In this document: piece after piece, positions 1 through 32,000 of the stretch
How positions within the stretch are numbered: position 1 is the first letter of the stretch
How the letters are laid out: each line of letters starts with the position of its first letter
Source of the DNA: Synechococcus elongatus PCC 6301
GTDB taxonomy: Bacteria; Cyanobacteriota; Cyanobacteriia; Synechococcales; Synechococcaceae
NCBI RefSeq assembly: GCF_000010065.1
Contig: NC_006576.1
Span: 1,560,001-1,592,000, forward strand
Direction: 5' to 3'
Length of the DNA: 32,000 bases
The notes under the pieces: model-generated
The model's database searches: none
Told to the model about the DNA's origin: nothing
Seen by the model: the letters and a program-made list of their open reading frames with translations, nothing else
Made by a program: the position numbers and the translations under genes

Positions 1-36
1 GCCTGTTGGCGTCTGACTCTTGGGATAGAACGGCTG

Positions 37-582
37 ATGCCAACTGAGTTACGAGCAACGGCGATCGCAGGCGTGCTGGAACTCATTAGTCAGCCTTTTC
101 AGGATCATCGAGGTGCTTTTCTCAATGCTTTTCGGGAACAAGAGCCTGCGTTTGCAGAAGCTTGGGGAGACCGCAGGATTGCCCAAGTGAATCTGAGCCG
201 AACTGACAGAGTTGGAGCGATTCGGGGGCTACATTTGCAAGCAGCACCTCACAGTGAAGCAAAGCTCGTTCGTTGTCTACGAGGACGGGTGTGGGATGTT
301 GCAGTTGATCTGCGGCAGGATTCTGCAACCTATGGCCAATGGCAAGCAGTAGAACTATCTCCTGAGCAAGCTAATGCACTACTGATTCCTGAAGGCTGTG
401 CTCATGGTTTCCAGGTGCTCGAAGCCAATAGCGAATTACTCTATCTGCATTCTGGGACTTGGGTACCAGAAGCCGAGACGGGCATTCGTTGGGACGATCC
501 TCAACTGGCGATCGCTTGGCCGCTGCCGATGTCTGAACTAAGCGATCGCGATCGCGCTTTACCGTTTCTCTCGGGATTATGA
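37..582 (+). CDS. dTDP-4-dehydrorhamnose 3,5-epimerase-like cupin (RmlC family NDP-sugar epimerase)
   Basis: 181 aa. RmlC-type motifs: DHRGAF, NLSRT..GAIRGLHLQ, KLVRCLRGRVWDVAVDLR, LLIPEGCAHGF. Native GC with four HIP1 sites. Its stop overlaps the next start (ATGA at 579-582). Confidence 0.8.
   Translation: MPTELRATAIAGVLELISQPFQDHRGAFLNAFREQEPAFAEAWGDRRIAQVNLSRTDRVGAIRGLHLQAAPHSEAKLVRCLRGRVWDVAVDLRQDSATYGQWQAVELSPEQANALLIPEGCAHGFQVLEANSELLYLHSGTWVPEAETGIRWDDPQLAIAWPLPMSELSDRDRALPFLSGL
542..555. repeat. HIP1 (GCGATCGC) palindromes; two overlapping copies shown as an example
   Basis: gcgatcgcgatcgc. The same octamer recurs about 3-4 times per kb in 12.6-25.7 kb and 28.1-32 kb. It is almost absent from 556-12650 and from 27215-28166. 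Confidence 0.95.
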
Positions 583-1811
583 GTCATTCCTGCCGCCACT
601 GTGGATCGCTCCTCCAGCAAGAGGTGATCGATCTGGGGCACCAACCACCCAGCAATGCTTACCTAACGGCAGAGCAGTTGTTGTTGCCCGAGCTGACCTA
701 TCCGCTCAAGGTCTATGTTTGTACGGACTGTTGGCTTGTACAGTTACCGGCGCATGCGGCGGCTGAGGAACTCTTTACAGCTGACTATGCCTATTTTTCG
801 AGTACGTCTGAGAGCTGGTGTGCCCATGCTCAGCGGTTTGTGGAGCAAGCAGTTGAGCAACTAGAGCTAGGACCCAAGAGTTTGGTAGTGGAGATAGCCA
901 GTAATGATGGCTACCTACTGCAGTATGTGCAGCAGCGGGGGATTCCTTGCTTGGGTATTGAACCAACGCAAGCAACTGCCAATGCTGCTCGCAATCGGGG
1001 GATTGAAACGATTGAGCGCTTCTTTGGAACAGCACTGGCCGAGGAACTCACTGCCGAAGGCGCTCCGGTGAGTGGCGGGGCCGATTTGGTAGTAGCTAAC
1101 AACGTCTTGGCGCATGTGCCCGACATTAATGACTTTATGGCGGGGATTGCAAAGCTGCTAAAACCTCAAGGCCGGGCTTCGCTGGAGTTTCCACACTTGC
1201 TGAGGCTGTTGGAAGGTAATCAGTTTGACACGATCTATCACGAGCATTACAGCTACCTAAGCCTAAAGGTTGTGCAGCAGATTGCTAATCTTGTAGGCCT
1301 AGTGATTGCAGATGTAGAGCAGCTAGCAACACATGGAGGGAGTTTACGAGTTTGGTTGGTCCATCAAGGAACCACAGAACCCAGCAGATCTGTTGAGGAA
1401 TTACTGGCAATTGAGGCAATAAGCCAGCTCGAGCAGATTGAGACCTATACTGATTTTCAGAAGCGGGCAGAGGCTGCAAAAGACGATTTGTTAGGTTTTT
1501 TACTACAGGAAAAGCAAAATGGAAAATTTGTTTTAGGCTATGGCGCTGCAGCTAAAGGAAATACCTTGCTGAACTATGCAGGAGTCAAAGTAGATTTACT
1601 ACCTGCTGTAGCGGATCGAGCGATGAGTAAGCAAGGAAAATTTCTACCAGGTAGCCATATTCCCGTCATCAGTCCAGAGGAACTTATCAAACAACAGGTT
1701 GATTGGCTGTTGGTATTGCCATGGAATCTTGTTCATGAAATTAGAAAACAGTTACCTGAATATCCATTGGTCACGGCAATTCCTGAATTAAAGACTTGGA
1801 GTTCTCAATAA
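579..1811 (+). CDS. NDP-hexose C-methyltransferase (Zn-ribbon + class I SAM MTase + C-terminal C-MTase domain; TylCIII/KijD1-like)
   Basis: 410 aa. N-terminal 4-Cys ribbon (CRHCGS ... CTDC), SAM-binding strand VVEIASNDGYLL, and C-terminal GYGAAAKGNTLLNY typical of sugar C-methyltransferases. GC falls from ~58% to ~38% along the ORF. Confidence 0.72.
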   Translation: MSHSCRHCGSLLQQEVIDLGHQPPSNAYLTAEQLLLPELTYPLKVYVCTDCWLVQLPAHAAAEELFTADYAYFSSTSESWCAHAQRFVEQAVEQLELGPKSLVVEIASNDGYLLQYVQQRGIPCLGIEPTQATANAARNRGIETIERFFGTALAEELTAEGAPVSGGADLVVANNVLAHVPDINDFMAGIAKLLKPQGRASLEFPHLLRLLEGNQFDTIYHEHYSYLSLKVVQQIANLVGLVIADVEQLATHGGSLRVWLVHQGTTEPSRSVEELLAIEAISQLEQIETYTDFQKRAEAAKDDLLGFLLQEKQNGKFVLGYGAAAKGNTLLNYAGVKVDLLPAVADRAMSKQGKFLPGSHIPVISPEELIKQQVDWLLVLPWNLVHEIRKQLPEYPLVTAIPELKTWSSQ

Positions 1812-1814
1812 TTT

Positions 1815-2942
1815 ATGGCTAAGCAATCCTATCGGAAAATTCCTTACACCAAGCCTTCAATTACTGAGCTGGAGATTCAATATGCAACTGATGCAGCCCG
1901 AAACGGCTGGGGTGAACATTGCTATGACTACATCATCCGCTTTGAAGAAGCATTTAAACAACACCTAGGTGTGCAATATGCCATTGCAACCAGTAGCTGT
2001 ACTGGTGCTTTGCACATGGGTATGCATGCTTTAGGGATTGGTCCTGGTGATGAGGTGATACTGGCCGATACGAATTGGATAGCTACTGCAGCTCCAATTA
2101 TTCATCTCGGGGCTATACCAGTCTTTGTGGATATTTTGCCGGATAGTTGGTGTTTAGATCCTGAGCAAGTTCAAGCTGCTATTACACCTAAGACAAAGGC
2201 AATCATAGCAGTGCATTTATATGGAAATCTTTGTGAGATGGATGCTTTGCTGGCAATCGGAGAGCGATACAGCATTCCTGTTATTGAAGATGCAGCCGAG
2301 GCAATTGGGTCGGTCTATCACGGTAAGCGGGCAGGTAGCATGGGTCGCTTCGGAGCATTCTCATCTCATGGTACCAAGACCATTACAACTGGTGAAGGCG
2401 GGATGTTTGTCACCAATGATCCGGAACTATATGAACATGTTCTAACGCTTTCTAATCATGGAAGAGCTCGCGGGCAGACTAAGCAATTTTGGCCTGACAT
2501 GGTCGGCTTTAAGTACAAAATGAGTAATATCCAAGCTGCAATTGGCTATGCTCAAATGCAACGCATCGAGATTCTTATACATATGAAACGTAAAATCTTT
2601 TCGATGTATCAGAACTATCTTAAGGATCTCCCAGTTCAAATGAATCATGAGCCTAGAGGCTGTACGAATGGGTACTGGATGCCAACATTTGTGGTTAACG
2701 AAAAAGTTTCTTTTAATCGCAATAAGTTGATTAGCAAGCTGAAATCAAATGGGGTGGATGCTAGGGTGTTTTTCTGGCCTCTTAGCTCAACATCAACCGG
2801 AGGCCGTAAAGCCTTAGATAAGCCTTACCTTTCAGAAAGCATTCATCTACATGCACTAAATCTTCCTTCTCACTACCAACTTAGCAATGAAGAAAGTATG
2901 TTTATTTGCACTCTTATAAAGAATACATCCTTTTCTGGGTAA
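1815..2942 (+). CDS. DegT/DnrJ/EryC1/StrS-family PLP-dependent NDP-sugar aminotransferase
   Basis: 375 aa. ATSSCTGALHMGMHALGIGPGDEVI and the PLP-lysine motif FSSHGTKTITTGEGGM. It starts 3 nt after the preceding stop. Confidence 0.85.
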   Translation: MAKQSYRKIPYTKPSITELEIQYATDAARNGWGEHCYDYIIRFEEAFKQHLGVQYAIATSSCTGALHMGMHALGIGPGDEVILADTNWIATAAPIIHLGAIPVFVDILPDSWCLDPEQVQAAITPKTKAIIAVHLYGNLCEMDALLAIGERYSIPVIEDAAEAIGSVYHGKRAGSMGRFGAFSSHGTKTITTGEGGMFVTNDPELYEHVLTLSNHGRARGQTKQFWPDMVGFKYKMSNIQAAIGYAQMQRIEILIHMKRKIFSMYQNYLKDLPVQMNHEPRGCTNGYWMPTFVVNEKVSFNRNKLISKLKSNGVDARVFFWPLSSTSTGGRKALDKPYLSESIHLHALNLPSHYQLSNEESMFICTLIKNTSFSG

Positions 2943-2976
2943 TCTAGAGAATAGTTTACTGCATACTTGAAACAAA

Positions 2977-3660
2977 ATGAATACAAACTGCATTAGGAAT
3001 CTCATTCATGATCTCAAGTCAAGTGACCACACTAGCTTCTCGAAGATGAGAATACAAATACTCAATGATGATGGCGAAAGAGTTGGTTATCTTATACCAA
3101 TAAATAAGCATCTGGCAAGTAATCCTTTTGTCATACAGAAACTGACTAAGTGGCGAAAGATGTTTAAAAAATACTTTCTAACTCAATTCACACCTACAGA
3201 AAACAGAACAAAAAGCTGGCTAGAATCTGTAGTTCTACCAAGCGGCAACAGAGTATTGTTTTTGATATATACATCTAGTAATGACATCATAGGTAATTTC
3301 GGAATTTGCGATTTAAGCGAAGAAAAAGCAGAACTGGATAACTTAATTCGCGGAGAGAAAGGAGGCCACCCACAGCTAATTTACTTTGCTGAACTATCTC
3401 TCCTAAGATGGCTTTTTTATGACCTTTGTATTCCCAAGGTGTGCTTGCATGTTTTCTCGAATAACTACAAAACAATTTCACTCCATGAGAGTGTAGGTTT
3501 TCGCACAACTGCGAGTTATTCCCTAGCTAAAGAAGAGCATTTAGATGAAATCAAGTATACTCCTTGTGAGGTTTTTGATAGTAATTTTAGCGAGTTCTCC
3601 TACTTAGAGATGACCCTTATTGCTTCGGAGTTCAAAAAAATCCATGAGTGTTTAAGATAA
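2977..3660 (+). CDS. GNAT-like (RimJ/RimL/PseH-like) acyltransferase, putative amino-sugar N-acyltransferase
   Basis: 227 aa. Pattern WRKMF..F...T.E.T..WL, then IGNFGI.., E..NLIRGEKGG, then V.LHVFSNNYKTISLHESVGF resembles the GNAT fold. Assigned from pattern memory only; very AT-rich. Confidence 0.45.
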   Translation: MNTNCIRNLIHDLKSSDHTSFSKMRIQILNDDGERVGYLIPINKHLASNPFVIQKLTKWRKMFKKYFLTQFTPTENRTKSWLESVVLPSGNRVLFLIYTSSNDIIGNFGICDLSEEKAELDNLIRGEKGGHPQLIYFAELSLLRWLFYDLCIPKVCLHVFSNNYKTISLHESVGFRTTASYSLAKEEHLDEIKYTPCEVFDSNFSEFSYLEMTLIASEFKKIHECLR

Positions 3661-3692
3661 AGTGCTAATCGTTACAACCTCCCCATTACAGG

Positions 3693-4460
3693 ATGAAAAC
3701 TCCTCAAGAACTTGCATTTCAAGCTGAGAAGGCAACCTTAGTGGCACAGCAGGGCGAGAACCAAAAAGCTCGTGAGCTCGCCTTAGAATTTCTAAATGAA
3801 ACTGGAAATACAAAATATGCCTACCACTTTTCTTGGATAAACAGGCCAATAGTACAGCTACCTCAAGACATTGTCGCTTTTCAAGAAATTGTTTCCTCTG
3901 TTCAGCCAGACATTATCATCGAAACAGGGGTTGCCCATGGTGGCTCCCTCGCTTTGTCGGCTTCACTGCTATGCCTGCTAGATGTTATGGAAGGCTTAAA
4001 CCCGCGTCAGTCTAGCCGTAAAGTCATTGGTGTTGATATTGAGATTCGTCCCCACAATCGCAAGGCATTAGATGAGCATCCCTTACGATTCAAGATGGAG
4101 CTCATTGAAGGATCGTCGATCGATCCCAAAATTATTCAACAAGTAAAGAGTCATGTACAAAGCTCAGAACGGGTCTTAGTATCGCTCGACTCAAACCATA
4201 CTCATGAGCATGTGATGGCTGAGCTAAATGCCTACGCTAGTTTAGTCACTGCAGGTAGCTATTGTATCGTTTTTGATACTGTAATTGAAGATTTACCAGC
4301 AGGCTCTTTTCCCGACCGGGCTTGGGATGTAGGCAATAATCCTAAAACTGCTGTGCACGAATGGCTGAAGAGTCATCCTGAATTTGCGATCGATAAAGAT
4401 ATTGATAACAAACTACTGATCAGTGTTGCTCCAGATGGATATCTAAAACGGATTTTTTGA
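3693..4460 (+). CDS. CmcI/cephalosporin-hydroxylase-family SAM methyltransferase (sugar O-methyltransferase-like)
   Basis: 255 aa. FSWINRPIVQLPQDIVAFQEIVSSVQPDIIIETGVAHGGSLALSA is the hallmark CmcI-family N-terminal core. Confidence 0.7.
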   Translation: MKTPQELAFQAEKATLVAQQGENQKARELALEFLNETGNTKYAYHFSWINRPIVQLPQDIVAFQEIVSSVQPDIIIETGVAHGGSLALSASLLCLLDVMEGLNPRQSSRKVIGVDIEIRPHNRKALDEHPLRFKMELIEGSSIDPKIIQQVKSHVQSSERVLVSLDSNHTHEHVMAELNAYASLVTAGSYCIVFDTVIEDLPAGSFPDRAWDVGNNPKTAVHEWLKSHPEFAIDKDIDNKLLISVAPDGYLKRIF

Positions 4461-4530
4461 ACGTATGTAAAATTTAAATTTCTTGAAATATTAACTGTTA
4501 AACTCCTACAAGAACAACGAATGCAGTTAA

Positions 4531-5679
4531 ATGACAAAATTTTCTATTATTATTCCCACACGAGAAAGGGTAGGAACCCTTCTCTATACTCTTCCTGCTT
4601 GCCTCAGAGTTGAGCGCGACGATATTGAGTTCGTCGTTTGTGATAACTATAGTCAAGATGGCACAGCAGATTATTTAAAGTCTATTCAAGACCATCGCGT
4701 CAGGATATATCGTACTAATCAACGACTTTCTATGAAAGATAACTTTGAGCATGGGCTTGCGCGTGCTCAAGGTGAATATATTTGTTTTATGGGCGATGAC
4801 GATCTAATTATCCCAAGTCTTTTTCCACTTGTCGAAAAAGAACTAGAAAATGTAGAAACTGTTTGCTGGAATCGCTGGGTTTATTATTGGCCTGACTCCT
4901 ATGAATCACCTAATATGCTGATAGTTAATAATAATAATTTTAGTGTTATCTTAAGCTCGTCAAGGGCTTTAGATTTTGCCCTGCGATACTTCTTAAACTA
5001 TCAGAACTTACCATCTCTCTACAACTCATTTACCCATCGAAAAATCGTTCAAAGAGTTATTAATTATAACTGTCTAAACTTAGAAACTGAAAAATTTTAT
5101 CCTCAAGATGCAATTTCTCCTGATGTATTTTCTGCTTTGCAAATACTCAAATTTACCAATAGTTTTGCTCATATAGGACTACCTTTAACAGTTTCAGGCA
5201 TATCTAGTTCAAGTAATGGAGCAGGAGTTAGGAATAACTCTGAGGAATCAAAAAAGTTCATTCAAGAGTTAAAAGTCGAGAAGCTTAGTGATTTATTGCA
5301 CGTTTCTTTGTCAGCATTATTAACCCAGAAGATATCATATTACATAACTAATTTAAGTGATTATATAAGCTTTATCATAAACTATATACCAGAAACCTTG
5401 CAAGAAGATATATTTCTTGATCTGATTGCATCTGGATGTAGAACATTATTTGATATCGGGGATATTGATGCCGATACAGCAACTCAGTTTATGGCTGGTT
5501 ATGATATTTCCCCGTGGGTGGTAAATGGGAGGCTCAACTTGATGGATCAGGGATTTTATACCTTGTTTAGAGTTCCTATGTTCAATAGAGTAGTTATTAA
5601 TGGTGATGAACATAGTCTTAGTAACTCTCTTAATGCATCAGTATTCTTAGATGATTATTTCAGCTCTTTAATATATTGA
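4531..5679 (+). CDS. Family 2 glycosyltransferase
   Basis: 382 aa. FSIIIPTRER, VVCDNYSQDGT, GEYICFMGDDDLI (GT-A DxD region). Confidence 0.75.
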   Translation: MTKFSIIIPTRERVGTLLYTLPACLRVERDDIEFVVCDNYSQDGTADYLKSIQDHRVRIYRTNQRLSMKDNFEHGLARAQGEYICFMGDDDLIIPSLFPLVEKELENVETVCWNRWVYYWPDSYESPNMLIVNNNNFSVILSSSRALDFALRYFLNYQNLPSLYNSFTHRKIVQRVINYNCLNLETEKFYPQDAISPDVFSALQILKFTNSFAHIGLPLTVSGISSSSNGAGVRNNSEESKKFIQELKVEKLSDLLHVSLSALLTQKISYYITNLSDYISFIINYIPETLQEDIFLDLIASGCRTLFDIGDIDADTATQFMAGYDISPWVVNGRLNLMDQGFYTLFRVPMFNRVVINGDEHSLSNSLNASVFLDDYFSSLIY

Positions 5680-5852
5680 ATAATTACCAACAGATTAGTT
5701 GGCACAAAATTCATCTTTTACTAATCTTTCATGGGTCGACATCATTAAATAAATGCATCAATTTTTAAGGTTATAGGGATTTTATTGTGGTTCGGTTGAA
5801 AGCATCTAATTGTGGAACAATATAAATAAATCTTTTTGGGAGTAGCTAAAAA

Positions 5853-6371
5853 ATGAGATTACATATTGGTGGAAGAGAAAAGCATCCGGATTGGAAAATT
5901 TTTGATGCTCTAGAACGACCAGAAGTTAACTTTGTTGGTAATGCAGCTGATTTAAGCCAGTTTGCAGATGACTCGATCGAAGCAATTTATGCAAGCCATG
6001 TGCTAGAGCATTTTCATCATTCACTAGGAAATGAGCTAGTTTCAGTCTTGCTAGAGTGGAGACGGGTCCTACTACCAAATGGAAAGCTATATATTAGCGT
6101 ACCAGATTTACAGACCTTAAGTTGGCTCTTTTTAAGCCCAATGGCCGGATTTCAGCACCGCCTACAGATTATGCGGATGATGTTTGGAGGACAGGTTGAT
6201 CAATATGATGTTCATAAAGTTGGGTTTGACTGCGAGATTCTATTTACATATCTGCAAGCAGCTAAGTTTTCGGACTATGAGCGAGTTGAGAACTTTGAAC
6301 TCTTCCAAGATTGTAGTAATTTAGTATTTTTGGGGTACCCAATTAGCCTTAACGTCGTTGCAGTTAAATGA
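5853..6371 (+). CDS. Small class I SAM-dependent methyltransferase (type 11-like)
   Basis: 172 aa. LHIGGREKHPDWKIFD, DDSIEAIYASHVLEHF, RVLLPNGKLYISVPD. Confidence 0.6.
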   Translation: MRLHIGGREKHPDWKIFDALERPEVNFVGNAADLSQFADDSIEAIYASHVLEHFHHSLGNELVSVLLEWRRVLLPNGKLYISVPDLQTLSWLFLSPMAGFQHRLQIMRMMFGGQVDQYDVHKVGFDCEILFTYLQAAKFSDYERVENFELFQDCSNLVFLGYPISLNVVAVK

Positions 6372-6375
6372 ATCT

Positions 6376-8277
6376 ATGAGTACTCAGGACAACAGTTTGG
6401 CAGAAAATTATTACCAACAAGCGATCGAGCAATGGAAGTCTAGAGATCAGAAACAAGCACTTCAATTTTTTAAAAAAGCAGTGAGAGCAAAGCCAAGTAA
6501 TGCTCATTATTGGTATGCACTGGCTGGAACATACCATATACAGAACAAGTTTCGTGCAGCTCGCTTTTGTTTTGAAAAGTCACTTAATTTAAATCCTAAT
6601 CAAGATGAAATCAAAATTTTTCTGTGCGAAATATGTTATTTACTAACAGATTATAAATCTGTCGCTTATTATGCTGGACAAGTAGATTTGAGTAAAATTC
6701 AAAATTTAGAGATCTTATATAAAGTTGCGTGCTCTTTTAAAGAACTTGGTCAGCTGGAGAAAACTGGTCAAGTCTGCTCTCAAATTTTGTCATTAGATGA
6801 TAACTTTTGGCAGGCAAAACTACTTGCTGCTGAGATACTAAGAATAAAGGGTTATTCAGGAGAAGCTAAAGTATTAGTTTTAGAATTAATAGACCAACAA
6901 CCTACCGTCGGTAAATTTTGGAATGAACTCGGTATTAATGAAGTTGATCTAGCTCATGAAGATGAAGCTTTATCCGCATTTTCTAAAGCTGAGCAATACG
7001 TATCTGGACCGGAGAAACTAATTATAGGAAGTAATTATTTATTTGAATTTTCTAGTGGGCTTAGAACAGCTAAAGATATTTTAGATGCACATTTACTTTG
7101 GAATAAAAAATATTGTAAAGATCAAGGTGGAAGTTTTCAATCAAGCAAGTTCAATTATTTAAAATCAAATGATAAAAAAAACATTGCCTATCTCTCGGGT
7201 GATTTTAAAACACATTCCGTAAGTTATTTCATTGAAGGAATTTTGGAGAATCACTCACGGGATGCGTTTAATATTATCTTGCTCTCGAATACTCAAGAGG
7301 ATGAAAAGACAAAAAAATTTAAGGAGTTAGCAGATATCTGGATTGACTTAAAGTTAACTAATTTTGAAACAGCTGCTCAGATTGTTAAAAGGCTAAATAT
7401 TGATATTCTTATTGAGCTTTCTGGACATACAAATGGTAACAAACTGAATCTTTTAAGTTCAAGACTAGCACCGGTTCAAGCTACTTATCTTGGCTACTTT
7501 GCTACAACAGGATTATCAACAATAGATTATTGGATAACAGACAATGTTGTTCACCCTGCTCACACTGTAGAGTTAGCAACAGAAACTATTTTTCGACTAC
7601 CACGGTGCTACTTGGCTTACACGCCACCACCTCAATCACCTAGTATCGCAGAGTCTCCAGTTATTAAAAATGGATATATTACATTTGGCTCTTTCGTTGC
7701 AAGTCGAAAGATTAGTGACTATTCAATCCTACTGTGGTCTTCTATCTTAAGTGAGATTCCGAATAGTCAGCTTTTAATTAAGAACCGAAGTTGCGTTAGC
7801 CCATTGTACCGCTCTGAGCTAATAGAAAAGTTTTCACTCTGTGGCATTAGTTCTCAGCGAATTAACTTCAACGAGGCTAAATTGAACTTAGAAGATCATC
7901 TTGCACTGTATAACAAGGTTGATATTGCACTTGATACCTATCCAGCGAGTGGCTGTACAACCACTGTCGAAGCACTCTGGATGGGTGTCCCAGTCTTAAC
8001 TCGCCTTGGTGAATTAATGGTTAGCCGTAATAGTGCTTCTTTGCTCCATGCACTCAATCTCCAAAATTGGATTGCAGAAACAGATGAAGAATACATTGAT
8101 AAGGGTATCAAATTTACTCAATCCATCGAACAGCTTGCCCTGTTAAGACAGGGTATGAGAGAGCGATTTATGCAGTCTGAACTCTATGATTCTAGGGGTC
8201 TCACCCTCCACCTAGAAGACTTTTATCTAAAAGCCTTACAGGAGAAGTTGAGCGCCAATAAAGAAGTTAGATTTTGA
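6376..8277 (+). CDS. TPR-repeat + GT41 (O-GlcNAc transferase / SPINDLY / HMW1C-like) glycosyltransferase
   Basis: N-terminal TPR-like repeats (AENYYQQAIEQW..AHYWYALAGTY..FEKSLNLNPNQ). C-terminal GT41 signature: IAYLSGDFKTHSVSYF, IDILIELSGHTNGNKL, APVQATYLGYFATTGLSTIDYWITD. The ORF track starts at a TTG (6358) that overlaps the previous gene; I prefer the in-frame ATG at 6376. Confidence 0.8.
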   Translation: MSTQDNSLAENYYQQAIEQWKSRDQKQALQFFKKAVRAKPSNAHYWYALAGTYHIQNKFRAARFCFEKSLNLNPNQDEIKIFLCEICYLLTDYKSVAYYAGQVDLSKIQNLEILYKVACSFKELGQLEKTGQVCSQILSLDDNFWQAKLLAAEILRIKGYSGEAKVLVLELIDQQPTVGKFWNELGINEVDLAHEDEALSAFSKAEQYVSGPEKLIIGSNYLFEFSSGLRTAKDILDAHLLWNKKYCKDQGGSFQSSKFNYLKSNDKKNIAYLSGDFKTHSVSYFIEGILENHSRDAFNIILLSNTQEDEKTKKFKELADIWIDLKLTNFETAAQIVKRLNIDILIELSGHTNGNKLNLLSSRLAPVQATYLGYFATTGLSTIDYWITDNVVHPAHTVELATETIFRLPRCYLAYTPPPQSPSIAESPVIKNGYITFGSFVASRKISDYSILLWSSILSEIPNSQLLIKNRSCVSPLYRSELIEKFSLCGISSQRINFNEAKLNLEDHLALYNKVDIALDTYPASGCTTTVEALWMGVPVLTRLGELMVSRNSASLLHALNLQNWIAETDEEYIDKGIKFTQSIEQLALLRQGMRERFMQSELYDSRGLTLHLEDFYLKALQEKLSANKEVRF

Positions 8278-10813
8278 TATGATGAGCAATCGCACCCATC
8301 ATTTTTTTGATTTGTATTTCCCAAGACATTGTTTGGTGTATGGAAACAGAGTGGCTTAATGCTTTAGTTTTCTGTTCTTGGTAATTCTGATAAACCTTCT
8401 CTAACCATGCAACTACTTCTTCTGGGTCAGATTGTCCCCAACCTTCCGTGCCAACATAGGGATAGTAAGGTTTGACAGGGTTTTGAGTTTCCAGAGCGTC
8501 AATCCCAAATAAGTGGATGAGGTCTAGATGACCTGTATTTTTGGAGAGTAAGGTTGGGATTCCACAGGCGATCGCCTCCATCGCCACTAAGTTGGTTCCA
8601 CCCTCTGCCCGATTCGGGAAGATGGCAGCATGGGCTTCTCGAAAGACATGGGGCATTTGAATATTGGGTGTAAAGCCTAAGCAGTAAAAAGAATCTTCTG
8701 GCAAGCCATTCTCAATCAGCCATTGACTAATGTTTGATCTGAGGTCACCTTCTGTTTTGGGTAAGCCCTCTACATAGCCAGCATGTTGAAGGCCATTCAT
8801 ATATTGAGGCAATGCAGTACTCCAATTACAAAGCAATAAAGCCTCTGGGTGCTGTTGTTGGAAGTGTTTAAAAGCTTTAACAACAATATCCTGTCCTTTG
8901 CGATACTCTAGTTTGCCGCCTGAAAAGATGACAAACCGATCGCCAAAATAGCCAGCTGCTTGACTTGGCTGAAAGAGCGTAGGGTCTACACCTTGAGGAA
9001 TACCATAGGCATTGCCTTGATAATGTGCAGCGACTAGATCATTACACCATGTTGAACCAGAGATAATCACAGGCAAACGGTTAGCTCTCTCTTTTCCTGA
9101 GGGTGTTATATACGTGTCTTCCATAAAAATTAAGCCAGCCCTATGAGTAAAGGGAAATTCATACTCCCTAGACTGGAAATCATTCATCATTGCCTGCAAG
9201 ATCAGCAATTTCTGATTAAGTCCCTGATTGAGTCGCTTTAGTACATAATTATCATTCTCAGGATCTAAAACTGGGAGATCTAAAACTTGTGGATCAACTA
9301 GTGGATGGAAATCTTGGACATTTAAGTAAGGACTTTTGAGACAAATAGGAAACCATGACCCCTTTTGACGATAAATCTGAAGGATAAAATTAGTTCCGAA
9401 GACTCCCCAGCCCGTATAAGTTGAGATTAGCCAATCAAACGCGATTCCTCTTTGTTTCTTCTTGTTACAGTTACTTATAACTCTCTCTAAATCAGAATCT
9501 GGCTGAACATTATTGAGGATATTTGTCTGATCTTTTTCAAAAAGAGTAATAAAGTTCTTGACAGAATTTTCAGCAAACCGAATCTTATTTAACAAGAAAT
9601 TAATTTTGGTTAGTCTCAGATTACTTTCAAGCTGTAAGTCATCTGAGTTATTGTTTTCTAAATTGGCAGCTTCTGCAAGTGGACTTTGAAACTTGCGCAG
9701 TTGTCGGTCTAAACTATTGTTCGGATAGCGCTGGTATTGTACTGTTTCAACATCAATTTGAACACCATTGCAAAATCGATAAAGACAATCTCTCAGTGCA
9801 ATATCCTCTGTACATCTGAGCCGTTTATAAACTAACTGAGAAGGAAATCCCTCAACAAACTGAAAGACTGATCTTCTAACTACTAAATTGATTGGTAAAG
9901 AGTCTATGATTCGCTGATGCCACTCTGGCAATATCTCTTCGTCTACCTTGACCCCTAAGCTTACAAAGCCATAGGGCGGATGACCATTAATATTTCGGAT
10001 GAACTTGGTAACGTCTTGATCGAGTGAAATGCCCGCATATTCAAACAGCCGATCTAAAATCTGAGGCTCGTCGAGTGAAATCTCCAAGGCTAGCACGCCT
10101 AGAAGGAGATGTTTTTCTAAGAAGAGATCATCCCCATCGCAGAAAAAGAGAACTTCACCTTGGCTAAAATTGACGCCAGTGTTTCGTGCGATGCCAGCTC
10201 CCCGATTGAAGCGATGACAAACAAGCTGAAAATGAGTTTTGTTGTTAATGTAAGCTTGAATAACAGCAACCGTGTTATCCGTCGAAGCATCATCAACAAT
10301 GATGACTTCTATGTTATACAAGCTAGAGAAAGGCAAATTATCTTGGAAAAATTGAATCGACGCTTCAATACTTTTTAATGTCTGCTCAATTTTAGAAGCA
10401 CAATTATAGGTTGGAACAATGACAGCTAGCGACTGGGCTGAAGGTTGCCAATGTTGTGGAAACTGGTGTAGGCAATTGATTAGCTGGGTTGCTAATGGTT
10501 CAGGGATACGCTGTAAATCAGTATTCTGCTTTACAGTCTGCAAACAAGATTGATTGCGCTCTAGCAACGCACCGAGCAACCCAGTCTGACAATCTGTGCC
10601 ATGGCAGGCAATTTCTTCAATATTAACGCCATTTTCGCTGGCTGCCCAAGCCGCTTCAATCAGCGCTGTGTTGACTTGTTCTTCCTCAGTACCTGCCGTA
10701 TCAATCAACAGACTGGCTGTTTCCTGAGTGACTTGTTGCAGTGCTGCACTGATTTGCAGGACTGCTTTTTGATCAGGAGAAGCCCAATGCGGACGGAGCC
10801 AAAGAAGAGCCAT
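8267..10813 (-). CDS. Bifunctional glycosyltransferase: unknown N-terminal ~130 aa + GT2 domain + C-terminal GT1/GT4-type (GT-B) domain
   Basis: 848 aa. GT2: AVIVPTYNC, IIVDDASTDNT, GEVLFFCDGDDLF. GT-B: GWGVFGTN and FPNRAEGGTNLVAMEAIACGIPT. Its 3' end overlaps the convergent GT41 gene by 11 nt. Confidence 0.75.
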   Translation of the reverse strand: MALLWLRPHWASPDQKAVLQISAALQQVTQETASLLIDTAGTEEEQVNTALIEAAWAASENGVNIEEIACHGTDCQTGLLGALLERNQSCLQTVKQNTDLQRIPEPLATQLINCLHQFPQHWQPSAQSLAVIVPTYNCASKIEQTLKSIEASIQFFQDNLPFSSLYNIEVIIVDDASTDNTVAVIQAYINNKTHFQLVCHRFNRGAGIARNTGVNFSQGEVLFFCDGDDLFLEKHLLLGVLALEISLDEPQILDRLFEYAGISLDQDVTKFIRNINGHPPYGFVSLGVKVDEEILPEWHQRIIDSLPINLVVRRSVFQFVEGFPSQLVYKRLRCTEDIALRDCLYRFCNGVQIDVETVQYQRYPNNSLDRQLRKFQSPLAEAANLENNNSDDLQLESNLRLTKINFLLNKIRFAENSVKNFITLFEKDQTNILNNVQPDSDLERVISNCNKKKQRGIAFDWLISTYTGWGVFGTNFILQIYRQKGSWFPICLKSPYLNVQDFHPLVDPQVLDLPVLDPENDNYVLKRLNQGLNQKLLILQAMMNDFQSREYEFPFTHRAGLIFMEDTYITPSGKERANRLPVIISGSTWCNDLVAAHYQGNAYGIPQGVDPTLFQPSQAAGYFGDRFVIFSGGKLEYRKGQDIVVKAFKHFQQQHPEALLLCNWSTALPQYMNGLQHAGYVEGLPKTEGDLRSNISQWLIENGLPEDSFYCLGFTPNIQMPHVFREAHAAIFPNRAEGGTNLVAMEAIACGIPTLLSKNTGHLDLIHLFGIDALETQNPVKPYYPYVGTEGWGQSDPEEVVAWLEKVYQNYQEQKTKALSHSVSIHQTMSWEIQIKKMMGAIAHHIKI

Positions 10814-10898
10814 GCGGAAATTTTCAGGAACCTGAAATAAAAGCCTGCTGTAGGGGTAAGTTACTTCAAGAACAGCTCTCTTGCTGAGGATCTCCTGA

Positions 10899-11333
10899 AT
10901 GTCTGACTCCCTCCGTCTTCGTTATCTACAATATCTTGCCCAGCGTAAAGACGAACAAGGTGAAGAAGAAAAAGGTTTTACCCTTGTCGAGTTGCTGGTC
11001 GTTATCATTATCGTTGGCATCTTGGCAGCAGTTGCATTACCGAACCTGTTGGCTCAAACAGATAAAGCCTATGCCTCTGAAGGCAAATCAGCAGTCGGTG
11101 CTGCTCTTCGTACCCTTAGTGCGGCGACACTAGATCCTAACTACGTCACCAATGCGTCTTGTACACAGCTTGGTATTGGTAGCAGTGCAGGTAACTTTAA
11201 CATAACTTGCGGCAATGCTAGCCAAGTAACGGCTGCTGGAAGTGGTAAAGCAGCGAATATTAACGTGACTGGCACAATCGGGACAGACGGTAAATTTACC
11301 GTTATTGCAACCAAAGGCAGCGCAACTCTTTAA
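10899..11333 (+). CDS. pilA: Type IV pilin (prepilin), copy 1
   Basis: 144 aa. Class III signal peptide ...EEEKG|FTLVELLVVIIIVGILAAVALPNLL with Glu at +5. Long 26-aa charged leader. C-terminal Cys88-Cys104 pair. Confidence 0.9.
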   Translation: MSDSLRLRYLQYLAQRKDEQGEEEKGFTLVELLVVIIIVGILAAVALPNLLAQTDKAYASEGKSAVGAALRTLSAATLDPNYVTNASCTQLGIGSSAGNFNITCGNASQVTAAGSGKAANINVTGTIGTDGKFTVIATKGSATL

Positions 11334-11360
11334 CAGAAGAGTTAATAATATCGAATTTAT

Positions 11361-11412
11361 CTAATCAATAGACCTTTTCAAGGTAAAGCCTGTGAAAAGA
11401 TCTATTGATTAG
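11361..11412 (+). terminator. Long hairpin between the pilin copies (possible terminator, RNA-stabilising or regulatory stem-loop)
   Basis: Arms 11361-11380 (ctaatcaatagaccttttca) and 11393-11412 (tgaaaagatctattgattag) pair at 19 of 20 positions with a 12-nt loop. No clean U-tract follows. Confidence 0.4.
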
Positions 11413-11477
11413 TCATGAAGTTATTATCTCATTTCTCTAAGTAGAAGTCTAAATCTAAAAAGTGAGAGTGATCTAGA

Positions 11478-11483
11478 TATAAT
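11478..11483 (+). promoter_or_regulatory. Candidate -10 box (TATAAT) upstream of pilin copy 2
   Basis: Perfect tataat lies 39 nt upstream of the ATG at 11522, in an AT-rich spacer. A GAGG Shine-Dalgarno-like element sits at 11508-11511. No convincing -35. Confidence 0.3.
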
Positions 11484-11521
11484 TTGTATAAGCTATCTCT
11501 ATATTGAGAGGGTCACTCAAA

Positions 11522-11956
11522 ATGTCTGAATCGCTCCGTCTACGTTATCTGCAATATCTTGCCCAGCGTAAAGACGAACAAGGTGAAGAAGAAAAAGGTT
11601 TCACCCTTGTCGAGTTGCTGGTCGTTATCATCATCGTTGGCATCTTGGCAGCAGTTGCATTACCGAACCTGTTGGCTCAAACAGATAAAGCCTACGCCTC
11701 TGAAGGTAAATCAGCAGTCGGTGCTGCTCTTCGTACCCTTAGTGCGGCGACACTAGACCCTAACTACGTCACCAATGCGTCTTGTACACAGCTTGGTATT
11801 GGTAGCAGTGCAGGTAACTTTAACATAACTTGCGGCAATGCTAGCCAAGTAACGGCTGCTGGAAGTGGTAAAGCAGCGAATATTAACGTGACTGGCACAA
11901 TCGGGACAGACGGTAAGTTTACCGTTATTGCAACCAAAGGCAGCGCAACTCTTTAA
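11522..11956 (+). CDS. pilA: Type IV pilin (prepilin), copy 2
   Basis: 144 aa, identical to copy 1 except D3E. The start is set at the ATG homologous to copy 1; the ORF-track start at 11504 is a TTG extension. Confidence 0.9.
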   Translation: MSESLRLRYLQYLAQRKDEQGEEEKGFTLVELLVVIIIVGILAAVALPNLLAQTDKAYASEGKSAVGAALRTLSAATLDPNYVTNASCTQLGIGSSAGNFNITCGNASQVTAAGSGKAANINVTGTIGTDGKFTVIATKGSATL

Positions 11957-11970
11957 CAGAGTATTTAACA

Positions 11971-12009
11971 GTTTTTAGGAATTCGGGATATTCCCAAATT
12001 CCTAAAAAC
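11971..12009. terminator. Hairpin between convergent pilA copy 2 and the GT47-TPR-GT9 gene (putative bidirectional terminator)
   Basis: gtttttaggaattcggga / tcccaaattcctaaaaac pair at 17 of 18 positions with a 3-nt loop. It overlaps the stop codon of the minus-strand gene (12002-12004). Confidence 0.5.
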
Positions 12010-14368
12010 TTGAAAGCAGATGGGCAAAGTAACAAAGCTCTATAGAAGAGTACCAAGTTAATTCCAAGTTTTGCTGCCATCTCCAATCTGGTGGGTAAGC
12101 AAGAAGAACTTTTGCTGGTGTTCCCATTGCCCCTGCCAAATGCACGATCGCAGTATCCACCGTCACCAGTAGATCCAATTCCATCAACACCCGAGCCGTT
12201 GCTGAAAAATCCACCAAGCGATTGCTCCAATCCTGAATCCCTTCCGGTAACCTACCCTCATACCCCAACTGCAGACTCACCACTTCCAGATCTGACCTCT
12301 GCATACTTTCTCGCACCAGCTCCAACATTGCTTCTAGCGAACAGCTGCGCCGATCCGCTGTCGCACTCTTTTGTATTCCTGCCCGCTGACCCGCCAGCCA
12401 AACAATTCCAACCCGAAACTTGTGGTTTTGATCCTCACGAGGCGGTGGCAACGGACAAGGCAACCAACCCTCGCGATAGGGAATATCTTTTAAGCTCGGC
12501 CACACCAACCGAGGCAACGACAGCAACGGCACCTGAAAATCAAATAATTCTTCCGTTATCTGTGCCGGAATCACCTTAATGCCCAAACTTGCCAGCGGCT
12601 CCGCAAACAACGGCACTAGTACCGCATCCGTCTGGAACTGAATACGAGCCTGCGGATAGCGATCGCGCAGCACCCACAAGTAGCGACTGAACTGAATTTG
12701 ATCGCCATAGCCCTGCTCTCCCCACACCAATAGCGATCGCTGACCCAGCTCTACCCCCTGCCATCGTGGTTGCGGATAATGCGCCGCCAACGCTGCCAAA
12801 CTCGGCTCCGCAGCAAAGCGAGCTTCATAGATATCCCAACCTTCTGCCTTGCCCTGCCGCAACAAAATTTCTGCGATCGCCAGCTGAGCATTTGCTCGTT
12901 CTGGTTCTCGCGCCACCACCTGCTGATATAGCGATAGCGCCTGATCATACCGACCTGCCAAATTGAGCGTATCAGCTTGTAGCAGTAGGCGATCGATCGC
13001 TGCCGGTACCTCTTCTAGTAGTGCTTGACTAAGAGCTAATGCCTCTTCCCACTGTTCCTGCTGCCGCAACGCCACACAAAGATTGGTGCGCAATTTTGGA
13101 TGGTGGGGCTGTGCCTGCAATCCCTGTCGATAGATTGCGATCGCCGTATCCCATTCCCCGAGTTGCGTTTGCGCCACCCCCAGCAAGTTGTAATGCTCTC
13201 CCTGCTCTGCCTCCGGCATCACCATGGAATCCAGTAAGGCCAATGCTGCTTTGGGTTGCTGTTGCGTCAACGCTAAGCGTGCTTGCTCTAAAATCCGAGC
13301 TGGCGACCGGGGCAGTGTTGCCAAATAAGTTGCGGCTGCTTCCAGATCTCCCTTAAGTCGATACCGTTCCGCCTGAGACAACAACACCGCCTCAATCTCT
13401 ACCTCTGACGCAGAAGGATGAAGCGATCGCTGATCCAAGATTTGCCACAGCGTCTGCACCTGTCGTGCCAAAGAATAGAAATAGTGCTGATAAACCTGTT
13501 GCAAATGCTGCTGCATCACCTGCCATTGATCCGTTGAAATCGCTTGAAGGAGCTGCGGTAATTCCCAACAGCGATCTTCAGCAACAGATAGCGAAAACTC
13601 TGACCAATCCAGCAACTCCGAAAACGGTAGCACCCAATCATCAGCCAAAATGACCGGAATCGCCCCGCCTGCCATCACCTCTAGCAAGCGATAGGAAAAA
13701 ATATCATGGCCACGTGGAGCTACAGAAAAGCGCGATCGGGCAATTAAATCTGTATAGACTTGTTGCTCAGCGCTTAGTCCCTCAGCCTCATCCACATAAT
13801 TCAACGTCCCCCAATAGCTTTGCTGGATCAGCTCAGCTGCAATCTCGGGTGGCTGATGAAGCCGTTGTAATTGCTCCCGCACCGGATGACTATTAGCTCC
13901 CCGAAAACTGAGTAAAGTTGAGCGATCTCGGCTTGGATAGCAATGCTGATCTAAGAGTGGCATCGGAGGAAAACTCACATCAATGCCAACGCGATAGTTT
14001 CCCAGTGTATGGCAATGACTCACCACCACCACATCCGGCAATACCTGTGCGATCGCTGGCCACTGTGCCAATGGATTCATATTGATTAGCACCAAGGGCT
14101 TGCCATAGCCACTGACCGGATGATCAAACAGAAACGCTAAAATTTCTTCATCTGTTGGAAAGCGATCGCCCTTTAAAATCGCCTTACGTTGCGATCCGTA
14201 ATACGGCCAGTTGGTCTCTAGGGCAAAATCTGCATCCAGAAAAATATAGTCTGCCTGCTCAACCTTTTCAGTCCGTGCCGGATGATGTTTGAGAACAGTA
14301 AAGAAGCGATCGTGCCAAACCGTTCGAAATGACCAATCCCCAGCTTCAGCTAGATAAAAATAAGCCAT
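12002..14368 (-). CDS. Three-module protein: N-terminal exostosin-like (GT47) domain, central TPR repeats, C-terminal GT9-like (heptosyltransferase-fold) domain
   Basis: 788 aa. GT47-like: SRFSVAPRGHDIFSYRLLEVMAGGAIPVILADDWVLPFSELLDWSEFSLSV. TPRs: AIAIYRQGLQAQPHH, ALSLYQQVVAREPE. GT9-like: LLVWGEQGYGDQIQFSRYL, VTVDTAIVHLAGAMGTP, DWRW. Confidence 0.75.
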   Translation of the reverse strand: MAYFYLAEAGDWSFRTVWHDRFFTVLKHHPARTEKVEQADYIFLDADFALETNWPYYGSQRKAILKGDRFPTDEEILAFLFDHPVSGYGKPLVLINMNPLAQWPAIAQVLPDVVVVSHCHTLGNYRVGIDVSFPPMPLLDQHCYPSRDRSTLLSFRGANSHPVREQLQRLHQPPEIAAELIQQSYWGTLNYVDEAEGLSAEQQVYTDLIARSRFSVAPRGHDIFSYRLLEVMAGGAIPVILADDWVLPFSELLDWSEFSLSVAEDRCWELPQLLQAISTDQWQVMQQHLQQVYQHYFYSLARQVQTLWQILDQRSLHPSASEVEIEAVLLSQAERYRLKGDLEAAATYLATLPRSPARILEQARLALTQQQPKAALALLDSMVMPEAEQGEHYNLLGVAQTQLGEWDTAIAIYRQGLQAQPHHPKLRTNLCVALRQQEQWEEALALSQALLEEVPAAIDRLLLQADTLNLAGRYDQALSLYQQVVAREPERANAQLAIAEILLRQGKAEGWDIYEARFAAEPSLAALAAHYPQPRWQGVELGQRSLLVWGEQGYGDQIQFSRYLWVLRDRYPQARIQFQTDAVLVPLFAEPLASLGIKVIPAQITEELFDFQVPLLSLPRLVWPSLKDIPYREGWLPCPLPPPREDQNHKFRVGIVWLAGQRAGIQKSATADRRSCSLEAMLELVRESMQRSDLEVVSLQLGYEGRLPEGIQDWSNRLVDFSATARVLMELDLLVTVDTAIVHLAGAMGTPAKVLLAYPPDWRWQQNLELTWYSSIELCYFAHLLSSF

Positions 14369-14375
14369 GCAGCCA

Positions 14376-15719
14376 TCAAGCCTGAGTCAGAAACAGGCAC
14401 TGATCGCGTTCTAACTCAGCTAAGAAATTCCAAACCAACTCCGCTACTGCTTCCAACTCCCAAAGCTCACCCGTCACATAATCCAACGGTTGCAACTGTT
14501 GGAAGCGCTGTACCAACTCCTGCACAGACAGCACCTTCTCAAACAGGGGCTTAATCAACGCCCCAAACAGCGGCTCATAGGTCAACAGCCCCAAAAACTC
14601 CCCATGCAACGCCCGCGCCAAACTAAAGCGCTCTCGCAACTTCAGCTTCTCCTGCAACTGCTGCTCAATCCCCGATGTTGCCAACTGAGGATGCAACTGA
14701 ACCTTTAGCCCCAACCGTTGCTCTAGAGGTAAATTCTCCCAAGCTTGGGTAGGGGCTAACGGCTGCAGACTACACCAGAAATCAAACAGGCGATTGACCG
14801 GATGCAACAGGTCGTACAAATAAGCCTGATCCAGCAAACTCGCTTCCTGGATGCCTAATGCCCAAAACGCCGGAATTTGATCGCGATCGCCAAACAACTC
14901 ACTCAGCCGCCACAGCGGGGCTTGCACCATACCCAAAAATTCCAGCCCCGCAGTCTCCAAATACTGCCGCAGGTCTGGAACGCCATAACCCTTATCCGCC
15001 TGCAACAACAGATTTGCTAATAGCCATTGTTCGAGTTCATCTTGTTTCTCTTCTTTTTGCAGTTGTAGGGGCAGGTTCCAGACCGCAGCCCGACTCAAAA
15101 CCCCTGGTTGCAGCGCATTCATTAACTCTGTCACTGCTTCCATTTCTGCCGCCTCTGGATTGCCATCCAGAAATCCTAGAAACTTGAACAGTTCCTGTAA
15201 GCGGTAATGAGCAATTCGTTGATTCTTAGAGTGTAAATTGGCGCGAATAATCCCATCAGGCTTTAGCACCGCTTTCATTTGCCCCAGCGCTGCTGCAGGA
15301 TCATCAAAAAAATAGAGCAGCTCATCACAATTGATATAGTCAAATGCGATCTCGAGCTGACCAATCTCATCCAGCCCCAGCGCATAGAACTTGACTTCGG
15401 GGAAGCCCTGAAACTTGAGTCGCTCCTGCGCTAGCTCCACCGACTTCAGCGATAGATCCACCCCAATAATTTCAGCGCCTGGATTGGCTAGCGCCAGCAT
15501 CAACGTCTTGTAGCCGCTGCCACAACCCACATCTAGAATGCAAGCGCCTTCGGTTGCTTTCAGACTGCGATCGCGCCGATAGAAAGCCGAACGAATATCG
15601 TGAATCGCCAGCGCCCCATAGTTTTCCTTGGGCGTTGCCTCCAACGGCACCCGTGGATAGGGCCCATAGTCAAACTGCGCACGGATCCGTTCCAAAGCCT
15701 CAGATGACAGTGAAGACAT
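14376..15719 (-). CDS. Class I SAM-dependent methyltransferase with ~270-aa C-terminal extension of unknown function
   Basis: 447 aa. Motif I ILDVGCGSGYKTL, IIGVDLS, VLKPDGII. AGGAG Shine-Dalgarno element just upstream of the ATG. Its stop lies 7 nt before the next gene start. Confidence 0.75.
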   Translation of the reverse strand: MSSLSSEALERIRAQFDYGPYPRVPLEATPKENYGALAIHDIRSAFYRRDRSLKATEGACILDVGCGSGYKTLMLALANPGAEIIGVDLSLKSVELAQERLKFQGFPEVKFYALGLDEIGQLEIAFDYINCDELLYFFDDPAAALGQMKAVLKPDGIIRANLHSKNQRIAHYRLQELFKFLGFLDGNPEAAEMEAVTELMNALQPGVLSRAAVWNLPLQLQKEEKQDELEQWLLANLLLQADKGYGVPDLRQYLETAGLEFLGMVQAPLWRLSELFGDRDQIPAFWALGIQEASLLDQAYLYDLLHPVNRLFDFWCSLQPLAPTQAWENLPLEQRLGLKVQLHPQLATSGIEQQLQEKLKLRERFSLARALHGEFLGLLTYEPLFGALIKPLFEKVLSVQELVQRFQQLQPLDYVTGELWELEAVAELVWNFLAELERDQCLFLTQA

Positions 15720-15905
15720 AGGCTCCTAAGTGGCAGCGATCGTATTTTGGCAGCCTACCCTGTCTAAGTCAGCTTGTTATCAAGCAGCCTAGCGGTCATT
15801 CGCAGCCTAATTGCTTCAAACCTACCCACCATGCCCATCTAGAGACACCATAAAGCCCCTTAGCCTGCTCAGTTTTCTACGTTTTGCTGGAGCTGCAAAG
15901 AAAAA

Positions 15906-15934
15906 AGGACTAGCAGTCGCAGCAGAATAGTCCT
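15906..15934 (-). terminator. Weak intrinsic-terminator-like hairpin downstream of the TPR-GT9 gene
   Basis: aggacta / tagtcct forms a 7-bp stem with a 15-nt loop. On the minus strand it is followed by a T-run (plus-strand a-run at 15897-15906). Confidence 0.3.
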
Positions 15935-15955
15935 ACAACTCAGTAAGGATTCAGT

Positions 15956-17359
15956 CTAGTAGGGTCTAGAATTCAAATCCTGCTGCAGTTGCTCAAAGAC
16001 CGATCGCCAATCCCCAGCAATCGCCTGCCGATAGAGCCGCATTGATTGATACCAAGGGGTTTCTGACCCAGTCAGACTCCAGCGCCAATCTGCGAATTTG
16101 GGCAGAAGCAGCCAAGTCGGAATCTCCAAAGCACCTGCCAAATGCGCGATCGCAGTATCCACTGTAATCAGGAGATCCATCTGATTGAGTACAGCGGCAG
16201 TATCGGCAAATGAGTGCATTCGATCAGCGAGATCACAGTCTGCCCAATCCCAGTTCTGGAGGAGTGATTGACGAGCCGGGCCTACTTGCAGGCTCCAAAA
16301 CTGACAATGATTCACCTGCAATCGCAACTGAAGAAATTGCTCTAGCGGCACACTTTTACTAGCTTGTCGCCATTGATAGCGGCGATCGCTGGTCTCTCCA
16401 GCCTGCCAAACAAAGCCAACCTGCAGCTGACGAGGATTGGCTTGGAGTCTGATCTCAGATTGCAGCGATCGCGGCAGATATCCCTGAGCGAGTGGAATTA
16501 CGTCAGCCGTGGCACCGAGTCGTTCAGGCAATGACAACAGTGGCAGATGAAAGTCGTAGGCTGATTCAGTCTCAAAAGTGAATTGGGTAGCAACTTGTAG
16601 ATTAGCGATCGCCAATTGTCGGAATAAATCGACCAATGGCTCACTAACGAGTAATAAGAGCGGTGTTTCTGGCCAGCGATCGTGCAAGACAGATAAGTAG
16701 CGGACAAACTGAATTTGATCGCCGTAACCTTGTTCGCCCCAAATCAATAGCGTTTTATTAGTGAGATCCTCGCCTTGCCAGAGGGGGCAACCAAAACTGG
16801 GGAGGCGATCGCGTAGCTCTGAAAACACCAGCAACCGACTCTCATACTCTGGCGAACCTTGCGACCAATCGCCCAGACCTAACCGCAACTTACTGCGCAG
16901 GAACTGCGACTCAGCGGCTGTCGGATCGAGTTGCAAAGCGCTATCGCAACTCGTTAAAGCCTGTGGCCAGTCCCCCAAACTCTGTAAGGCAACAGCTCGC
17001 TGATGCCAGAGGTCTGCCGTTTGTTCTGAAGCCTGATCGAGCAGAGCGATCGCTTCAGCAAATTGACCTTGCTCATTGAGAACAGCCGCCCAAGCTGCGA
17101 TCGACTGAGGGCAACCGGGCTGGAACTCTAGTACTGCTTGATAAGCCGCGATCGCTTCTTCAGGTTGTCCAGCCGCTGCTAACCAATCTCCCCACCGGCA
17201 CAAAATCTGAGGATTGTCGGGTTCCTGCCAAGCGGCCAATTCAATCAGTTGCAGCGCTGTTGACCAGTCTTGTTGACTCGCGGCCTGTTCAGCCCACTGC
17301 TGCAACTGCACTACAGATGCGGTTTCAAGATCACCAAGAGCAAGCTCTATCAATTGCAA
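15956..17359 (-). CDS. TPR-repeat + GT9-like glycosyltransferase-fold protein (paralog of the C-terminal two-thirds of 12002..14368)
   Basis: 467 aa. TPRs (AIAAYQAVLEFQPG, ALTSCDSALQLDP). LLIWGEQGYGDQIQFVRYL, ITVDTAIAHLAGALEIPT, DWRW. No in-frame ATG near the 5' end (TTG at 17359, GTG at 17311), so the start is uncertain. Confidence 0.7.
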   Translation of the reverse strand: MQLIELALGDLETASVVQLQQWAEQAASQQDWSTALQLIELAAWQEPDNPQILCRWGDWLAAAGQPEEAIAAYQAVLEFQPGCPQSIAAWAAVLNEQGQFAEAIALLDQASEQTADLWHQRAVALQSLGDWPQALTSCDSALQLDPTAAESQFLRSKLRLGLGDWSQGSPEYESRLLVFSELRDRLPSFGCPLWQGEDLTNKTLLIWGEQGYGDQIQFVRYLSVLHDRWPETPLLLLVSEPLVDLFRQLAIANLQVATQFTFETESAYDFHLPLLSLPERLGATADVIPLAQGYLPRSLQSEIRLQANPRQLQVGFVWQAGETSDRRYQWRQASKSVPLEQFLQLRLQVNHCQFWSLQVGPARQSLLQNWDWADCDLADRMHSFADTAAVLNQMDLLITVDTAIAHLAGALEIPTWLLLPKFADWRWSLTGSETPWYQSMRLYRQAIAGDWRSVFEQLQQDLNSRPY

Positions 17360-17405
17360 TCGCGGTTATTTCAACCTTTTCATCTTGGCGGATGCCAGTC
17401 AGGGT

Positions 17406-19388
17406 TCAAGGGCGTAGCCAATTGCGATCGAGCAGGGTAGTTCCCGGAAAGGCGATCGGATTGCCCGCATTCACCAGCCGTCGCTGCAGGGCTTCGAGTT
17501 GTGGTTCTTGGCGCGGTAAATCATCGACTAACTCAGCAGGGGTGATTTTCTGTTGCAGCACAAAATCAGCCACAGTTCCTGCGGCTACGCCTGACGACCA
17601 CTCAAAGCTATGGACACGGTAGGCCGCCGCCACGCTGTAACTAAAGGCGATCGCTTTGCCGGTGACGAGCAGATTATCGACCCGTTGCGGAATCATGGCC
17701 CGCAAGGGAATTTGTCCTGGATACGCTAAGCCCTGCGGTAGCCGAACACCAGCTCGTTCAGTATTGCCGGGTTTTTCGGGGGGGGACTGGGTCAGACAGG
17801 GATGAAAATCGAGCGCGTACTGGGTGATGCCAACGGAATCGGGGAAAAGGCGCGGCCGCGGCACGATCGGTAGACTTGCTTCAGAATTCCTTTGCAAGAT
17901 GGCTTCTCGTGCCAGACGCTGCCGCAAGGCTGCATAGTCTTGGGGCGACAGGGTCTCTTGATAGAGCGGATCGGTGTAGTCGGGTCGGGCAATATCGGTT
18001 TCAACCAAGGAAAAGCCTTGGGGATAGGTCGGGGAAGATCGACCGATGAGCCGCCGGCCTTCACGGATGTAGGGATATTTGGAGAGCCCATTCGCCGTTC
18101 CCATCGGTTGATCGATCCCTTGTAAGAGTCGATAGAAGGGAAAGGGCTGTTTGACGTTCGGCCCCAATTGAGAATCGGTGTTGCCTTGAGACAGCCAATA
18201 GAAAAAGGACAGGGCATGTTCTTCGCCCCGCTGCAGGGTTTCGGTGCGCAGACCACCCAGCCAGCCACCCAGTTCTAGTTGACCACTGGCCCGCAATTGC
18301 TCGGCACTGAGGATGAGATTATCGCCGGATGTTCCCGGTCGATAATCATTGCCCCACGTCCAGTTCTGCATGGACCAATCACCGGGCTGCGGAAGGGTGA
18401 CATTGCGTCCGGGCTGCAGCTGTGGCGATCGCGGTTGGGGTGCCCAAATTCGCCGATAGGTAAACAGCGTGTCAGGGTTGGCAAAACGCGACAGTTCATA
18501 ACTGAAGTAAGGCGCGTAGCGATCGTAGAAAGCGGGTCGCTCCGGTTGATAAGCTTCAGGTGTTTGCTCCATGGCAAACGTGTAGGTAAAGCCTTGGGTG
18601 CAGTAGGGGTCGGGCTGAGTCACCGGCGAGGACGGATTCCCCGGCGATCGCGGATCGAGGCCTAGGCGATAAGGGACATCCGCCAGCGGTAACAGTTCTC
18701 CTGTTTCGGTGGCTTCAATCACGAGCCAGCGCTGCGGCTGACCAGCAGGCGGTTGCAGTTGCAGGACGTTCTTCTCCAGCAGCTTGGAATCTTCGAGGCG
18801 ATAGGCATCCTCGATCCAAGCGGAAAGCGGCAGGGTATTGAGGGGCGGGGCTCCGGTAGCCGGTCGATGCTGAATCGCCGTCACCGACTCAATCCAACGG
18901 CGATCGCGATCGAATTGCAGAGATTTAACAACAGTATTCGGCAGCCAATGCAGTTTGCCTTGACCGCGTTGCTCGGCCTCACGCAATTGTGCTTCCAAGA
19001 GTTGAGCCGCATCACGGGGTAAAAAGCAGATCTGGCTGACCCAACAATCACCGGGATTCTCGCGACCATAGAACTGGCGGAGGCGATCGCGAAAGCGTTG
19101 GTAGCCTTGGGGATAAACTTGCAACGTCTGCTGCAGACCGGCTTCATCCAGCGCGGAGGTGCCCTGCGAGGAGACTTGTCCACCCAGCCAATCGGTGATT
19201 TCGGTCAGACAAACTGTGCGACCAGCCAACAGTCCTGCTTCGGCAGCAGCCACCCCGGAGAGCCCACCCCCCACGACTAAAATTTCACAGGTGAGGGTGG
19301 ACTGCGTAGCAGCATTGGCGATCGCGGCAGAACCCAGACTCACTGCCAGTCCGATACTGCCGATCCAGAGCCCGATTGCTCGACCCAT
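17406..19388 (-). CDS. FAD-dependent oxidoreductase with N-terminal signal peptide or membrane anchor
   Basis: 660 aa. Hydrophobic N-terminus MGRAIGLWIGSIGLAVSLGSAAIANA, followed by the dinucleotide-binding motif ILVVGGGLSGVAAAEAG...LTE...LGGQ. Confidence 0.72.
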   Translation of the reverse strand: MGRAIGLWIGSIGLAVSLGSAAIANAATQSTLTCEILVVGGGLSGVAAAEAGLLAGRTVCLTEITDWLGGQVSSQGTSALDEAGLQQTLQVYPQGYQRFRDRLRQFYGRENPGDCWVSQICFLPRDAAQLLEAQLREAEQRGQGKLHWLPNTVVKSLQFDRDRRWIESVTAIQHRPATGAPPLNTLPLSAWIEDAYRLEDSKLLEKNVLQLQPPAGQPQRWLVIEATETGELLPLADVPYRLGLDPRSPGNPSSPVTQPDPYCTQGFTYTFAMEQTPEAYQPERPAFYDRYAPYFSYELSRFANPDTLFTYRRIWAPQPRSPQLQPGRNVTLPQPGDWSMQNWTWGNDYRPGTSGDNLILSAEQLRASGQLELGGWLGGLRTETLQRGEEHALSFFYWLSQGNTDSQLGPNVKQPFPFYRLLQGIDQPMGTANGLSKYPYIREGRRLIGRSSPTYPQGFSLVETDIARPDYTDPLYQETLSPQDYAALRQRLAREAILQRNSEASLPIVPRPRLFPDSVGITQYALDFHPCLTQSPPEKPGNTERAGVRLPQGLAYPGQIPLRAMIPQRVDNLLVTGKAIAFSYSVAAAYRVHSFEWSSGVAAGTVADFVLQQKITPAELVDDLPRQEPQLEALQRRLVNAGNPIAFPGTTLLDRNWLRP

Positions 19389-19752
19389 GCCTGCACTCCC
19401 CTGCCGCCAAACCGCCTCGATTCTGCCACTGCAGTGGCAAAACTGGCTGATCGGTGCGATCGCGGTTCTCTTCTTCTGGCTGGGGCTGATGCCTCAAGCG
19501 ATCGCGGCTCCTTGTCGCACGATCGCGGGCGATCGCATTTGCATCGAACAAATCACACGCAGTGCCAAAAATCACTGGGAATATCGCCTGACGCTGAGTC
19601 GCAATGGCCAACGGCAAACACCAGCGATCTACAACTGCCGCGATCGCCACTGGCAGCAAGCCGGACAGAGCCAGGCTTTTGTCGAGGATGGCCTTGGAGA
19701 TTGGCTCTGTCGCACCCTTGCAGGTCGAAGCTCGGAGGGCAAGAGGGTATGA
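19387..19752 (+). CDS. Hypothetical small exported or membrane protein with four Cys
   Basis: 121 aa from the internal ATG of ORF 19159..19752. Hydrophobic WLIGAIAVLFFWLGLMPQAIAAP, then C..C..C..C. It ends 39 nt upstream of rpmB on the same strand. No family recognised. Confidence 0.4.
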   Translation: MPALPCRQTASILPLQWQNWLIGAIAVLFFWLGLMPQAIAAPCRTIAGDRICIEQITRSAKNHWEYRLTLSRNGQRQTPAIYNCRDRHWQQAGQSQAFVEDGLGDWLCRTLAGRSSEGKRV

Positions 19753-19791
19753 TGGTGAATTGCATGCAATCGAAAGTCTCCGGAGCCGTTC

Positions 19792-20028
19792 ATGTCTCGC
19801 GTCTGTCAATTGACCGGCAAAAAGGCCAATAACGCCTACGCCATCTCCCACTCGCACCGCCGCACCAAGCGCTTGCAAAACGTCAACTTGCAAGAAAAGC
19901 GCATCTGGTGGCCGGAAGGGAACCGCTTCGTCAAGTTGCGGTTGTCGACCAAAGCGATCAAAACCCTGCAGAAGAAAGGTCTCAGCGCCTACGCTCGCGA
20001 GCTGGGCATTGACCTCAAGCGCCTGTAA
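19792..20028 (+). CDS. rpmB: 50S ribosomal protein L28
   Basis: 78 aa. [34 protein letters not shown] is a classic L28 N-terminus. GGAG Shine-Dalgarno element 6 nt upstream. Confidence 0.95.
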
Positions 20029-20056
20029 GCTTGGCCCAGTTTCTGACCTCTCCGCT

Positions 20057-20091
20057 AGCCCGCTGTTCTGACGAGAACGACGGGCTTTTTC
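20057..20091 (+). terminator. Rho-independent terminator after rpmB
   Basis: Stem 20057-20069 / 20074-20086 pairs at 12 of 13 positions (including one G-U), with GACG loop. It is followed by a T-run to 20090. Confidence 0.65.
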
Positions 20092-20137
20092 ATGTTTGAG
20101 GAGACTTGTCTGCTGCACCACAGAGCTGAGGCTAACT

Positions 20138-21442
20138 TCAGGAACGCCACCAGCAGTAGAGCAGCGCAGCAGACAGTTGCAAAATGACCGTCGGGACGCC
20201 GTAGGGCAGCCAGTCACGGAAGTGAATCGGAGTGTCGTGCTGGCGAGCAATTCCAGCACCGACTAAGTTGGCAGAGGCGCCGATCAACGTAGCATTGCCC
20301 CCCAAGGTGCCGCCAAACATCAGGGCAAAGAACAGCGGATAAGCCTGCGGGGCGATCGCATCAGGCGCGATCGTGAGACCGGCTGTCTGGCAATAGCTAA
20401 TCAAGACCGGCGTTAGCGCTGCCACCAAAGGAATGTTGGGAATGAAAGCCGAGAGCACGCCCGTCAGCAGCAGCAATAGCAAGCTCCCCTGGAGAATATT
20501 GGTCCCGATCAGGGTCGTCAGGCCTTGAGCCAGCAAGACCATAGCGCCACTCGTTTGCAGACCACCAATCAACACGAAGACCCCCATGAAATAGACCAGG
20601 GTTGACCAATCGATCGCAGCGAACAGACGATCGACCGTGATCAGGCGACTTTGATGGCAGATGGCGAGTGCTGCAGCTGCTCCAGCCAGCGCCGTTGCAT
20701 CAGGACTCAGCGGCACAGGCAACATCTCGCCGACGGTGAACGAGACCAGCATCACCACCGTCACGCCTAAAAGCATTCGCATGGCCTGTCGATGATGGGG
20801 GCGGGGCGGAGTCAAATCAGGCACTGGAAAGCGTGCCGTCCAAATGCTGCGATAGAGCCAAGGCAAGGTCGGCACTATCACCAGCAAGCTAATCAAGCCA
20901 CCCAAACTGAGCTGTGAGAAATATTGGCCAAAGCTGAAGCCAAGACCCGTCGCCACGATATAGGTCGCGGGATCTCCCACCAAAGTCAGAAGCCCAGCAC
21001 TGTTGGCCGTCAGCACCAGCAACAGTAAGAGCGGGCGTGGGTCGAGCTTCAACTCCTTCGCCAAGGGCGGCAACAACGGTGCCAACAGCATGACGGTGGT
21101 TGCGTTGGGCAAGACCGCGCAAATGGGGCTGGTCAGCAACATAATCCCCAGTAAGAGACGGCGGCCATCCCCCCGTGAGGCTAGGACAACGCGATGGGCG
21201 AGACCATTAAAGGCTCCCGTTGCCTCTAGGGCTTGCACCAACACCATCATCCCGAACAGCAGGGCCAAGGTCCCGTGTGCCTTAGCAATACTCGCTACAG
21301 CCTCGGGCATCGTCAGCTGCCCCGTCAGGACGAGTAGCATCGCTCCGACCAGGGCGACTACCGTGAGATCGGTCAGTTCAAAGGAGGCAGCCAGAATCAC
21401 CGCCACAAAAATTGCGATCGCCAAGACTGCAGCGAGGCTCAT
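20138..21442 (-). CDS. ArsB/NhaD-superfamily (CitMHS/SLC13-like) anion or ion permease
   Basis: 434 aa from the internal ATG (MSLAAVLAIAIFVAVIL...). Polytopic throughout, with TLALLFGMMVLV and GGNATLIGASANLV motifs typical of this permease superfamily. The upstream 32 codons of the ORF are non-hydrophobic. Confidence 0.78.
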   Translation of the reverse strand: MSLAAVLAIAIFVAVILAASFELTDLTVVALVGAMLLVLTGQLTMPEAVASIAKAHGTLALLFGMMVLVQALEATGAFNGLAHRVVLASRGDGRRLLLGIMLLTSPICAVLPNATTVMLLAPLLPPLAKELKLDPRPLLLLLVLTANSAGLLTLVGDPATYIVATGLGFSFGQYFSQLSLGGLISLLVIVPTLPWLYRSIWTARFPVPDLTPPRPHHRQAMRMLLGVTVVMLVSFTVGEMLPVPLSPDATALAGAAAALAICHQSRLITVDRLFAAIDWSTLVYFMGVFVLIGGLQTSGAMVLLAQGLTTLIGTNILQGSLLLLLLTGVLSAFIPNIPLVAALTPVLISYCQTAGLTIAPDAIAPQAYPLFFALMFGGTLGGNATLIGASANLVGAGIARQHDTPIHFRDWLPYGVPTVILQLSAALLYCWWRS

Positions 21443-21765
21443 AGCAGAACGACCTAGAGAATGAGGACAGCTGGAACTACGACAAGCCTTTGCTTCGGTC
21501 AAGACAAGCAACAATCCATCTCGCTTGCGAAGCTGCATGAGGATTGAGGATTGCGATCAGACGCTAGCACGAATTTTTAGAGTTGACTACAAGCAAATCG
21601 AGTGTCATAGGAATAGACGGGTTCTATGGATTTGCGATCGCGGCTAGGTCTCAATTGATCACGATAATCAGAGCCAACCCGAATTCAATTCGGATTGACT
21701 TAAGTTCCAAAGTGAATCCTCAAACTTACAGTTTGGAACCCTAAAAAGAGCTATTAGAACTCAGG

Positions 21766-21771
21766 ATTATA
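21766..21771 (-). promoter_or_regulatory. Candidate -10 box (perfect TATAAT on the minus strand) about 320 nt upstream of the permease start
   Basis: Minus strand reads ttgactcgcgatcgttagatttggggatataat. The -10 is perfect, but the TTGACT lies 21 nt upstream, which is too far for a canonical spacer. Confidence 0.3.
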
Positions 21772-21875
21772 TCCCCAAATCTAACGATCGCGAGTCAACT
21801 TTTATCTCTTGATTGAAGTCTATAAAACAGTCTCGTCAGCTCTCCAGAACGAGCATCTTCGACCCCTTGCTAGCA

Positions 21876-22253
21876 TCAATCCGCACCCGTTAACTTCCGC
21901 GATCGCCGCAGAACCAAGCTGACATCACCACTAAAGTCAGGAATGGGAGGGGCCAGTTTCCGCAACGTCAGTTCCAATTCCGGTAGGGCTGGAAACTGCT
22001 GAAACAGGCGATCGCAGAGATCAGCCGCCAATCGCTCGATCGTGCGAAAGCGACTCTGGCGAATCCCCGTTTGCACGACCTGTACCGCTTGGCTGTAGTC
22101 GAGGGTGTCGCCGAGCTGATCGCTGTCCCCAGCAGGCTGAAGATCGACCCAGACGCGCAAGTCCACCTCAAACCACTGGCCCAGTTCTTGCTCGGCATCA
22201 AAGAACCCCGTGTAGCCGTAGGCGCGAATGCCGCGCACCACCAACACATCCAT
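21876..22253 (-). CDS. folB: Dihydroneopterin aldolase
   Basis: 125 aa from MDVLVVRGIRAYGYTGFFDAEQELGQWFEVDLRVWVDL...DYSQ. FolB fold signature. Confidence 0.85.
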   Translation of the reverse strand: MDVLVVRGIRAYGYTGFFDAEQELGQWFEVDLRVWVDLQPAGDSDQLGDTLDYSQAVQVVQTGIRQSRFRTIERLAADLCDRLFQQFPALPELELTLRKLAPPIPDFSGDVSLVLRRSRKLTGAD

Positions 22254-22337
22254 CACGCTCTCCGATCGCCTTGCCAGTCCTGATTCTGCCAAAGGAGTTG
22301 GTCCGTCTGACCAGCGCAGCGACCGGAGTTTGTCGCC

Positions 22338-23753
22338 CTAGAACCACTGGGCATGGAAAGAGCCAGAGCGATCGGTGCGTTCGTAGGTATGAGCGCCGAA
22401 GTAGTCGCACTGAGCCTGGGTGAGGTTTTGGGGCAGGCGATCGCGCCGGTAGCTGTCGAAGTAATCCAGGGAAGCACTGAAAGCCGGAACCGGAATTCCT
22501 CGTTCTGCCGCGATCGCAATCACGCGCCGCCAAGCCAACTGGCGATCGAGAATCGTCTGCCGGAATTCGGGTGCCAGCAACAGATTCGCCAGCGTTGGGT
22601 CAGCATCATAGGCCTGCTTAATCTTGTTGAGGAAACCCGCCCGAATGATGCAGCCGCCTTTCCAAATCCGCGCCAGTTCACCTAAATTCAGACCGTAGTT
22701 GTAGACCTGGGAGGCTTTGGCTAGCAGCGCCATGCCTTGGGCATAGGAGCAAATTTTCGAGCAGTAGAGCGCATCGCGCACACTGTCGATAAAGGCTTGG
22801 CGATCGCCACTGAAGGGCTCGGTAATCGGTCCTGAAAGAATTTCAGAAGCTGCCTGACGCTCGGCTTTGATCGAGGACAGGATGCGGGCGTTGACAGCAG
22901 CAATGATGGTTGGAATCGCAACGCCAATTTCCAGTGCCGTTTCCACCGTCCAGCGACCGGTTCCTTTTTGACCAGCGGCATCTATAATCAGCTCGACCAA
23001 GGGCTGACCAGTACCCAAGTCATCGACTTTGGTGAAAATATCCGCCGTGATTTCAATCAAGAACGAGTCGAGTTCCGGCGTTTTGTTCCAGGCGGCGAAG
23101 ACATCATGCAGTTCACTGGCATTGAGGCCTGCCACCGATTTGAGGAGGTCATAGGCTTCGGCGATCAGCTGCATATCGCCATATTCAATGCCGTTGTGCA
23201 CCATCTTGACGTAGTGCCCAGAGCCACCAGGACCGATGTAGGTAACGCAGGGGCCATCGTCGACTTGGGCAGCAATGCTGCGCACGATCGGCTCCACGGC
23301 TTCGTAGGCCGCTTGGGTGCCCCCCGGCATCAAACTGGGGCCATTCAAAGCCCCCTCTTCGCCACCACTGACGCCCATCCCCATGAAACCCAGACCTAGC
23401 GCTTCTAGATCTTTGACGCGGCGCTCGGTGTCGGTAAACAGTGAGTTGCCCCCATCGATGATCAAGTCACCGGGATCTAGCAGGGGTTTGAGCTGCTCGA
23501 CCACGGCATCCACCGGGCCGCCCGCTTTAACCATCACCAAAATGCGGCGCGGACGTTCCAAGCTGGCAACAAAGTCTTCCAGACTGTAAGCCGGCACAAT
23601 GTTCTTGCCTTGGGCGCGATCGGCCATGAACGCTTCAGTCTTTTCGGCCGTGCGGTTATAGACCGTCAAGGAAAAACCGTTGCGCTCAATGTTCAGGGCG
23701 AGATTCTCACCCATCACCGCCAGCCCGATGAGGCCGAACTGTTGCAGTGCCAT
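22338..23753 (-). CDS. gnd: 6-phosphogluconate dehydrogenase (decarboxylating)
   Basis: 471 aa. FGLIGLAVMGENLALN, GMGVSGGEEGA, HYVKMVHNGIEYGDMQLIAEAY, RDYFGAHTYER-like C-terminus (CDYFGAHTYERTD). Confidence 0.97.
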   Translation of the reverse strand: MALQQFGLIGLAVMGENLALNIERNGFSLTVYNRTAEKTEAFMADRAQGKNIVPAYSLEDFVASLERPRRILVMVKAGGPVDAVVEQLKPLLDPGDLIIDGGNSLFTDTERRVKDLEALGLGFMGMGVSGGEEGALNGPSLMPGGTQAAYEAVEPIVRSIAAQVDDGPCVTYIGPGGSGHYVKMVHNGIEYGDMQLIAEAYDLLKSVAGLNASELHDVFAAWNKTPELDSFLIEITADIFTKVDDLGTGQPLVELIIDAAGQKGTGRWTVETALEIGVAIPTIIAAVNARILSSIKAERQAASEILSGPITEPFSGDRQAFIDSVRDALYCSKICSYAQGMALLAKASQVYNYGLNLGELARIWKGGCIIRAGFLNKIKQAYDADPTLANLLLAPEFRQTILDRQLAWRRVIAIAAERGIPVPAFSASLDYFDSYRRDRLPQNLTQAQCDYFGAHTYERTDRSGSFHAQWF

Positions 23754-23927
23754 AGGAAAATTCCTGCTAGGACAACGAATGACCTCAGGTTAGCCTGCCA
23801 ATTTGGGGTTCTCTGGCAACCTCTTTAGACTTTCTTTGCGGGGATCACGGCGGCGATCGCGGATTTATTTACAGATCAGAGAAAAATTGAATGCCTGGGG
23901 GTGGATTCTTGACGGCGATCGCACCGG

Positions 23928-24404
23928 TCAGGCCCTGATGACGGGGGCAAGCTTGTGCGAATACTCCCCTTGGAAGCGCAGCAAAATCTGCTGGTGGGGC
24001 GCACCGATCGCTCGTTCCTGCTGTAAACGGGGCGAGAAAACTCGACTTTGGGCGATCGCGGCGGCGTCGACGAGGCAGAAATCCTGCCCTTCGCCGAGCC
24101 GCAAAGTCGATAGTTCACAGGTCAAAGGCACATGGAAGAGGTAGCGAGTGACCCTTTCTTCTGTTTCCGTCCAGAGTGGGGTTGCGGCGGAGGGGTAGTA
24201 GCCAATCTCTTCTTGGAGTTCGCGATAGAGGGCGGCAAGGGGAGTTTCATCCGGTTCTAAATGGCCGCCAAATAAGCCCCACTTCCCCGGATAGAGGATC
24301 CCATCTAAGTCATCACGCAGCTGCAATAACCACTGTTGACCTTGGGTGATGATTGCGAGAGCCACCTCTGGGGTAGACGTCGTTGCAGCAGGCTGAATCA
24401 ACAT
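23928..24404 (-). CDS. NUDIX hydrolase
   Basis: 158 aa. Nudix box GKWGLFGGHLEPDETPLAALYRELQEEIG. Confidence 0.85.
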   Translation of the reverse strand: MLIQPAATTSTPEVALAIITQGQQWLLQLRDDLDGILYPGKWGLFGGHLEPDETPLAALYRELQEEIGYYPSAATPLWTETEERVTRYLFHVPLTCELSTLRLGEGQDFCLVDAAAIAQSRVFSPRLQQERAIGAPHQQILLRFQGEYSHKLAPVIRA

Positions 24405-24556
24405 GGCGATCGCAACCGTTTAGGAGCCGAGGATAAAGCTCTACAAAAGTTTAGCGTTGTGCTGACTGACTCTGGTTCAGAGCAAAATCGTGCCCTAGGT
24501 AACGATTTGTTAGCCTTGTTGTCGCTACTTTAATCGCACAATCATCTGTCTTTCTT

Positions 24557-24760
24557 ATGGAAACGCAACGACAACATATCGGTCGCTGGATCGTCATTCT
24601 CAGTCCTGCAGTTGCCAATATTGAAGATCATCAAGTTCGTGTTTTGGATTGCCGGAGCGATCAGCTTTCGGTGAAGTCTTTCCCTCAGCTGGAATTAGCT
24701 CGTCACTATTTCGATCAACTCCTCCATCTCTATCGCTGCTGGGATCGACAGACGGCTTAG
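24557..24760 (+). CDS. Hypothetical small protein
   Basis: 67-aa ORF with an ATG start in an otherwise unassigned gap. No recognisable motif. Its 3' end overlaps the convergent gene by 4 nt. Confidence 0.3.
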   Translation: METQRQHIGRWIVILSPAVANIEDHQVRVLDCRSDQLSVKSFPQLELARHYFDQLLHLYRCWDRQTA

Positions 24761-25683
24761 GCTGGCTGGGACTGCACAGGTTGGCGGGCCAAAGTGGAAT
24801 CTAGGGTTGACGCCAAAGTCGCAAAAGCTACTTGTTCGAGGTTGGCGAATGACCAGCCTGCGGCCCGAAACACAGGCCGATGATCGGGCCAAATGGCGCG
24901 TAGGGTTAGCCAGAGGAGGCTGCGCTGCAAGGCATGACTGAGGCGGCGACGCCATGGCGATCGCTCGCGACGGAGGTGTTGCAACTGCACAGCTTGGAAG
25001 CGGAGATGCTGACTCTCATCCCATTCAATTTGGCGGGCGATGGTTTGAAGCAGGGGTGAGGCGATCGCCTGTTGTAGAGCTTGGGCGTAGAGTAGACTGA
25101 CAATTTCGGCATTGAGCAAGACAGTCAACGCTGTTTCGAGGTTGAGGTTCTGTCGCCGCAACCGCCGAAAAGTTTGATCGAGCCAGTGCGATCGCAGGCA
25201 GGGTTGCTGAATAGCCTTGAGGAAGCGACCCAAATCAGCGGCGTGGCGCTGTTCCTCGCGAATGAACCACTGCATTGCTGATGCTAAGTCGGGGTCACCG
25301 CCATTGGCAATCCAGCGATGGGTTGCCCGCATCAAGTTATGGCCTTCGGAATATTCACCCAGTTGAAACATGGCAATCGATCGCCAAAAAGCAGGCGGAT
25401 AATCTGCAGCGGTTATTCCGGCTTCGGCAGGCAAAGGCAGTAATTGGGCATGATTACGCTGAAAGTAGGCTAACCAGTCTGCAGCCGTTTGCCGCTTGTC
25501 TTGCCACAAAGGGTTGGGGGGGGTGAAAGCTGAGGAGGCATAAAAACACTGCTGGGCAGTGAGGAAAATTGCCAGAGCTGATGAGGAAACTAGCACTCTT
25601 TCTTGGGGAACACCACGCTTATGAACTTTTCTGAAAGAAGGGAGCAAGATTGAGGAGAGAAAACAGTCATCACTGTTAATCAC
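24757..25683 (-). CDS. Ferritin-like (di-iron carboxylate type) domain protein; start uncertain
   Basis: Spaced E / ExxH pairs: GEYSEGH, EEQRHA, NAEIV, DESQH. The ORF-track start is a GTG, and there is no nearby ATG. Confidence 0.5.
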   Translation of the reverse strand: MINSDDCFLSSILLPSFRKVHKRGVPQERVLVSSSALAIFLTAQQCFYASSAFTPPNPLWQDKRQTAADWLAYFQRNHAQLLPLPAEAGITAADYPPAFWRSIAMFQLGEYSEGHNLMRATHRWIANGGDPDLASAMQWFIREEQRHAADLGRFLKAIQQPCLRSHWLDQTFRRLRRQNLNLETALTVLLNAEIVSLLYAQALQQAIASPLLQTIARQIEWDESQHLRFQAVQLQHLRRERSPWRRRLSHALQRSLLWLTLRAIWPDHRPVFRAAGWSFANLEQVAFATLASTLDSTLARQPVQSQPA

Positions 25684-25760
25684 TACGCGATCGCAAAGAG
25701 TGATTGGTTGTTAATAGCACTCTGAGGAAATTAGATGTCTTTAGTCACTCTTAATAGTCA

Positions 25761-26525
25761 GTGGCTATGGAACTAAAGCGACTGATTGCAGCACTTACAG
25801 TTCTGCTGTTAGCGGCTTGTCAACCGGATAGCCGCCTCAGTGAAACGCCACCAGTGGCAGAGCTGGCAACAGTGATTTCCGTAACGGTGGGTCCTTATCA
25901 CTTGCGTCTCCCTTTAGTGGCAATCACTTGGGCAGGAAGATCTAAAGTGTCGCAGCCTTGTGAGGAAGAAAAATCCCAGCGATTGTGTTCTGTGCCGATG
26001 GAAACACTTGTGGAATCTGCACAAAAGGAAAGGGCGATCGCGGCAAGCAGCCTTGAGATTCTGCTGGATGACTACAGCACCTTTAAGAATTTGAAGCTCG
26101 ATCGCTGGTTTGATATTCCACAACTTTGTGAACAACTCACTCAGCGCTGGGCACGTCAGCAGTGCACTGGGCCGTCTTTGTTTCAGGACAACCTGCGAAG
26201 GTTCACTCTCATTAAGCAGGAGTCGCTACCAAGGGTTAACAGTCTAGGTTTGATTGGGGGACAGAAGGAGCCGATCAGACAGGTAGTTCAGAGGATGGAG
26301 TTTATTGGCGATGATCCGACGGCTGATTGTGCAGATGATGGTCAGGGTCTCTGCACAGTAGCTATGCAACTTGAAGGAAATGTCCTCGCCATCTGGGTTG
26401 TTGCGATCGCGGATGTTAATTCAATTCAAAGACAAGCGATCACAATTCGAGCTTTTTTGAAGTATGCGGCAGGGAAAGAAGAGAACTACAAGATATTAGA
26501 AGCAGCGTTATCTATCAATAATTAA
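25761..26525 (+). CDS. Hypothetical lipoprotein
   Basis: Signal peptide with lipobox ...LTVLLLAAC|QPD. The GTG at 25761 or the ATG at 25767 could be the start. No family recognised. Confidence 0.55.
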   Translation: MAMELKRLIAALTVLLLAACQPDSRLSETPPVAELATVISVTVGPYHLRLPLVAITWAGRSKVSQPCEEEKSQRLCSVPMETLVESAQKERAIAASSLEILLDDYSTFKNLKLDRWFDIPQLCEQLTQRWARQQCTGPSLFQDNLRRFTLIKQESLPRVNSLGLIGGQKEPIRQVVQRMEFIGDDPTADCADDGQGLCTVAMQLEGNVLAIWVVAIADVNSIQRQAITIRAFLKYAAGKEENYKILEAALSINN

Positions 26526-26592
26526 AAGCATAAAAAAATTAATATTTACTTGAAATTTTCAATGAAGATAAGCGGCATCATTAACATAGCTT

Positions 26593-26877
26593 TTAATCAC
26601 GGCGACCAAGAATATTTTTCTCAATTTTTTCTTTTATTCGACTTTCATAAAAGCTAGAGTATGGATAGATTACAAGACTAATAATTGCACAGGCAGCCCC
26701 TAAAACTGCTGAAAGAATCCAAATATCAGAGTTTGAAGATAGAGTGCCTGACTGCACAATGAAGAAGGGGAGTACCGCACAGATAAGGATTATTATCCCT
26801 ATTAGAAAATTAGCAATTAGCCCTAAGAAGCCAGAATAAGAAGGCGTATACGACCAAAACCAAGAGAGCAGCACCAA
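26593..26877 (-). CDS. Hypothetical small membrane protein (2-3 TM segments)
   Basis: 94-aa ORF, hydrophobic, AT-rich. Only TTG or GTG starts are available. An ATG-initiated 37-codon ORF overlaps its 5' end in another frame. Confidence 0.3.
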   Translation of the reverse strand: MVLLSWFWSYTPSYSGFLGLIANFLIGIIILICAVLPFFIVQSGTLSSNSDIWILSAVLGAACAIISLVIYPYSSFYESRIKEKIEKNILGRRD

Positions 26878-27084
26878 TGCCTACTAGGTAATTACTAGAT
26901 TGCAACAAGTCAACTTCAGACATATCCGATTACCAAGTACTCAGAGAAAAACCACAGAAAGTGCAGAAGAAGCATAAAGGCATTTACTGTGTTTTAGTAG
27001 AATAAGATTTCAACTACTGACAACCTTGATTTTTTTAGATTCTCTTTAGGAGTCAGATTCTTTTATGAACTCGGAACAGAAGAG

Positions 27085-27214
27085 TTACATCCCATGTAGA
27101 AGGTTCGCGATCGCAGCATAAATCTCTTGCAAATCAGTCGGTGCTAGACAGTAAGGCGGGAGCAGATAGAGAGCATTACCGAACGGACACAGGAACAAGC
27201 TAAGGGCGATCGCT
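27085..27214 (-). pseudogene. Orphan copy of the last ~43 codons of a bioA-type gene (3'-end remnant)
   Basis: Gap-free alignment to bioA 28145-28274, exactly 1060 bp away, at roughly 80% nt identity. It translates in frame to AIALSLFLCPFGNALYLLPPYCLAPTDLQEIYAAIANLLHGM*, against AIARGLLLRPLGNVLYLLPPYCLTPTELQDIYAAIADLLDEI* in bioA. Confidence 0.75.
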
Positions 27215-27376
27215 CCTGCTTTAGTTTTAAGTAATGTCCAAAACTAAAAGCCTCTTCCTAGGGAATACACAACTCATCTTTGATGGTTGTGAGTGATAGT
27301 TGGCGATAGGCTGGGTATAGTAGGAGCTAAGTCGGTCAGTTAATTAAACTTCAGTAGCACTAGAGATACCAATCAA

Positions 27377-27709
27377 ATGACTGTTCAGGCGAACGAATTA
27401 CCAATTGAGAAAGTCACTGAGTTTTGTCATAAGTGGAAAGTGACTGAGCTTGCTCTATTTGGCTCTGTTTTACGTCATGATTTTCGTCCTGATAGTGATA
27501 TTGATATAATGGTTGATTTTCATCCTGATTTTTGTCCGACTTTCCAAACGTTAGATCTTATGGAGGCAGAACTTAAAACAATATTTCAGCGAGAAGTTGA
27601 TCTCATTACTCGTCAAGGAATTGAATCGAGTCTAAACTACTTACGCCGTCACGAAATTCTTTCTTCCGCTCAGATAATTTATGGGACGAGATCTTCAGTA
27701 TCTGCTTGA
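27377..27709 (+). CDS. MNT-type nucleotidyltransferase antitoxin (type VII HepT/MNT system)
   Basis: 110 aa. LFGSVLRHDFRPDSDIDIMVDF matches the GSxxRGx5SDxD nucleotidyltransferase motif. Confidence 0.85.
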   Translation: MTVQANELPIEKVTEFCHKWKVTELALFGSVLRHDFRPDSDIDIMVDFHPDFCPTFQTLDLMEAELKTIFQREVDLITRQGIESSLNYLRRHEILSSAQIIYGTRSSVSA

Positions 27710-28034
27710 TATACTGCAATCCGCAGAATTGATCCTGACATACATGAATCAGTGCTCTCGCGAGGATTTTACGACCAACCTTCAACTACAAGACGCAGTG
27801 ATTAGACGCCTTTTGATTATTGCCGAAACAGCGAAGCGTATCTCAGAGCAAGCTCGACAGTCATTACCGACTATTCCTTGGCAGGAAATCAACGGAATGC
27901 GGAATCGATTAGTGCATGAATACGATGATATTAATTTGAGTATTGTTTGGAATGTAGTTGAGACTGAGCTACCTGTTTTAATTCAAGAGCTAAAAGCTTT
28001 GATCCCTCCAGAGACAGGAACGACACCCCTCTGA
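27681..28034 (+). CDS. HepT (DUF86) HEPN-domain RNase toxin
   Basis: 117 aa. Rx4HxY motif RNRLVHEY. Overlaps the MNT gene by 29 nt, which is the typical bicistronic arrangement. Confidence 0.85.
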   Translation: MGRDLQYLLDILQSAELILTYMNQCSREDFTTNLQLQDAVIRRLLIIAETAKRISEQARQSLPTIPWQEINGMRNRLVHEYDDINLSIVWNVVETELPVLIQELKALIPPETGTTPL

Positions 28035-28144
28035 GCTGGATGGAGAGAAGCTGCAGAGCTATTCGGTTCAACATCACTTCTAGATGAACCTACTAGCACT
28101 CAGTTTGATGAGGATGAATGGCAGTAGGATAGCTATTTCAGTTT

Positions 28145-29419
28145 TTAAATTTCATCTAAAAGATCGGCGATCGCAGCATAAATATCCTGCAACTCAGTTG
28201 GTGTTAGACAGTACGGCGGGAGCAGATAGAGAACATTGCCGAGTGGACGCAGGAGCAATCCACGGGCGATCGCAGCTTGACGAACGCGCAAGCCAATCGG
28301 GTCGAGATAGCCCCCGCGATCGCTGACTAAATCACAAGCGGCAATACCGCCAGTCAGCCGTGGCCTAGTCACTTTTGGATGCTGAGCTAATAGCTCTAAG
28401 CCGGGTAGATGAGCATCTTCTAGTCCTTGCACGATCGCCTCAGAATCTAGCAGTAATTCCAAGCTGGCGATCGCGGCTGCACAACCTAAAGGATTCGCTG
28501 TATAACTGTGGCCATGATAGAAAGTATGGTCAGGATTGCCACTGCAAAACGTGTCGTAAATCACTTCCGTTGCCACCGTAATCGACAGCGGCAAAAAGCC
28601 CCCGGTTAGCCCTTTCGAGAGGCAGATTAAATCCGGCTGAATGCCCGCTCGTTGGCACGCAAACCAAGCCCCCGTTCGGCCAAAGCCGGTCATCACTTCA
28701 TCAGCAATCAGCAGTGACCCTGCCGCTTGCACCCGTGCCGCCAGTTGTTGCAAAAACTGCGGACGCGCCATCCGCATTCCACCCGCACCTTGCACCAGTG
28801 GCTCAATGATCACCGCCGCTACATCGCCCGCCGCTAGTGCTTGCTCTACTGCCGCGATCGCCGCTGCCTCTTTTGCCTCAACGGTTTCATCGCCCCACCA
28901 AGTCTCGGGATAGGGCAAAAACTCGACGCTGAACAGCAGCTTTTCAAACGGCGCATTAAAGAGCGATCGCTCCCCAACCGACATCGCCCCAAAGGTGTCG
29001 CCGTGATAAGCCCCGTCAAACGCTAAAATGCGCGATCGCGGCTGATCCAAGTTGTGCCAATACTGCAGCGCCATCTTCAGCGCCACTTCCACCGCCGTCG
29101 AGCCATTGTCCGAGAAGAAAACTCGCGTTAGTTTCTCCGGCAGAATCTTGCAGAGTTCCATCGCCAGACGTTCGGCTGGCTCATGGCTAAAGCCTGCAAA
29201 AATCACATGCTCCAGCGTCGCTGCTTGCTGGGCGATCGCTTCCACAATCCGCAGGTGAGCATGACCGTGCAGATTCACCCACCAACTCGAAATGCAGTCG
29301 ATTAGCTCGCGCCCATCAGCTAATGTCAAACGCGCACCTTTGCCCGAAACTACTTTGAGCGGATCCGGCGCATCTTTAACTGATGTAAAAGGGAACCAAA
29401 GGTGCGGATGGCTAGGCAT
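28145..29419 (-). CDS. bioA: Adenosylmethionine-8-amino-7-oxononanoate aminotransferase
   Basis: 424 aa. HLWFPFT, WWVNLHGH, DEVMTGFGRTG, LSKGLTGGFLP (PLP Lys), HGHSYTANPLGCAAA. Confidence 0.92.
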   Translation of the reverse strand: MPSHPHLWFPFTSVKDAPDPLKVVSGKGARLTLADGRELIDCISSWWVNLHGHAHLRIVEAIAQQAATLEHVIFAGFSHEPAERLAMELCKILPEKLTRVFFSDNGSTAVEVALKMALQYWHNLDQPRSRILAFDGAYHGDTFGAMSVGERSLFNAPFEKLLFSVEFLPYPETWWGDETVEAKEAAAIAAVEQALAAGDVAAVIIEPLVQGAGGMRMARPQFLQQLAARVQAAGSLLIADEVMTGFGRTGAWFACQRAGIQPDLICLSKGLTGGFLPLSITVATEVIYDTFCSGNPDHTFYHGHSYTANPLGCAAAIASLELLLDSEAIVQGLEDAHLPGLELLAQHPKVTRPRLTGGIAACDLVSDRGGYLDPIGLRVRQAAIARGLLLRPLGNVLYLLPPYCLTPTELQDIYAAIADLLDEI

Positions 29420-30044
29420 GGAAAAGCTGGTTGAAGGTGTCTTTCAAAACTTGCGGATTTAGTGCGGGTAACGGTTCTAGCTCCGCCAAAATCGGCACTT
29501 GGCCATAGTGAGCGATCGCAGCGCAGTTCTCAGGATTGCGTGGGCCATTGACGATCACGCCCAGAATCGGCACCTCAGCTGCCCGCAGCGCCGCGATTGA
29601 TAGCAGAGTGTGATTGATCGTCCCCAACTTGCTCCGCGCCACCAAAACAACCGGCAACTGCAACTGGCGAATTAAATCGAGAATCAAGTCCTGCTCATTC
29701 AAGGGCACCAGTAAACCGCCCGCCCCTTCGACAATCAGCGATCCCGAGACTTCCGGCAGTTGAAAATCCTGGAGGTTAATCTGCACCTGCTCCAAGCGCG
29801 ATGCCAAATGGGGCGACAGTGGGGCTTCGAGTCGGTAGCGCTCGGGAATGACGCGGTCGGGCGTTAGCCCTGCCCAAGCTGCCACGCGATCGCGATCGCC
29901 ACCCAAGCCTTCCAGCCCACACTGCACCGGCTTCCAGTAGCTTGCGCCCAAACCCGCTGCCAGCAAAGCCGAAACCACGGTTTTGCCGACATCCGTATCG
30001 GTGCCAGTCACGAAAAAGCGATCGGGAAATGCGAACTGAGGCAT
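29412..30044 (-). CDS. bioD: Dethiobiotin synthase
   Basis: 210 aa from the internal ATG. FFVTGTDTDVGKTVVSALL P-loop, EGAGGLLVP. Its stop overlaps the bioA start by 8 nt. Confidence 0.9.
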   Translation of the reverse strand: MPQFAFPDRFFVTGTDTDVGKTVVSALLAAGLGASYWKPVQCGLEGLGGDRDRVAAWAGLTPDRVIPERYRLEAPLSPHLASRLEQVQINLQDFQLPEVSGSLIVEGAGGLLVPLNEQDLILDLIRQLQLPVVLVARSKLGTINHTLLSIAALRAAEVPILGVIVNGPRNPENCAAIAHYGQVPILAELEPLPALNPQVLKDTFNQLFHA

Positions 30045-30049
30045 GCAGG

Positions 30050-30871
30050 TTAAGTCAGCAGAGAACAACGGGGATCAGGGCAGCTCACCGGCGCGATCGC
30101 TGCAGGTACAGGCGATTTTTGCCACAGCCCCCACCAAAATTCTTGCTCAATCGGTTGCGATCGCTGATCCCAAGCTTGGAGTAAGCGCCGAAATTGCTGG
30201 GGTGGCAGAGGATCGGCCGCTGTTGCCGTCGCTCCGAGGTCTTTGAGTTGCCGGAAAAAGTGGCGGGCGTTGGTGATCGGTAACGTCAGGCGATCGCAAG
30301 ATCCCTGCTGGAGTTGTCCCGATCGCGACAAGACGGCCTGAATCTCAGCTGCCTCCGGCAGTGGATGTCCCGTAAAGGGAATCTGCAACTGCTCACAGAG
30401 CTGTCGCCAGACCTGAAAACTGCCTGCTGTCGGCACTGCTAGTAAGAGCCAGCCGCCCGGAACTAAAGCCGCTTGCCAGCGCTGCAAACTCGCTAGCGGA
30501 TCTGGCAGCCATTGCAGGGCAAAACTACTGGCGATCGCGGCATAGGCGGGTTCTGGGCGGACGGTCGCTCCATCCAAAACCTGAAACTGGAGCTGAGGCG
30601 ATCGCGGTAAATTCTGCTCACAGGCAGCCAGCATCGCCGGTGAAAGATCAGAGCAAATCAGGGAGCGATCGGGCCAAGTCTGGTGCAGTTTTCGACTGAG
30701 TAAGCCTGTGCCACAGCCGATTTCAAGGATCGGTCCCGCTGGCAAGTCAATAGCTCTAAAAGCGGTACTCAAGCGATCGACAGCGACTTTCTGGGCGATC
30801 GCCACCGATTCATAGGTTCTGGCAGCAGCGCCAAACTGCTGACCAATTTTGGCGGGGGTTAGCGCACTCAT
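30050..30871 (-). CDS. bioC: Malonyl-ACP O-methyltransferase
   Basis: 273 aa from the internal ATG (MSALTPAKIGQQFGAAARTYESVAIAQ). SAM motif ILEIGCGTGLLS. Position in the bio operon supports the call. ATGA overlap with the upstream gene. Confidence 0.8.
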   Translation of the reverse strand: MSALTPAKIGQQFGAAARTYESVAIAQKVAVDRLSTAFRAIDLPAGPILEIGCGTGLLSRKLHQTWPDRSLICSDLSPAMLAACEQNLPRSPQLQFQVLDGATVRPEPAYAAIASSFALQWLPDPLASLQRWQAALVPGGWLLLAVPTAGSFQVWRQLCEQLQIPFTGHPLPEAAEIQAVLSRSGQLQQGSCDRLTLPITNARHFFRQLKDLGATATAADPLPPQQFRRLLQAWDQRSQPIEQEFWWGLWQKSPVPAAIAPVSCPDPRCSLLT

Positions 30872-31536
30872 GCCGCCAATACCTCTTGGAGCCAAGCCTG
30901 ACAATCGGCGATCGCGGTGACTGGCAGGGCGTGACCTTGGCGTGGCCAAAATTTCCACGCTGTCGGCTGCAACTGGTCAATGAGAGTCTGCGCCCGTTCA
31001 ATCGGCACAATGCGATCGCTCTCGCCGTGCAGCACCAGCCGCTGAGGAATCCGCAGCAAAGGTTCAATGGCAAGCTGACTGCGATCGAGCTGTTCCAAAT
31101 CTGCCAACAAGCGATCGCGATCGGGGGCGATCGCCGGTAATTCCGGCGCAGTTTGCGGTCGATAGCACTGGCGATAGAAACCCTGCAAACCAGCGAGTGG
31201 ATCAGATGCGATCGCGTCTCGTAATTGCCCTAACGCCTGCTGAGACTGGGTTTTCGCCGGTTCTAGCTCCGGATGATAAGCCGTGAAACCGCCCCAACAA
31301 ATCAGACAATCTGCTCGCGCCACCAAGTCTGCTGGTAGCCAATGCAATCCCCAAGAATGGGTCAGCAACCAGAGGCGATCGCCTAACGCTGGCCAATCCA
31401 ACTGGGGCGACCCCCAATAGCCGCGATCGCCGGCCCAAAAGTCTGCGCCCTGCGCCCGAAACCAGTCCTGCCAAGGCTGCCAGCTTGCCGCAGACCAGCC
31501 CCAGCCATGAAAAGCCAGCACCGACCAACGACTCAT
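30868..31536 (-). CDS. bioK: Alpha/beta-hydrolase, probable pimeloyl-ACP methyl ester esterase (cyanobacterial BioK-type)
   Basis: 222 aa. Nucleophile elbow LLTHSWGLHW. Small hydrolase sitting between bioF and bioC with ATGA overlaps on both sides. Function inferred from context. Confidence 0.55.
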   Translation of the reverse strand: MSRWSVLAFHGWGWSAASWQPWQDWFRAQGADFWAGDRGYWGSPQLDWPALGDRLWLLTHSWGLHWLPADLVARADCLICWGGFTAYHPELEPAKTQSQQALGQLRDAIASDPLAGLQGFYRQCYRPQTAPELPAIAPDRDRLLADLEQLDRSQLAIEPLLRIPQRLVLHGESDRIVPIERAQTLIDQLQPTAWKFWPRQGHALPVTAIADCQAWLQEVLAA

Positions 31537-32000
31537 ACCCAGCCCTCACTCAGCACTGTTACAAGCTGGTGCAGGTGTTGCGGTTGATGATCGCTGCGCA
31601 AGACCAGCCGCAATCGCGCCGTCCCCTCGGGTACCGTCGGCGGCCGGATCGCTATCGCTAAAATTCCTGCTGCCTCCAGTCGCTGCGCCAAAGCCAAAGC
31701 TTGCTCAGACTCCCCCACCAGCAGCGGCACAATCTGCGTTTCTGAGGGGCCACAATCCCAGCCGCGATCGCGACAACTCTGCCGCAATTCCGCTGCGATC
31801 GCCTGCAGATGCTGCCGTTCTGGTTCTAGTTCCGGTAATAACTGCACGGCAGCCAAAGCTGCAGCCACGACCGGCGGGGCGATCGCCGTCGTATAAATCA
31901 GCCCCGGACAGGTGTTGATCCAGTAATCACAGAGCGATCGCGAAGCCACCACAAAAGCTCCTGCCGATCCACAGGCTTTGCCAAAGGTGCCAACCGCCAC
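31533..32000 (-). CDS. bioF: 8-amino-7-oxononanoate synthase, C-terminal part (5' end lies outside the window)
   Basis: GTFGKACGSAGAFV (PLP Lys region), IYTTAIAPP, RPPTVPEGTARLRLVL. The ORF runs off the window edge. Confidence 0.85.
   Translation of the reverse strand: MAVGTFGKACGSAGAFVVASRSLCDYWINTCPGLIYTTAIAPPVVAAALAAVQLLPELEPERQHLQAIAAELRQSCRDRGWDCGPSETQIVPLLVGESEQALALAQRLEAAGILAIAIRPPTVPEGTARLRLVLRSDHQPQHLHQLVTVLSEGWV

Follow-up and report, generated by a model that had tools for sequence, protein, structure and literature searches.

The major-pilin locus of Synechococcus elongatus PCC 6301 and its probable glycosylation genes

Described systems for soluble and membrane-bound glycosylation of pilins and related proteins

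Synechococcus elongatus PCC 7942 depends on Ogt, and on its catalytic residue Lys445, to glycosylate PilA, to be normally piliated and to keep biofilm formation in check (Suban et al. 2022; PMC9306852). Inactivation of ogt, or the K445A substitution, which behaves like a null mutation, abolished both the mass shift of PilA and its GlcNAc-lectin signal, and lowered piliation. Upon loss of Ogt only 25% of the cells were piliated, versus 96%, and biofilms formed. Ogt was found in the soluble fraction, UDP-GlcNAc was hydrolysed in vitro, and the lectin reactivity of PilA was Ogt-dependent (PMC9306852). A 2025 review restates this role (PMC12288463). The idea that pilin glycosylation is encoded at this locus was thus already published. 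The PCC 7942 studies (Sokol and Olszewski 2015; PMC9306852) concern the same gene as the one analyzed here, with the same K445 and the neighbours 0050, 0049/0048 and 0052 (Synpcc7942 numbers, abbreviated throughout). PMC9306852 deals with Ogt and PilA, while 0045, 0047, 0050 and the sugar operon lie outside its scope.

A second TPR-GT41 protein linked to pilA, OgtA of Nostoc punctiforme, is needed for PilA accumulation and motility (Khayatan et al. 2017, as cited in PMC9306852 and PMC12288463). According to the same two papers its phenotype differs in being stronger, PilA failing to accumulate. In Caulobacter, the cytoplasmic enzyme FlmG uses a nucleotide-activated sugar donor and combines an N-terminal substrate-binding TPR domain with a C-terminal GT-B domain (PMC7591256). 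In architecture, 0045 and 0047, both predicted to be soluble, resemble FlmG. FlmG differs in its acceptor, flagellin, in its donor, pseudaminic or legionaminic acid, and in being confined to Caulobacterales (PMC7591256); nonulosonic-acid genes are absent from the PCC 6301 window, where a Pfam scan revealed no flagellin, neuB or pse gene. TibC is a cytoplasmic enzyme of GT9 fold that O-glycosylates a protein before its export; unlike 0045 and 0047, it has no TPR domain and forms an iron-containing dodecamer. The Pseudomonas TfpO/PilO and PglL-type enzymes work in the periplasm as oligosaccharyltransferases, with lipid-linked glycans as donors. There too the pilin gene is linked to a glycosylation gene in a variable island, but the PCC 6301 window contains no oligosaccharyltransferase. 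Adjacent pilin and glycosyltransferase genes have also been described in P. syringae and Ralstonia, as cited in PMC9306852.

Organization of the locus and identity of Ogt

We analyzed a 32-kb stretch of the PCC 6301 chromosome (32,000 nucleotides, hereafter the window), whose identity was established by exact matches to PCC 6301 and PCC 7942 proteins. The locus is collinear with Synpcc7942_0058 down to 0044 of PCC 7942. The 0047 protein and one pilA copy correspond exactly to PCC 6301 alleles and differ slightly from those of PCC 7942. GC content is low over 1-12 kb (33-45%) versus 50-58% over most of the remaining window. The genes are listed in Table 1.

Table 1. Genes of the pilin region in the window, with their PCC 7942 orthologues.
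Product	Orthologue	Coordinates	Strand	Evidence
RmlC-like cupin (dTDP_sugar_isom)	0058	37..582	+	PF00908, E 8e-59
NDP-hexose C-methyltransferase	0057	579..1811	+	Zn-binding domain and Methyltransf_14; PF08484, E 3.6e-50; PF08421, E 1.5e-24
DegT/DnrJ/EryC1 sugar aminotransferase (annotated 'perosamine synthetase')	0056	1815..2942	+	PF01041, E 1.5e-118
GNAT-like acyltransferase	0055	2977..3660	+	PF13302, E 8e-6
CmcI / rhamnosyl O-methyltransferase-like enzyme	0054	3693..4460	+	PF04989, E 2.4e-96
GT2 glycosyltransferase, predicted soluble	0053	4531..5679	+	PF00535, E 2.4e-20; no hydrophobic segment
Small class I methyltransferase	0052	5853..6371	+	PF08241; exact match ABB56084
Ogt, TPR and GT41	0051	6376..8277	+	Glyco_transf_41, 144.5 bits; identical to ABB56083.1
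GT2 and GT4 (GT-B) fusion	0050	8267..10813	-	PF00535, E 2e-25; PF00534, E 3.5e-12
pilA copy 1	0049	10899..11333	+	N_methyl motif PF07963; exact match BAD79640
pilA copy 2	0048	11522..11956	+	Exact match BAD79641 of PCC 6301
GT47 (exostosin-like)-TPR-GT9-like triple fusion	0047	12002..14368	-	Exostosin_GT47, E 1e-26; exact match BAD79642
Class I SAM methyltransferase, 447 residues	0046	14376..15719	-	PF13847, E 2.6e-21; uncharacterised C-terminal extension
TPR and GT9-like glycosyltransferase, predicted soluble	0045	15956..17359	-	Pfam, AlphaFold model, motifs

Eight genes follow each other in one orientation from position 37 to the end of ogt, with intergenic distances of -4 to 173 nt; the stop codon of 0052 lies 4 nt before the ogt start. 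The 0058 orthologue is the first gene of this run visible in the window. Within the run, 0056 has been described as a true xenolog adjoining a genomic island (PMC3025956), and 0052 falls into the biofilm group TTBG2 of an RB-TnSeq study (Simkovsky 2022). On the other side of ogt, 0050 overlaps its end by 11 nt and is divergent from pilA across an 85-nt gap, and 0047 is convergent with pilA at a distance of 45 nt. The preliminary description had listed three TPR-glycosyltransferase fusions around duplicated pilin genes, a GT2 and GT4 fusion, a GT2 protein, four methyltransferases (0057, 0054, 0052 and 0046) and an NDP-sugar tailoring set. All were found where described, the tailoring set as a cupin, an aminotransferase and a GNAT protein between 37 and 3660.

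The two pilA copies differ at 10 of 435 nucleotides and, at the protein level, at a single leader residue, so that the mature pilins are identical. The duplication is limited to the coding sequence, the flanks of the copies being unrelated. The product is a major pilin of type IVa-like character whose leader is 26 residues long; the cleavage site is G|FTLVELL, and the calculated mass of the unmodified mature protein is 11.6 kDa.

The preliminary description had mentioned an OGT homologue of S. elongatus with a cell-surface or sedimentation phenotype. The protein encoded at 6376-8277 proved to be that one, being 100% identical to Synpcc7942_0051. Its Glyco_transf_41 domain (E 4.5e-42) scores far above the Pfam cut-off of 25 bits, its N-terminal TPR array (TPR_1, TPR_2 and TPR_8 matches) covers residues 16-102, and the catalytic Lys445 is kept at the published position of the 633-residue protein, in the context GSFVASRKISDYSIL. 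Its strongest matches in the PDB are SPINDLY (E 1.5e-79), T. terrenum OGT (2e-64) and human OGT (2e-44). The plant O-fucosyltransferase SPINDLY is a closer relative of Ogt than animal OGT is, which leaves some doubt about the sugar that Ogt transfers.

The published support for an action of Ogt on PilA consists of a gel shift and a lectin blot (PMC9306852). The effect on PilA could be indirect, for instance through an assembly or regulatory protein, the gel shift then reflecting another processing defect. Ogt mutants are indeed pleiotropic, being altered in the width of the thylakoid lumen, in phosphate level and in how they respond to conditioned medium (PMC9306852), and one lineage without ogt at the locus retains pilA. 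However, the lectin signal disappears from the PilA band although PilA makes up about 95% of the mutant band's protein, K445A equals the null mutant, and 77 (38%) of the 201 cyanobacterial genomes surveyed have ogt beside pilin genes (PMC9306852). Since ogt and pilA also co-diverge between strains, we consider an indirect effect very improbable.

The TPR-GT9-like proteins 0045 and 0047

Domain profiles were clear for GT41, Exostosin and TPR, but not for the GT9-like domains. Glyco_transf_9 scored 23.4 bits in 0045, against a cut-off of 22, with a match spanning only about 40 residues, and 19.0 bits, under the cut-off, in 0047; the NCBIfam heptosyltransferase I match lay far under its own cut-off. 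As the GT9-like label was therefore marginal by sequence, we turned to structure comparison. The AlphaFold models of 0045 have a pLDDT of 93 for the protein and 91 for the C-terminal domain (the TTG start codon of 0045 is uncertain, orthologues being annotated with 464-481 aa). The top 29 Foldseek matches of the C-terminal domain model correspond to WaaF (1psw), 3tov, WaaC (2h1h) and TibC (4rap), with TM scores of 0.52-0.60; the four structures named gave E values from 4e-8 to 1e-4 and TM scores of 0.55-0.60. Identity to these best structural matches, the TibC/AAH autotransporter heptosyltransferases, WaaC and WaaF, is only 11-15%. The modelled fold of the 0045 catalytic domain is thus closest to that of solved GT9 enzymes (GT-B).

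Aligned over 449 residues, the 0045 protein and the C-terminal part of 0047 prove to be paralogous (33% identity, E 1e-51). Across 54 and 26 sequences, the motifs EQGxGDxIQF and DTAxAHLAGA vary little or not at all, and 0047 carries both of them. The C-lobe DTxxxH motif of the GT9-like domain aligns with WaaC residues 247-276; in a PDB profile search, just the DTxxxHL motif was matched (E 0.73). We assume catalytic roles for the GD and DTxxxH motifs of 0045 and 0047 by assignment from work on WaaC. The GT47 domain of 0047 (residues 1-330) scores 94.4 bits against a gathering score of 33.4 and matches EXT1 and EXT2 in the PDB (E ~2e-14). It is rare, the indexed search yielding only 29 relatives, most of which are free-standing proteins about 315 aa long. 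Judged from their sequences, 0045 and 0047 are plausible as glycosyltransferases that are soluble, catalytically competent and equipped with a module for recognising proteins; fusion of TPR to a GT9-like domain argues for a protein acceptor.

The enzyme family to which both proteins belong is very large and uncharacterised. Linkage of the TPR-glycosyltransferases to pilin genes, as initially suggested, was found as synteny in five S. elongatus lineages, but is not general in this family: a pilin gene occurred at 1-2 of 80 loci, and the N_methyl/pilin family was not among the 25 commonest neighbour families. Neighbourhoods were heterogeneous. GT41 homologues lay at most 8 kb away in 9 of the 80 loci, and flagellin genes adjoined family members at two Marinimicrobia loci, which suggests that acceptors vary between lineages. 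In other organisms, cyanobacteria included, TPR-GT9 modules are fused to the C-terminal domain of 0050 (four loci, E ~1e-100), and one locus carries a fusion of a TPR-GT9 module to a GT41 catalytic domain.

Expression data add to this picture. The 0046 gene lies 7 nt upstream of 0047, and the two are probably co-transcribed. In published RNA-seq data 0046, 0047 and 0055 share the down-in-PilB::Tn5 groups DF5/O-A4 with pilA1 (Simkovsky 2022 Table S5), 0054 and 0055 track pilA expression, and 0045 is expressed at a low level and is not differential with pilA. In the RB-TnSeq data 0046 also belongs to group TTBG2 (Simkovsky 2022); its insertion mutant is mostly wild-type-like and a sporadic weak biofilm former, the insertion being possibly polar on 0047. 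Among the top 20 cofitness partners of ogt, pilA (0049) alone comes from the locus, 0045 and 0047 being absent (PMC9306852).

The pilin may plausibly be modified by 0045 and 0047. The stronger proposal, made in the preliminary description, was a pilin-dedicated set of soluble enzymes, Ogt, 0047 and 0045, which would modify this one substrate step by step. The part concerning Ogt stands on published evidence (PMC9306852), while a joint system of all three is not established. The location of the three genes within 11 kb around pilA, kept in four of five lineages, speaks for it, as do the co-regulation of 0046-0047 with pilA1, the fusions that join GT9-like modules to GT41 or to the C-terminal domain of 0050, and the conservation of the GD and DTxxxH motifs in both GT9-like domains. 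Against this stand the scarcity of pilin genes beside family members elsewhere, the pilA-independent expression of 0045, the weak phenotype of the 0046 mutant, the absence of both proteins from the top cofitness partners of ogt and the lack of co-divergence of 0045 and 0047 with pilA. On balance we regard dedication of all three enzymes to the pilin as unlikely.

Alternatively, the two GT9-like proteins, perhaps together with 0050 and the sugar operon, may serve another acceptor, such as a secreted or surface protein, a polysaccharide or LPS, adjacency to pilA then reflecting a recombination hotspot. The heterogeneous neighbourhoods and the Marinimicrobia flagellin loci are in line with this, as is the low-GC, variable character of the island, often seen in polysaccharide loci; O-antigen clusters, too, typically contain NDP-sugar tailoring genes along with GT2 and GT4. 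However, a Pfam scan of the open reading frames of the 32 kb revealed no Wzy_C/PglL-type oligosaccharyltransferase, no Wzx and no Wzy, and the window likewise contains no ABC exporter, initiating phosphoglycosyl transferase or ligase. The only open reading frame with at least three hydrophobic segments encodes a CitMHS transporter, and no glycosyltransferase-domain protein of the locus has a transmembrane-like hydrophobic segment, all being predicted to be soluble. These observations agree with the preliminary description, in which no PilO/PglL-type or Wzx/Wzy genes were seen, and fit soluble, oligosaccharyltransferase-independent glycosylation. In addition, the sugar operon terminates in ogt, 0054 and 0055 follow pilA expression, and the LPS glycosyltransferase named in a paper on PCC 7942, Synpcc7942_0388, sits outside the locus. 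A different acceptor is therefore a possibility that we hold to be doubtful, if slightly less so than dedication of all three enzymes to the pilin.

Variation between S. elongatus lineages and proposed pathway

The genes 0045, 0046 and 0050, pilA, a GT47 domain and a TPR-GT9 module occur together in all five S. elongatus lineages. The 0050 gene adjoins pilA in each of them, with 67-83% identity. One lineage with pilA, 0050, 0045 and 0046 has no GT41 gene in the 21 kb around the locus. In strain L084, identity to the window is 98.5% for the backbone gene 0044 (FAD oxidoreductase), versus 83% for pilA, 68% for 0050 and 61% for Ogt; in strain L089 the corresponding values are 94.5%, 96%, 83% and 84.5%. 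The strain with the closer backbone thus has the more divergent pilA-0050-ogt cassette. For 0045, 0046 and 0047, in contrast, divergence follows the genome background and not pilA-0050-ogt. This result indicates a low-GC cassette of pilA, 0050 and ogt whose divergence is independent of the genome background.

We therefore favour, with reasonable though not full confidence, the view that this region combines the major-pilin locus of S. elongatus with the genes for its glycosylation, Ogt acting on PilA and the accessory steps being inferred. The pilA-0050-ogt cassette would be exchanged between strains and, in some of them, PCC 6301 included, would have been extended by the sugar operon, a GT2 gene and a methyltransferase gene, with ogt as the last gene. 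The operon would yield a C-methylated, aminated, N-acylated and O-methylated deoxyhexose. The TPR domain of Ogt most likely recognises prepilin in the cytoplasm, prior to membrane insertion, and Ogt most likely adds the first sugar. Lengthening of the glycan, and its strain specificity, would then probably be due to 0050, 0053 and the tailoring enzymes. On the flanking backbone of higher GC content, 0045, 0047 and 0046 may encode accessory enzymes acting on the pilin or on another protein.

With respect to published work, the new elements are the paralogy and motifs of 0045 and 0047, the synteny over five lineages, the divergence of the cassette and the domain fusions. In the CP144288.1 strain the 0047 counterpart is split into a GT47 protein and a non-orthologous TPR-GT9 protein, and in a PCC 11801-like strain a hexapeptide acyltransferase takes the place of 0055.

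Gene content of the locus and the published role of Ogt

Genes are named here by the numbers of their Synpcc7942_ orthologues, which run from left to right from Synpcc7942_0058 down to 0044, the gene of an FAD oxidoreductase, and are followed by housekeeping genes (a citrate-type transporter, folB, gnd, a NUDIX gene and the biotin operon). The 788-residue product of 0047 and the pilin encoded by 0048 matched exactly only PCC 6301 records (BAD79642 and BAD79641). By exact-sequence look-up, PCC 6301 is identical to PCC 7942 for Ogt (ABB56083), 0050 (ABB56082), 0046 (ABB56078), 0052 (ABB56084) and 0053 (ABB56085).

The preliminary description had placed three TPR-glycosyltransferase fusions around the two pilA copies, and Pfam scans found all three, the GT9 matches being weak or marginal by sequence. 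Domain scans likewise confirmed the GT2+GT4 fusion, the GT2, the four methyltransferases and, as the NDP-sugar tailoring genes around pilA, an RmlC-like cupin, a DegT aminotransferase and a GNAT; NCBIfam gave no above-cut-off match for any protein scanned. The reported lack of a PilO/PglL-type oligosaccharyltransferase and of Wzx/Wzy held over the 32 kb window, where no Wzy_C/PglL-type transferase, flippase or polymerase was found and a transporter is the sole polytopic membrane protein. None of the glycosyltransferase-domain proteins of the window carries a hydrophobic stretch in the pilin-helix or transporter range. Classic O-antigen assembly was rejected because no export, flippase, polymerase or ligase gene is present in the window.

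Features of the locus and of related loci (L numbers denote loci of other genomes)
Feature	Position	Evidence
TPR + GT41 (Ogt, 0051)	6376-8277	Pfam, 144.5 bits vs cut-off 25
GT47, then TPR, then weak GT9 match (0047)	12002-14368	GT47 E 1e-26
TPR + marginal GT9 match (0045)	15956-17359	domain scan
GT2+GT4 fusion (0050)	8267-10813	
GT2 (0053)	4531-5679	
pilA copies (0049, 0048)	10899-11333, 11522-11956	
pilA repeat	10898-11333, 11521-11956	
Mature pilin	10977-11333, 11600-11956	
Transporter	20138-21538	
0044-0045 gap	17360-17405	
ORF	24757-25683	weak ferritin-like match
Adjoining ORF	25761-26525	
MNT + HepT-like pair	27377-28034	
BrnT + MqsA-like pair, other S. elongatus strains	L084:9216-9837, L001:9207-9798	
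Giant/fusion TPR-GT9 proteins	L004:2193-12806, L019:696-10442, L030:1881-11762, L036:2307-12137, L076:2064-12089, L066:3013-8487	

The S. elongatus OGT homologue that the preliminary description mentions, with cell-surface or sedimentation phenotypes, proved to be the GT41 gene of this window: it is identical to Synpcc7942_0051, and read from the ATG at 6376 it encodes 633 residues with a lysine at position 445, in agreement with the numbering of Suban et al. 2022. In that work (PMC9306852), inactivation of ogt led to robust biofilms, and a K445A Ogt failed to complement though the protein was present and soluble. In the mutant the PilA band of about 14 kDa in conditioned medium ran lower and lost its reactivity to succinylated wheat-germ agglutinin, and 25% of cells were piliated vs 96% in the wild type, with competence unchanged. 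Cofitness of ogt with pil genes was 0.89-0.97, the top-20 cofitness list containing no gene of the locus except pilA 0049, and ogt adjoined pilin genes in 77 of 201 cyanobacterial genomes. The same paper credits a settling phenotype and UDP-GlcNAc hydrolysis by purified Ogt to Sokol and Olszewski 2015. A 2025 review gives the adjacency of ogt to pilA and its function as accepted knowledge (PMC12288463). From the numbering and the results of Suban et al., the gene mentioned in the preliminary description and the central proposal, that a TPR-glycosyltransferase beside pilA glycosylates the pilin, are one published system. This main interpretation of the locus is correct for Ogt, yet already published for this very gene (PMC9306852, PMC12288463); the headline idea is established and opens no new question. 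What remains new is the TPR-GT9-like pair with its very large family, the variability of the pilA-0050-ogt cassette, and the glycan.

In sequence comparisons Ogt matched plant SPINDLY (E 1.5e-79) better than human OGT (2e-44), and the HMW1C/NGT N-glycosyltransferases match it weakly (about 1e-7). Arabidopsis SPINDLY is a protein O-fucosyltransferase. Ogt resembles it in sequence more than animal OGT, and its donor sugar may deserve re-examination. The PCC 6301 annotation names Ogt 'SPY protein'.

Strain variability of the pilA-0050-ogt region

The locus was recovered from four further S. elongatus lineages by exact-protein look-up, giving five with the window. In all five, 0045, 0046, the GT47 domain with a TPR-GT9 module, pilA and 0050 occur in the same order; only two of the five carry the sugar-tailoring operon. 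In CP144288.1, 0047 is divided between a GT47 protein of 317 residues and a TPR-GT9 protein that is 34% identical and not its orthologue.

The pilA loci of four other S. elongatus lineages, with protein identity (%) to the window
	L084	L089	L090	L088
Strain		PCC 11801-like	IITB4	CP144288.1
pilA copies	1	2	1	1
ogt (residues)	623	633	619	none in 21 kb fetched
Other content	DUF5672 gene instead of sugar operon	sugar operon, hexapeptide acyltransferase replacing GNAT	DUF5672 gene instead of sugar operon	second GT47 protein
0044	98.5	94.5	94.7	93.2
0045	92.5	83.9	82.6	83.0
0046	96.0	91.1	89.3	85.1
0047	87.6	78.2	77.6	80 (GT47 part only)
pilA	83	96	82	69
0050	68	83	81	67
Ogt	61	84.5	67	absent

The products of 0045, 0046 and 0047 track the genome background, evolving faster than it, and those of pilA, 0050 and ogt do not: in L084, whose backbone is the closest, ogt diverges most and 0050 almost the most. 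From 1 to 12 kb of the window the GC content is 33-45%, and most of the remaining sequence has 50-58%. Taken together, the low GC and the divergence pattern put the edge of a cassette at the junction between pilA and 0047. The low-GC pilA-0050-ogt region is a strain-variable cassette, in which Ogt falls to 61% identity between strains whose backbone genes are 93-99% identical. Earlier work described 0056 as a true xenolog next to a genomic island (PMC3025956). The metagenome contigs that carry a 74%-identical 0045 orthologue (L001-L003) all stop within about 50 nt downstream of the gene, which is consistent with assemblies breaking at the edge of a strain-variable island. In a strain so often used as a model and for production, a pilin-glycosylation cassette that is hypervariable between close strains would bear on recognition by phages and grazers and on how biofilms behave.

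The two pilA coding sequences of the window differ at 10 of 435 nt (about 98% nucleotide identity) and at one leader residue; the repeat ends at the edges of the coding sequences and its flanks are unrelated. Three other lineages have a single copy. This suggests that gene conversion or selection keeps two identical mature pilins.

A second low-GC patch (26-28 kb, about 40-42% GC) holds a toxin-antitoxin pair made of an MNT nucleotidyltransferase and a HepT-like ribonuclease. Of two adjoining ORFs, one (24757-25683) had no informative family match and the other had no Pfam match. A BrnT-toxin and MqsA-like antitoxin pair lies between 0044 and 0045 in other S. elongatus strains; the window has there a 46-nt gap without this pair.

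The TPR-GT9-like proteins 0045 and 0047

The C-terminal 449 residues of 0047 are paralogous to 0045 (33% identity, E 1e-51). AlphaFold models of 0045 had a pLDDT of 93 at full length and of 91 for the catalytic domain alone, and the top 29 Foldseek PDB matches of the latter were all GT9 structures (E 4e-8 to 3e-4, TM 0.52-0.60), including WaaF, a Veillonella GT9, WaaC and the protein heptosyltransferase TibC. The full-length model also matched SPY and OGT, because a TPR + GT-B layout is common to them; with TM below 0.4, kinship of the catalytic domains was rejected. At the sequence level a profile of the domain found in PDB sequences only a motif-level WaaC match (E 0.73), the alignment being limited to the C-lobe motif DTAxAHLAGA. 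This motif and the N-lobe EQGxGDxIQF are invariant or nearly so across the family. Both are kept in 0045 and 0047, and on this ground the two enzymes look catalytically active. The exostosin-like GT47 domain of 0047 (N-terminal 330 residues) is rare, with 29 relatives in an indexed search, mostly stand-alone proteins of about 315 residues; in that search its fusion to TPR-GT9 was confined to S. elongatus, of which strain CP144288.1 has the domain unfused.

Searched against the whole library, the GT9-like domain matched 36,834 representative clusters at a threshold of E<=1e-3; at the stricter E<=1e-30, 11,459 remained. The matches listed, at 30-37% identity, came from cyanobacteria, Planctomycetota, Proteobacteria, Verrucomicrobia, Nitrospira, Marinimicrobia and Acidobacteria; close orthologues of 0045 (74-98% identical) came from S. 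elongatus only. A literature search found no paper on the TPR-GT9-like family. The expected general co-occurrence of TPR-glycosyltransferases with pilins was not borne out for it: in species-representative genomes, a pilin-like gene lay within 8 kb in one or two of 80 loci, and a Pfam census of 142 immediate neighbours revealed no dominant partner (TPR 7, GT2 7, UbiA 5, methyltransferases 4). The GT9-like family is not linked to pilins in general. Among the same 80 loci, two from Marinimicrobia contain flagellin genes, and nine have a homologue of the GT41 catalytic domain within 8 kb.

The best whole-library matches were multi-module proteins as well. Proteins of 3,248-3,341 residues in Microcoleus and other Oscillatoriales consist of five tandem TPR-GT9 modules and a C-terminal domain homologous to residues 455-848 of 0050 (E about 1e-100), and a Hormoscilla protein has six modules. 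Overall, these filamentous-cyanobacterial giants span 3,248-3,537 residues and 5-6 modules, and in four of them the last domain is homologous to the C-terminal half of 0050. In a protein from an Alcaligenaceae MAG, two TPR-GT9 modules precede a GT41 catalytic domain. Fusions of this kind speak for a single pathway in which GT9-like modules, GT41 and the GT-B domain of 0050 would act. Full-length searches with 0050 were dominated by GT2 word matches, and the relatives listed were S. elongatus alleles only. Its GT-B half additionally scores 40.5 bits (cut-off 26) against PF20706, 'Family 4 glycosyltransferase in conflict systems'.

Expression of the neighbours and a possible cytoplasmic glycosylation route

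In published RNA-seq data, groups DF5 and O-A4, the latter down in PilB::Tn5 regardless of medium, both hold 0046, 0047, 0048, 0049 and 0055 (Simkovsky et al. 2022, Table S5, PMC9260433). Raw counts drop in parallel to pilA, from about 1,900 to about 300 for 0046 and from about 800 to about 170 for 0047; those of 0045, 0050 and 0051 are unchanged. Since pilA is convergent and very highly expressed, antisense read-through might mimic co-regulation of 0046 and 0047. This seems unlikely, because 0046, which is farther from pilA, has higher counts than 0047, and because 0055, on the other side of pilA, behaves like both. In the RB-TnSeq biofilm screen of the same study, 0051 was a consistent hit (TTBG1), 0046, 0049 and 0052 scored in some experiments (TTBG2), 0047 was flagged in a flask group only, and all these locus genes were non-essential (PMC9260433).

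Ogt activity is needed for PilA modification and normal piliation (PMC9306852). Most likely, the TPR domain of Ogt would bind the prepilin while it is still in the cytoplasm, and Ogt would add a first sugar before export. HMW1C is one of three precedents for cytoplasmic glycosylation before export. The others are FlmG, acting on flagellin (PMC7591256), and TibC, acting on an autotransporter. The ogt gene is the last of eight co-oriented genes separated by gaps of -4 to 173 nt, those upstream encoding a C-methyltransferase, an aminotransferase, an acyltransferase, an O-methyltransferase, a GT2 and a small methyltransferase; 0050 is divergent from pilA, 85 nt apart, and co-varies with it. The operon genes and 0050 would probably extend and diversify the glycan. 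Predicted to be soluble and to carry a protein-recognition domain, 0045 and 0047 may be responsible for additional sugars, whether on pilin or on a different protein. For pilin, the basis is local, namely synteny, the co-expression of 0047 and the fusions, and we consider it rather unlikely that Ogt, 0047 and 0045 all act on it. Slightly more doubtful still is a strain-specific multi-sugar pilin glycan, including a rare C-methyl amino deoxyhexose, built wholly in the cytoplasm as soluble enzymes act in succession (Ogt, 0050, 0053, 0045, and 0047 with its GT47). If 0045 and 0047 did act in this way, they would be the first representatives with an anchored function in a very large class, the GT9-fold protein glycosyltransferases guided by TPR domains. 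The two genes offer genetically tractable access to the very large family of TPR-GT9-fold enzymes.

The mature pilin, with a calculated polypeptide mass of 11.6 kDa, contains four N-x-S/T sequons among eight Asn (about 1.6 expected). Pilins have 3-5 in the other strains carrying ogt, and that of the strain whose locus lacks ogt has one. These counts do not separate N- from O-linkage, as they come from five related, phylogenetically non-independent lineages with Ser/Thr conserved at the same places. Action of the GT41 enzyme on Asn in these sequons would be the weaker, side possibility; given the enzyme relatives of Ogt, O-linkage appears much more likely.

Follow-up and report, generated by a model that had tools for sequence, protein, structure and literature searches.

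A fused GT47, TPR and GT9-like protein encoded beside the pilA1 genes of Synechococcus elongatus, with a most likely role in decorating pilus protein with sugars

Synpcc7942_0047, encoded in a 32-kb stretch of Synechococcus elongatus PCC 6301 DNA that was analysed as a whole (the window), is one chain carrying a GT47-type and a GT9-like GT-B domain with a TPR arm between them. The protein most likely helps to decorate pilus protein with sugars, and such a fusion is rare. This tri-modular polypeptide had been proposed in a sequence-only reading of the DNA, and it was borne out by Pfam, fold search and AF2 models; the motifs quoted in its favour, SRFSVAPRGHDIFSYRLLEVMAGGAIPVILADDWVLPFSELLDWSEFSL, LLVWGEQGYGDQIQFSRYLWVL, VDTAIVHLAGA and DWRW, were all present in the 788-aa ORF. 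The gene lies at 46515-48881 of NC_007604 (identity and coordinates from the supplement of PMC9260433), and its product is named 'TPR repeat-containing protein' or 'exostosin domain-containing protein' in the databases. Neither a signal peptide nor a membrane segment was found in Synpcc7942_0047. Subfamily alignments showed that the family-invariant residues were kept in both of its GT domains. The parent CAZy families, GT47 and GT9, are both inverting. The features discussed below are collected in Table 1.

Table 1. Features of the pilA1 island, in positions of the window
Feature	Position	Strand	Basis
Low-GC sugar-nucleotide tailoring block	37..6371	plus	Pfam; GC 33-45% vs 50-58% elsewhere
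Ogt (Synpcc7942_0051), TPR + GT41	6358..8277	plus	Pfam Glyco_transf_41, E 4.5e-42
Synpcc7942_0050, 848-aa GT2 + GT4 fusion	8267..10813	minus	Pfam
pilA1 copy Synpcc7942_0049, type IV prepilin, 144 aa	10899..11333	plus	N_methyl motif; PMC9306852
Second pilA1 copy, Synpcc7942_0048	11504..11956	plus	Tandem repeat; converges on the 788-aa ORF
Perfect palindromic hairpin between the convergent stop codons	11970..12010	none	Folding energy
Synpcc7942_0047	12002..14368	minus	Complete ORF, 788 aa + stop, ATG start
GT9-like GT-B domain, residues 515-788	12005..12826	minus	AF2, Foldseek, family alignment
TPR arm, residues 321-514, about 11 helices, 5-6 repeats	12827..13408	minus	Pfam and model
GT47/exostosin-type GT-B domain, residues 1-320	13409..14368	minus	Pfam, PDB sequence search, Foldseek
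Synpcc7942_0046, 447-aa SAM-dependent methyltransferase	14376..15719	minus	Pfam Methyltransf_31 and related
Synpcc7942_0045, 467-aa TPR + GT9-like paralog	15956..17359	minus	Pairwise alignment, Pfam

The N-terminal domain was matched by Pfam Exostosin_GT47 (PF03016) at residues 117-277 with an E-value of 1e-26 (94.4 bits, cut-off 33.4); on the profile side, the match was limited to the C-terminal lobe (positions 134-293). EXT1 and EXT2 were found as its matches in the PDB sequence search (E ~1e-14). When the AF2 model, in which the pLDDT of residues 1-320 was mostly 85-97, was searched with Foldseek, the top 16 matches were EXT2, EXT1 and EXTL3, with E-values of 2e-15 to 2e-11 and alignments spanning 333-358 columns. 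The earlier assignment of this domain to GT47 was thus upheld by profile and by structure, and its fold is GT-B. The GT47 C-lobe signature P-x-G...S-x-R-x-x-E...G-x-I-P-V...D...P-F...W was found in the protein as APRGHDIFSYRLLEVMAGGAIPVILADDWVLPFSELLDW. The columns of this signature were invariant across the alignment of the bacterial GT47-like subfamily, whose 25 invariant columns, including ETNWP.Y and PRG...FSYRLLE...G..P, were all kept (25/25). The claim that this GT47 type is uncommon in bacteria was also supported: a word-index protein search gave 31 relatives, and a pattern-limited scan of one genome per species (185,579 species) gave 28 loci. EXT1 and EXT2 (GT47 + GT64), the best matches to residues 1-320 at ~16-22% identity, likewise fuse GT47 with an unrelated second GT domain and couple two different transfers. 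Nevertheless, this heparan-sulfate co-polymerase is eukaryotic, Golgi-lumenal and membrane-anchored, its second domain (GT64) is of the GT-A type, its acceptor is the growing polysaccharide, and it has no TPR arm.

In the full-length AF2 model, about 11 helices were observed within residues 321-509 (pLDDT 87-97). Several Pfam TPR families (TPR_19, TPR_16, TPR_1 and related ones) matched residues 393-509, and consensus-TPR and OGT-TPR structures were also matched by the region in the PDB sequence search and in Foldseek. The claimed ~6 TPR-like repeats agree with the 5-6 repeats of the model.

For the C-terminal domain, the claim of a GT9-like enzyme held by fold but not by sequence. The AF2 model of residues 515-788 alone had a pLDDT of 91 and a pTM of 0.90, and its best PDB matches in Foldseek were 1psw (WaaF), 6dfe/2h1h (WaaC), 3tov (a Veillonella GT9) and 4rap/4rb4 (TibC), with E-values of 7e-7 to 1e-4 and TM scores of 0.49-0.57. 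By sequence, Pfam Glyco_transf_9 (PF01075) stayed below its cut-off (19.0 bits against 22, residues 720-751 only), and the GT-domain family profile matched none of the GT9 chains in the PDB, even at E-values up to 10. The bacterial autotransporter heptosyltransferases TibC/Aah and the LPS heptosyltransferases WaaC/WaaF (GT9) are the nearest solved folds, at ~12-14% identity. TibC O-glycosylates protein serines in the cytoplasm with this fold, as an iron-containing dodecamer. These GT9 enzymes differ from Synpcc7942_0047 in having no TPR arm and in using ADP-heptose donors, of which there was no sign for Synpcc7942_0047; no heptose-pathway genes were found within the 32-kb window.

The protein has the composition of what NCBI names the TPR repeat-containing glycosyltransferase family, in which TPRs are followed by a ~270-aa domain with EQG(F/Y)GD, VDTAxAHLAGA and PDWRW; here, EQGYGD, VDTAIVHLAGA and PDWRW were located at residues 551-556, 737-747 and 760-764. 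Seven columns were invariant in a 123-sequence alignment, and all of them were present (Q552, G555, D556, R562, D738, H743 and R763). D556 and D738-T739...H743 resemble by eye what we take to be the GT9 'GD' and 'DTGxxHLAAA' motifs. The Asp of the family 'DFADTAA' motif, in a column conserved in at least 70% of sequences, is replaced by A723; Q, E or V also occur there in other family members. The C-terminus is shortened and departs from the family consensus PWYPSMRLFRQ...GDW.

The half-size paralog noticed from the letters is real: Synpcc7942_0045 matched the TPR + GT9-like part with 33% identity over 449 aa (E 1e-51), and it just passed Pfam Glyco_transf_9 (23.4 bits against 22). Hundreds of metagenomic family members, at 35-40% identity in the GT domain, were just as close to Synpcc7942_0047, so the paralogy is old and does not go back to a recent duplication. 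The GT9-like domain of Synpcc7942_0047 shared 33-40% identity with over 100 members of the family, and 2,418 matches were found among 8,000 candidates scored; the full-length search gave 54,542 representative proteins at E <=0.001, TPR-only matches included. Judged by sequence, the TPR + GT9-like proteins are a separate, very large family, apart from GT9. Many relatives chain 2-6 TPR + GT9-like units in one protein of 1,000-3,100 aa. These multi-module proteins have no described function, and Synpcc7942_0047, which shares their unit, is a compact version in which a single GT47 domain is joined to a single GT9-like domain. Among the proteins of the multi-module family that were found, it alone lies beside pilin genes. 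Its architecture had been called unusual, which stands insofar as the fusion of GT47 with a GT9-like domain is rare; it is not unique, because the metagenomic protein P0198 has the order GT47-TPR-GT9like-TPR-GT9like, and the TPR + GT9-like unit itself is common. No characterised example of a GT47-TPR-GT9-like fusion was found in the literature.

The surroundings of the gene point to pili. Synpcc7942_0047 and a tandem pair of pilA1 genes run towards each other and end 45 bp apart. These copies, Synpcc7942_0049 and Synpcc7942_0048, form a tandem repeat; the former has a 25-residue leader ahead of the G/FTLVELL cleavage motif, and the likely ATG start of the latter is at 11522. The convergent genes share a hairpin whose folding energy is -25.6 kcal/mol (z = -7.4 relative to shuffled sequences); it extends into the final codons of the 788-aa ORF and is a candidate bidirectional terminator. 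On the other side, the stop of Synpcc7942_0046 lies 7 nt upstream of the Synpcc7942_0047 start, so that the two genes probably form one operon. Ogt was experimentally required for PilA glycosylation in S. elongatus (PMC9306852). The low-GC block encodes an RmlC-type 3,5-epimerase, a sugar C-methyltransferase, a DegT aminotransferase, a GNAT acetyltransferase, a CmcI-type O-methyltransferase, a GT2 enzyme and a methyltransferase, and probably serves as donor-sugar supply. No flippase, Wzy or O-oligosaccharyltransferase was found in the 32-kb window, nor was a flagellin gene; the neighbours are pilins and sugar genes of the dTDP type, not of the nonulosonic-acid type. This pilin-gene context, in which adjoining genes encode the likely substrate, had been overlooked by the sequence-only reading.

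RNA-seq tables from PMC9260433 showed that log2 counts of Synpcc7942_0047 and pilA1.1 were closely correlated over 21 samples (r = 0.96), and those of Synpcc7942_0046 and Synpcc7942_0047 even more so (r = 0.99). In contrast, ogt expression did not follow pilA1 in the same count tables (r = 0.07). Synpcc7942_0046, Synpcc7942_0047 and both pilA1 genes share groups DF5 and O-A4, being down in PilB::Tn5 (PMC9260433). With hundreds to ~1000 reads per sample, Synpcc7942_0047 is transcribed and regulated. None of Synpcc7942_0047, Synpcc7942_0046 and Synpcc7942_0045 appeared in the published lists of cofitness of at least 0.89 for ogt or sigF1, implying that loss of Synpcc7942_0047 does not phenocopy pili loss. 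In the RB-TnSeq biofilm screen it was placed in group F3, apart from ogt and pilA1. No published report of a PilA mass change or of enzyme activity for Synpcc7942_0047 was found.

A natural split form was observed in another S. elongatus genome, GCA_036630115.1. There the GT47 part is a gene of its own (317 aa, 80% identity), and after it comes a second gene, with a GC content of 37%, for a TPR-GT9-like protein of 550 aa with just 34% identity; the adjoining pilin has a diverged C-terminal half. The DNA homology to the window ends at residue ~304, which is the domain boundary, and the separate genes constitute Rosetta-stone evidence. Outside the pili, flagellin genes were found at 4/80 metagenomic TPR-GT9-like loci (mean flank about 8 kb), which by our own rough estimate is ~ten times chance. 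A Scalinduaceae locus (L010) has the order TPR-GT9like, GT4-GT2-TPR-GT2, GT47-TPR, GT2-TPR, GT4 and then flagellin, and a metagenomic locus (L043) has a TylF-GT4-GT2 fusion, two TPR-GT9like genes, two flagellin genes and then FliD. The remaining 76/80 metagenome loci, as well as L004-L006, L008 and L038, had no adjoining pilin or flagellin, and none of these loci had a pilin-motif ORF alongside. One family member adjoins a filamentous-haemagglutinin gene.

The flagellin-adjacent members have 535-650 aa, which is the size of FlmG, and their position directly upstream of flagellin genes makes a relationship with FlmG plausible, the likeness to FlmG being one of described architecture. FlmG of Caulobacter crescentus and Brevundimonas is soluble and cytoplasmic, with TPRs followed by a C-terminal GT-B domain (PMC7591256). 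It glycosylates a filament subunit, flagellin, which is bound by the TPRs, while donor specificity lies with the GT-B domain (PMC7591256; bioRxiv 10.1101/2022.03.25.485807). FlmG differs in having one GT domain, a flagellin acceptor and CMP-pseudaminic or CMP-legionaminic acid as donor, whereas Synpcc7942_0047 has an extra GT47 domain and pilin and dTDP-sugar gene neighbours. Ogt/GT41 is similar in combining a TPR arm with a GT-B catalytic domain and in having no secretion signal; its gene adjoins pilA in many cyanobacteria, and it is needed for PilA glycosylation here (PMC9306852). But Ogt is a single catalytic unit of the GT41 type, and its expression does not track pilA1. No Pfam match to the GT41 domain (PF13844) was found in Synpcc7942_0047, so the likeness to OGT is confined to the TPR region.

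Taken as a whole, we give about even chances to a reading in which Synpcc7942_0047 acts in the cytoplasm as a soluble glycosyltransferase, guided by its TPRs, that carries out two steps of the PilA1 pilin glycan. The TPR arm would dock the acceptor, PilA1 prepilin or pilin, as the TPRs of FlmG and OGT dock theirs, and the product of Synpcc7942_0049 is the proposed acceptor. The GT9-like domain would add a sugar to the protein or to the Ogt-dependent GlcNAc-containing modification, and the GT47 domain would then add the following sugar, giving two steps of a short O-glycan on one bound substrate. Other steps might come from Synpcc7942_0045, the GT2-GT4 fusion Synpcc7942_0050 and Ogt, while Synpcc7942_0046 may methylate a sugar or the pilin; donors would be supplied by the upstream dTDP-sugar tailoring genes. 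The suggestion of the sequence-only reading, that two sugars would be added in succession to one protein bound by the TPRs, is consistent with this analysis.

A further possibility, on the unlikely side but not to be neglected at somewhat under one third in our judgement, is that the enzyme is bifunctional with a non-pilin acceptor, namely a lipid-linked or polysaccharide glycan (EPS, O-antigen-like or S-layer) or another protein, and that the TPRs merely assemble a complex. Characterised GT47 and GT9 enzymes mostly use glycan or lipid-linked acceptors, GT47 being polysaccharide-extending and GT9 acting on lipid A-core acceptors, with TibC as the protein-modifying exception. The fold matches to EXT1/2 and WaaC/WaaF would agree with this, as would an island resembling an O-antigen/EPS cluster (dTDP-sugar tailoring, GT2, GT2-GT4 fusion), the many family members in contexts without pilin or flagellin, including the one by the filamentous-haemagglutinin gene, and the lack of the strong pil-gene cofitness of ogt and sigF1. 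Moreover, Sec exports the part of a type IV pilin that carries the glycan, out of reach for a cytoplasmic enzyme, and Synpcc7942_0047 has no export signal; Ogt faces the same topology problem. Against a non-pilin acceptor, the 32-kb window held no flippase, polymerase, ABC exporter or initiating phosphoglycosyl transferase, PilA glycosylation needs Ogt, which is encoded in the same island, and expression of Synpcc7942_0047 tracks pilA1. The TPR-GT9-like module and the variable half of the pilin change jointly in another strain, and the same modules lie directly upstream of flagellin genes at other loci.

It is improbable that only one GT domain is catalytic, the other being a degenerate GT-B that binds nucleotide-sugar, glycan or substrate in a regulatory or lectin-like manner. 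Such a non-catalytic role is reported for the GT47 domain of EXT2. Inactive GT47 domains occur in EXT2 and EXTL3, and the sub-threshold Pfam GT9 score, the Ala at the fairly conserved Asp of DFADTAA and the shortened C-terminus could be read in the same way. However, the strictly invariant residues of both families were all kept, both domains were ~78% identical across S. elongatus lineages with the frame undisturbed, and the DFADTAA column varies in other members too. That the fusion is a sequencing or assembly frameshift artefact, or a decaying pseudogene of two former genes, was considered because the two parts are encoded separately in one S. elongatus strain, but it is hardly credible. 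The 788-aa ORF was identical in nine member sequences of the homologue search, and three further S. elongatus lineages had homologues of 778-791 aa (76-78% identity) with the frame kept, which argues against an artefact. Together with transcription and regulation and with a confident fold (N-terminal and TPR parts in the full-length model, C-terminal domain alone), this effectively refutes the artefact or pseudogene reading.

Going beyond the two-step pilin reading, Synpcc7942_0047 could be the compact prototype of an 'assembly-line' cytoplasmic class in which TPRs hold pilin or flagellin and 2-6 GT-B modules add successive sugars, an idea that we regard as rather unlikely. If true, the order and type of modules would encode the glycan, and no GT47 enzyme from bacteria would have had a defined role before this one. 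The protein would also show directly that soluble enzymes build a type IV pilin glycan step by step, in place of en bloc transfer by an oligosaccharyltransferase.

In a 2025 review, pilin O-glycosylation is described only via periplasmic oligosaccharyltransferases (PMC12645811), and in a 2025 review of cyanobacterial pili Ogt is the sole pilin glycosyltransferase named (PMC12288463). Cyanobacteria seem to use soluble TPR-linked enzymes for pilin glycosylation instead. Beyond the published Ogt, the pilA1 island of this tractable model organism holds GT47-TPR-GT9-like, TPR-GT9-like and GT2-GT4 enzymes, a probably co-transcribed methyltransferase and a probable donor-sugar pathway. Work on these further enzymes could account for the complete pilin glycan and for how it relates to piliation and biofilm suppression, and it could reveal what a rare GT47 lineage of bacteria and the very large, unstudied TPR-GT9-like family do. 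If the proposal is true, the enzyme would be useful in glycoengineering, as a protein glycosyltransferase whose two steps are fused by nature and which can be compared with a naturally occurring split variant.

Synpcc7942_0047 (hereafter 0047) was found to be a single open reading frame, and the length given for it in the supplementary tables of Simkovsky et al. (PMC9260433), 2,367 bp, matched this ORF exactly. In the same supplement, the adjacent 0046 appears as methylase-like and 0045 as another TPR protein. The reading frame of 0047 was kept in three further S. elongatus lineages with 76–78% identity, which indicated that the fusion was real. The N-terminal domain matched Exostosin_GT47 of Pfam with an E-value of 1e-26 (94 bits, cut-off of 33), and EXT1 and EXT2 were matched at E ~1e-14 by phmmer against the PDB sequences. 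Residues 1–320 of the AF2 model had pLDDT values of mostly 85–97, and the first 16 fold matches of this domain by Foldseek were EXT2, EXT1 and EXTL3 (E of 2e-15 to 2e-11). When aligned with 23 bacterial relatives of ~315 aa, it retained 25 of 25 invariant columns, including those of ETNWP.Y, F.G..SHP.R and PRG...FSYRLLE...G..P....D....PF. By every test run, 0047 is a GT47 member. Residues 321–509 were modeled as ~11 confident helices, and this middle region matched TPR families as well as consensus-TPR and OGT-TPR structures. Both the exostosin identity of the N-terminal domain and the order GT47-TPR-GT9-like within one polypeptide, which had been proposed in the sequence-only reading, were borne out by these results. 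A signal peptide and a membrane segment were searched for in 0047, and neither was found.

The C-terminal domain was less straightforward. Its Glyco_transf_9 score was 19.0 bits, below the Pfam cut-off of 22, and no solved GT9 structure was matched by sequence in a PDB profile search with the GT-domain-only alignment of the family (A2). The corresponding search with the TPR-containing alignment (A1) was swamped by TPR proteins and was uninformative on the GT domain. Full-length AF2 modeling with a mixed alignment gave a good N-terminal domain and TPR arm, with a pTM of 0.56 and pLDDT below 50 across much of residues 530–788; no inter-domain geometry was drawn from this model. Residues 515–788 modeled with 123 homologues yielded a confident fold (pLDDT of 91, pTM of 0.90), whose nearest solved folds were WaaF, WaaC, a Veillonella GT9 and TibC (E of 7e-7 to 1e-4, TM of 0.49–0.57). 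All seven family-invariant residues (Q552, G555, D556, R562, D738, H743 and R763) were present. Judged by eye, G555-D556 after the first strand presumably corresponds to the catalytic ‘GD’ of GT9, and D738-T739...H743-L-A is taken by us to be the GT9 nucleotide-sugar motif ‘DTGxxHLAAA’. Because of the sub-threshold Pfam score and the lack of a solved GT9 found by sequence, the domain was set apart from GT9; it was called GT9-like from the fold search alone. The earlier assignment therefore stood for the predicted fold but not for the sequence, in which the domain belongs to a separate family. By sequence tests 0047 fell outside both GT9 and GT41, and it is a typical member of an unnamed TPR + GT9-like family.

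The half-size TPR + GT9-like paralog that had been pointed out nearby is 0045, which aligned to residues 340–778 of 0047 with 33% identity (E of 1e-51) and narrowly cleared the Pfam GT9 cut-off. Many metagenomic proteins were as close to 0047 as 0045 was, which argued that the duplication is old. A recent duplication was rejected as the source of 0045, because the identity was merely 33–38% and not above that of unrelated family members. The longest ORF of 0045 has a TTG start, while the public annotation (NC_007604, 43572–44927) gives 451 aa, so the start is uncertain. Directly upstream of 0045 lies 0044, an FAD-dependent oxidoreductase (PF12831) whose N-terminus is hydrophobic, as is typical of signal peptides. 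The position of 0044 was conserved in related strains.

Features around 0047, with positions in the window
Feature	Position	Strand	Description
Low-GC region	1000–12000		
Synpcc7942_0050	8267–10813		848 aa, GT2-GT4 fusion
pilA1 duplicate, repeat 1	10898–11197		
pilA1.1 (Synpcc7942_0049)	10899–11333	+	type IV pilin
pilA1.2 (Synpcc7942_0048)	11504/11522–11956	+	type IV pilin
pilA1 duplicate, repeat 2	11521–11820		
Palindrome	11970–12010		41 nt
Synpcc7942_0047	12002–14368	-	788 aa, GT47-TPR-GT9-like
End of DNA homology to GCA_036630115.1	13458		~residue 304 of 0047
Synpcc7942_0046	14376–15719		447 aa, methyltransferase
Synpcc7942_0045	15956–17359		467 aa, TPR-GT9-like
Synpcc7942_0044	17406–19388		660 aa, oxidoreductase

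The bacterial GT47 type of 0047 was confirmed to be uncommon. A word-index protein search returned 31 relatives of the N-terminal domain, nearly all of them stand-alone proteins of ~315 aa and one a GT47-TPR protein. In a pattern scan of one genome per species over 185,579 species, 28 GT47-like loci were obtained, mostly from Alphaproteobacteria, with two from Prochlorococcus and one each from Scalinduaceae and Verrucomicrobia; TPR-GT9-like genes lay within 7 kb at 4 of the 28 and were fused at none. When the full-length protein was searched against 1.84 billion representative proteins, 54,542 of them matched at E ≤0.001, TPR-only matches included. The best 150 of these were ~970–3,140 aa long, and all but one had 2–6 tandem TPR-GT9-like modules; P0198 was the only clear GT47-starting protein among them. 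Such multi-module giants were common in metagenomes (P0170–P0318), and one came from an Oscillatoriales genome (L089, 1005–6743). No description of modular multi-glycosyltransferases with 2–6 TPR-GT9-like modules was found. The plasmid records of the family (n = 117) were mostly from Azospirillum, Ralstonia and Burkholderia, and all were annotated ‘tetratricopeptide repeat protein’. No flagellin or pilin gene was seen beside the members in the inspected plasmid contexts of Burkholderia ambifaria, Pseudanabaena and a Ralstonia megaplasmid. On a plasmid of Pseudanabaena sp. PCC 7367 (L009, 3505–8825), a filamentous-haemagglutinin-type exoprotein gene is closely followed downstream by a TPR-GT9-like gene, an arrangement reminiscent of adhesin glycosylation by HMW1C and TibC.

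The pilin and Ogt surroundings of 0047 changed its interpretation. The gene order in the window agreed with that of Suban et al. 2022 (PMC9306852): 0051 ogt, 0050 hypothetical and 0049/0048 pilA1. The stops of 0047 and the convergent type IV pilin gene are 45 bp apart. The two pilA1 copies form a tandem duplicate, 97–100% identical across 300 nt with a spacing of 623 nt; among related strains, locus L003 had one copy and L002 had two. Their prepilin leader is unusually long (25 residues), conserved and charged, with the sequence MSDSLRLRYLQYLAQRKDEQGEEEKG before FTLVELL; it is cytoplasmic until cleavage and could be a candidate docking site for TPR enzymes. Between the convergent stops of pilA1.2 and 0047, a perfect palindrome, GTTTTTAGGAATTCGGGATATTCCCAAATTCCTAAAAAC, overlaps the final codons of 0047 (-25.6 kcal/mol, z = -7.4) and probably acts as a terminator in both directions. 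Scans for promoter and terminator consensus sequences near the locus gave counts not above those of shuffled sequence.

Beyond the pilins follow 0050, then Ogt (TPR-GT41), and then a low-GC block with genes for an RmlC-type epimerase, a sugar C-methyltransferase, a DegT aminotransferase, an acetyltransferase, a CmcI-type O-methyltransferase, a GT2 and a further methyltransferase. The gene for 0050 is convergent with ogt, with 3' ends overlapping by 11 nt, and it adjoined a pilin gene in 4 of 4 S. elongatus loci examined. The GC content of the region holding the dTDP-sugar tailoring genes, ogt, GT2-GT4 and the pilins was 33–45%, versus 50–58% elsewhere, and in one related strain the low-GC region stretched across a replaced TPR-GT9-like gene (37% GC). 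The region has the look of a pilin-glycosylation island that is hypervariable and exchanged horizontally. Genes for a flippase, a polymerase or an oligosaccharyltransferase were absent from the 32-kb window. On the other side, the 0046 stop is 7 nt upstream of the 0047 start. The class I SAM domain of 0046 was confined to residues ~50–180, and the other ~270 residues had no Pfam match. Lysine trimethylation of pilin has been reported in Synechocystis, and 0046 could therefore methylate pilin or a sugar. In PMC9260433, mutants of 0046 are placed among the biofilm-enriched ones (groups TTBG2 and IG6).

A natural split form was observed in S. elongatus GCA_036630115.1, in which the GT47 part has a gene of its own (317 aa, 80% identity). 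Behind it, a second gene (550 aa, 37% GC) encodes a TPR-GT9-like protein that is only 34% identical to the C-terminal part of 0047. Next come a single pilin with a diverged C-terminal half (74% identity overall) and the GT2-GT4 gene. DNA homology with the window stopped at the domain boundary. In this one strain, the TPR-GT9-like part appears to be swapped together with the variable half of the pilin. The separation of the two parts suggests that they work together, fused or not. In the same genome, ogt and the sugar genes were replaced by genes for a 226-aa and a 558-aa protein (L001, 16686–19073); the former had no Pfam match, and the latter carried a second, different GT47 domain (E of 1.6e-17).

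In the count tables of PMC9260433, 0046, 0047 and both pilA1 genes were grouped together by differential expression (DF5 and O-A4), all being down in PilB::Tn5. Correlations of log2 counts over 21 samples were 0.99 for 0046 with 0047 and 0.96 for 0047 with pilA1.1. Those with pilA1.1 were 0.80 for 0050 (range of just 2.4-fold), 0.58 for 0045 and 0.07 for ogt. Two intact, different GT-B modules are joined by a TPR arm in a soluble protein, whose gene neighbors pilA1 and shares its expression pattern.

In FlmG, flagellin is bound by the TPR and the donor is fixed by the GT-B domain (PMC7591256; bioRxiv 10.1101/2022.03.25.485807). FlmG and OGT are TPR-guided cytoplasmic protein glycosyltransferases, as is proposed for 0047; the FlmG and Burkholderia FlmQ domains are described in the papers no further than ‘GT-B’. 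EXT1/2 are similar only in that they, too, combine a GT47 domain with another GT domain. If 0047 acted as FlmG and OGT do, its TPR arm would dock PilA1, and its GT9-like and GT47 domains would add two successive sugars. Ogt, 0045 and 0050 would act alongside, and 0046 would methylate the sugar or the pilin. An acceptor other than the pilin was judged rather unlikely, but it remains a serious rival. The modified domain of a type IV pilin is exported, whereas 0047 looks cytoplasmic; the same puzzle applies to Ogt, which lacks a secretion signal and on which PilA glycosylation and normal piliation were shown by experiment to depend (PMC9306852). Moreover, 0047 was not among the published genes of high cofitness with ogt and sigF1, and its RB-TnSeq group differed from that of ogt and pilA1 (PMC9260433), which argued that it is not needed for piliation as such.

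The family context is also divided. Similar modules were found at flagellin loci: a Scalinduaceae locus encodes TPR-GT9-like, GT4-GT2-TPR-GT2, GT47-TPR, GT2-TPR and GT4 proteins, then a flagellin, and at a metagenomic locus (L043) a gene for a TylF-GT4-GT2 fusion is accompanied by two TPR-GT9-like genes, two flagellin genes and the gene for FliD. Among 80 metagenomic loci of the family, which add up to 675 kb, 4 carried flagellin genes, ~10 times chance by a rough estimate, and none carried a pilin-motif ORF. Most TPR-GT9-like family members were not beside filament genes, and the acceptors known for the parent families GT47 and GT9 are usually glycans or lipid-linked; both points favor a non-pilin acceptor. 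A role in anti-phage defence was rejected, as PADLOC had no match for 0047, 0045, 0050 or ogt and only the generic methyltransferase ‘mad2’ for 0046.

In the literature search, 0047, 0046 and 0045 appeared in no main text and solely in supplementary tables, and a search for exostosin, cyanobacteria and pili found no main text on these genes. Ogt is the sole pilin glycosyltransferase named in a 2025 review of cyanobacterial pili (PMC12288463). Judged from its sequence, 0047 is a real, rare and uncharacterised tri-modular predicted glycosyltransferase; its architecture is unusual, while the principles on which it draws, namely TPR-guided GTs and multi-GT fusions, are not new. The hypothesis that 0047 would build a pilin glycan is open to direct testing in a model organism.
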